A stretch of 64,000 bases of DNA from positions 8,532,843 through 8,596,842 of the forward strand of contig CM119267.1 in the NCBI GenBank assembly GCA_051294375.1, read 5' to 3'. The stretch is from Paraspadella gotoi. Lineage: Eukaryota; Animalia; Chaetognatha. A program made the translations under genes and the position numbers. Below are positions 1 through 64,000 of this stretch, one piece after another (positions within the stretch are counted from its first letter, which is position 1; each line of letters starts with the position of its first letter). Below the pieces are notes generated by a model. It worked only from the letters and a program-made list of their open reading frames with translations, was not told the DNA's origin and ran no database searches.

Positions 1-394
1 TCACGAACTGTAAGTTTGCCCCAAGGATTCTAGCTTTAAAAACCCAATATTAATGACATTAATGAATTAATATTCCTTCTTTGGAGGAAAAATCGTTAAC
101 TATTTTTTCAATCTTTGTCCCTCTGGAATCAATTTTCTAGAAAAATAAAAGACGGGCGGAAAGCAAGGAAGGAATTTAAGACGGAGCGTCTGAAGGAAGG
201 AAGGAAAAAATAAAGAAGGAAGAAAGGAAGGAAGGAAGGAAAAAAGAAGGAAGAAAGGAAGGAAAGGAAAATCGAGAAATCGTGATATTTTATTAAATCA
301 TTCAAGGAAAGAGACGAAGCCATAACACGGGCGTGAAAATTGCATTCCGCTAAATTTCCCATCAAAACTTGTCTTTAAATTACGTCATAAAAAT

Positions 395-429
<35 letters not shown>

Positions 430-3310
430 NNNNNNNNNNNNNNNNNNNNNNNNNNNNNNNNNNNNNNNNNNNNNNNNNNNNNNNNNNNNNNNNNNNNNNN
501 NNNNNNNNNNNNNNNNNNNNNNNNNNNNNNNNNNNNNNNNNNNNNNNNNNNNNNNNNNNNNNNNNNNNNNNNNNNNNNNNNNNNNNNNNNNNNNNNNNNN
601 NNNNNNNNNNNNNNNNNNTCTGCTTGCTAGTGATTGGCCCCGCCTGCTTGCTCGTGATTGGCGAATTGCCTTCAGTCGATTCGCCCTCGTGAAAATTCAC
701 AGTCAATCGTCAGCAGCGGGTGAGGCTTCGGTGGGGGGGAGGAGAGTCTGAAGTAAGTTNNNNNNNNNNNNNNNNNNNNNNNNNNNNNNNNNNNNNNNNN
801 NNNNNNNNNNNNNNNNNNNNNNNNNNNNNNNNNNNNNNNNNNNNNNNNNNNNNNNNNNNNNNNNNNNNNNNNNNNNNNNNNNNNNNNNNNNNNNNNNNNN
901 NNNNNNNNNNNNNNNNNNNNNNNNNNNNNNNNNNNNNNNNNNNNNNNNNNNNAAAAAATGGAGACCCATTCGTCAACGAGATGGGAAAATGAGAAAAAGG
1001 AAGAAAGAAGAGAAATAAAGAAAGAGGAAACTGAGGTAAAAGGAAAAAAATGCGTATAAATTCTCGTGAATTTTATTTCGATGCCCGTGATCGGAGATCC
1101 ACACAGTGACCTAAGACGAGAATAGGCGCCCCCCGGCGAAAAAGATCGGGAACAAACAAAAGGGACACAAANNNNNNNNNNNNNNNNNNNNNNNNNNNNN
1201 NNNNNNNNNNNNNNNNNNNNNNNNNNNNNNNNNNNNNNNNNNNNNNNNNNNNNNNNNNNNNNNNNNNNNNNNNNNNNNNNNNNNNNNNNNNNNNNNNNNN
1301 NNNNNNNNNNNNNNNNNNNNNNNNNNNNNNNNNNNNNNNNNNNNNNNNNNNNNNNNNNNNNNNNNNNNNNNNNNNNNNNNNNNNNNNNNTTCGATGTTGC
1401 TGTAAAAGAAATTCTACAACCTCAAATAAGAGTAATGAAAAGATCCTTGTTCGACCTCAAAGTAACGTAGGATCTCATAAGAAAAAAAAATCTCTAAGTC
1501 TGACGTCCAAAAAGAGAGCAAAGTTCCCCGAGTCTCTTCGGCCGCCAACAAAAAATAAAAAAAGCGAGAGAGAAACGATTCTCTTTTTTCTCTGACTTCG
1601 AATTCGCACTTAATTCGATTTTTCAAAAGGAGCGNNNNNNNNNNNNNNNNNNNNNNNNNNNNNNNNNNNNNNNNNNNNNNNNNNNNNNNNNNNNNNNNNN
1701 NNNNNNNNNNNNNNNNNNNNNNNNNNNNNNNNNNNNNNNNNNNNNNNNNNNNNNNNNNNNNNNNNNNNNNNNNNNNNNNNNNNNNNNNNNNNNNNNNNNN
1801 NNNNNNNNNNNNNNNNNNNNNNNNNNNNNNNNNNNNNNNNNNNNNNNNNNNNNNNNNNNNNNNNNNNNNNNNNNNNNNNNNNNNNNNNNNNNNNNNNNNN
1901 NNNNNNNNNNNNNNNNNNNNNNNNNNNNNNNNNNNNNNNNNNNNNNNNNNNNNNNNNNNNNNNNNNCTCTCTCTCTCTCTCTCTCTCTCTAGCTCTAATT
2001 CAACTGTAAAACGACTTTTCACCTCCTCGTGTTCGCTTCATATTTACCCCCACTTCTCCCCTTCCCCCCTCCCTCCTCTTGGAAAGACGAGGTCTTCGTT
2101 AATCTAATTAAGCTTCGAGATATGAGACGACGTTGGGTCGAAAGGATCGGTGACCATTCAGGAGGGGGGGGTGACGAAGTGAGGTACCTATTTTCTAAAA
2201 GCGCCTCAATTCTGTTCCTAATCACAAATAGTTAATAATTATTATTTGGTATTTAATATTTTTGTTTTTAAACCTAAATATTTAACCCTAATCTTTTTTT
2301 AATAAATGCATAACCCTTATCCCTAACCCTAATGTCTAACTCTAACCTAANNNNNNNNNNNNNNNNNNNNNNNNNNNNNNNNNNNNNNNNNNNNNNNNNN
2401 NNNNNNNNNNNNNNNNNNNNNNNNNNNNNNNNNNAGCTGAAATAGGGCACTTTTGGAAATTATGGCCGAAATCTGATGGTCAGCGGGGGATCGAGAAGAT
2501 CTTGGACGTTGGTTGAAACCGAGAGCGCCATCTCTTTTATCGAACGTCAGCCGAACGAGAAAATTCGGAACCGGAGACTTTCAGTCCATCCATCCGTTCG
2601 TCCGGCCAAACCTCTGGAGCGAGAAATGGACCCAGCCGGGGTCGTCGTCGTCGTCNNNNNNNNNNNNNNNNNNNNNNNNNNNNNNNNNNNNNNNNNNNNN
2701 NNNNNNNNNNNNNNNNNNNNNNNNNNNNNNNNNNNNNNNNNNNNNNNNNNNNNNNNNNNNNNNNNNNNNNNNNNNNNNNNNNNNNNNNNNNNNNNNNNNN
2801 NNNNNNNNNNNNNNNNNNNNNNNNNNNNNNNNNNNNNNNNNNNNNNNNNNNNNNNNNNNNNNNNNNNNNNNNNNNNNNNNNNNNNNNNNNNNNNNNNNNN
2901 NNNNNNNNNNNNNNNNNNNNNNNNNNNNNNNNNNNNNNNNNNNNNNNNNNNNNNNNNNNNNNNNNNNNNNNNNNNNNNNNNNNNNNNNNNNNNNNNNNNN
3001 NNNNNNNNNNNNNNTCTCACAAAGTAAAAATAACAATAACAATAACAACAATCTCATCAACAGAAGCGAACCAACAGCATCCCAACGGGCGATCTCTCTC
3101 AGCGGCAGTCCGCGTTCACAGATCGAAGTTCCCTGCGGACGCGGTTTCTTTTTAATCGTCGCCGACCCGAGGAAAATGTCGGGCTCATTGTGACGCCGTT
3201 CTGAACGAGCGCGATAATCCTGAGCGTCCCGACGTCCCGGCGTGACGAGGCCATCGTTTGCATAATGCGCGATACGAAGAGAGACACAGATGGTCTTCTC
3301 TATCTATCTA

Positions 3311-3352
<42 letters not shown>

Positions 3353-4158
3353 ACGCGGGGGAAAAAGGATTTGTAATCGAAGCTTAACTACGAACGCGCG
3401 GGCAAAGTTTTTATAATGAAGGTACGAACGTGCTTGGTCGTTTTGTTTTCTCATTCATTGTTTAATTCACTTTATTACTTTTTAATTTTTAGGTGTTCGA
3501 AAAATAATCCGCGAATTAGTTGTTGATCGGGCTGCAAACGCTTTTCTTTAAACTTACTGTTACAGTTTAAATTTGATGAAAAATTTGAATCTGTTTACGA
3601 AGCTAGCGTTGACAATGAGCATCTGAATCAGTGAACTTCATAGCGCAATTCTCTAAAGAGTAATTGCAACCTACGTAATTTTGATAATCATTTATTGCAA
3701 CAATTTTTCCAAACAGGAACCAGGAACAAAGAGGGATGAATCCGTGAAGGCAAATTCTGCCTCAAGTTCCCAGAAGAACTCGAAGCCTAAAATCTAAAGG
3801 TTTCGCGTTTGTCATAAACGTCAGTGGGAAGAGTTAAAAACGGACCAGGGAAGATGCAGGGAAAAAAAAGGGAAAAGGGGAAGATCGGTGAAGGGTTGGT
3901 GGAAAATTTTGAGGAAAGGCTACTTAAATAAAGGAGAGAAGATGGGTAAAAGGTGATTTTTGAAAAATATTGGGCAAGGGGGAAAGGCTACTTAAATAAG
4001 GAGGAGAGGAAGATGGGGTAAAAGTTAAAGGAATGGTAAATATTGAGAGATACGAAAATTAGCCAAACAAAAGTTTAAAATTTGTAAACGAAAAACATGA
4101 GAAAGAAAATTATGAGAAGGAGAAAGAGTCTGANNNNNNNNNNNNNNNNNNNNNNNNN

Positions 4159-5163
4159 GTAAAAGTTAAAGGAATTGGATAAATACTGAGATACGGCAAA
4201 TTAGCAAAAAAAGTTATAAATTTGTAACAACGAAACATGAGAAAGAAAATATGGGAGGAGAAAGAGTCTGAAAAAATAGGGTTAGGGGAGAAGAAAAAGG
4301 AAAATTGCATGAGTGAAGATGGAACGTGGCACGAGGCTCGAAGAGAATTTGGTGAACGCGAAACCGGATTGACTTTTGGGTCAGGAGATTAGGACTCCGC
4401 GGCTGAGAAACGAAACTTGGTTTGAAAATGAAACATAACCCCCAAAAAAAAACGTATTTGTTCGATACAGACTTTGTATAAATTCTTTACCGTTCCTTTA
4501 ACCGTAACTTAATACAATGTTTTTCTACGAGAATGAAAAACCAAACTAGAAATGTACGGCCGTTCTCCTAATTAGACAATCGGTCTTCTCTATCCCAATT
4601 TTGCGGATCGATAGTAATTTGCAACCTTTTCACACATCAACTTGCAGTAGAACTTTGATTTACATCAGATCAGCGTTAATCAACCAATAATATGTTAATA
4701 TTTTGTCAAAAAATGTCTAGTGCCTTTAAAAATATACAAGAGCAAAATTTTTAATCATTTAGAGTCTTGCGTAAGAAGAATATAGCTAATCTTACGTTTC
4801 TAGTCAAAACGATAAGGATTTTTTTAAGTTTATTTGACACAATGTAATTTTAAAGATACTTGGGACTTAACTTCTTCTGTTAAATTAATCTTTTGCCTTT
4901 CTATCAAAATATAAATATTCTAGGTTTATGGCATAAGAATTGTCCGAAGTAATTCTAAAATGTCTACCATATGCTTTAGATGACTCGCTCTTTTTTTGAT
5001 CACCCATTAGCGCTCTTAGCCCCAGTCAATTACGTTTCATTGTGTATTCTCTCTTTCTCCTCTCCCTCTCTCTCTCTCTCTCTCTCTCCTTCTCTTCTCT
5101 CTCTCTCTTCTCTCTCTCTCTCTCTGTATCATCCATCCGTCTCTTTTTATTCTTTTCCAAAGT

Positions 5164-5246
<83 letters not shown>

Positions 5247-6568
5247 GCAAGTAAAGAAAGAAAAAAAAAAATTCGACGTCTTAAAGCATCGAAACCCGGA
5301 CCGGGACCGTGCCAGCCGTCGCGCAAGAGGGGGATGAGAAACCGGCGGGTGGCCAAGGGAAAATTCGGAGGAAACATGGGTTAACAGGGTCATCGAGGGT
5401 TAAGGAAGACCCAAAAGTCTCTCGCGAAAGTTAGGCCAGGGAATCGACAGGGGGTTCAAATTAGAAAAACAGGGAAAAAAGTGTGGAGAAAATGGAAGAA
5501 AAAGCGCGAAACGTACTCAAACGAAAACATCGCCGTTTAAAACAAAATTTATACAAACATTACGAAGTAAAAAAAAACGAAATTGAAAACGTCGAGAAGC
5601 GACTTGCTCGCCCTCTTCCTGTCCCCTGTTCCATTTTCCGGCGATTTGCCGAGAAGGAAGCGATAGAGAGTTTCCGGGGCGGAGGAAAGAAAGGAGAGGA
5701 GGATAAATTCTCTGAAGACGAATGACCGGAAACAGGAAAATGGACGTAATGGGGACGAAGGTTGGAGAGGAGACAAAGGAGGAAGAAGAAGGAGGGTAAG
5801 AAAGAAGGTAGAGGATGAAGGAAGGAGGATAGAAAAAAGAAACAGAAGGTGAAAAGGAGGAAAGGAAGGAGGGAGAAGAAGAAGAAGGAAGGAAAGGAAG
5901 AAGAAGAAGGAAGGAAGGAAGAGGAGGAGTAAGGAAGGGAAGGAGAAAGGAAGGAAGAGAAGAAGATTGGGAAAAAGGGAATAAAACCAGTTTGAGAAAT
6001 TGGGAAGGATAAAGAAGTCATAGTAAAAAATGGGAAGAAACCAAGAAGTTAGGAAGAAATTGACGAAAGGCGAGGAAGAAAGGAATGAAGAAAACAAAAG
6101 TTAAAAGGCAAAGAGAAAGGAAAGAAAACCAAAAATAAAAGAAAAAAATAAGGAAGGTACATAGAGAATAAAATGGACGATGGAGGAAAAATAAAACTGG
6201 GGAAAAAAAGGAGAGAAATATCAGAAGGGGGGGAGTCGGTCGCGGACAGTTCCATTCCGTTCTTGTCCCGACGAGTCGTCCCGCTCTGATACAACTCTGT
6301 GCGGCGCGACGCCGATTGACGTTCGACCTCGCAGCGGCGCCGACCAGCCGGCAGCGCCTCGGCGTCGGCCGCCGCCAAAACGGAAGGCGACGCTTCTATG
6401 GAATATCATTCAATTCCGCGCGTCCGAAATACGAGGCTTGAAATATGCATGAGACCGAAAGCCGAGGACAGGAATAAAAAAAAAAGAAAGGGGTCTTTCT
6501 GCGACGTTCGAAAAGGATTTTTTATTTTTTTTTTGAATAGGAACGAGAGATGAGAGAGGAGGAGAGAG

Positions 6569-6642
<74 letters not shown>

Positions 6643-8050
6643 CAATAAATCAAAGTGGAAAACAATCCGAGAAAATCTTTTTTTCACCATAGCAACTGGA
6701 TTTAACAGTCACAAAGATTTGTCGAAAACTTTTAGGGGGAATTATTATGCGTCCAACGGTTTAAATTATTCTAAATACGGTTTAGCATCGGTTTCATGGA
6801 ACCAAGAATGGAATCTTGGATGGAATCTCGGATGGAGTCGACGACTCCTCTCATCCGCGAAGTGGAGAATTGCGTCGAGGTCATCACGAGCGACGTCGCG
6901 GGATTATGACGAGCCGTTGTATGCGATGAGGAAAAGAAGAGGAGAGAGAGAGAGAGGAGCGAGAGAGAGAGAGGAGAGAGAGAATGAGGAGAGAGAGAGA
7001 AGAGAGAGAGCAGAAGAGAGAGCCCGATTATGTGGGTTTCTTTGGAAGCGGTACAAGCTTTTCGACCCCAGAACGTGACTCTGACCTTTTCCCTTCGCCT
7101 CTCTAACTGCCATAGGGTTTCACGAGACGTCCGTGTCGGAGAGAACGCGAGTTCGAGCCCTTACGGTCTGCCGTTCGTTGGTTCTACGGTGAAGACGGGC
7201 CATTTTGACGGATCGTTCCCGGGCGGAAACATCACAATTATCATATTAATTAACTGTCAAAACCAGGAACAGTCGAAATTAGCATCGCGCAACAGCTACA
7301 GCACCACACACAACAACGACGACGCGAAGATTAAGACAACGGCGTTGGTTTCTCGGCCCCTCGTCCCCGGCGGACGGCGAAAGCCAATAAAAAAACAGCG
7401 ACTTTCGGCGCATTAAAAACAAAAAACCCTGATGGAATAATTAAGGCGCCGCTGCGGCGGCGGACGCGGCGACGCGACGACGACGACGACGACACGGCGA
7501 CGACGACGAGTACGACGACGTAACAAACAACCCATGGTTCCTTCGAATATAATCGATAAACTATTTAATTACATTATCCTGTTGGGAAAACTGAATTAGG
7601 AAATATAAGGAATTTATTCGAAAAGTTTGTCATAGAATGTAGACGAATTAATGTAAAGGAGTACGCGTTTATAAAAAGTTTATCTCAGAGAAAACGATAA
7701 TATTTTTCCAATCATCTGTTTACGGGTCATAAAATGGGAAAAGAAATCTTTCGCTTTCAAACTATCTCTTCTTTACTTAATTCAGCCTCCTTCAACAATG
7801 CGTTCCCAGAAAAGTCAGTTAAATTCTAGCACCAAACAAGCGATAAACCAAACAACAAGAAGACTCCGCCCACTCCACCCAGCCCGATCTGTTACCCCCA
7901 ATCCAGCCCGCCCGCTTACCGACCTCCAATTTCTCTTTGGCTTTAACATCTTTTAAAAAACACCTCGGGCAAGTCCAGCCCTCGGGGCCTTAATCCTTGC
8001 CAACGCGACAATAAAGATAGCGGACGCTATCCTTCCGCCGCCGGGTTTTC

Positions 8051-8085
<35 letters not shown>

Positions 8086-11000
8086 TCTCTCTCTCTCTCT
8101 CTCTCTCTCTCTTCTTTCTTTCTTCTCTTATACCCTCTCTCAGTCTCTCCCTTCTTCTCAGCTCCCTGTCTTTTCTGTCTCTCGCTCCCTCCTCATCCCC
8201 TCCTCTCTTCTCCTCTTCTGCCCTCTCTCTCTTCTCCTCTCCCTCTCCTCTCTCTCTCTCACCACAATTCCGCGTTCTTTGGAGAGGAAAACGTTTTAAT
8301 GATTCGCTCGTCGGTTTGAAAGCCCAAAGAAAATGAGCAGAGCGTAGGATGAGAAGTCGGCGTTGGCGTTGACGTTGAGCAATTATTGACCAGATCGGTT
8401 CCATTACTTGTTTTTGAGGCAAGAAGGAAAGGAGGAAAGGAAAGCTGTCCTAGGAGGAACGAGAAGGCTGAAAAGAAAAAAAGCGACAAGAGAAGAAGAA
8501 AAATAGAGCTCTTTCTTTCCTCATTCTTTCTTTAGGCTCCCGGCCTCTCTAAAAGGTCCGCGGCGAAGAAACGATTCAGTATTTCTCTTTTTTTTTTTTA
8601 TATCTGCAAACCAAAAAATTTTGCGTCCTAAAAAAGCAATTATAAGCGGGCAGTAATTAAACAGTTTTATTGACGTCACTGTAACAAGTTAATAAAAAAC
8701 AGTTTTAGCAATATTCAGTCATTTAAGTACGAGAAAAATTTGACCTCATCAACATCTCAGCCTTCATTTGTTAAATCGTCCGCTGAGCGAGGTCTTGACG
8801 AGTTGGCCGAAACTCTTCTAGCTATTTTACCTCACTAAAAAACCTCACTCTTCTTCTCCTATCTACACCCCCCTTCTCCTCCCCCAACCCCCACCTTCGT
8901 CTCCCCCCCCCCAGAGGTTTCCACTCAATTTAGCTTTTACTCTCCCGCACTCAATCCAGTTTCCAAACACCAGCCTCGCATGGGCTCGCGCTCGCACAAA
9001 ACCGACTTGCGACTTACAACGCGCACACACGCGGTGGTCGATTAATACAGTCCATGCGAGTTCTACCTTATGGCACGTACCCGGACTCCATTGCTCGGTG
9101 CCGCGGCAGGAAACGAGCGCCAACTTTTGCATGCGAAACGATTGGTGAGAGCAAATGTTTCCTCGATTCGCGTTCACGCTACAAAGTGAGGCGAAGTTCC
9201 GAGCGACATCGCGCGCTCTCACTTCCTTACCTCCCGTTGACGAGGGCCGCGATTCCAACTCCTCGTCGTATTTCATCCGTTTCCTACCCGGCCGCAACTG
9301 GGGAAAGCATCAATTCGTCGGAGATGAGGTTCTTATTATCGGAAATATATTGGTATTTCCCAATGGGTAAGGATTGAAAAAGTATGCGCCAACGTGATCA
9401 AGGTTTCGAAAAATTTGAGAAAGACTAACCTGGAACCCTAATCCTAATCTGTTAACCGTAAACCTTAGTTCCTTTTAACCGTTAATATCTTTTAACCATA
9501 ATTCCGAATTTAATATAAGAAATGGTACGCTTTTGGGATATATCTCTCGTGCCGAGTCGGCTTTAATTTAAAAAAAAACGATTGATAAAAACAAAGGTTA
9601 TCTAGAGGAATTCCATAAAATTAAATATACTAGCCGAAACAGGCCATGCGCACACGGACCGAGCAACGGGCCACCGGACACGGAAGGCACACGGGCACAC
9701 CCACACCACCACCGGCACCGGCACACCGCACCGGCACACGGGCACACCGGCACGCGAGAATAAGATAAGCCTTCTTTCCTTCTATTCGTAAAGGCCAGTT
9801 TCGGAACGCCAACCGCCGGATAAAAAAAAAATAAATTTTTCCCCAACGTCCCCGCGAAGTGACCCCCTTCTAGGCAGCGGCCATTTCATCATCGCTTCCC
9901 GCGAGGTTTGTCGCCAAAATTCCCGCCTTTTTTTAACCTCATTTACAAAAAAAAAAAAAGAAAACAAAAGGGTTCATTCGCTTATCTACGGTTTTAAAGT
10001 TAAATATAGGGTGAAAGTAAGACATAAAGATTATTTTAACGATTCTTTCTGTTTTTTCCAGGATTTCGCGCGTTTTTTTGTCGACTCGTTTCTTCAATTC
10101 TAGCCCCTAGCGCCCCCTGTCCCACGGCGCCCTATGTTCTCCTTATTGAGCAGTTTTTTTGCCACTTATGTAATCACCCCCTAATTAAAGCGAGAAAAAA
10201 GGGGGGAAAAGTTTCAATGTTCTGTCTGCGGTTTGCAAAAGTAAACAAATCGTAAAAAGTAACGATGGATCAGTAAAACTTTACGGAGATGAAAAATAGA
10301 GAATTGAGGCTTAACAGAATGACATCGCAGGTGAGAAACGCAAGAGAAAACTTCACGACAAAAGTTTTTTTTAAAAACACCTAATCGCCATAACGAGGTA
10401 AGGTCGAGAAAACGGAGAACCGTCCACTGGAGAGAGGAGTGACCGGGAGAAATTGACCTAAGTCAGGGAGGACGTTGAGCATTGACCAAGGTACGCCGCC
10501 AACTTCTGAAAGTTTATGTTATTTCGAGGACGAAATAATATTTAATTATATATAATTATTTAATATATTGATATTAGTAACATACTAGTATAATCCTTTA
10601 AATTAGGTGTGAAATCCATTATTAGTGTGTTGTGTCTGGATTTTCTCTCGAATATTTTTTTTTAATTCGTTAACCAAAAAAAATGGATACCAAAAAGCGT
10701 TTCCAGCCTTCATTAAATTTAATACGGTTTCGAAATGTGCGGAATCGAGCTTTCTTTTTGATAAATTTACAAGGAATTAATTATTCCGCCAAAAACTGAA
10801 TATAAAGTGAATAGCCTCTGGTGGAGTCGCGAAACGTAAAGAAACGAAAAACCGGCGAAACTTGAAACAAAAGCGGAAAGGCTCGAAGCTATGCAGTAGA
10901 TGTGAATAATCAGGAACGGAGGATCGTAGGTTTAGAACAAAGTAATTAAGAATAATAATAGGTAGATAGGAATTAGAAAAAAGAAATAGAATCTTGAGAT

Positions 11001-12838
11001 GAAAAAAATAAAAGCTTTAATTTAAATTTAAAAGAAAATCGGAAAAGGAAAAGACCTAGAGGAAAAAGCTTGGCGCTGAAGACCAAAGATTGGAAAACTG
11101 AAAAGAAATTATCACTCCCAGTTCGAAAAATAGGCAAAGCGAGGATTACTTCTCAAGGAAACAGTCTTCTCTCCACGAGGAGGAAAAGCAAACGAGTGTT
11201 AAAATTTGGCGGTCGACTTTTAACACGAAACTGAGATAAAAGAAGAGCAGGAAAACAAATAGAGGACGTTTCTCGAGACAAAAGAGATAAAAATGAATCC
11301 AAATGTGTCACCAGACAATTTGGAAACACAAAGAGAGATGGTTGGGCCGAGAAAAAAGAAAAAATATTTTTAGTAATGACAAAGAAAGAGAAAAACTTTG
11401 AGGGAATATGGATTTGCTTTTAAGGTTTTTTTTTTGGCAAATTGTTGCTTCTTGGTTTCTACTTTGTTCTGGGATTTTTTTTCTGCCCCGGGTAACTTCG
11501 ACCCCGAAATCCCCCCCCTTAGAAAAATGCTAGGGAAAACCGGGGCGGGGGGTAGCGGCGCAGGTTGGGAGATGGAAAAATAAAACATTAGCTAACCGAA
11601 GTGAAGTTCGGGCGGAAGGAGAGAAAGAAGGAAGGTGCCGAGAACGCGATGATAAATTCAATTATGCGATCGAGTAAACGTTTTCTGTCAATATCACTTC
11701 AATTCGAAGCGGGGAAACTCGCCAACTGGGCTCCAACTCTATCTTTTCTACTAAACGGTATACAGCGAGCATGAAATATCTCAACTATCAATTAATTTTA
11801 AAATTTAAAATAATTTAAGGCTAATAAAAGTTCACGAACATTCTTTGGCCAGTTGAGATTTTTTTTTGCGAAACGAAAAAAAACAAACCGCGCGAGAAAA
11901 AGGGAAAAAATAAAATGGAATAAAAATTTGAAATGGAATGCTAATGTTGACTGAAGAAGGGAAAAGCTTTTTTTTATTTCTCCGGCCCCACGTCTCACTT
12001 TCAATAAAAAGGCGAAGATTTTCTTTTAGGGAGTAAAAAACCGAGACGAGGTGAGCGGAGGTGAAATGAAATGGGAATTATAATGCGGAGGACATAAAGC
12101 GAGGTAAGGTTTAACGTAGCTCTGAGAGAGAGAGAGAGGAGAGAGAGGCTGTTAAACGGTCGAGAAAGGACGATATTTTCTCGCCTTCCCCCACCTTAGA
12201 TCGATTGCCTCATCGAGACAGAAACTTTATATTTCGGATCAATTGGTCTCACAAATAGTTTATATTAATATATTATAGTCTAAAAAAAATATTGTCACCA
12301 TTAAATTTCGCTAATACGCAGCAACAACGTATTGCTAAGCTTTTTTAAAAGGTTTATACAGAATGTGGTTTACTAACTGAGGGAAAGCAGAAGACTGAAA
12401 AATACTCCAGAATGGAATGCGGGAAAAAGAAATAGAGAGGAAAGACGAGAGAGAGAGAGAGAGAGAGAGGAGAGACAGAATGAGAGAAGGAGAGAGGATG
12501 ATGAGAGAGAGAGAGAGAGAGAAATGAGAGAGAGAGAGAGAGAGTTTAACTTCTCCAGAAGATCATGAAAATTTTCTGGATCTAAAGATCTCAGGGCTGC
12601 ATGCCCCATAAATGATAATCGAAGACGATTGGCGAAGAAGAAAAAAAAGATTAAAAAAAATCATTTTCATTAAAAAAAAATATTCAATTCACAGAAGACA
12701 TCGAAAAAAGTGAATGTTTATGCAAATCTCTTTTGGGAGGGAGCACAATGCCTTTTCTTTAGAGAATTTTGAATCTTTTCAGAAGTATTGTGGCAGCAAA
12801 GCACTTAAAGCTTCTCAGCTGCTCTCAATGGCTGAGCA
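4159..12838. repeat. Copy 1 of a ~9.4-kb tandemly repeated segment with no convincing ORF
   Basis: Same ordered landmarks in three copies, e.g. gcatcgaaaccc at ~5286, ~14905 and ~23607, and tattgtggcagca at 12786, 22193 and 30908. Copies differ mostly by 1-bp indels. Confidence 0.9.
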
Positions 12839-14160
12839 TTAAGGCTGGAGCATATCGGTACTTTTCTTTATCTCATCCGATCGTAACAACAAAAAAAAGT
12901 TAGTAAAATACAAGGTGTTTAATTATAATATTTTTATTTAAAAATAATATGTGATCTTCACGATAGCAAAATCGGGCTAAATAGTGGATTATTTTTTTTG
13001 GCGTAGAGATACACCGATTCACTCATTTAAGTTATAAATTTCACTTCATCGGCTAAAAAAAAAATAATCCATCCAACCACAAAGCGTTGCATATAAAAAA
13101 TTGACCAATCAGCATTCATTATTTGCGAATCATTTGCTACTCATTTGTTTATTAGTTTACGAAGGAAAAATTTCGGAAAAAGTTTTTAGAATTAGAATTT
13201 TTAAAAAAATAAGTAGAATAGTATTAGTTTAGGACTAGACTAAGACTTTTGCATGCCAAAATACAAAAAAGGTTTCAACTCGCAGTCAGGAGAAAGACGA
13301 ACATTCTTGGTAGCTCGAAGCCCTTAAATCCATCTCAATTGCCAACTCTTCGCGATGTTTTGTGTCACGCTAAAATATAAAAAGGTTAATACATGTGGAT
13401 AGAATTTTTGATTAACACAGCTGTTGTTTTTTTCTTTTCGTTCATGGCTGATAATTCTCATAATTTAGTTCTTGTATTATGATCCTTTCATTTCGTTGTG
13501 TTTCGCAGATTTAATTGAAATAGTTCAAAATGCGCATTTCTATCAACAATAATTTATATTTTTTAGTTAGAAATTTATTTTCATTTAAGCTGAAATAAAA
13601 AGCATGTCTGTTTTTTCTAATGAAAATACAAAAATCGTTTTTGAAATCCAACTATTTCATTAAATTCTTCTTATTATAGTTCTTATATATTTCATCTTAT
13701 TTAAATTTCACTGGAAGGAAATAACCTCAACACGCGTTTTTTAATCGGTGGCAAAGACATCGTTGGATGTCTATCAGGATCGTGCCAACTCTTCTCTTCC
13801 CGATTTCTGCTTTGGACTGCTTGCGGGTGCGAGTCGAAACGTGCGGAAAGGACTGACACAATGTCACCAATCCCAGGTTCACACTTTTCATAACTTTTGA
13901 TTCCGATCGTCCCGACAAACTTCTTTGACATTCTTAACTGTTAAGTGTCAATTAACTTTCTGTGTTCTGTGATTCGGGATGCGAATGCGAAACTGTGAAT
14001 GGCAAGCGGCATATAGTTTGCCATTGTTGAAAAAGCAAATTAAAATTCCATCAATCGAGCTTCGCTTTCATCTTCGATCAGACGTAACAAAAGTTCACGA
14101 GTTGCGAAAAATGTCTATTGCCCCGGTTGACCCGGGAAAACCACATCTTCTCTCTTTTTT

Positions 14161-14672
14161 TCTGAAAAAATAGGTTAGGGGAAGAAGAAAAAGGAAAAAT
14201 GCATGAGTGAAGATGGAACGTGCAACCGGAGGCTCGAGAGTTGGTGGAACGCGAACCGGATGACTTTGGGTCAGGAGATTAGACTTCGCGGCTGAGAAAC
14301 GAAACTTGGGTTTGAAAGAAACATAACCCCCCCCAAAAAAAACGTATTGTTCGCATACAGACTTTGTATTTAATTCTTTTACGTTCCTTTAACCTCGTCC
14401 ATTAAAACTAAAACGTTTTAAAAACGAAATTGATTAAATTTTCTCAAGCGAGAAATGAAAAACAACGACACATCATAGAAATTATGATGCAGCGGCCCAA
14501 GTTTCTCTCTCTTTTCCAATTTAGACAATTTTTTCGGTTTCTTCTGCTTTTTTATCGCCAACTTTTTTGCGGGGAGATTCCGAGTCCCAACTTTGAACTC
14601 TTTTTTCGACACATTCAACGCTTTGCCCCAGTCAATTACGTTTTCATTGTGTATTCTCTCTCTCTCTCTCTC

Positions 14673-14706
<34 letters not shown>

Positions 14707-14783
14707 CTTCTCTTCTCTTCTCTCTCTCTCTCTCTCTCTCTGTATCATCCATCCGTCTCTCTTTTATTCTTTTCCAAAGTTCT

Positions 14784-14865
<82 letters not shown>

Positions 14866-16181
14866 GCAGTAAAGAAAGAAAGAAAAAAAATTCGACGTCT
14901 TAAAGCATCGAAACCCGGACCGGGACCGTGCCAGCCGTCGCGCAAGAGGGGGGATGGAACCGGCGGGGTGGCCAAGGGAAAATTCGAGGAACATTGGGGT
15001 TGAACAGGGTCATCGAGGGTAAGGAAGACCCAAAAGTCTCTCGCGAAATTAGGCCAGGGAATCGACAGGGGTCAATTAGAAAAACAGGGGAAAAAAGTTG
15101 GAGAAAATTGGAGAAAAAGGCGAAACGTACTCAAACGAAAACATCGCCGTTTAAAACAAAATTTATACAAACATACGAAGTAAAAAAAAAAACCGAAATG
15201 AAAAACGTCGAGAGCGACTTGCTCGCCCTCTTCCTGTCCCCTGTTCCATTTCGGCGATTTGCGAGAAGGAAGCGATAGAGAGTTTTCTGGGCGGAGGAAA
15301 GGAAAGGGATGGAGGATAATCTCTGAAGGACGAATGACCGGAAACAGAAAAGGACGTAATGGGGACGAAGCGGTGTGGAGAGGAGACAAAGGAGGAAGGA
15401 AGAGAGGAAGGGAGGTAAGAAAGAAGGTAGAAAGGATAGAAGGAAGGGAGGATAGAAAAAAGAAACAGGAAGGTAGGAAAAAGAGGAGGAAAGGAAGGAG
15501 GAAGAAGGAAGGAAGGAAGGAAGGAAGAAAGGAAGAAAGGGAAGGAAGGAAGGAAGGAAGAGGAGGAAGAAGGAGAAGGAAGGAAGGAAGGAAGAGGAAG
15601 GAAGGATTGAAGGGAAAAAAGGAATAAAACCGTTAGAAATTGGGAAGGATAAAGAAAGTATAGTAAAAAATGGAAAGAAATCAAGAAGTTAGAAAGAAAT
15701 GACGAAAGGGAGGAAGAAAGGAATGAAGAAAACTAAAAGTAAAAAGGCAAAGAGAAAGGAAAGAAAACAAAAATAAAAGAAAAAAATAAGGAAGGTACAT
15801 AGAATAAAATGACGGAGGAAAAATAAACTGGGGAAAAAAAGGAGAGATAGATATCAGAAGGGGGGAGTCGGTCGCGACAGTTCCATTCCGTTCTGTCCCG
15901 CACGAGTCGTCCCGCTCTGATACAACTCTGTGCGGGCGCGACGCCGATGACGTCGACCTCGCAGCGGCGCCGACCACGCGGCAGCGCCGGCGTCGGCGCC
16001 GCAAAACGGAGGCGACGCTTCTATGGATATTCATTCGAATCCGCGTCCGAAATACGAGGCTTGAATAATGCATGAGACCGAAAGCCGAGGACAGAAAAAA
16101 AAAAGAAAGGGGTCTTTCTGCGACGTCGAAAAGGATTTTTATTTTTTTTTTGAATGAGAGAGAGAGAGAGAGAAGAGAGGA

Positions 16182-16214
<33 letters not shown>

Positions 16215-16554
16215 GAAGAGAGAGAGAAGAGAGAGAGAGAAGAATCAATTAAATTCAAAGTGGAAAACAATCCGAGAAATCTTTTTTTCACCATAGCAAC
16301 TCGGATTTAACAGTCAAAAGATTTGTCGAAAACTGTTTAGGGGAATAATTATGCGTCAACGGTTTAAATCTTCTAAATACGGTTTAGATCGGTTTCATGG
16401 AACCAAGAATGGAATCTTGGATGGAATCTCGGATGGAGTCGACGACTTCTCATCGCGAGTTGGAGAATGCGTCGAGGTCATCACGAGCGACGTCGCGGGA
16501 TTATGACGAGCGTTGTATGCGATGAGGAAAAGAGAGAGAGAGAGAGAGAGAGGA

Positions 16555-16611
<57 letters not shown>

Positions 16612-17044
16612 AGAGCCCGATTATGTGGGTTTTCTTTGGAAGGGTCCAAGCTTTTCGACCCAGAACGTGACTCTGACCTTTTCCCTTCGCCTCTCTAACT
16701 GCCATAGGGTTTCACGAGACGTCGTGGCGGAGAGAACTCGAGTTCGAGCCCTTACGTCTGCGTTCGTGGTCTACCGTGAAGACAGGGCCATTTTGACATC
16801 GTTCCCCGGCGGAAACATCACAATTATCATTGATTAATTAACTGTCAACCAGGAACAGTCGAAATGAGCATCGGCAACAGCTACAAGCACAACAACACGA
16901 CAACAACGACGACGCGAAGATTAACAATCGGCGTTGTTTTCTCGGCCGCCTCGTCCCCGGCGACGCGAAGCAATAAAAAAAACAGCGACTTCGGCGATAA
17001 AACAAAAAACCCGATGGAATAATTAAGGCGCCGCTGCGCGGCGC

Positions 17045-17095
<51 letters not shown>

Positions 17096-17608
17096 TACGA
17101 CGACGATAAAGAACAAACCCATGGTTTCCTTGATGAACGAAAATATTAATCTCCTGTTGGAAAGAATTAGGAAATTAAGGAATTTTATTCGAAAAGTTTG
17201 TCATAGAATGTAGACGAATGTAAAGGAAGTAACCGTTTATAAAAAGTTATTCAGAGAAAACGATAAATATTTTTCAATCATCCTGTTTACGGGTCATAAA
17301 ATGGGAAAAGAAATCCTTTCGCTTCAAACTATCTTCTTCTTTACTTAATTCAGCCTCCTTCAAAAGCGTCCAGAAAAGTCGAGTAAATTCTAGCACCAAA
17401 CAAGCGATAAACCAACAACAAGAAGACTCCGCCCACTCCACCCAGCCCGATCTGTACTCCCGAATCCAGCCCGCCCCTCTACCGACCTCCAATTTCTCTT
17501 TGTGCTTTACATCTTTAAAAAACACCTCGGGCAAGTCCAGCCTCGGGCCTTACATTCCTTGCCAACGCGACAATAAAGATAGCGACGCTTCCTTCCGCCG
17601 CCGGGCTT

Positions 17609-17683
<75 letters not shown>

Positions 17684-20600
17684 ACCCTCTCTCAGTCTCT
17701 CCCTTCTTCTCAGCTCCCTGTCTTTCCTCTGTCTCTCGCTCCCTCCTCATCCCCCCTCTCTCTCTCTCTGCCCGTCTCTCCTTCTCTCTCCCTCTCTCTC
17801 TCTCTCTCACACAATTCCGCGTTCTTTGGAGAGGAAAACGTTTTAATGATTCGCTCCGTCGGTTGAAAGCCCAAAGAAAAATGAGCGAGCGTAGGATGAG
17901 AGTCGGCGTTGGGTTGACGTTGAGCAATTATTGACCAGAAACGAGTTTCCATTACTGTTTTTGAGGCAAGAAGGAAAGGAGGAAAGGAAAGTTCCTAGGA
18001 GGAACGAGAAGGCTGAAAAGAAAAAAGGAAAGAGAGAAGAAAAATAGGAGCTCTTTCTTTCTTCTCATTCTTTCTTAGGCTCCCGGCCTCTTCTTTAAAA
18101 GGTCCCGCGCGAAGAAACGATTCAGTATTTCTCTTTTTTTTTTTATATCTGCAACCAAAATTTTCGTCTCGATTATAAGCGGCAGTAATTAAACATTTTA
18201 TTGACGTCACTGTAACAGTTTAAAAAACAGTTTTAGCAATATTCAGTATTTAAGTACGAAAAATTTGACCTCATCAACATCTCAGCCTTCAATTTGTAAA
18301 TTCGTCCGTGAGCGAGTCTGACGAGTGGCGAAACTCTCTAGCTATTTTACCTCACAAAAAAACCTCACCTTCTTCTTCCTTCTACACCCCCCTCTCCTCC
18401 CCCAACCCCCAACCTCGTCTCCCCCCCCCAGAGGTTTCCACCTCAATTTAGCTTTTTACTCTCCCGTCACTCAATCCAGTTTCCAAACACCAGCGCTCGC
18501 ATGGGCTCGCGCTCGCAAAACCGACGTGGAGCTTACACGCGCACACACGCGTGTCGATTAATACAGTCCATGCGAGTCCTACCTACTGGCCGTACCCGGG
18601 CTCCATTGCGTGCGCGGCAGGAAACGAGCGCCAACTTTTGCATGCGAAACGATTGGGAGAGCAAATGTTTCCTCGATTCGCGTCACGTACAAAGTGAGCG
18701 AAGTTCCGAGCGACATCGCGCGCCTCTCACTCACTTACCTCCCGTTGACCGAGGCTCGCGATTCCAACTCGCTCGTCGTATTTCCATCCTTTCCCTACCC
18801 GCCGCAACTGGGGGAAAGCATCAATTCGTCGGAGAATGAGGTTCTTATATCGGGAAAATATTGGGTATTTCCAATGGGTAAGGATTGGAAAAGATGCGCC
18901 AACGTGATCAAAGGTTTCGAAAATTTGCTAACCATGGAACCCTAATCCCTAATCTGTAACTAAACCTTAGTCCTTTAACCTTTAACCTAATCTTTAAACC
19001 ATAATCCGAATTTAATATAAGAAATGGGACGTTTGGGATAATCCTCGTGCCGAGTCGGCTTTAATTTTTAAAAAAACGATTGAAAAACAAATGGTTATCA
19101 GAGGAATTCCATAAAAATTATAGCAAACACATCAGCGACAGAGAACACCGCAACCGGGGCACACCGGGCACATCGGGCACACCGGCACATGCAGAATAGA
19201 AGATAAGCTCTTTCCCTTCTATTCGTAAAGCCAGTTCGAACGCCAACCGCCGATAAAAAAAAATAAATTTTTCCCCAACGTCCCCGCGATAGATGACCCC
19301 CTTCGAGGCAGCGGCCATTCATCATCGCTTCCGCGAGGTTTGTCGCCAAAATTCCCGCCTTTTTTAACCTCATTTACCAAAAAAAAAAAGAAAACAAAAG
19401 GTTCATTTCCTTATCTCACGGTTTTAAAGTTAAATATAGGGTGAAAGTAAGATATAAAGATTATTTTCAACGATTCTTTCTGTTTTTTCTCAGGATTCGC
19501 GCGTTTCTTTTGTCGACTCGTTTCTTCAATTCTAGCCCCTAGCGCCCCCTTCCCCGGCGCCTTGTTCTCCTTTTGAGCAGTTTTTTGCCACTTATGTATC
19601 ACCCCTAATTAGCGAGAAAAAAAGGGGGGAAAGTCAATTGTCTGTCTGCGTTTGCAAAAGTAAACAAATCGTAAAAAGTAACGAGGATCATAAAACTTTA
19701 CGGAGATGAAAATAGAGAATTGAGGCTTAACAGAATGACATCGCAGGTGAGAAACGCAAAGATGAAAAATTCACGACAAACAGTTTTTTTTTTAAAAACA
19801 CTAATCGCCATAACGAGGAAGGTCGAGAAAGGGAGAGCCGTTCCACTGGAGAGAGAGGACCGGAGAAATGACCTAAGTCAGGGAGACGTTGAGCATTGAC
19901 AAGGTTGCGCCGCAACTTCTGAAAGTTTATGTTATTTCGAGGACGAAATAATATTTAATATATATATATTATTTAATATATTGATATTAGTAACATACTG
20001 TATAAATCCTATTAAAATTAGGTGGAAATCCATTATTATGTGTTGTGCGTCTTGTCGATTTTCTTCTTGAATATTTTTTTTTAATTCGTTTACCAAAAAA
20101 AAAATGGAGTTTATCCATAACAAGAAGTTTCCAAGCTTCATTAAATTTAATACGGTTTCTATAATGGCGGATCGAGCTTTCTTTTTGATAAATTTACAAG
20201 GAATTAATTATTCCCCAAAAACTGAATATAAAGTGAATACGCCTCTGGTGGAGGTGCGACGAGAAACGAAGAACCGGCGAAACTGGAAACCAAAAGGGAA
20301 AGGCTCGAAGCTATGCAGTAAGATGTGAATAATCAGGAACGGAGGATCGTAGGTTTAGAACAAGAATAAGAATGAATAATAGGTAGATAGGAATTAGAAA
20401 AAGAAATAGAATCTTGAGATGAAAAATAAAAGCTTTAATTTAAATTTAAAAGAAAATCGAAAAGAAAGACCTCAAGAAAAAAGCTTGGCGCTGAAGACCA
20501 AAGATGGAAACTGAAAGAAATTATCACTCACAGTTCGAAAAAATAGGCAAAGCGAGGTATTACTTCTCAAGAAACAGTCTCTCTCCACGAGGAGGAAAAG

Positions 20601-22245
20601 CAAACGAGGTTAAAATGGCGAGTCGACTTTTAACACGAAACTGAGATAAAGAAGAGGCAGGAAAACAATAGAGGACGTTTCTCGAGACAAAAGAGATAAA
20701 ATGAATCCAAATGTGTCACCAGACAATTTGAAACACAAAGAGAGATGGTTGGGCCGAGAAAAAAGAAAAAATATTTTTAGTAATGACAAAGAAAGAGAAA
20801 AACTTTGAGGGAATATGGATTTGCTTTTAAGGTTTTTTTTTTGGCAAATTGTTGCTTCTTGGTTTCTACTTTGTTCTGGGATTTTTTTTCTGCCCCGGGT
20901 AACTTCGACCCCGAAATCCCCCCCCTTAGAAAAATGCTAGGGAAAACCGGGGCGGGGGGTAGCGGCGCAGGTTGGGAGATGGAAAAATAAAACATTAGCT
21001 AACCGAAGTGAAGTTCGGGCGGAAGGAGAGAAAGAAGGAAGGTGCCGAGAACGCGATGATAAATTCAATTATGCGATCGAGTAAACGTTTTCTGTCAATA
21101 TCACTTCAATTCGAAGCGGGGAAACTCGCCAACTGGGCTCCAACTCTATCTTTTCTACTAAACGGTATACAGCGAGCATGAAATATCTCAACTATCAATT
21201 AATTTTAAAATTTAAAATAATTTAAGGCTAATAAAAGTTCACGAACATTCTTTGGCCAGTTGAGATTTTTTTTTGCGAAACGAAAAAAAACAAACCGCGC
21301 GAGAAAAAGGGAAAAAATAAAATGGAATAAAAATTTGAAATGGAATGCTAATGTTGACTGAAGAAGGGAAAAGCTTTTTTTTATTTCTCCGGCCCCACGT
21401 CTCACTTTCAATAAAAAGGCGAAGATTTTCTTTTAGGGAGTAAAAAACCGAGACGAGGTGAGCGGAGGTGAAATGAAATGGGAATTATAATGCGGAGGAC
21501 ATAAAGCGAGGTAAGGTTTAACGTAGCTCTGAGAGAGAGAGAGAGGAGAGAGAGGCTGTTAAACGGTCGAGAAAGGACGATATTTTCTCGCCTTCCCCCA
21601 CCTTAGATCGATTGCCTCATCGAGACAGAAACTTTATATTTCGGATCAATTGGTCTCACAAATAGTTTATATTAATATATTATAGTCTAAAAAAAATATT
21701 GTCACCATTAAATTTCGCTAATACGCAGCAACAACGTATTGCTAAGCTTTTTTAAAAGGTTTATACAGAATGTGGTTTACTAACTGAGGGAAAGCAGAAG
21801 ACTGAAAAATACTCCAGAATGGAATGCGGGAAAAAGAAATAGAGAGGAAAGACGAGAGAGAGAGAGAGAGAGAGAGGAGAGACAGAATGAGAGAAGGAGA
21901 GAGGATGATGAGAGAGAGAGAGAGAGAGAAATGAGAGAGAGAGAGAGAGAGTTTAACTTCTCCAGAAGATCATGAAAATTTTCTGGATCTAAAGATCTCA
22001 GGGCTGCATGCCCCATAAATGATAATCGAAGACGATTGGCGAAGAAGAAAAAAAAGATTAAAAAAAATCATTTTCATTAAAAAAAAATATTCAATTCACA
22101 GAAGACATCGAAAAAAGTGAATGTTTATGCAAATCTCTTTTGGGAGGGAGCACAATGCCTTTTCTTTAGAGAATTTTGAATCTTTTCAGAAGTATTGTGG
22201 CAGCAAAGCACTTAAAGCTTCTCAGCTGCTCTCAATGGCTGAGCA
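14161..22245. repeat. Copy 2 of the ~9.4-kb repeated segment
   Basis: Begins tctgaaaaaatagg, matching ~4268. The ORF track gives identical peptides at offset 9407 (11370 vs 20777, 12373 vs 21780, 13701 vs 23108). Confidence 0.9.
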
Positions 22246-23568
22246 TTAAGGCTGGAGCATATCGGTACTTTTCTTTATCTCATCCGATCGTAACAACAAA
22301 AAAAAGTTAGTAAAATACAAGGTGTTTAATTATAATATTTTTATTTAAAAATAATATGTGATCTTCACGATAGCAAAATCGGGCTAAATAGTGGATTATT
22401 TTTTTTGGCGTAGAGATACACCGATTCACTCATTTAAGTTATAAATTTCACTTCATCGGCTAAAAAAAAAATAATCCATCCAACCACAAAGCGTTGCATA
22501 TAAAAAATTGACCAATCAGCATTCATTATTTGCGAATCATTTGCTACTCATTTGTTTATTAGTTTACGAAGGAAAAATTTCGGAAAAAGTTTTTAGAATT
22601 AGAATTTTTAAAAAAATAAGTAGAATAGTATTAGTTTAGGACTAGACTAAGACTTTTGCATGCCAAAATACAAAAAAGGTTTCAACTCGCAGTCAGGAGA
22701 AAGACGAACATTCTTGGTAGCTCGAAGCCCTTAAATCCATCTCAATTGCCAACTCTTCGCGATGTTTTGTGTCACGCTAAAATATAAAAAGGTTAATACA
22801 TGTGGATAGAATTTTTGATTAACACAGCTGTTGTTTTTTTCTTTTCGTTCATGGCTGATAATTCTCATAATTTAGTTCTTGTATTATGATCCTTTCATTT
22901 CGTTGTGTTTCGCAGATTTAATTGAAATAGTTCAAAATGCGCATTTCTATCAACAATAATTTATATTTTTTAGTTAGAAATTTATTTTCATTTAAGCTGA
23001 AATAAAAAGCATGTCTGTTTTTTCTAATGAAAATACAAAAATCGTTTTTGAAATCCAACTATTTCATTAAATTCTTCTTATTATAGTTCTTATATATTTC
23101 ATCTTATTTAAATTTCACTGGAAGGAAATAACCTCAACACGCGTTTTTTAATCGGTGGCAAAGACATCGTTGGATGTCTATCAGGATCGTGCCAACTCTT
23201 CTCTTCCCGATTTCTGCTTTGGACTGCTTGCGGGTGCGAGTCGAAACGTGCGGAAAGGACTGACACAATGTCACCAATCCCAGGTTCACACTTTTCATAA
23301 CTTTTGATTCCGATCGTCCCGACAAACTTCTTTGACATTCTTAACTGTTAAGTGTCAATTAACTTTCTGTGTTCTGTGATTCGGGATGCGAATGCGAAAC
23401 TGTGAATGGCAAGCGGCATATAGTTTGCCATTGTTGAAAAAGCAAATTAAAATTCCATCAATCGAGCTTCGCTTTCATCTTCGATCAGACGTAACAAAAG
23501 TTCACGAGTTGCGAAAAATGTCTATTGCCCCGGTTGACCCGGGAAAACCACATCTTCTCTCTTTTTTT
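20730..23568. repeat. Apparently base-identical 2.8-kb duplicate of ~11323-14161
   Basis: Identical by eye including microsatellite irregularities. Ends at a gap of exactly 25 N (23569-23593). Confidence 0.85.
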
Positions 23569-23593
23569 NNNNNNNNNNNNNNNNNNNNNNNNN

Positions 23594-25325
23594 CGACGTC
23601 TTTAAAGCATCGAAACCCCGGGACCGGGACGCGTGCCAGCCGTCGCGCAAGAGGGGGGGATGAGAACCGGCGGGGTGGCCAAGGGAAAATTCGAGGGAAC
23701 ATTGGGGTTGAACAGGGTCATCGAGGGTAAGGAAGACCCAAAAGTCTCTCGCGAAAATTAGGCCAGGGAAATCGACAGGGGTCAATAGAAAAACAGGGGA
23801 AAAAAGTTGGAGAAAATTGGAGAAAAAAGGCGGAAACGTATCAAACGAAAACATCGCCGTTTAAAACAAAATTTATACAAACATACGAAGTAAAAAAAAA
23901 ACCGAAATGAAAAACGTCGAGAGCGACTTGCTCGCCCTCTTCCTGTCCCCTGTTCCATTTCGGCGATTTGCGAGAAGGAAGCGATAGAGAGTTTCTGGGC
24001 GGAGGAAAGGAAAGGGATGGAGGATAATCTCTGAAGGACGAATGACCGGAAACAGAAAAGGGACGTAATGGGGACGAAGCGGTGTGGAGAGGAAGACAAA
24101 GGAGGAAGGAAGGAGGAAGGGAGGTAAGAAAGAAGGTAGGAAAGGATAGAAGGAAGGGAGGATAGAAAAAAGAAACCAGGAAGGTAGGAAAAAAGGAGGA
24201 GGAAGGAAGGAGGAAGGAAGGAAGGAAGGAAGGAAGGAAGGAAGGAAGGAAGGAAGGAAAAGAAAAAAGAGAGAAGAAGTAAAGAAGAAAGATAGAAGAA
24301 AGAGAAAGAAGAAGAAAGGAGGAGGAGGAAGGAGGAGGGAGGAAGGATTGAAGGGAAAAAAGAAGGAATATAAAACCGTTAGAAATTGGGAAGGATAAAG
24401 GGAAAGTGATAAGTAAAAATGGAAAGAAATCGAAGAAACGAAGAAGGGAGGAAGAAAGGAATGAAGAAAACTAAAAGTAAAAAGGCAAAGAGAAAGGAAA
24501 GAAAACAAAAATAAAAAAGAAAAAAATAAGGAAGGTACATAGAATAAAATGACGGAGGAAAAAATAAACTGGGGAAAAAAAAGGAGAGATAGATATCAGA
24601 AGGGGGAGTCGGTCGCGACAGTTCCATTCCGGTTCTGTCCCGCACGAGTCGTCCCGCTCTGATACAACTCTGTGCGGGCGCGACCGCCGATGACGTCGAC
24701 CTCGCAGCGGCGCCGACCACGCGGCAGCGCCGGCGTCGGCGCCGCAAAACGGAGGCGACGCTTCTATCGGATTTCATTCGAATCCGCGTCCGAAATACGA
24801 GGCTTGAATAATGCATGAGACCGAAAGCCGAGGACAGAAAAAAAAAGAAAGGGNNNNNNNNNNNNNNNNNNNNNNNNNNNNNNNNNNNNNNNNNNNNNNN
24901 NNNNNNNNNNNNNNNNNNNNNNNNNNNNNNNNNNNNNNNNNNNNNNNNNNNNNNNNNNNNNNNNNNNNNNNNNNNNNNNNNNNNNNNNNNNNNNNNNNNN
25001 NNNNNNNNNNNNNNNNNNNNNNNNNNNNNNNNNNNNNNNNNNNNNNNNNNNNNNNNNNNNNNNNNNNNNNNNNNNNNNNNNNNNNNNNNNNNNNNNNNNN
25101 NNNNNNNNNNNNNNNNNNNNNNNNNNNNNNNNNNNNTAGGGGGAATAATTATGCGTCAACGGTTTAAATCTTCTAAATACGGTTTAGATCGGTTTCATGG
25201 AACCAAGAATGGAATCTTGGATGGAATCTCGGATGGAGTCGACGACTCTCATCGCGAGTGGAGAATGCGTCGAGGTCATCACGAGCGACGTCGCGGATTA
25301 TGACGAGCGTTTGTATGCGATGAGG

Positions 25326-25392
<67 letters not shown>

Positions 25393-25822
25393 GATTATGT
25401 GGGTTTTCTTTTGGAAGGGTACGAAGCTTTTCGACCCAGAACGTGACCTCTGACCTTTTCCCTTTCGCCTCTCTAACTGCCATAGGGTTTCACGAGACGT
25501 CGTGGCGGAGAGAACTCGAGTTCGAGCCCTTACGTCTGCGTTCGTGGTCTACCGTGAAGACAGGGCCATTTTGACATCGTTCCCCGGCGGAAACATCACA
25601 ATTATCATTGATTAATTAACTGTCAAACCAGGAACAGTCGAAATGAGCATCGGCAACAGCTACAAGCACAACAACGACGACAACAACGACGACGCCGAAG
25701 ATTAACAAGCGGCGTTGTTTTTCTCGGCGCCCTCGTCCCCGGCGACGCGAAGCAATAAAAAAAAACAGCGACTTCGGCGATAAAACAAAAAACCCGATGG
25801 AATAATTAAGGCGCCGCTGCCG

Positions 25823-25890
<68 letters not shown>

Positions 25891-26388
25891 TAAAGAACAA
25901 ACACCATGGGTTTCCTTATGAACGAAAATATTAATCTCCTGTTGGAAACGATTAGGAAATTAAGGAATTTTATTCGAAAAGTTTGTCATAGAATGTAGAC
26001 GGAATGTAAAGGAAGTAACGCGTTTATAAAAAGTTATTCAGAGAAAACGATAAATATTTTTCAATCATCCTGTTTACGGGTCATAAAATGGGAAAAGAAA
26101 TCCTTTCGCTTCAAACTATCTTCTTCTTTACTTAATTCAGCCTCCTTCAAGCGTCCAGAAAAGTCGAGTAAATTCTAGCACCAAACAAGCGATAAACCAA
26201 CAACAAGAAGACTCCGCCCACTCCACCCAGCCGATCTGTACTCCCCGAATCCAGCCCGCCCCTCTACCGACCTCCAATTTCTCTTTGTGCTTTACATCTT
26301 TAAAAACACCTCGGGCCAAGTCCAGCCTCGGGCCTTACATTCCTTGCCAACGCGACAATAAAGATAGCGACGCTTCCTTCCGCCGCCG

Positions 26389-26477
<89 letters not shown>

Positions 26478-29400
26478 ACCCTCTCTCAGTCTCTCCCTCT
26501 TCCTCAGCTCCCTGTCTTTCTCTCTGTCTCTCGCTCCCTCTCATCCCCTCTCTCTCTCTCTGCCCGTCTCTTCCTCTCTCTCCCTCTCTCTCTCTCTCAC
26601 ACAATTCCGCGTTCTTTGGAGAGGAAAACGTTTTAATGATTCGCTCCGTCGGTTGAAAGCCCAAAGAAAAATGAGCGAGCGTAGGATGAGAGTCGGCGTT
26701 GGGTTGACGTTGAGCAATTATTGACCAGAACGAGTTTCCATTACTGTTTTTGAGGCAAGAAGGAAAGGAGGAAAGGAAAGTCCTAGGAGGAACGAGAAGG
26801 CTGAAAAGAAAAAAGGAAAGAGAGAAGAAAAATAGCAGCTCTTTCTTTCTCTCATTCTTTCTTAGGCTCCCGGCCTCTTCTTAAAAGGTCCCGCGCGAAG
26901 AAACGATTCAGTATTTCTCTTTTTTTTTTTTATATCTGCAACCAAGAATTTTGCGTCTAAAACATAAGCAAAAATTATAAGCGGGAGTAATTTAAACAGT
27001 TTTATTGACGTCACTGTAACAGTTAAAAAACAGTTTTAGCAATATTCAGTATTTAAGTACGAAAAATTTGACCTCATCAACATCTCAGCCTTCAATTTGT
27101 AAATTCGTCCGTGAGCGAGTCTGACGAGTGGCGAAACTCTCTAGCTATTTTACCTCACAAAAAAACCTCACCTCTTTTCTCCTTCTCACACCCCCCTCTC
27201 CTCCCCCAACCCCCAACCTCGTCTCCCCCCCCAGAGGTTTCCACCTCAATTTAGCTTTTTACTCTCCCGTCACTCAATCCAGTTTTCCAAACACCAGCGC
27301 TCGCATGGGCTCGCGCTCGCAAACCGACGTGGAGCTTACACGCGCACACACGCGTGTCGATTAATACACGTCCATGCGAGTCCTACCTACTGGCCGTACC
27401 CGGGCTCCATGCGTGCGCGGCAGGAAACGAGCGCCAACTTTTGCATGCGAAACGATTGGGAGAGCAAATGTTTCCTCGATTCGCGTCACGTACAAAGTGA
27501 GCGAAGTTCCGAGCGACATCGCCGCGCCTCTCACTCACTTACCTCCCGTTGACCGAGGCTCGCGATTCCAACTCGCTCGTCGTATTCATCGCTTTCCCTT
27601 ACCCGCCGCAACTGGGAAAGCATCAATTCGTCGGAGATGAGGTTCTTATATCGGGAAAATATTGGGTATTTCCCAATGGGTAAGGATTGGAAAAGATGCG
27701 CAACGTGGATCAGGTTCGAAAATTTGACTAACCTGGAACCCTAATCCCTAATCTGTAACCGTAAACCTTAGTCCCTTTAACCTTTAACCTAATCTTTAAA
27801 CCATAATTCCGAATTTAATATAAGAAATGGGACGTTTTGGGATAATCCTCGTGCCGAGTCGGCTTTAATTTTTCAAAAAACGATTGAAAAACAAATGGTT
27901 ATCAGAGGAATTCCATAAAAATATAGCAAACCATCAGCGAAGAGAAAACCGGGCACACCGGGCACATCGGGCACACCGGCACTGCAGAATGAAGATAAGC
28001 TCTTTCCCTTCTATCGTAAAGCCAGTTCGAACGCCAACCGCCGATAAAAAAAATAAATTTTCCCCAACGTCGCCCGCGATAAGTGACCCCCTTCGAAGGC
28101 AGCGGCCATTCATCATCGCTTCCCGCGAGGTGTCGCCAAAATTCCCGCCTTTTTTAACCTCATTTACCAAAAAAAAAAAAGAAAACAAAAGGTCATTTAC
28201 CTTATCTCACGGTTTTAAAGTTAATATTAAGGGTGAAAGGTGAAGAATAAAGATTATTTTAACGATTCTTTCTGTTTTTTCTCAGGATTGCGCGTTTCTT
28301 TTGTCGACTCGTTTCTTCAATTCTAGCCGCTCAGCCGCCCGGCCCTTTCCCCACCGCCTTGTTCTCCTTTGAGCAGTTTTTTTGCCACTTATGTATCCCT
28401 AATTAGCAGAGAAAGGGGGGGGAAAGTCAATTGTCTGTCTGCGTTTCGAAAAGTAACCAAATCGTAAAAAGTAACGAGGATAAAACTCTACGGAGATGAA
28501 AATAGAGAATTGAGGCTTCAACAGAATGACATCGCAGGTGAGAAACGCAAAGATGAAAAGTTCACGACAAACAGTTTTTTTTTTTAAAAACACTAATCGC
28601 CATAAACGAGAGAAGGTCGAGGAAACGGGAGAGCCGTTCCACTGGAGAGAGAGGACCGAGAAATGACCTAAGTCAGGGAGACGTTGAGCATTGATCAAGG
28701 TGCGCCGCAACTTCTGAAAGTTTATGTTATTTCGAGGACGAAATAATATTTAATATATATATATATTTAATATATTGTATATTATAACATACTAGTATAA
28801 TCCTTTTAAAATTAGGTGAAATCCATATTAGTGTGTTTGTGTCTGATTTTCTTCTGAATATTTTTTTTTAATTCGTTTACCAAAAAAAATGGATACAAAA
28901 AGGTTTCCAGCTTCATTAAATTTAATACGGTTTCGAAATGGTGCGGAATCGAGCTTTCTTTTTGATAAATTACAAGAATTAATTATTCCGCCAAAACTGA
29001 ATATAAAGTGAATACGCCTCTGGTGGGAGGTCGCGAAACGAAGAAACCGGCGAAACTGGAAACAAAAGGGAAAGGCTCGAAGCTATGCAGTTAGATGTGA
29101 ATAATCAGGAACGGAGGATCGTAGGTTAGAACAAAGAATAAGAATAATAATTAGTAGATAGGAATTAGAAAAAAGAAATAGAATCTTGAGATGAAAATAA
29201 AAGCTTTAATTTAAATTTAAAAGAAATCGAAAAGAAAAGACCTAGAGGAAAAAGCTTGGCGCTGAAGACCAAAGATGGAAAACTGAAAAGAAATTATCAC
29301 TCCAGTTCGAAAAATAGGCAAAGCGAGGATTACTTCTCAAGGAAACAGTCTCTCTCCACGAGGAGGAAAGCAAACGAGGTTAAAATTTGGCGGGTCGACT

Positions 29401-30636
29401 TTTAAACACGAAACTGAGATAAGAAGAGGCAGAAAACAAATAGAGACGTTTCTCGAGACAAAAGAGATAAAAATGAATCCAAATGTGTCACCCAGACAAT
29501 TTGGAAACACAAAGAGAGATGGTTGGCCGAGAAAAAAGAAAAAAATTTTAGTAATGACAAAGAAAAAGAGAAAAACTTGGAGGGAATAGGATTTGCTTTT
29601 TAAGGGTTTTTTTTTTTTGGCAAATTGTTGCTGTCTTTGTTTCTACTTTGTTCTGGGATTTTTTTTCTGCCCCCGGGTCTTCGACCCCGAAATCCCCCCC
29701 CTCCCTTCGAAAAATGCCAGGGAAAACCGGGGGGGGGTAGGCGCGGTGGAAGATGGAAAATAAACAGAGCTAACCGAAGTCGACTCGGGCGGAAGGAGAG
29801 AAAGAAGGAGGTGCCGAGAACCGCGATGATAAATTCAATTATGGATCGAGTAAACGTTTTCTGTCAATATCACTCAATCGAAGCGGGAAACTCGCCAACT
29901 GGCTCAACTCTATCTTTTCTACTAAACGGTATACAGCGAGCATTGAAATATCTCGAACTATCAAATTAATTTTAAAATTTAAAATTTAAGCTAATAAAGT
30001 CACGAACATTCTTTGGCAGTTGAGATTTTTTTTTTTGGATAACGAAAAAAAAAACCGCGGAGAAAAGGGAAAAAATAAAATGGAATAAAAATGAAATGGA
30101 ATGGAATGTTGACTGAAGAAGGAAAAGCTTTTTTTTTATTTCTTTCCGGCCCACGTCTCACTTTCAATAAAAAGGCGAAGATTTTTTTTAGGGAGTAAAA
30201 ACCGAGACGAGGTGAGCGGAGGTGAAATGGAAATGGGATTATAAGCGGAGGAACATAAAGCGAGTAAGGTTTAACGTAGCTCGAGAGAGAGAGAGAGAGA
30301 GGCTGTTAAACGGTCCGAGAAGGACGATATTTTTCTCGCCTTCCCCCACCTTAGATCGATTGCTCATCGGAGACAGAAACTTTTATATTTCGGATCATTG
30401 GTCTTCACAAATAGTTATATTAATATATTAATAGTCTAAAAAAATATTGTCACCATTGAATTTCGCTAATACGCAGCAACCAACGATGCTAAGCTTTAAA
30501 AGGGTTTTTTATACAGAATGTGGTTTACGAACTGAGGAAAGCAGAAGACTGAAAAAATACTCCAGATGGAATGGGGGAAATAAGAGAAAGAGAGAGAAAG
30601 AGAGAGAGAAGAGAGAGAGAGAGAGATGAGAAAGAG

Positions 30637-30671
<35 letters not shown>

Positions 30672-30956
30672 TTTAACTTCTCCAGAAGATCATGAAAATT
30701 TTATGGATCTAAAGATCTCAGCTGATGCCCCATAAATGATAATCGGAAGACCGATGGCGAAGAAGAAAAAAAGATTAAAAAAATCATTTTCATTAAAAAA
30801 AAATATTCAATTCACAGAAGACATCAGAAAAAAGTGAATGTTTATGCAAATCTCTTTTGGGAGGGGAGACAATGCCTTCTTAGAGAATTTTGAATCTTTT
30901 CAGAAGGTATTGTGGCAGCAAGACTTAAAGCTGTCTCACTGCTCAATGGCTGAGCA
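23594..30956. repeat. Copy 3 of the repeated segment, 5'-truncated after a 25-N gap and running on into unique sequence
   Basis: Colinear with copies 1 and 2 from cgacgtctt to tggctgagca, then diverges from them. Confidence 0.9.
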
Positions 30957-30999
30957 GGCTATATCATCTCGTTACAACCGTGCGTCCTTTGTTCAATCC
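30947..30999 (+). promoter_or_regulatory. tRNA-type (Pol III type 2) internal promoter, A box plus B box
   Basis: A box TGGCTGAGCAGG (30947-30958) fits TRGCNNARYNGG. B box GTTCAATCC (30991-30999) fits GTTCRANNC. Spacing is tRNA-like. The B box is conserved in copy B (49015-49023). Confidence 0.65.
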
Positions 31000-31015
31000 C
31001 TGGGTATCCCGGTTC

Positions 31016-31097
31016 TAGCTCAATTGTGACGGAGCCGGTCTAAACATGCCAGTGACAGGAGGCGGTCACTGAGGGTCCCCAGCCCCTACGCCAGTTG
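31016..31097 (+). ncRNA. Twister ribozyme-like motif, circularly permuted (P1 closed, P5 open)
   Basis: In order: P2' TTGT (31024-27), GA, T1' CGGA, short P1 hairpin, TAA (31041-43, predicted cut U^A), P2 ACAT, GC, P3 CAGTGAC/GTCACTG (7 bp perfect), P4 AGG/CCT closing loop GTCCCCAGCC. As I recall them, validated twisters have GUCCCAAGCC or GUCCUAAGCC in this loop. Confidence 0.65.
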
Positions 31098-31318
31098 ATG
31101 AGATACCCCGCGTCCCGGGTATCACTGGCATTCCTCCCGTTGCCATAGTATTAGAACTTACACGAACTGGGGATTATTGAAAGCAAGCATTAGTTATTGT
31201 CCAATAGAGAAGAATTTTTAAAGTTTTTCGATCAAAAAACTGTGATTTAGCCTGATTTTGTTAGTTTTGAACGAATGATTTTTCTATTTTTTTTTTAATA
31301 TATATATATTTTTTTTAA

Positions 31319-32521
31319 ATGTCGAGTAAAATGAACGCGGAATGGTTCTCCCGCCACCTCAACGAGACGATCTCTTCGGTGGATTGGGGCGACAAGATCG
31401 CCGGCTTCATGAGCGCCGTGAAGATGGTTCGACTGACGACGACGAGCGGGGAGACTCGCGCCTTGGCCGTCAAGATCATCGCCGAGGGCGGAGACCGGGA
31501 GACGATCGAGGTTCTCGGGACTGTTCGCGAGGCAGACTTTTACAATTACGTCGCTGCGCTGGCGACGGAGCAGCGAGACGCTTTCGACGAGGTCCTTCCG
31601 CGCGTCTTCTTCGCCGAGAGCGACTGGACGAAGGGGACGAAGACTGTGATTATGGAAGATCTCTGCTTCAAAAGCGGCGGCGACAGCGGCGGCGGAAGCA
31701 GCGGCGGCGTCGTGAATTCTTCCTTATTCTTCGGCCCGAAATGCCCGGCGAATAAGGGCAAGGATCTGACGGCGGCGACGGCCTCTTGTCCGGGCGTCAA
31801 GGCAGAGGAGGTCGCTCGGGTCAGCTTCGTCGCTCTGGCAAAGATCCACGCAAAATTCTGGCGTCGGGAAGAACTGCAGCAGTTGACTTGGCTCTTCGGG
31901 GTTCGTTGGCGGAAGGGCGAATGGAAAGAAGGTTGGGAGTCGGTGACGAATCGATGGCGAATGGGCTTCGGCTTTTTGCGTCCAGAGTTGGAGGTCGGCG
32001 CTTTACTCCATTCGGTCTCGCCCGATCTCTTGCGATGTCTCGTCGCCTCCGCCGAGAAATTGAGCTGGGAGAATTTTCGAGAAGAGACGAAATCGACGCC
32101 GTGGACTCTGATTCACGGAGACTTTCAACCCAAGAACGTATTGTGGATGGGAAAGGACAAGAATCACAGGGCGAGGTTCCTCGACTGGGATTTCGTCGGC
32201 GTGGGCAGCGGCGCTCAAGAATTGGGTCACTACGTCATCTTTAATTTGGACGTGGCCGAGCTCGGGAAAGAGTCGCACAAGAGATTGGTGACGGCCTACC
32301 ACGAGGAATTGATCAAAATCAATCCCGGCCTCAAAACCGAATTTCCCTTTCGAATTTGTTGGGAGGAATTCGTCTATGGAGGATTTAGGAAGAGCGTCTT
32401 CATGCTGCCCGTCGTGGCGATGATTGACTCGGATTCGCTGCCCTACTACTTGGCTCAGATGGAAGGATTTAGAAGGATGCACGACATTGTGCCCGAAAAA
32501 GTCGGCTTTCCCAGAATGTGA
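31319..32521 (+). CDS. Intronless aminoglycoside-phosphotransferase / ecdysteroid-kinase-like (EcKL, choline-kinase fold) small-molecule kinase, 400 aa
   Basis: Uninterrupted GC-rich ORF. Motifs in order: AVK lysine, READFY, IMEDL hinge, LAKIHAKFW, Brenner motif TLIHGDFQPKN, metal-binding FLDWD, GSGAQELG. Confidence 0.9.
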   Translation: MSSKMNAEWFSRHLNETISSVDWGDKIAGFMSAVKMVRLTTTSGETRALAVKIIAEGGDRETIEVLGTVREADFYNYVAALATEQRDAFDEVLPRVFFAESDWTKGTKTVIMEDLCFKSGGDSGGGSSGGVVNSSLFFGPKCPANKGKDLTAATASCPGVKAEEVARVSFVALAKIHAKFWRREELQQLTWLFGVRWRKGEWKEGWESVTNRWRMGFGFLRPELEVGALLHSVSPDLLRCLVASAEKLSWENFREETKSTPWTLIHGDFQPKNVLWMGKDKNHRARFLDWDFVGVGSGAQELGHYVIFNLDVAELGKESHKRLVTAYHEELIKINPGLKTEFPFRICWEEFVYGGFRKSVFMLPVVAMIDSDSLPYYLAQMEGFRRMHDIVPEKVGFPRM

Positions 32522-33060
32522 GCTTTTGAAGCGTGACAAGGTTTTTTTTTTCCGATAAATACAAGAAAGTTTAAAAAAATTAATATTATTTTGTTTTCTT
32601 TAACATAAACAATGCCTAATTTATTTGGCGTGATTTAAGATATCCCATAGGATTTGGGAGTTAAATAGCAGAAAATTTGCAAAGGGTTCTCTCGCTTTGC
32701 TTTAATCTTGTCCAGTGTTGCTTCTTTCTTTTTAAATGATTTACCTCCTCCTTCCTCTCTCTCTCTATCTCTCGACGCATTTTTGTTCCTGAATAGCTAC
32801 GTACTATTTATTCTTAGTCCCAATTATTATTATATCTCTTCTCCTTCCCATTTGCGACCCTATAATCCCCAGCTTTTGCTCCAATTCATCCCTTCTTTTC
32901 TCCCCTTTCGCTCTTCGTGCTCCATCGAGCCTTTTCTTCTCGTCAAATCCTCGACCCCCCCACGCCTCCCTCTTTCCTCCCCGCTTTCCATGCGTCGGCC
33001 TGATTCGCGTCTTTCATGCGTCGACGCGTCGGTCGTCTCTCCGTAGAAAGTTAAAAACGT

Positions 33061-33102
33061 TCACGTGATCATGTGTCACGTGACCATGGGCCGTGACGTC
33101 AC
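33061..33102. promoter_or_regulatory. Cluster of palindromic E-boxes and a CRE
   Basis: TCACGTGA (33061-68), GTCACGTGAC (33075-84) and GTGACGTCAC (33093-102) within 42 bp. Confidence 0.45.
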
Positions 33103-35985
33103 AATTTCTCCACAGAGAGAAAACGTTTAAGTCAAGGCATCGTGATTTTTCTTTTTTTTTTTTTTGTCAACGACTCGTTGAACGAGGTTTTTCTTCATTG
33201 TGGCTTAGAAAAAAATTAGCATTTAGGTAAATGTAACGAAAGTTATTTAAACCGAAAGCTCTTATGCTAATTTTGGTTATATAACTATAAGTCAGTGAGG
33301 CCGAATTTTTTTAACAAATGAATTCGTAAATTTCACTACTAAATACAAGATTCTTTAAAAAATTTGGAAAAGTTTTTCATCAAGTACTAAACAATAAACA
33401 TGAATATTAAATAATTAACAAATAAACCTACTTTTTTTTTACCCAACCAACAACAACCACACGCACTCATTTACACACTATTTCAGCTGAGTTACTAAAG
33501 GAGAAAAAACACTTTTCGTCGCAGAAGAGCGATTGAATTTTTATTCCCACTTCCCGGTCGGCGGGTGGCGCTAGCGGCCAAAAAAAAAAATGGGGCGTGA
33601 CTCGGCGCGCGTTCCTGTATTTAATGCCGACGCACGGAAGTCTTCGCCTGAGCAAAGCGCGTGAGAGAGATAGAGAAGAGAGAGAGAGATGATGAAGAGA
33701 GAGAGAGGAGAGAGACGAGAGAGACGAAGAGAAGAGAGAAGAGAAGAGAAGAGCGATCGACCTTTTAGGCTCGCCGCGTCCCCCTTCTCATGAATCGCGC
33801 GGTGGCGTGGGTTAAGACGTGGGGTGGCAGAGGCGTTGGAGCAAAGGGCGATGGTGGGGAGGGGTGGCGGGTCGTCAGCGATCAATTTGTGTCGATGAAA
33901 CCGTCAAACTCAAGGATGAAAGGAGGAAAGATAAATCGGGTGACCCAGAGCATTTCCGTCAAAATGTGGAACCATCGGTATTGGAATCAAGGGATAGAGA
34001 CACTGGAGACGACTGGACGACCCATCGCATTTTTAAACGAGGATGAGAGCGTTCGATGAAACGAAGGGAAAAATGGCATGAACGCTTGAACAGGAGCTTT
34101 GGGTAAACAAGACGCGAGAAACTTAATATGTACAGGACGTACTTCGTAGTAAGACAAACTGATTAAAGCTGGAATTGTAGAAGTTAATCTTGCGTAATTG
34201 AAAAATAAATCCAGAGAACATCCTTTTAAATAAATAAACTTTAAAATTCCGAGTTCTTTTCGTTCTTTTTTCTCTTATCCCTTCTCTTTAGCTTTTCCTT
34301 TTCTTTTTCTTTTTCTTTTTCTTTTTCTTTTTCTTTTTCTTTACTTTTTCTTTTTATTTTTCCTTTTATTTTTCTTTTTCTTTTCCTCCCCTTTTTCTGT
34401 TCCTCCTCTCCTCAATGTTTCTTTCTTCGTCTCTCACTCTATCTTTCTCTCCCCCCCCTCCTCATTCCTCGAAGCATAAATTGCCCAAGAATCCATCCTA
34501 AGAAACGAGCCTTGATTCCCTCGAGAGAGAAACAACAATATCAATTATCTACCGCCTCCACCGCTGGAGCCTCCGCCGCAGCAGCCGCCGCCACCGCCCG
34601 GAGCGCCGCCAACGGCAGCGACGGCTCCAGTAAGCGACGTCCGTCGTCGCCGACACCAGCGCCCCCGAACGGAACCGAGAATCCGCTCTTTTCACCGACA
34701 GACCCAACACGGATGGCTTAGCGCCAACCGCCCCCCCGCGGTGCCGAGACTCCCCGACTCTGTCGGACCCGTTTCCGGCTTTAAATCCCCGCCAGCGTCA
34801 ATCTCTTTAAAAAGTGAGGCTCGTTTCTCGGGCAAATCTCCGACGCCGGGCGTTCCTCTTTTTTATTCTTACGCCGCCAGAGGGCTCAGGTAAGAAGCGT
34901 CGAAGACGAATGGTGACGACGATGACGACTGCTGCCGACTTTAGACTTAAATGATGACAAGAAAGATGACGACGATGATGACAAGGAACTGCTACGACGA
35001 CAAAGTTTAGGTTGTTGATGACTACGACGACGAAGAAGATGACGACGACGGCGTATTTTAACGATGAATGCTCTCATTAAAAATATATAACAAAGGAAAT
35101 CGTTGGTGAACTAAAAGGTGGAAATAACAGTAGAAAAAGGAGTAAAATGGAAGAAAATGGGAGAAAATGGCATCCGAGCGTCCATTTCCCTCGATGCCCG
35201 ATGGTCTTTTCAGTTTCCACTTCAAATTCCCTCGTCTTCCCCCCCCCCTTTTTTTTTCCTTCATAATTTTTTTCTCGCATCTTCTAGAGAAGAGTCTCTT
35301 TTCCCTTTTGTTTTGTTTTCTTACTTTGTTTTATTTTATTTCCTCCTCGTTTTACAAAACGGTGAGGGCGGGCGAGGCGGCTTTCCTTCGCTCTCTCCCT
35401 TGTTTTCTCTCTTCTTCTCATTTTACGGTTGTATTCCTTGTTTGTTTTTTCCTTTTCTTATTTTTTTTTCTTTGAAAGATGAGGCGAAATATGCCTTTGG
35501 CTGATATCTCTACTGTTTTTCATAAAAAGAATAGAGGCCCAGGTTGAAAAAGAAACTGTTTCTCTAAGATTCTGTTTTCGATTCAGCTCCGTTTCTCTTT
35601 TGTTTTCAGTTCCATTTCTGAAGAACAAGCGGATTTTTCTTTCTTATCTTTCCTCCTTTTTCATGTTCCCTCGTGAATGACCCACTGTTTCTATTCTTGT
35701 AGCGTTCACCCACTTTTTAACCGAGTAATGTACTGGTTATATTTTTGTTATACTGGATATATTGGTTGTACCAAAAACCAGTTGACATTAAACAAATATC
35801 AGTTCCAATATAGGATTGCGTTCTATAGCAATAACTAGATCCGCCTCTTTCACACCAGCAACCATCACCCTCGACCACGCCTCTCCACTCTCAACACGAC
35901 GTCCGCGTTGGAACCCTTGTTCTCCCTAATTAGACGCCACGGAGCGACGCCCCATAAAACCGGAAAGGACGTGGCGGAAAAAAAT

Positions 35986-36046
35986 GGACCAATCGGAGCG
36001 CGTCCTGTCGAGGAGGCCGTGGGACGAAGGACCAATCGGAACGCGG
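35986..36046 (+). promoter_or_regulatory. Paired CCAAT boxes in a CpG-rich island, promoter-like
   Basis: GGACCAATCGGA occurs twice about 43 bp apart, each followed by a CGCG-containing motif. Confidence 0.35.
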
Positions 36047-37215
36047 GGATCGACGAAAACGTTGTATCTGGCGCGAGGAGAGCAGAGATACGAGAGGCAA
36101 TTATTAACGGCCGGTGAATCTGGGTTACAAAGGAGAGACGATCTCGAAATACGCGTCTAGCGAGTTTAAGCGGAGGGGATGGTTAAGAGTCGGTTTGCTC
36201 AGGAGGGTACAGAGAGGGCGCTGCTGAGAATGTCGCGGTCTGAACGAGGCGCCCGTCGCCATGACGACGCGGATAAAGGGACCAGCCGACGTCGATTAAA
36301 ACCGAGGCTGTTTTTTAATTTCCGGAAACGAGCTCGCGACGCGGCTCGACGGCTCGACGTTGCGCGGGTTTTATTATTTTACGAGTTAATTATTAATCTA
36401 TCCAATTGGTTCGCCGTGTACACGACGCGAGAATTGGCGCGCGTCGGGGGGGGGGAAATTTAATCAGTCGGAAATTTGCTTAATAAAAATAAATTTTTTT
36501 CCAAGATTTTTTTTTTTAAATTCCAGCGCTCCGTTCCAGTCCCAAAGATATATACCACAGCGATTGTCTTCTTCAGAACTGAAAAATTTCTTAAACTTTA
36601 TATCTTCATTAAAAAGCGTTTTAAATACGCTTTAAAATTCATCCCGAGAGATTATATATCGAGCGGAAGTGAATTTCCATAGCACCGAAAAAAGAAAATT
36701 AAATAAATTAAAGACAAAAAACGAATTAAAAAAAAAAGGAACGAAAATATTTTCAAGAAAATAGGAGGCGGAAAGAAAAAAGAAAAAGGAAATAAAGAGA
36801 AATAAGAGACAGAGAGAGGAGAGACGAGACGGAGAAGAAGAGAGGAAGAATGAGAGAGAGAAGAGAGAGAGAGAAGAAGACGAGAGAGAGAGAGAGAGAA
36901 GAGCACAAGTCGCTCCATTTCCCCGCATCACCATTAAACAAAAGGGAATCCCGATGTAAAGACTTAAAACAACAAAAGGCCTTCGCTTCACTTAAGTACT
37001 GTCGGGATATTTCTGACTCGGAGAATAGTGGGGTTGCCGTATAGGGGGTAGGGGCTGGGAGCTGGATGTGGGGGCAAGGGTGTAGGTCAAGGATTCAATG
37101 AATCGAGCCTCTTGGCGTGATCTATGAAGTCCCTTTGGGGTGTCGATACAAGAGTGAACTGCGATTGGTGAAAAATTAAGACTCGTGGCACTCGAAGAGA
37201 GAGAGAGCAGAGGAG

Positions 37216-37269
<54 letters not shown>

Positions 37270-37374
37270 GAAAAGATAAAAGAAAGAGAGAGAGAGAGGA
37301 CTTCGCTTATTAGATTATTTCCGTTGGACGCCGTCGGTCTATCTTTTCTGTTTCTCTCTCATCTCTCTCTCTCG

Positions 37375-37406
<32 letters not shown>

Positions 37407-37835
37407 CTCTCTCTCTCCTCTCTTCTCTCTCTTCTGCTCTCTCCTTGTAAACAATCTTTATATCGGTACGGCAGATTAATCAGCACCCGCTTTCCCTTAT
37501 GCCAACCGTTGAAACCTTGAACACAAAACGATGTCGACCTGCGTAAGCGCGGCTCCTCCCCCTACGTCGTCAATTCTCCGAAACTGATCTTCGCTTCCCA
37601 TCGGCGCTATCGGAGCGTCGTAATCGCCAAACTGCCGTTTTGATTGCATCGTGATAACGTTTCGCATCCGTGCGAGCATAACTGCGCTGCGTTTGTTACG
37701 TGTCGCATTGATTGACGACGCCCGCGCGCGAGATTTGCGGACGAACCGCTCGGAAAATAATTGAAAGGTTCGCCCAACGCCGAGAAGGCGGATAACGATT
37801 CTGGACTGGAGAGAAGATTATAAAAAGTCGAGGTT

Positions 37836-37890
<55 letters not shown>

Positions 37891-38459
37891 CTCGGCTGCT
37901 GTTCTTAACTTCTTCAGCGATATTATTCTCTTGGAAGAAAAAGAAATTTCTTTGTACTTTGGATATTTCAACCAGGGGATTACGATGTACAATGTACAAT
38001 GTATATGTACATTGAATATTTTTCTCCTTAGTTGTTTTAGTATTTGACAATGCGTAGATTCTGAGCCTTTTTTACCAAAGCTTTTTTTCGAAGACTGATT
38101 GAAGATTTATTATCCCATCGTAAAGAGGAAAAAACGTGATAGAGCACGTGCTCTCTCTCTCTCTCTCTCTCNNNNNNNNNNNNNNNNNNNNNNNNNNNNN
38201 NNNNNNNNNNNNNNNNNNNNNNNNNNNNNNNNNNNNNNNNNNNNNNNNNNNNNNNNNNNNNNNNNNNNNNNNNNNNNNNNNNNNNNNNNNNNNNNNNNNN
38301 NNNNNNNNNNNNNNNNNNNNNNNNNNNNNNNNNNNNNNNNNNNNNNNNNNNNNNNNNNNNNNNNNNNNNNNNNNNNNNNNNNNNNNNNNNNNNNNNNNNN
38401 NNNNNNNNNNNNNNNNNNNNNNNNNNNNNNNNNNNNNNNNNNNNNNNNNNNNNNNNNNN

Positions 38460-38494
<35 letters not shown>

Positions 38495-38818
38495 TTAAAA
38501 AAGACAAACACAAGGGACCCGCTGAGCGATTATTTCCGGAAGCCGAATCTCAAAAGGGGATAGAATGTTCTGAGTCTGAGAAGATCGAGGTGGTTTCGGA
38601 ATTGGGGAAGTTAAACCTGGATTTAGTGACTTATTTTTAATAAAACGGCATAAAAGTTAAGTTGGTACAACCAATATCAAAATTATCCAACGTAAGAGAT
38701 TCAACCATCAACATTTTTATAACTTCGTATACTACATTAAAGCAATGGGATAAAAATGTAACGCGTTTAGAAGAAAGGGATGGTAGTAAGGCTATTTCAC
38801 TTGAATAGGTACTGTGTC

Positions 38819-38942
<124 letters not shown>

Positions 38943-39148
38943 AAAGTGATTTGGTTCCAGTTGGAAGACCAAAGGTCAGACTTTGACACGAGATAAGTAA
39001 GAAATGAAAAAATGGCGAGCGTGAATAAAAGGAAAGAGGAAGGAAAGATAAAAAGAAAAAAAAAGGAAAAAAAATTAGACTGAAAATAAAAAAGAAAGAA
39101 GCAAAATTTGTCGACGTCAGCGGGATAACCGTCCGAAGAAGGGGCGCG

Positions 39149-39232
<84 letters not shown>

Positions 39233-39808
39233 ACCAGGGACCTCGCCCACGGCCGGTCCGGGCCAAATAATCGCCTCGGATTTGTCGACAAATCGAGAGG
39301 AAAAATGAGGAAGGGAGAATCGCGGCGTCGATTCCGATTATGACAAACAGTGACTCGTGACCCGTGACGTGACCCCGCGCCGGGAAGCGACGGTGGAATC
39401 CTGACACCGGCGCCCGATCGCGGCGCTGGCGCTGGAGAGAAATCTCGGCGCCATATGGAGAAATTCTTTGTTTGATTTCTGCATTGATTCGTCGTATGAA
39501 TTAAATTATATTTATAAATACAAACAGTTTTCTTTCCATGCGGAATGACTTATTTATCTAAATTCAAACTCAACCAACTGAAATAATCTAAAAAAATTTC
39601 GTGGCCAAAGCCTAAATCTAACATCAAATTATTATTGAGACCTAAAAAACAAGCTCTCTTTTCCATTAGCGCCTCATTTCTGTACCTTAATCTAAGAATT
39701 TAATTTTAACTTTGAAATTTAACCTAAATATTAATATAAAGATATATTTTCATCATGGAGAAAAGTGCATTTAACCTAAATATTCTTTTAAATCTAGAAC
39801 CTCATTCC

Positions 39809-40068
39809 TAATCCTAATCCCCAACTTTAGTCCTTAATTCTAATCTAACTCTAATCCTAATCCCTAACTTTAGTCCTTAACTCTAATCTAACTCTAATCC
39901 TAATCCCTAACTTTAGTTTTTAACTTTAATCTAACTCTTATCCTAATCCCTAACTTCAGTCCTTAACTCTAATCTAACTCTAATCCTAATCCCTAACTTT
40001 AGTCCTTAACTCTAATCTAACTCTAATCCTAATCCCTAACTTTAATCCTTACCTCTAATCTAACTCTA
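39809..40068. repeat. 43-bp minisatellite (~6 units) built from degenerate telomere-like TAAYYY hexamers, part of a dispersed repeat
   Basis: Unit taatcctaatccctaactttagtccttaactctaatctaactc starts at 39809 and 39852 and continues at 43-bp spacing. Confidence 0.85.
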
Positions 40069-40584
40069 AAGCCCATATCACTAATTGCGAGCCCCTAAAC
40101 CTTAGTCTCTAATCCTAATCCCTAACCTTAATCCTACACCTAATGTCTAAACAATTCCCTAATCCTAATCTCTAACATAATCTTTCATTAAAAAAAGAAC
40201 CGAATTCCGAATTTAAGATGAAATGGGGCGTTCTGAGAAAATAATGACCCAGAAAAATATCCCGGTGAAAACTATTTAACTAAAACTGAAAAGCCCAGTA
40301 GAGAAACCATACATTCCTTAGCTCGTAAACAAACAAAAGATAAAAAAAAATAGATGAATCGATTCTTTTCATAAACTTCATTTTCTTCGTCGTTTCTTCG
40401 CTTTAAAAGAACTCGTTAGTCCCGATTCTTTTCGAACGGATCATTGCGCAAGCGCAGCGGCCCTATAGGCTGTTCCCTCCGCCGAGAGAAAAAGAGAAAA
40501 AAAAAGTGCGAACCGACAAAAGCAATTTACCCGCGAACCATAAAATAAGGGGGACCCGTCATTGTAATGGGAATTTTCTTGAAA

Positions 40585-40621
<37 letters not shown>

Positions 40622-41052
40622 CAAGGCGATTGTCCCCCATCAGCAAGAACACTTCAAGTGACAGCCTCTTTCTTTATATCCCTCTTCATTCGCCCACACA
40701 ACACACACTAACTCTTTCCTTTTCTATCTCTACTTTTCTCACCCTCAACACTTAACTTTGGAAGGCCTTATCTCTTACTCTTTCCCTTCTATCTTTATTT
40801 CTCCTCTTCTTCTCATTCCCCCTACTCTCCTCTCTCCCCGAAAAAGATTAAAACCGACGGACTTGGAGACAAAGGGAAGATATCTCTCTTGCGTTTCCCC
40901 TCTTTCTCTCCCCCTCTCCCATGTATCTTTGTATCTCTCCCTTTAACTCTTCACCTCCTCTCGCTCTTTCTCCCCTCAAAACTAAACTGACGCACTAAAG
41001 GGGATTTATCTCTCGCTCTCTCACATCTATCTTTGTCTCTCTCTCCCACTCC

Positions 41053-41136
<84 letters not shown>

Positions 41137-41144
41137 TGACTTAC

Positions 41145-42719
41145 CGACTTGGTTGTCCCCATCCTTGAGGGTGCTCCATGCGGGCGTCTCCCACGGGGGC
41201 GCGTTCGAAGCGAGGACGCAGATGTTGGAGTAGATTCCGCGCGCCGCGGCGGCGCAGTGCGGGAAGGTCAGCGTCACCATCTGCGTGAGAGGAGATGGTC
41301 GAAGATAAAAGGGGATCTCGGGTCAGAGATGGAAAGATTTTATGGATCAATTAAGGGATTAATTTAATTTCTTATATTTAATAGGTTTGAATATAATTTT
41401 TTTTTTATTAAAAAAACGTACGACTAGTCGACTACAAATGACTCTAAATATTGATAAACAGAATCAGAAGCCGAAAAATCGATAAACTAGTTAACGACTA
41501 TGATCTTTTTAAAATCACTTTAATACTATAATTCCTTACCCAGACCATATTAAAAACTAACTAAAGAAACCGAGGCAAAAAAATAACCAATAAAACCAGA
41601 TCGAGTTCATTTCCGAGACCGTTCTCTTTTCGTACTAAAACCCTGTCGACCAAAAAGCATCAAAATTTCCTTCCCCACGCCCGGTCACCTTATTGAAGTT
41701 GACGCCCCTGGGCCGGCAGACGACTACGGGTGCTATTCTCGTGTCACCGGGTCTCAAAGAGGGCGTGTCAATCTGCGTCCATGACACGCCCACCGTCACG
41801 TCGATGAAGTGACCGTCGGGGACGGCGCCGGGCGGGATCTGAAGGTCGTCGGTAAGTTAATCGTTTAACTTTCCTTTTTGAAAAATAGACTAAATATACT
41901 AAACGAAATAACAAAATTTGTTAGCAACAAATTTTGTTATTTCTTCTAGTCTCAAACACAACGAAACGAAAGAATTATATACAATGAAAAATAGATTATG
42001 CTGTGAGTGTCTCCGAAGCTGGTAGGGTTTTGTTATAAGTATGTCATTATCTGGAAAAAAATTATCAAGGCGTTAACCAATCGTAGCAAGATAGCTCGTT
42101 CATTAAACGAATGTATCAATTTAATAATCGTAATACTTCAGGACAGTCCCATTCGATCAATTGGCCTCACACCCGAGCCCGATCAACTATCCAGTATCTA
42201 CCAGGCCAAACCACCCCTCCGACTCACCATAAGCGTGACCCCTGTGTCGGCTGCCCTGAGGATTCCACCGAAGTGATCGACCCGGAAGGAATAAAGGTAA
42301 CGGAGATGCGGTGAGTGGCCGGCGAGTAGTTTACGGAATTCCTGCGTTTGCTCGTGGGTGGACGGCGAGAGGCAGCTCACTGGGGGAGATTACGTGAGGT
42401 GGGGGGGAGGGAATTGATTTAATTAAGTTTTAATCAATTATATAATTCCACGAGATTGTAGTGAAAAGTATTTTAGTCTTAGTTTAAATACTGTAACATT
42501 TACAAAAAAAAAGAGCAAAGTTTGGGTACTTTTAGGAAACTGTTTGTACGCGATCTGCGGCTAATCACCTGCTCCCTGAATGTTAGCCGGTTGAAGGTTT
42601 TGAAAGGTTGAAGACACTGAAAGAAAATAGAAAACAGTGAAAGAGCAGTTCAGGGCCGGGGGGCAGTGAAGTAGGCCCGACGGAGAGAGGAAAGACGAGG
42701 AGAAAGAAGAGACGAGAGA

Positions 42720-42765
<46 letters not shown>

Positions 42766-45147
42766 AGGAGAGAGAGAGAGAGAAAAGAAAAGAAAAAGGA
42801 TAAAAAAAAAAAAAGTCTAAATCCTTCGACCTCAAAATCGATTAGGCAGATTCGACGCTCGCAAATCGTGCTGAGCCAAAGTCGGGATGACGCTAATAAA
42901 GGATCTTCTCGTGTCTCTGACCTCGCGCTATCTCCGTTCCCCCGCGCCTCATCCATCATTCTTGTTCACCCCCTCTGTACTCGCGTCACTTGGCAACACC
43001 CTTACTCTCTGCTCTTTGGTCCCGACAGTTTGACATCGAATTTGGAACGAATAATTTCACCGTGAAAGTTTTAAAGAGAATCCACAAAGAGAATTTATGT
43101 AATTCGGAACTGGGTGTATCAAATTTTAATTAAAAAAAAACTTCGATATAAACTTTGAAATTTTTTTTCTCGCAACGAAAGCTTATCGGTGTTATAGTTT
43201 TTGTTAAAACTGGTTTATCATTCTTGGTTATTGTATAAATTTGTCATTTAAGACGAAATTGTGAGTTACATACTTGTCTAAAAAAATTTTTGAGCTGGAG
43301 TGATTCATTTGATTTTTATATTGTACTAAATATTCTTTTAAAAAAAGGTGAAAATTGAATTAGAAATCTTTTGTATGTACTCTCACTCTGTCAGTCATAC
43401 TTACTACTTATTAAACAAAAGAAATAAAATTTTCTTTGAATCAATCATATCCTCTCCTTTCCTAACCGATTCCATCAAACTCCCGCCACTTTTACCTTGA
43501 GATGAAGGCTCTGCGTTGGCAGTTTGAGTTATTTGTGAGGAGGCGAAAGACACGTGTTGCGGCCGTCCCTGATTGGCCGGCGTTTGGGACGTCGACCTCT
43601 CGGCGCCGATGGTGGCCGGACGCGCCGGGGGGTGTTCCGAATTCTTGAGGGACCACGCCGAGGGTGATCCAACGACGCCGATCCCATCCGGCGTCGCCGA
43701 AGCGCTCGAGCTCGACGCCCCTCTGGCGCGATCCGCTCCGGCTCGACCCGCGCGTGCGGCCGACCGCGCCGCGATTTGGGGCGGAAGACTCGGGCGTTGC
43801 GGTTGGCGAACGACGGGTTTGCCGGCGGCGTCGCCGTTGCTGACGTTCTTGAGTTGCTGCGGTTGGGGTTGCTGCACCCCGACGTCGGACGGGGAGTGAC
43901 CTAATTGCTGTCTTTGCTGCTGTTGTTGCGGCTGCGGAGTTAGATATCCCGGGTGCTGTGCGGAGGGAATGTTCGCATGTTGTCGGGTGTAACGGTTGAA
44001 GGATCGAGACTGCGGCAAGCGGCCGTTGGGGACCGAGCCGTTGGGAGCCGGAGGGCGACGGCTGCTGCAAGAGGGAGCGGGGATGTGAAGTTAAGCATTG
44101 TTTGTCTGTCTTTTGTTCCGATGCCTGCTTCAATAGGAAAATGATTCTTCAATATATGTATGTTAAATATTAAATTGTTGAATTGAATTGAATATAATTT
44201 AATTTGGAATTGAAATGTTAAATAATTTAAAATAAATTTTTAAAATATTCTTTCTTTCACTAAATTGCAATATTAAATAATATGAGATGAATCTGAACTA
44301 CTCACGACGGCCTGGCTTGTTTGGGCACCGATTGCGCCCGCGGGGTCGGCGGCGCCGGTCTCGTGGGCGCCGGGGCCGTGTGCGGTGCCGAGCCGGGGTT
44401 GCGAGGCTGCGCTGATCGGGCACCGTCCGACTTGGATCGCTGCACCCGCGCCTGCGCTTGCACCTGTGCCGTTTCGGGTGCCAGCGAGGGCGCATCGTCG
44501 CAAGGGGTCGACGTTTGCAGGGGAGGGACGATGGGGTGGCACTGAGGGGGTAAAGAGAGCAGAGATTTTAGTTGTTTTTTTCCAGACCTTCTTCTTTCTT
44601 CGTTCGTTCCTTTGTTCATTCTTCCGTCCGTTCTTTCGTTCGCTTGTCTTTGCTTTTTATTTGTTCGTTTCTTCTTTTATTCGTTCGTTCCTTTGTGTTC
44701 TCTTTTGTTCTTTCGTAAGTTTCGTTGGCAATTTTCGTTTCTTCGTTCGTTACTTTGTTCGTTACTTTGTTCCTTACTTCGTTCGTTACTTCGTTTGTTA
44801 CTTCGTTCGTTTCTTCTTTCGTTACTTAGTTCGTTTCTTCGTTCATTACTTGGTTCGATACTTCGTTCATTACTTAATTTGTTACTTCGTTCGTTAATTC
44901 GTTCGTTACTTCGTTCCATACTTCGTTCGGTACATAGTTCGTTTTATCGTTCGTTACTTTGTTCGTTACTCCGTTCGTTACTTCGTTCGATACTTCGTTC
45001 CTTCGTTTTTACCTGGGGACAAACGGGCCCCTCCAAAAATCCCATGCCTGGCCGGGGATTCGCCGCGACTTCCCCGACCCGCCGGTGATGGTTCCACATC
45101 GGCCGTCGGTTCGTCGAGGCTTCTTCCTTGATCTTCAACGGGGATGA

Positions 45148-45182
<35 letters not shown>

Positions 45183-45425
45183 CGTCTTCGCCTCCGCCCG
45201 CGCCGGCGGCGGCGGTGGTGGTGCCGTTGGTGGAGGAGGAAGTGGCGACGGCGACCGCTTCCGACCGCGAGGGGTCGGGAGCCTCGTCCCGGAAGTGGGT
45301 TTGGTTGAAGACCTTCTCGAGGATGGCGTCAGAGGCGACGTCGTCGAGGGAAGACTTGAAGTCTTCGTCGTCTTCCGTCCGGGAGCGAGAGAGGAGCGCC
45401 GTCGACGCGGGAATCGACGAGGCTG

Positions 45426-45467
<42 letters not shown>

Positions 45468-46192
45468 CGATGTATTCTATTTACTGTTATTTGATAGCAT
45501 GATTAATTGACGGCTTTTTTTTTTTTCATTTCGTATTAGCAATTTCATTCAAGTTTTTTTTTTAAATAAATGAATAATTGTCAGGTTGTTTGATTGTTTG
45601 ATTAAACGTAGATTAATTACTGACTTATTGATTCATTCGATCGATCGATAGATTGATCTATTTCTTGTGACGCTTAAAATCACCCTGGCCCCAAAATTTT
45701 CGTCTCACGTAAACTCACCGGCTGTGATGAGCGAGGAGGTGGATTGCCAGGTGACGGTCGTGAGTGCGGGGGATGCGGTGCCGGGCAGCAGAGCATCTTC
45801 GACGGTGGAGCAACCCGAATTCTGGATCCGCGAGGGGATTCGGCCGCGGATCCAGAGGGTCGCCGGTTCTGGAGGGGAAGGTCCCCGGTTGTACGCCTGG
45901 GATAAAAGGGGAAGGGGCGTTTAGTTGCGGCGAAATGATACGAGAGAGATGATTGGTGATTATAGAGGCGGAATGATTGGTGATACGAGAGAGATGATTG
46001 GTGATATATGAGGCGGAATGATTGGAGATACGATGAAAGATGGTTGGTGATATATGAGGCGGAATGATTGGTGATCGAGAGAGATGATTGGTGATATGAG
46101 GCGGAATGATTGGATGAAGTAAAAGTCAAAAGGTCGAAAATTCTTCTTTCGTCTCCGTCAGCTTTTTTTCTTTTCTCTCTCCTCTTCTCTCT

Positions 46193-46288
<96 letters not shown>

Positions 46289-46352
46289 TTCCCCTTTGCC
46301 CATCGTCGTTCTCTTTCTCGTGACGGGAAAATTGTCTTTTTCGCTGATGAAA

Positions 46353-46393
<41 letters not shown>

Positions 46394-47819
46394 CTCTCTG
46401 TCTCTCTCTTTCTCTCCACTTTTTTTCTTTCAATTACAACTACGGGCCTCTTCGAGCTCCAGGTAAGACGCGACCCCAACTCGTCCGCCTGGCTGTTAAA
46501 GCCGCCTCACCTACCGAGCGAGAAATCGTTGGTTCGGCAAAATCTGACGCCGAGATTTGATTATTCGATTCCTCAGTGGTTCGATAAGATCGTGAAGCAA
46601 TCCAAAAAAAAAGAGCCGATTTCCCAAAAATACCAATTTAACCCTTCAGCTTTCACATTTGATTCCGTCTTGGTTTTTCGGCTCGGACATTCCCCCCCCT
46701 CCACATCCGGGTTCTCTTTTTTTTTTCTCCCACCTGATTTTTTCTGTTGTTCGCCGCTTCGCGAGTTTGGAAGTTGCTGAAGGTTCTGTGGGATTCGATG
46801 GGAGAACCCGGCGGAGAATCGCGAAGCAGCGGGTCGACGTCGTCGTCGTTGTTGTTGTTGTTGATGACGTTGCAATCGCGGTTCTTGTCGTTTTTCACGT
46901 AGAGAGGAAGAAATTCTGCGAGTTCCGAACTCCAATTGTCGATCCCGATGAAAGTCAGGTCCTCCGGGTTGTTGAACTGGCGATGATGAATCATATGAAG
47001 TAAATAAATGTCAAAATATTAAAATATGGACTTTTGTTCGACTGCCTTGTTCGTTGAATAGGCCAAGGAAACATCAGAAATAAGCATTTACCCCAGTTAG
47101 TCGGAAATATACTATTAATAAGCTATTATTACGCTTGGGTTCAGTAGAAGTTTCCTCTGGTTTCCTTGAGGAGAACACAAACATCTCTCAACTTTTTTTA
47201 TCAATTCTTTATGAATTGTTTTATGAATTTTAAAAATAAGTTCTAGAGAAAGCAAGGTATTTTTAAAATTGAAGCCAACAAGCCGAAACATATCCGTCTC
47301 TTAATTAAAATAAAAATCGTTGTAATAATTTCAAAAATACTTTCCTTTCTCTAAAATTAAAAACAACGAAAAGAAAGGATTATCGCATCATGTCTACAAA
47401 AATAAGTTCGTATTTTTCATAATACTTAGTCACAATTCCTTCAATCATAAATTTCTCTCTCTCTCTCTCCCGAGTCTCCAAATCTCTCACCCAAATGACA
47501 TTTCTCGTGATGGGCAAGTCGTAACCGACGGGGGAGGGATCCTCCCTTTCCTTCCCTCTTCTCCCGTCGAAGGCGCGACAGTCGTTGCAGTAAACAAAAG
47601 CGCAACGCGGCGTCTTCGTCTCTGGCGGCGCGGCGCCACCGTCGCGACGCCCGGCGCAGCCCAGCGAGAACCCGTTGGCGGCGCGGTGGCGAGCGGCGTT
47701 GTGGGCGCGGCCGTTGGTGGTAGGTTGTTGTTGTTGTTGTTGTTGTTGGCAGAAGGACGCGGATTGTTGTTCTCCATCATCCTCGGACGAAGATTCGTCG
47801 GAGGAGGAAACCGCTGTGC
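41145..47819 (-). CDS. ZU5-domain protein, partial (~817 aa from 10 exons; first and last exons not identified)
   Basis: Minus-strand exons 47819-47491, 46976-46734, 45896-45719, 45422-45013, 44541-44306, 44064-43496, 42616-42569, 42379-42228, 41838-41689, 41280-41145. All introns are GT-AG, phases match and there is no stop. The last three exons read FRVDHFGGILRAADTGVTLM|IPPGAVPDGHFIDVTVGVS...IAPVVVCRPRGVNFNK|MVTLTFPHCA, the ZU5 signature. Confidence 0.85.
44590..45008. repeat. Intronic ~12-bp minisatellite (ttcgttcgttac)n
   Basis: Directly visible, filling the intron between ZU5-gene exons at 45013 and 44541. Confidence 0.85.
45935..46113. repeat. Intronic ~21-22-bp two-variant tandem repeat (gagagagatgattggtgat / gaggcggaatgattggtgat)
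   Basis: About 8 alternating units, nearly all containing GATTGG. Confidence 0.8.
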
Positions 47820-48366
47820 CTGAGAAGGATAATGATAATGATAAATAAATAATTATTAATATTAATATTTTCAAATTTTATTTGTATTTAAATATTAAAA
47901 TATAATCTTCCAAGGAACTTAGGCTTATAGTACTTTTATTCGTATCAGGTTTTATATGCCGTAACAAACAAAACATCAATTCATAAAAAAATATACTATA
48001 TTTTTTTTCTTTTTTTTTTTTGCGATTCCCAATTTCCCCACGCCCTTTCCCTTCTCGATCCGCGAATTGCCAACACGCGACGCCGACGCAGATTATTTGC
48101 CGAAGCAGAGTCGGCAACTTCTCATTTTCTTTCCGTTCAAACGGTGAGAATCTCTTTCACTTGGGAGGAAAAACGAAAGGAGAAGGAAAAAATATCTTTA
48201 TTCTTATTCCCCTTCGCTTCTCTGGGACAAAAGAGGGGCCCCTCTCTTCTCTGCCCGCCAGAAGGCCTGACAATTATGGCGGGTTCGGGTAAAAGAGTAA
48301 CGGTTATTGCCTCGTTCTCTCCTCCTGCTCTATCTCCTCTCCTCTTTCTCTCTCTCTCTCTCTCTG

Positions 48367-48405
<39 letters not shown>

Positions 48406-48926
48406 TCTCTCTACTCTCTCTCTCTCTCTCTCTTCCGCTTACTCCGACACTCCCTCTTTGGCATGATTCCTCTCCTTTTCCTTTCAACTTTGAGCTCCTG
48501 CGTTCTTCTAGAGAAAGGATCGCGGGCTGATCAGTAAGTAGGCGGAGAGAGATGAGAGAGAGAGAGAGAGAGAGAGATGTGACTCAGAGATATAAGTATC
48601 AGGTGAAAGACCCCCTGGCAGAAAAAAAGTGGGTCAAGATAACGTAAGGCGAACGAAAGGATTCGAAAGTCTGGGTCAAAATGAAAGGAAGGCGTGCCTA
48701 TGTGGGCGTGTCCGCAAAAAAAACTAAGATATTTAGTTTATATCAACTTTCCGACATGGAAACAACAACAATAGCGAAAAAAATTGAATTGCAATAAACA
48801 CTGACGCCTTGGTTTTTTTCTTTCCGTTTCTAGAGCATCAGCGATTTTTTGCATTCAGCAAATTTCGGACCGAAAATATCTTTTTCGCGAATGTTTTCGC
48901 GCGCTTTTATTTTATATTTTTGATAT

Positions 48927-49162
48927 TGTGGCAAATCCTAAATTCGCCTGCCGTATAGCTTGGTGAAACTCAGCTTGGATAGCTAAGTACTCGTTCACCA
49001 ACCGTGAGTTCCGGGTTCAATCCCCTCACAGTCACGCAAGTTAAAGTGTGATGGTGTTGGCATTAAAACATACCAGTAATATGGGGTGGTCACTGCAGGT
49101 ACAAATCACTGAGCGCCAGCTCTCGGGAGATGCCTGGGGTGTAAGGCATCTCCGTTGCCATA
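48927..49162 (+). mobile_element. Solo-LTR-like element, copy B (236 bp), diverged, with degenerate twister core
   Basis: TGTGGCAA...CGTTGCCATA with TSD ATAT (48923-26 and 49163-66). Shares tcgtt..caaccgtg, gttcaatccc, tgtga, aaacat.ccagt, ggtcactg and cgccag with copy A in the same order. Confidence 0.75.
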
Positions 49163-50181
49163 ATATCATTTTTTTCCTCAACTCGAGTCTCAATGCCGCG
49201 ATAGCTTGATATCCCACCGTCCGAAGAAAACACATCTCGGTGAACTTTTGCCCCATTTCAACCCAATTTTCTCTCTCTTTCTTTTTTTTTCTTTTTGTAT
49301 TTTCTTATCTTCTATTTGCTTTTCTTGTCTTCTCTCCCGCACCGATGACCATATCACCTTTCAACTTTTGCCCGGTGACGGTTTGATCTCGCGACCCCAA
49401 TCACGTGTCCAACTATTGGCCCCCATGGTTTCTGGCACAAAGGAGGTAAGAGGGTCAAAAGGAAGGCGTCTTCTGACACAAAAGAAATTCAGATGGAAAC
49501 GATGTAAAGCTAATCTTGAAGTTATCTAACAAATAAAAAAAAAAGCCAAAAACGTAAAGAAAAATCGAATGGATTAACTACATGAATCTGAGTAGAAAGA
49601 GTTCAGTAACTCAAGCCACGCCCACTTAGGAAGTCGACTTAAAAAATCTTCTTAGCGAAAATTATATAAGTTTTTCTCCTAGCGTAGGATTCGATGTGAA
49701 AGACAAGTTGTAACGAATGTGAGATTGAGAAAGAAAAGAAAAAATAGCCTAAAATATGTAAATTTTTGACGAAACTAGCACTGTATAATATAATATAAAG
49801 CTTACAGGCGTTTGATATGTTATGAATAAATTATATGATATTAAGTAATAGGTAGACATAAACCCACCATAGCCAAACAGGATGCAAGGTAGCTGATTTA
49901 TTAAATGAACTGATAATTTTTATATTGGTTGTCCCAATTTTATCACGAATTCTAATTTTAATGAGACAAAAGACTTGCTGATTAAACCTTAAATGTCACT
50001 GGATGCTCGATAACCGAGCTGATAACCTTGGAGTGAGAGAACAATTCGGTCAAATGTTCGTATCATATTTTTCACTTTCGTTTCCAACTCTCCGAAATTA
50101 AACCTAATCGCGAATAATCAACAAGGAAAAAAAAAAACAATAAAATAAAACAAAGTAAAAAAAAAAAAGAAGAAAACAAAT

Positions 50182-51204
50182 ATGCCCGAAAATTCTCGCC
50201 ACGAAATCCACGTTCCGCCCGAACTTCCTCCGCTGTTGGAGGAATTCACGGTCTCCGTCCTGCGGAATCAACCGAGCGATCTTCTCGCCTACGCCGCCGA
50301 ATATTTCGTGCGCGTTCGCGACGAACGCCTGAACGACCACTCGACGCGCGGCGTCGGGTTTCACGATGAGATCGTCGCCGGCGACTCGCAAGAGAAGTGG
50401 CACGAAGAGGTGGAGAACTATGGAAACAGGCGGAAGTCGGTGGCGGCGGAAAAATACGACCCGACGCAGGTGAGGGGTTATGGGGGGGGGGAAGTTGGGA
50501 AGGTTCGATTCTCGGAATAGAGAGAGGGCTTTTTTCGAATAAGTGATGCAGAAAGGACAAATGCGATCCACAATGGATAAGGTTGGTTAAAAAGGTTCTC
50601 GAGATCTTCTGGAGAAGAGTTTTTTTTTTTTTGTGAAAAAGGCCAGAAGTCTCCGATTCTCAAATAGTAAGACGTTGCGAGAAAATCAAATGGCTCACGT
50701 TGAAACGTCCCTCTTCAGGACGACCAGGACACGATCGATTCGATGTGCGAGGACAAGACCGATGAGCAGTCGACGATGTTGCTAGGGAGGCTCAACGAAG
50801 GATTCCTCTTCGACTCCATCGATTTGCGGATGCGGAAGAAGGTCGTCCGCGCCTTGAAGGTGGCAAAGATCGAAAGTTGTCGAATGTTTCCGGGAGAAAA
50901 CTTCATGACTTCGAGTGGATTGAGTTTGACAACTCGGTGTTCAGTTCTAATAGTTGCCGTTTAACTCCCTGATGTCCCTTCTGCTCCTCCCCCCACTCCC
51001 GCGGTCCAAAGGAACGCCGCGTCCGCTCCGGCGAATACATCATTCGCCAGGGCGAATCTGGAGACTTTTATTACATCATCGAGCAAGGAGAGTTCGCCAT
51101 CTTCGTAAAGGAGAACGCGAACGAGGGCGGAGACGGGAAGCAGATAGAAGTCTTGAAGGATCACGGGTCCTTTGGGGAATTGGCGCTCATGTTCGTGAAT
51201 GAGA

Positions 51205-51256
<52 letters not shown>

Positions 51257-52303
51257 TCCCCCCCCCTTCTTCAGGTACGACCAGCCACGATCGGCGACCA
51301 TCCGCGCCTTGACCGAGGGAACGCTCTGGGCTTTGGATCGCGCCACATTTAGACGAATCATAGTCTTCGGGTGAAGAAAGAACTTCTCGAACTTGACCAA
51401 TCGGAAAAAAGGATTTTTTTAATCTACTCTTGATTTTTCCCTCCCGCCGCCGCCGCCGACGCCGCAGCGCCTATCAGCGGCGAGTCATGGTAAACAAGAC
51501 TCTGATGCAGATTCCGATGCTGGCGCCTCTGACGGAAGACGATCGCAACAACCTCGTCGACGCCCTCGTCATGCGCTCTTTCGAAGATGGCGATCAAATC
51601 ATTCATCAGGTGTTTGAGAAATGAGAGAGAGAGAGANNNNNNNNNNNNNNNNNNNNNNNNNNNNNNNNNNNNNNNNNNNNNNNNNNNNNNNNNNNNNNNN
51701 NNNNNNNNNNNNNNNNNNNNNNNNNNNNNNNNNNNNNNNNNNNNNNNNNNNNNNNNNNNNNNNNNNNNNNNNNNNNNNAGAGAGAGAGAGAGACCATCTC
51801 AACTCCATCCACCCTCAAGGGCGACGTCAACGCGGATTCGATGTTCATCATCGAAGAAGGCGAAGTCTCCATCGTCGTCCAACAATTGGGAGGTCATCCA
51901 CGAGAGATCACACGCCTCCACGCCAAGGATTACTTTGGAGAGAGGGCGCTGGTGACGCTGGAGCCGCGGCAGGTCAATCGATAGATCGGAAGTGTCGGGC
52001 GACGGGGATGAATTCAACGCCGTTCCCCCCGCAGGCGTCGGCATTCGCCGTCGGGGAAGTGACGGTGATGGAACTGAGGGTCGACGCCTTCGAGAGATTC
52101 CTCGGCCCTTGCATCGAAGTCATGAAGAGAAACATGGCCTTCTACGAAGAGCAGGTCCGATAGGAGCGATCCAGTCGAGCGCCTCGAGTTCTCGTGAGGC
52201 TACAACCGGAAGACGCCCGTCCCCATTTTCTCCGTTGCAGGTCTCCGCCATCTTTGGAGGATCCGACGAAGATTCTATGAGCTCCGCCAGGAGATCCAGC
52301 TGA
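50182..52303 (+). CDS. PRKAR2: cAMP-dependent protein kinase type II regulatory subunit (393 aa, 8 exons)
   Basis: Exons 50182-50469, 50719-50859, 51012-51190, 51275-51370, 51468-51609, 51820-51972, 52035-52154, 52241-52303. RIIa docking domain (IHVPPELPPLLEEFTVSVLRNQPSDLLAYAAEYF), RII inhibitor site RRKSV, CNB-A GSFGELALMYDQPRSAT, CNB-B YFGERALVTLEPRQAS, and FERFLGPCIEVMKRNMAFYEEQ. Confidence 0.95.
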
Positions 52304-52569
52304 ACCAATTCTATTTTTTCTCTTTTTCTCGCGTGAAATGTTTAATTTTTTTTTTGGCTTTTTTTTTTATTTCGCTCACTGACGATGGATCAAATAACGT
52401 TGTCGATAATGCCGAATATGATATATGAGCTATGTACGGGCTATTGCAGATTTAGTAACTATATCTTATCTTAGGAAAGACGAGAGAGAGAGAGAGAGGG
52501 AGAGGAGAGAGAGAGAGAGAGGAGAGAGAAGATGGAGAGAAGAGAGAGAGGAAGAGAGAAAATAAGAGA

Positions 52570-52605
<36 letters not shown>

Positions 52606-52702
52606 TTGGAGAAAATTGCTCTTTCTTCTTCCGTGAAAATGAATCGCGAAGAAAAGAAGGATTTTTTTGGCTGAAATCCATGCGACGGGCGGAAAATCGA
52701 AG

Positions 52703-52779
<77 letters not shown>

Positions 52780-54848
52780 CGAGCTGGACCCGGCAGACAG
52801 GATTGATTGCAGAAATAGAGAGGAGTGTTCGAAGTATTCGATAGCAAAGGACTCAGACGTTTGGAAAAGGAGGAGACCAAATGTTGGAGTAACGAAAAAA
52901 ACGTTTTCTTCCTTCCGTTACACAGTTTCGTTTTCTTGAGTCAATTAATACCTCTTGATCTTCAACGTTTTTCCCGTGATTCTTCACTCATTTTCGCTAG
53001 TAAGGTTAATCTTTCTCCTTGTCAGGTTTGTCTCTGTCTGTTTCTTTCTTTCTTTCTTTCTTTCTTTCTTATCTTTCTTTTCTTCTTTCTTTTTTTTCTT
53101 TCTTTCTTTCTTTTTCTTTCTTTTCTTTCTTCTATCTATCTAATCCAAAAATCCGCTTATTCTCCCTTTCTCTCTTTCACCTCTTTTACACCCCTCCAGC
53201 TCGTTGTTACATGCGCCCGCTCGTTTCTTGTCTGGACTTGCCTGGACCTGTCCACTGAGCAGTTGTCCAGTTTGGACTTACTGGACTGGTTTGGCTCCAT
53301 CTAAACCTGGTCTGGGCAAGCCTTTAATCTAGTCTGCTCGGCTCTGTTCAGGTTTCTCTTTGGTTCTCTTTCGGTTTCTTTCTCTACTCTAACTGTTCCT
53401 TTGCCTTCCCTTTTTATCTCACTTTAAAAACTGTCACCTCCTTTTTCCCCGTTTTCAGCCTCATTTCTTTCCCGCGTTACTTAAAGTAGGACGCTCACTT
53501 GTGTTTAGGTCCTGAAGAAGCTTAGCGCTTCGAGTCCGCAAAGGAAATAAATTGGGAATAAAAAAAAGAAAGAAACAAAATAACAACGTAAACGAATGGA
53601 AATGGGGAGAGTAGAGAAGAGAGAGGGAGGGAGAAGAGAGAGAGAGAGAGAAGAGAGAGAGATGAGAGAGAGAGAGAGAAGAGAGAGAGAAGAGAGAGAA
53701 GAGAGAGAGAGCTAAAAAGAGAAAGTCTTATAAGAGCTAAGATTGAAAAGATGTTTGGGATAATCCAGCTAAGTGGCTTTTTTCACGCTTGAACCAAAAC
53801 GTCTATCGGTTTTTTCCTTGCTTCAGTTGAAGAGTGGAGGGAAGATGAGGAGAGAGAAGAGAGAGCAGATGAGAGAGTAGAGAGAGAGAGAGGAGAGAGA
53901 GAGAGAGAAGAGCGACGAGAGAGAGAGAGAGGCCCCTGTTTTTGTCAGGAGTCTCTCGACCCTCAACTTCTCAATAGAACCGGAAAAGGAACCTCGTTGT
54001 GGTTTAAAACGCGATGCGTCGCTGACGGAGAACGGTTTACGTCGCAATCGACGTCGTGTGTCGGCTGAGTTAGTCTAAAGTTTAATATATTTTCAGAATC
54101 AAATAAGTTTAATATAATTTAATATTTTATCAGAATCAAATTAAGTCTGTCGATGTCCCACGAAATCATTACCCTGTTAATGCTTCTATATCACCAAATT
54201 GTGCCCGCTAATGCCCACGATCATGTCTATTTACTTCTTTAGCTAAGGCGTAAGGCTAAGATTAGAAATTAATGTGATTTAAAATATTAATTTAATTAAA
54301 ATAATTAATTCGTGAACATTTTTTTCATTTTTAAGTTTATGACGATCACGCTAAATTATATATGTTGGCAATCATGTTGAAAAAAGAATTGAAAATGTTG
54401 CTACTTTTTTTAAGTTTTCTCTCGCGAGAACGAGGTTCAATACAAAACTGATACTTATTATTCAATATTGACAGTCATTCCACATCTTTCGATCTAAGAA
54501 GAACAAAAACTACCATTTGCTTCTTCTCTTACAGTCATTCCTTAAATAATATGTTAGTTTACTCGAGATTTAAATTCCGACTCGTGACATCATCCTCGCA
54601 AATTTTCCTTAACTATAATCAAATCGAATTGAATCGTGTAAGGTAAACACGTCTAACTCAGTCCCTTTCTTCCTCCTCCTCTACGCAGTTCGTATCTTGA
54701 ACGATTCTGCGTTTTGGCTAAATAAAACACAGGCGAGATTCGGTAAGTTAAGTCTAAGTAAAGCATCTAAATCATTTTAATTATTACCTAACGATTTAAT
54801 AATAAACTGTTTAATTTTAAGCAATCTTACGACCAAGGAAAAGAGGAA

Positions 54849-55735
54849 CAGCCGAAGTACAAACTTCACTACTTTGTACATGAAGGCGAGAAGGGCGAGC
54901 TGATTCGCCTGCTGCTTCGCTTACGCCGGCGAAGAGACGAGGACGTTACGATATTTCGCCGAGAGCGGTGAGCTATTTTTTTCAAGATTCTAAGAAGTGT
55001 GGGTAGCCGCTTGAGCTGCCATAAATAGCCTTAAAACGGCCTTTATAAACATTCCAGTACCCGAACAGCCCGGGAGTCCAACGGTGGACGAAAAAGCCAA
55101 GGCGGGATGGCCGCCTGCCGGACAAGAATGCCAGGTGGGCCTGGAGATCGAATCGCGAAAGTATGCCAGCAATCGTCGTCGCGCGACACTTTGGCGTAAG
55201 AAGTTCGACCTGATGGACAAAACGAGAAAGAGGTGTACGAAAAGAGGGGCGGGGACACATGTCGTTTTTAAAAAAAAATGTTAATTCGTTAACTCGTCCA
55301 GGAAAACTGAAAGTGGACATGGTGCAAAAGCCATGCTGTTGGATCTGGCGTCAAAGCGATCAAATGAAATACGAGGCGGATGAAGAAGGAACCGAGAATG
55401 AAAACACAAAATTGATCAAACGTAAGTTGTTAGGAGGAAGGGAGAAATTCTGAAATATTACTTTTGAGAAATATGGAGTAAGTTTTTTAATTACTGCACT
55501 ATGCAACGGTCATAAGGCCAATTGCAATTAATGTCAATTGCCAAACCGTAGCGAAAATCATTCATTCAGTCTTTTTTTTTGGGGGGTCAACTTTCAATTT
55601 TTTTATAATTAGATTTCCCCAATTGATGGAAGAAAGATTGAGAATTGGATCGAAGGGATTACGTCCTCAGTTCGGGCGATTTCTTTGGTCGGCTTGTTCT
55701 CTTTGACTCTGTCTAATGCGCTGCGCCAACGAGAC
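54849..55735 (+). pseudogene. Sigma-class (HPGDS-like) glutathione S-transferase with many frameshifts (pseudogene or uncorrected read errors)
   Basis: Across shifting frames reads PKYKLHYF..GELIRLL/FAYAGEE..EDV, then GQ/MP..LEIESRKYA..KKFDLM, then KLKVDMV..KYEADEE, then a C-terminal-domain fragment. Candidate exons ~54849-54967, 55058-55232, 55302-55421 and 55613 onward, with GT/AG borders. Confidence 0.7.
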
Positions 55736-58700
55736 CAAAAAAAATATATCATTTATGAAATTGGTAACAACAATATAAATCAATTATCCATTATTTAATA
55801 AATAAGCTATCTTGTCTCTGAATTGGACAAGGCTTTAGCTGTTTAGGCGCTCTACATCCACACTTACAAGAAATAACAAGCAGGTTTCTTACAAGCTTTC
55901 AATTCATGACTCTCTCCACAGCTCGTTTATCACTCCCATGAACCTGGCTCCCATCAGATGAAGTGTATAATAATATCTTCTTTCTTTTTCAATATATCAT
56001 TATTTACCATTTGCTCCGGTAATCTCCTCGTCAGGAAACTTGATGGCAGAACTTTTTTTGCCCGACACATCGAAGTCACCGCAAAACCAAAAGGTCCGCC
56101 GACACGTGATGCCAATGAGAGGATCAAGGCTGGATGGAGTCTCGAACAAGTTGATCGTGAAAGACTTATGATCTGAAATGATACAATTCCAAAAAAAAAC
56201 AAGACCTGAATATTTGATGGCAACACACCTTGGTGACAATATTAGGAATATCAAATCCTTTTTAGTGAGGGACGTTCAATCGTATTGCATTAATTCAAGC
56301 CCATTCTACCAAGGTTGTCTAATTTTTTTTTTTAACCTTTTAATTAAATAACTTGTTCGCTCGTATTTCTTTGAATTAAAAATAAAAAGTGTTGCCTTTA
56401 AACCTTCTTACGCAGATTTAATTGGATTATTAGAAGTTAATATTCATAATTAGCATCATAAAAACCTGTTTGCTTTATGAAATTTTGTGTAGACTATCTT
56501 TTATAGAAAAAATGTCATATACTTTTTTCCTAGAAGCTATTCGGATCAGAACGTGTTGTTTTCACAGCGCCTTTGATTCTTGGCAACAATGGAAATTGAA
56601 TTGTCAAACGGCGCGCACATGTACTCTCTTGCCCTGTCGCAATTAAAAACAAAGATGTCACAATTAAAATTCTCCCCTCAGATTCTGTTTTAATAATAAA
56701 GTAATATCGCAGTTTTAGCAATGCCTTCGATTACTAACTAAACTGAGAATCATAAGTTATAAACTATATATGTAGATAAAAATAAACGAAGATTGCGCCA
56801 ACTCATGGAACGACGCTCAAACACGGGGGGAACGCCCTCTGCTCCTCCAGGCGGCCGCCTCATTCATTCGAGAGGCCTCAATGAACTTTAGGCGGGGATT
56901 AACCAAGCCTCCAATGGTTCGTCACCATGCCGACCGTCGTTTAGGCTGCGAAATAGAGACGAAGACAACGACAGACGCCGACTTAACTCCGCAGTGACGC
57001 GAATTAGACTAAATAGGACCGCATCGCAAATTTCTTTTCCCCCCCCTTATCCGGCGGTCGGGCTGGCTTCCCCCCAATTCGTACGAAATTGAAAAGGAGA
57101 GAGAGAAGAAGAGCAGAGAGAGAAGAGAAGAGAGAGAGAGACGAGGAGAGAAGACAAGAGAGAGAGAGAGAGAGCAGAGAGAGGAGAGAGAGGAATCGAT
57201 TCTAACTCGTCATTGACCCAGAAACCACGAGCGCGGATTTACTGCCGCCAATCGATCCCCAGCGACATCCAAGAGTCGAACCCGACGGCGGACCCGGAGA
57301 GTGAAAGGGAGGTCGGCCGCCGAGAAAAGATAGATGGGAGAAGGAAATTGAATGCGCGATACGTGGACTTCGTTAAACTATTGGTAGCATTGTTATCAAG
57401 TGTTTTAAAACAACTAACATGCGTTTTATTACTTATACTCGTATATTCAAAGTAAAATCTAATTTTAGAGATTCCCAACGCAGGCACTCGCCGCTTCCAC
57501 ACGATGTAAGCCAGCAGCGCTTTAATTACAACTACGTGTAGAATTTATAATTTATATTTACATTTCTCTCTTTGTATGAAGGTTCACTAATTTTTTTTTT
57601 GTCCACCTTTTTTTTCACTCCTTCTCAGCCTTTTTTCATATCCCCCTTTACTTCCTCTCACATTTACATAGTACAAGCTCTCTCTTATTTCTTTTCCCTG
57701 GACGTATCCCAATTTTTTTTTTCTCTCTTTTCTTCTTCCCTTCCCTTTTCTTTCCTCTTCTCTTTTTTCCTTTTCCTTTCGACGAGAACAAAAAAAGGTC
57801 AGCGTCGTTCACGCAGAGAGAAGAAAAAAACCTTCAAAGCGAAATGACAGCATGGAGCCGTTGGAACGAATAAACGTCTCCAGTTAAAAGAATTGCTCTC
57901 GCTGGTCGCAATCCGGGATGCGACACCGTTGCGGAAACAACCTCGCCGTCCCCCTATTGGTTGTTTATATTTTCCGTAGCATGACATAACGAAAGGCGAC
58001 GTTTATTGAACTACGGAAGAATTGTCCTCTCTCGCATCCTTGAAGCCTCGCACGAACCTTGGGGGGACTCTTGTCGTTTGGTCAAACTTTCTTCGTTCAC
58101 CGTAGGACGCTTTTAAATTTCCGGTTAGGATCCAGAACGAGCTCTCGATTCCCTTGTCAATCACTCCTCTATTAGTGCTAATCGCTGACAGTTATACTAT
58201 TGAAAATTTAACATTCTCTCCTTTAGATTTTAATCGTCGTATAATTAATCTAATAATTTAATGAAAAAATTAAAAAAGTTAGAAATATATTAAAAGATCT
58301 ATTTCACTCCTACTAACCCCTTAGCCAGACGCACCTTCATACTGGACACCTCAGGACTATGTCCATTTTACGATCGGACGCCCCCTCCTATAATGTCGTT
58401 ATGAGCCAACCCTTCAGCAGAAGCCGCCTTAATGATAAGAAACTCTCTCTCTCTCTCTCTACTCTCCTCATCTCTCCATCTCATCTCTCCTCTCTCTCTT
58501 CTCTCTTTTTCTCTCTTTCTCTTCTTTTTCTTCTTTTTTTCTTTTCTCCTCTCCTCCTCCTCCAACAAAAGGGGTAAACGCGGCAAAGCTATGCCCTCCT
58601 CTCCACGCGGGTCCCGATCGGCAGCATGACCCTGCGCTCCGAGTGCAAAACCTCAACCTCTCTTCCTAATAAACAGCACTCTACCCTCCGTCCACATCTC

Positions 58701-58837
58701 GCCAATTTAGAATTCCATCCCGGTCCCCTCTTCCGATCCCCTCGTCCCTGTCCTTTCCTTCCGCCACCCTTACTCGCTCCTCCCCCCCTATCCCTCTAAT
58801 CCCAGTCCTACTACCCACTAAAGGACGTAGTGAAAGT

Positions 58838-59402
58838 TACATACGAAAATTCTAAAATGTCAAATTAATGAAACAACTCCACATGAATATTAATATGTTA
58901 AAAAATTATTTTAAATGTGTTAATTTTCGCAGTAGGCTATTTTATATATAGTACTATCCTTATAAAGCGAAAATTTCAAAATAAATCTTTCTTAATTTTA
59001 TTGCAGATGAAATTCCTCGCAAAAAGTTGTATAAAAGAAAATAAAATATTTTAAAAATTCTTTCATTAAGTGGTTAAAAATTATAAAAAACTACATTTAA
59101 TATATAAAATAAAGGTTAATTTTCAGCTAAAATATAGCTTTTTAATTTTGCACCATTAAAGGGATTTCAAAAGAGTATATTTCTTTTAACAACTTTTTAT
59201 GACGAATCCAAATCTGCAAAAACAATTTATAAAAAAAACTGTTTTTGAAATTTAAAATATTATGATTAGTACTAGTATATATGGCCTACTTGCGTAAATT
59301 GAAAATCTTATTATAAATTTTTTATTACATAAATTTTAATAGATACTGTTCATTTCTCACCTTTCGAATTTAATTAAAGTTAAATTTAGAAAATTTACTA
59401 TG
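58838..59402. mobile_element. AT-rich foldback/MITE-like element with long imperfect inverted arms
   Basis: aattttcgcagtaggcta..tatatagtacta (~58922-56) is complementary to tagtactagtatatatggcctacttgcgtaaatt (~59267-300). ttgcagat..aaaaagttgtataaaagaaa is complementary to tttcttttaacaacttttt..atctgcaa. A partial copy of the right arm lies at ~59720-59856. Confidence 0.65.
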
Positions 59403-60009
59403 CCTACACGCACCCCCGCCCCACCAAAAGGTCCGAAGTCCCTAAACGAGAATCGATTCTCTGTTCCCCGCTCAGAATCGAGAAAAACAAGACTCGAAAA
59501 TGGCGCCAAAAGCGTCGACCCCGTGACGACAGTAACGACACGACGACGACGACGACAGTGACGACCAAGTAATGACGTCCGCGACGGACGACAGCTGAGA
59601 CGCCAGGGTCTTCGCATTGTCAGCTTGATATTTAAAAAAGAGTTAATTCTTCATGTAACAACTTTCCAGACAATCAAATCGCAACAAAAAACAATCTTAC
59701 AAAAAACTATGAAATTTGATTACCATATAAAATATGGCCTAATGCTCATTAAAAAAATTTATTATAAAATTTTTTATAACATACATTTCATTCGTATAAA
59801 TGTAGTTCTACTCCTCACTTTAGAATTTAATAAAGTTAAATTAGTAATTTTACTACGATTTAGCGTTGACCCTCGAAAGCAACAGTGACGCCCGGATGAC
59901 GAAGATGAAGAACACTTTAACACGATCACCCGCGCCATCTTGATTACACAGCGCGACGACAGCTTGAGACGTGACCACAACAGCGACGAACACGTAACGA
60001 AACGACTTC

Positions 60010-60165
60010 TCTACCCGCTACCCGACTACCCGATCTACCCTCTACACCCGACTACCGACTAACCCGTCTACACACTACCCTCTACCCACTACCCGACACC
60101 CGTCTACCCACTACCCGACTAACGTTCCCCGTCCCCCGTCTCCCCCTCCTATCCGACTACCCGTC
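60010..60165. repeat. Degenerate (ctacccga)-type short tandem repeat
   Basis: Directly visible. Confidence 0.75.
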
Positions 60166-62346
60166 ACCCAACAAAGACGACACGACGCAAATGATGTCTG
60201 CCTCGTAGCAACTTTCCTTTTCCACCAAAACTCTCTACATCCAGCTCTAAATTCCACGAATCGTTCATCGCTGGAACTTGCTCATTTAATTTGTTCATCT
60301 TGTTTGTTTTTTTTAAATCTATATCTCCAGACTCTCATGCCTTTAAGAAATGGCACAAATATGAATTAACGTTCGTTACAAAGTAAAGTTTAAAATTAAA
60401 CTAATGGAAGAACGTCTAATAGAATAAACTGAAGAGTTAGTTAAACTGAGGCAAAACCGATCCGCAAAATGCTTTAACCTTCAAAAACGTTTCCCCACGA
60501 GAAAAAGAAAAAATCAAGAAAAGAGAGCAAAAGCTCTGGTTTTGACTTACAATTAAAAAAAAATAAAAAATAACACCGCAAACACACAAGTTACGAATTC
60601 TTTCCCTCCTCATTTTTTAGGTCGCCTGCGGAAAAAAAAAAACAACATAGACGTCCATTTCCGGGATAATTTATAAATCGACTACATGTTATAAAAAAAC
60701 GCAGTTGAAAAAGAAACGGTTGGCTCAATGAACCGCCCCGGGAATGAAACGGCGTAAAAACTCGAAATGAGCCGTACAATTTGCGGCAGGAAAGTCGAGA
60801 GATGCGCCCCAAAACCGACGACGACCATGGCGACGGAGTTTGGGGGATGGGGGGGGTGTACTAGAGGTTAGAGAAGGGGATGGGGCTTCGAAGACGAAGT
60901 CGACGAAATAAGATCGGGATGATTGCTTGCAATGGAATCGGCACAACTATCCGCCCTGAAAGACCTCGACATTGAATAATTTTTCTGATGCATACGTCGA
61001 AAATTGACGCAAATGACGATCACAAATGACAACAAAAACGACGACTAAATGTAGGCTGGAACCACACTAACCAAACACTAATCTACTATATTATACAATT
61101 GCAAACTAAAATTTACCAAAAAAGACTAACGACAAAAACGAAGACGAAAAGACGAAAAAAAAACCGGACGACAGATTCTCAAACGACTTCCGTGAAGGAA
61201 TACGATTCCCTTTTCGCGCCCGACAACGCGAAGGAAAAGCAAAAAGAAAAAGTGAAAAGGAAAAAAAAAGAGAGAGAAGTGAAAAGTCAAAATTCCCGGA
61301 ATCTTAAGATCAGGCGATTAAAATGAAAGTGACGAGAAAATAGATTAATTCAATAGGCGGGAAAAAAAGGGGAAAGTACAATTTTCTAAGAAAGCAGAAT
61401 TGAATAAAAAAGTCTACGAGAGTAAAGTCTTAACGAACACATTTTTGTTGAACTTCCGGTGAGAGCTGAAAAATGTTCTCATTTGACAAATCATCAAAAT
61501 CAAAAATCCAGCAAAAAATAAAAAGTCGTCGAAAATTCTAATAAAAATTTCAATGAAAAAGCAATTGAAGTTCTTGAATTTTTTTTTTAATTCTCTGAAC
61601 AAAAAATTTTCTTTGAAAAAAAAAAAACACTGAAATGTAATTCAACTCTTTTTTTATTTTCAATCCTTTGAAATTTTAACCTTTCAAATTCAGTCATCTG
61701 TGAAAGACGCAATTTGCGAAAGGAAAAGAATTTCACCATTCAACTGCCAGGTGACGACGATCACACGACGAGAGCGACGATGATAAACGACGCGATACTC
61801 ATGACTCATCAATTTCGAATTGAGTCGTAATGGAATATCGTCGCAGACGGGAAGGCTCTTTTCTCCTCTATTCTCCTCTCTCTTTCTTTCTTTTTTCTCT
61901 CTCTTCTCATTCTTTCTCTCTTCTCATTTTGTTTGTTGTTCTTTCTTTCTCTTTCCTCTTTCTCTCCTCCGCTCCTTTCTCTTTCTCATCGTCTCTCTCT
62001 CTCTCTCTCTTCTGTTCCGGGCCGCACTTTCCGAAACAAAAGAAAACGACGAGTCTCTCGAGACAGTTGATTTTTTTCACGACTCGGCTCAAGATTCTCC
62101 TTAGGCATCGCCCCTCCCTCCCCCACTTTTCAGTATACCCCCTTGCTAACATCAAGAAAAAGAATCAACACGTCCTTTATTCTAATACGCACTTCCAAAG
62201 TGTGAAGTCGTGAGTCAAAACATCACCCGAATAAAACAAGGCTTCACAGAAGTTCCGACTTAATAAGCTAAATGAATGCTACTTTTTATGAATCCAAAAA
62301 TGGAAGCGGAAACGGACTTGAAAGAATAATGGTCACCGGGGCCAGG

Positions 62347-62378
<32 letters not shown>

Positions 62379-64000
62379 CAGAGAGAGAGAAAGAGAGAAG
62401 AGAGAGAGAGAAGAAGAGAAGAGGAGAGAGCTGTTTTTATGCGCCGCAATTTGGCTCGAGCTCGAATACATCATAGAAGGAAGAGTAAAATCAACAGTGG
62501 ATAGAGAAATGGAGAGTGGAGTCATAAACTCAAAACGCTGGCCGAGCGAAGTAAAGAGAGAAGGGTAAGTGACATGTAATGAGATGGCGGAAAAGGGAGT
62601 TACCGAAGTTGAGTAACAAAAGAGTCCAGGAATAATATCGGAAAATTGAGTTTATGTCTTACAAAAAAGAGGTGGATTGTGAATGTTCAAATACCAAAAT
62701 AAATTAGTAACCATCTAAAAATAAGACCAATTCGTTAGAAAACGTTTAAACAATTCCAACACACGCACAATAACTTTTTTTATCATACTGAAATAAAAGT
62801 CTAAAGCGATGGTTATGCCCATTTGGATAAATATCATCCATTTTAGTGAGACTAAAATGTTTATGTCGCTCTTGTTTCATCGGTCGTTCGTGAAGCACAT
62901 TTCTCCTCTTCTCAATTATCTTTATCTCTCTTTCCCATTTTTAAAAACACGGGACAGACGACGGACGTCTTGGGACGTATTCCACGTCAGATATACGCCG
63001 AGTCTTCTTTGTCGATTCTTTCATTTTTTCTTCTCGACGGAATCATTGTTAAAAAAGACACTTCATTATATTATCTTTATACACACAAATGAAAACAGCT
63101 GGTCCTCTTAGATTGCCTCATAGAATTAGAGAACAAACAGCATCCGGAAACGGAAACAAAAATACAATTTATCTGCCCCACTCCTGCCTCAAAATTCACA
63201 AACCAGTAAATTTCTATAAAAGTCAAACAAGAATTCTATATTATGTGGTTGTTTATAAAAAAAAAAAGGAAAACTTCTCGAACAGACAAACGTTTCAAAA
63301 CATTTGAGAATCCGGTAATCGCCAGAAAAAAGTTAAATCGTCAAAAAAACCATTTTTTCTTCGCATGACACCGTCTTCCCGGTTGTGGAGAGAGTGATGA
63401 AAAAAAAACACGTGTGACGGGGTCGGGCGAAGCGAGATTTGGGGGAAAAGGGGAGCGAGGAAAAGGGGGGAACAAAATACGAGATGATGAATGGACCTGA
63501 GGAGGAAAGGAGGAACAAAGAATCAAAAGGAAAATAACGAAGATTGAAGTGTTTGGTGAAATGAAGGAGAAAAGGGATAAAAGGAAGTGGCAAGAAGGGA
63601 GGAACAGGAGAAAAAAAAAAGAAGGAAGAAGGAAGGGAAGCAAGAAGGAAGGTGTGAAGGAAGGAAGGAAGAATGAGGAAAGAAGAGAAGGAAGAAAAGA
63701 AAGAAATTAGAAGATGCAAGGAAGAAAGAAGAGAAAGGAAAGTAGGAATGAAGGAAGGAGAAGGCGAAGGAGATAGGAGAAAGGAAGAGAGAAGGAAAGA
63801 AAGGAAAGTAAAGATAAGGGAAGGAAGGGAGAAGGCAAGGAAGGAATAAAGAAGGAAGAAGAAAGAAGGCAAGCGAAGGAAGGAAGGAAGAAAAGGAAGG
63901 AAGGAAGGAAGTGGGAAGGAAGGAAGGAAGAAGAAGAAAGAAAGAAGAGAAAGAAAGTAGGAAGATAAGAATAAAGAAAGAGAAAGAAAGTAGGAAGGAA

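Follow-up and report, generated by a model that had tools for sequence, protein, structure and literature searches.

A putative twister ribozyme in a high-copy, LTR-like element with a tRNA-type promoter in the chaetognath Paraspadella gotoi

The described elements that come closest to the one reported here are found in plants and in animals. In the LTR retrozymes of plants, each LTR carries a hammerhead ribozyme, solo LTRs occur, a circle model accounts for replication and a Gypsy element has been proposed as the helper (Cervera et al. 2016, PMC4918200). The Helenus elements of animals have a tRNA-like LTR, a 4-bp target-site duplication (TSD), a Gypsy-type PBS and solo LTRs (Kojima 2024, PMC10886601). 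The preliminary description of the present locus had Helenus with 5S and Ajax with tRNA-like sequence, which is the reverse of what the available part of that paper gives (Helenus tRNA-like, Ajax 5S; PMC10886601). RtcB circularization and dimeric hammerheads with palindromic loops have been reported in axolotl (PMC7229834), and the portions of reviews available to us place twisters at the 5′ ends of RTE elements and treat animal retrozymes as non-LTR (PMC7761336, PMC6765202, PMC8501958). One review, available in part, adds that type III hammerhead elements occur in insects, with work in preparation. The accessible portions of the literature outside subscription papers, Repbase and Dfam describe neither a dimeric twister nor one that resides in an LTR element or a tRNA-LTR element.

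The window analyzed here, the whole 64-kb stretch of DNA, contains two complete copies of a short repeat and two partial ones. On balance, we favor the view that the copy at 30911-31147 (copy C) is a decayed member of a high-copy family and represents a solo LTR left by a Helenus-like (TRIMp3) element, whose twister would need a dimer of two LTRs in order to cut. Its parts, and the other copies in the window, are as follows.

30907..30910 (no strand): left TSD, GTAT, read from the sequence
30911..31147 (+): family C copy, likely a solo LTR, 237 bp, delimited by a step in depth and by loose ends at 30910/30911 and 31147
30911..30939 (+): fixed 5′ segment, U3-like, preceding the Pol III start that tRNA spacing predicts
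30947..30958 (+): A-box-like motif in its best reading of the sequence, TRGCY as in Helenus
30987..31003 (+): T-arm-like stem with the B box at 30990-31000, from the sequence and the family majority
31102..31123 (+): GC-rich 7-bp hairpin near the 3′ end of the element, with a related hairpin in family D
31148..31151 (no strand): right TSD, GTAT, read from the sequence
48927..49162 (+): copy of a sister family (D), more decayed, with identical ends, flanked by ATAT/ATAT at 48923-26 and 49163-66
12789..12838 and 22196-22245 (+): first ~50 bp of the copy C insertion, ending inside the A box

The GTAT on both sides and the 237-bp extent lie where the preliminary description had placed them, the A and B boxes that it named are present, and its claim of fixed ends with 4-bp TSDs holds for both complete copies in the window (GTAT and ATAT). 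Copy C starts with TGTGGCA and has CCGTTGCCATA as its 3′ end, the full end-to-end form being TGTGGCA...TTGCCATA. The terminal TA that had been listed as a caveat is indeed present; it occurs in both copies and in some Helenus LTRs. An alternative, overlapping A box can be read at 30939-30949. The B box core, GTTCAATCC, is unbroken, and its GGTTC is the family C majority at ~99% of depth in the run contigs. The T-stem keeps 3/5 pairs in this copy and 5/5 in family C, both broken pairs being standard in the family majority; in copy D, judged by eye, it also keeps 3/5. No tRNA gene was called by ARAGORN. Copy C is without ~20 nt that are common in the 5′ segment of family C, as seen from depth and from loose ends at 30942/30943, and the fixed bases that precede the predicted Pol III start (~30940) number ~30 in copy C and ~50 in the family. 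Neither copy contains a run of four T. The two copies are identical at 152/222 aligned letters (68%), and both families retain a GC-rich hairpin just before the 3′ end (31102-31123 in C, 49128-49153 in D), with the D copy apparently lacking ~20 nt in that region.

The surroundings of copy C offer some observations of their own. The element ends ~170 bp upstream of an intronless 400-aa EcKL/APH kinase-like ORF (31319-32521, + strand) that has one weak database match, and no sign of a functional link was seen at the locus; the genes neighboring this ORF have many introns. The window further holds a spliced gene for the type II regulatory subunit of PKA (50182-52260, + strand) and ZU5-domain (UNC5-like) exons (41140-42380, - strand). 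All named matches of these two are animal; the best matches reach 46-49%, and named animal proteins reach ~42% over the searched stretch, i.e., they are divergent. From 4267 to 30956 the window consists of ~3 tandem 9.4-kb units that are 83-92% identical with many small indels. Two of the units break in the A box of the element; from there they run into TTAA followed by 1.3 kb of unrelated sequence, which may be the end of a DNA transposon. The heads at 12785 and 22192 lie in this tandem duplication; they derive from the same insertion and are not independent events.

In contigs of public sequencing runs, copies C and D belong to separate families, and both are abundant. Depth over C in run X1 is 140,000-720,000 compared with ~178 on the flanks, with the same step in three other runs; over the 5′ half of D in run X1 it is 172,000-495,000 versus ~162 on the flanks, and over the diverged D core 55,000-165,000 against the same flank value of ~162. 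Depth in the families is thus mostly ~1,000 times that of the flanks, or higher, and since summed depth is no copy number we state copies as of the order of thousands only. Loose ends stack at 30910/30911 and at 31147, the latter with at least 31, 17, 26 and 7 contigs in four runs, and at 48927 of copy D with at least 34, 29 and 28 contigs in three runs; beyond them the flanks are unrelated, with agreement of 0.39-0.58 among the matches listed. ATAT precedes the D element in at least 14 contigs of run X2, a recurrence that suggests a target-site preference. Copies truncated 5′ at the predicted cleavage site were considered and rejected, as two of the three loose ends listed at 31041 read as diverged upstream homologue. 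Three joints lead from inside family D back to the D start among the matches listed, each in at least two runs; they are at single-copy depth, the intervening letters are not given, and nested or neighboring copies explain them equally well. One joint record of 304 nt could accommodate ~120 nt of interior, provided that the upstream piece sits at the start of the record. Other single-copy contigs join the 3′ end of the element to another copy, at its B-box region or at a sequence resembling an A box, junctions that suggest nesting of insertions within related or tRNA-like sequence. Contigs of run X9, which we guess to be RNA, cover the elements and the kinase ORF and hardly the flanks, a coverage that we do not count as evidence because contigs give no strand, start or level.

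Downstream of the B box, copy C contains the parts of a twister in permuted order. Their numbering follows, in part, what we take to be the usual scheme.

31015..31094 (+): P5-open (permuted) twister, from the Rfam alignment, a descriptor and family pairing
31015-19 with 31090-94: P5 helix, 4/5 pairs
31024-27/31044-47: P2, 3/4 pairs
31028, 31029: putative general base G31028, then A31029
31030-32/31077-79: T1, 2/3 pairs
31033..31040 (+): self-complementary 8-nt P1 segment, 6/8 positions pairing in copy C
31041..31042 (+): predicted cleavage site U^A, from alignment to the Rfam twister-P1 consensus, with U^AA at 31041-43
31048-49/31082-83: T2, 2/2 pairs
31050-56/31065-71: P3, 7/7 pairs
31072-75/31084-87: P4, 4/4 pairs, with its loop at 31075-84

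Every part of the core named in the preliminary description (G31028, U^AA, P2, T1, T2, P3 and P4) is found at the position it gave; the P5 helix is an addition. The conserved twister letters (the AA of the cleavage site, the GA of the general base, the GC of T2 and L4) are present in copy C with the exception of C31080, which replaces the A of the usual A.A pair and is the state of family C. The search with Rfam models that had been proposed earlier gave a weak result: twister-P1 matched at 31037-31105 with 24.4 bits (E 0.015), far below the gathering score of 67.2, and twister-P5 and twister-P3 (clan CL00120) did not match copy C, the scans covering the decayed window copies. As the twister-P1 model is open at P1, only the downstream half of the permuted fold is properly aligned by it. 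The Rfam scan gave no twister match in copy D (48927-49162) and no hammerhead match in copy C. A P5-open descriptor, composed after the motif was seen, found the copy C twister as its sole site in the window when up to two misses were allowed. In 3063 block-shuffled windows it matched 370 times (~12%) at that setting, four times when a P3 of at least 7 bp was also demanded, and once with no misses. In an energy model copy C forms neither P2 nor P5 (pair probability <0.1), and its fold is no more stable than those of shuffled sequences (z 0.27). In view of the shuffle rates and the Rfam score, the decayed copy C on its own is good, not overwhelming, evidence of a twister. Motif scans elsewhere gave 14 loci in metagenome contigs and 12 in viral contigs; 0/14 of the former had an Rfam match, and there was no descriptor match among the loci scanned with it. 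Both sets are regarded as chance.

It is the family-level pairing and covariation that is the stronger evidence for the predicted twister than the Rfam score. All four twister pairs that are broken in copy C (one each in P5, P2, P1 and T1) are standard in the family majority, and the restored pairs mostly stand at ~99% of depth, with two P1 letters at 69-96%. The mismatches in P2 and T1 that had been noted as caveats are real in this copy but reflect its decay, both helices being paired in the family majority. Six pairs are broken in copy D, four of which are standard in family D; the remaining two include positions 49106 and 49108 (L4/T2), which are missing from the majority table. Among the matches listed, one contig's loose end shows these two paired, and several contigs stop aligning at 49104-49105. 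Between the families, the third pair of T1 is G-C versus A-U (C-G in the Rfam consensus), a P2 pair changes on both sides (U-A versus C-G), and so do two P4 pairs (A-U versus C-G and G-C versus A-U); the changes in P1 and P5 are single-sided and keep the pairing. The covariation that the preliminary description had wished to see is thus present as four double-sided pair changes, in a comparison of two families rather than in R-scape statistics. From the sequences of both families, we consider it very probable that families C and D carry a selected twister ribozyme. Copy C itself may be weakly active, a reading based on the published tolerance of such flaws although the modeled fold is without P2 and P5. 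In the available parts of the published data, an A-to-C change at the usual A.A position is tolerated in natural twisters, flaws in P1 and P2 and a C.C in the same pseudoknot are tolerated fairly well, and twisters with two flaws in the pseudoknot are on average 0.55 cleaved compared with 0.76 (PMC11662667), while T1 pairs can be replaced by other pairs (PMC5113685).

In the majority sequences of both families, the 8-nt segment that separates T1 from the cleavage site is fully self-complementary, and this suggests that cleavage takes place in a dimer of two copies. The duplex pairs are U-A, G-U, C-G and C-G in family C and U-A, G-C, U-G and C-G in family D. The inner two pairs are impossible within one molecule, and P1 in cis is limited to 2 bp, compared with 8 bp when two copies pair. 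The earlier remark that P1 measures only 1-2 bp was right in this sense but had overlooked what looks like a palindromic helix between two copies. The calculated homoduplex is worth -10.9 and -9.5 kcal/mol in families C and D, and the cis hairpin is unfavorable at +5.0 and +2.9 kcal/mol; 2.8% of 20,000 random 8-mers reach -9, and the chance of the inner two pairs is ~14%. As the two families are related, the palindrome counts as roughly a single observation, to which two changes that preserve pairing are added. There is a parallel in the retrozyme hammerheads of amphibians, which have a one-pair stem and a palindromic loop and cleave efficiently only as dimers (PMC7229834). P1 is, on the other hand, largely dispensable in type-P1 twisters, according to the available parts of two studies (PMC11662667, PMC5113685), and cleavage of the monomer might therefore occur. 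With these points taken together, we lean toward dimer-dependent cleavage, as modeled from the pairing energies.

Among known elements, the chaetognath family probably belongs with Helenus/TRIMp3, which it resembles in having A and B boxes in an LTR-like unit of 120-320 bp, TG... ends, a 4-bp TSD and no coding capacity; some Helenus LTRs also begin with TGTGGCAG or end with TA, as does the element here. The differences are that Helenus is known with two LTRs and a short interior, whereas the chaetognath element is known from solo copies, and that no ribozyme is described for Helenus in the available portion of PMC10886601, where the word occurs once, in the title of a reference. A motif search of the deposited Helenus consensus sequences, as far as available and with line breaks that may hide motifs, gave neither the twister-loop motif nor a matching 3′ end. 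Two of these elements, Helenus-2_SyJa and Helenus-2_SyUm of Synergus gall wasps, have 277-bp LTRs, an interior of 485/487 bp and a 4-bp TSD, with tRNA-Trp listed for the PBS of Helenus-2_SyJa (PMC10886601). Judged by eye against the hammerhead consensus, both LTRs contain what looks like a complete type III hammerhead, its loops complementary, downstream of the B box. This hammerhead is unmentioned in the available portion of PMC10886601, and no wasp LTR hammerhead is described in the open-access literature as far as it was available. Like the chaetognath repeat, these LTRs combine a tRNA-type promoter with a self-cleaving ribozyme fold downstream of it, no TTTT and a 4-bp TSD; unlike it, they have as ribozyme fold a type III hammerhead, with complete helices, in place of a twister, and their interior is known. 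From their sequences, Helenus-2_SyJa and Helenus-2_SyUm look like animal LTR retrozymes. The statement in the preliminary description that no tRNA-LTR with a twister had been described still stands, with the qualification that a tRNA-LTR bearing a ribozyme has a precedent in the two wasp elements.

The likeness to plant LTR retrozymes lies in the ribozyme within the LTR, the 4-bp TSD and the solo LTRs; there, however, the ribozyme is a hammerhead, the hosts are plants, the LTRs measure 300-400 bp, Pol III goes unmentioned in the part of the paper available to us and circles are demonstrated (PMC4918200), whereas the chaetognath family is known as sequence only. Membership among LTR retrozymes goes with a hammerhead, and here the predicted ribozyme is a twister. 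The metazoan non-LTR retrozymes are likewise animal, short and released as units by a ribozyme, with palindromic-loop dimer cleavage in amphibians (PMC7229834), and the hammerhead SINE-like repeats of Schistosoma share the combination of a Pol III promoter with a ribozyme (PMC6765202), but both differ in being tandem, in having no LTR ends, PBS or PPT, in their longer TSDs and in their hammerhead (PMC7229834, PMC6765202). Type-P5 twisters share the twister core, as do the T-variant twisters of Perere-3, which are also associated with a retroelement (PMC8501958); the latter occupy the 5′ end of an RTE LINE, where the target site supplies P1 (PMC8501958), while the chaetognath twister is internal and permuted with a palindromic P1. 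By analogy with these systems, the chaetognath element is most likely one that works like an LTR retrozyme.

We now put forward a hypothetical cycle, which we infer in all its steps by modeling on plant LTR retrozymes and on the RtcB ligation of animal retrozymes. In a master element with two LTRs, Pol III would start near 30940 of the 5′ LTR and read through, as the LTR is without a run of four T. Pairing of the 5′ and 3′ LTRs through their palindromic P1 segments would then create two swapped active sites, and each LTR would be cut at U^A. The unit thus freed (U5-PBS-interior-PPT-U3-tRNA head) would have no terminal repeat and would be circularized by an RtcB-type ligase, and the circle would resist being cut again because a single twister remains in it. 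A Gypsy helper would copy round the circle by reverse transcription, and the DNA would integrate with a 4-bp duplication; solo LTRs would arise by recombination between LTRs or from short cDNAs. Of the separate parts of this proposal, we are fairly confident that the element is of LTR type, incline modestly to a retrozyme-like cycle as its mechanism, and see the chances for and against a circular RNA intermediate as evenly balanced. An LTR element is favored because the fixed bases upstream of the Pol III start can be copied from a 3′ LTR and not by a SINE. A SINE is ruled out by this fixed 5′ sequence, by the absence of a tail and by the 4-bp TSD, and a Helitron-type element by true duplications that differ between the copies. 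Both complete copies in the window are solo, no second LTR, PBS or PPT being seen with either. Pfam found no Gypsy, retrotransposon or transposase domain in 94 ORFs of the window, a set drawn mostly from outside the duplicated stretch 4900-23600.

The alternatives differ from this proposal in how the twister is used or in whether it matters at all. The element might be a solo LTR whose monomeric twister forms the 3′ end of the RNA, cutting in the 3′ LTR and being off in the 5′ LTR to yield a linear RNA with an R repeat of ~100 nt. The lack of T4 in either copy fits this, given that many Helenus LTRs, judged by eye in the sequences available, have a T-run after the B box, and so does the dispensability of P1 in type-P1 twisters; yet it leaves the kept P1 palindrome unexplained and calls for a context switch between identical sequences, of which no sign was found, and we think it unlikely. 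The palindrome is no difficulty if the element consists of LTR alone, without an interior, since just two copies are needed: head-to-tail masters would undergo dimer cleavage, form circles and be inserted as single units by integrase-type machinery. The solo form, seen in both complete copies, would then be the normal product, joints back to the element start occur in several runs, and solo-LTR cDNAs are permitted by the retrozyme model (available part of PMC4918200). However, a primer site is not evident in the unit, the 64-kb window holds no tandem array and the returning joints are at single-copy depth, which leaves this possibility a rather small probability.

A miniature DNA transposon might carry the tRNA-twister cassette as a passenger, moved by a Ginger-like transposase, a class that presumably makes 4-bp TSDs, or by another transposase that does. 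Short imperfect inverted ends, 4-bp duplications and the occurrence of solo copies only are in line with this, and in the predicted fold of copy D its two ends are paired; the inverted ends measure merely 7-8 bp, though, and four compensatory pairs and a promoter kept at 68% identity are not expected from DNA-level copying. This covariation of RNA structure disfavors the DNA transposon, which we judge improbable. That the resemblance to a twister is due to chance would agree with the weak Rfam score and with the ~12% of shuffled windows matching the loose descriptor, but the pairing and covariation in two families and the rate of 4/3063 under the P3 condition reduce this to a very slight probability.

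The essence of our preferred reading is that pairing between two LTRs would switch the twister on. Tentatively, and with more doubt than for any of its parts, one may envisage a class of animal LTR retrozymes defined by a tRNA promoter, an obligately dimeric, domain-swapped twister, LTR pairing within one transcript and a repeat-free circle that resists its own ribozyme, with the wasp Helenus-2 elements having the same design built on a hammerhead. The comparison suggests that two ribozyme classes were recruited to the same place in Pol III-driven LTR elements of animals. If the proposal is true, twisters would have a role beyond the 5′ ends of LINEs, and the retrozyme model, in which an LTR element replicates without an R repeat via a circle, becomes testable in a second kingdom and in a very short element. 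If P1 forms only between copies, this would be a simple answer to the problem of the circle cutting itself, and the element would provide a natural two-copy switch.
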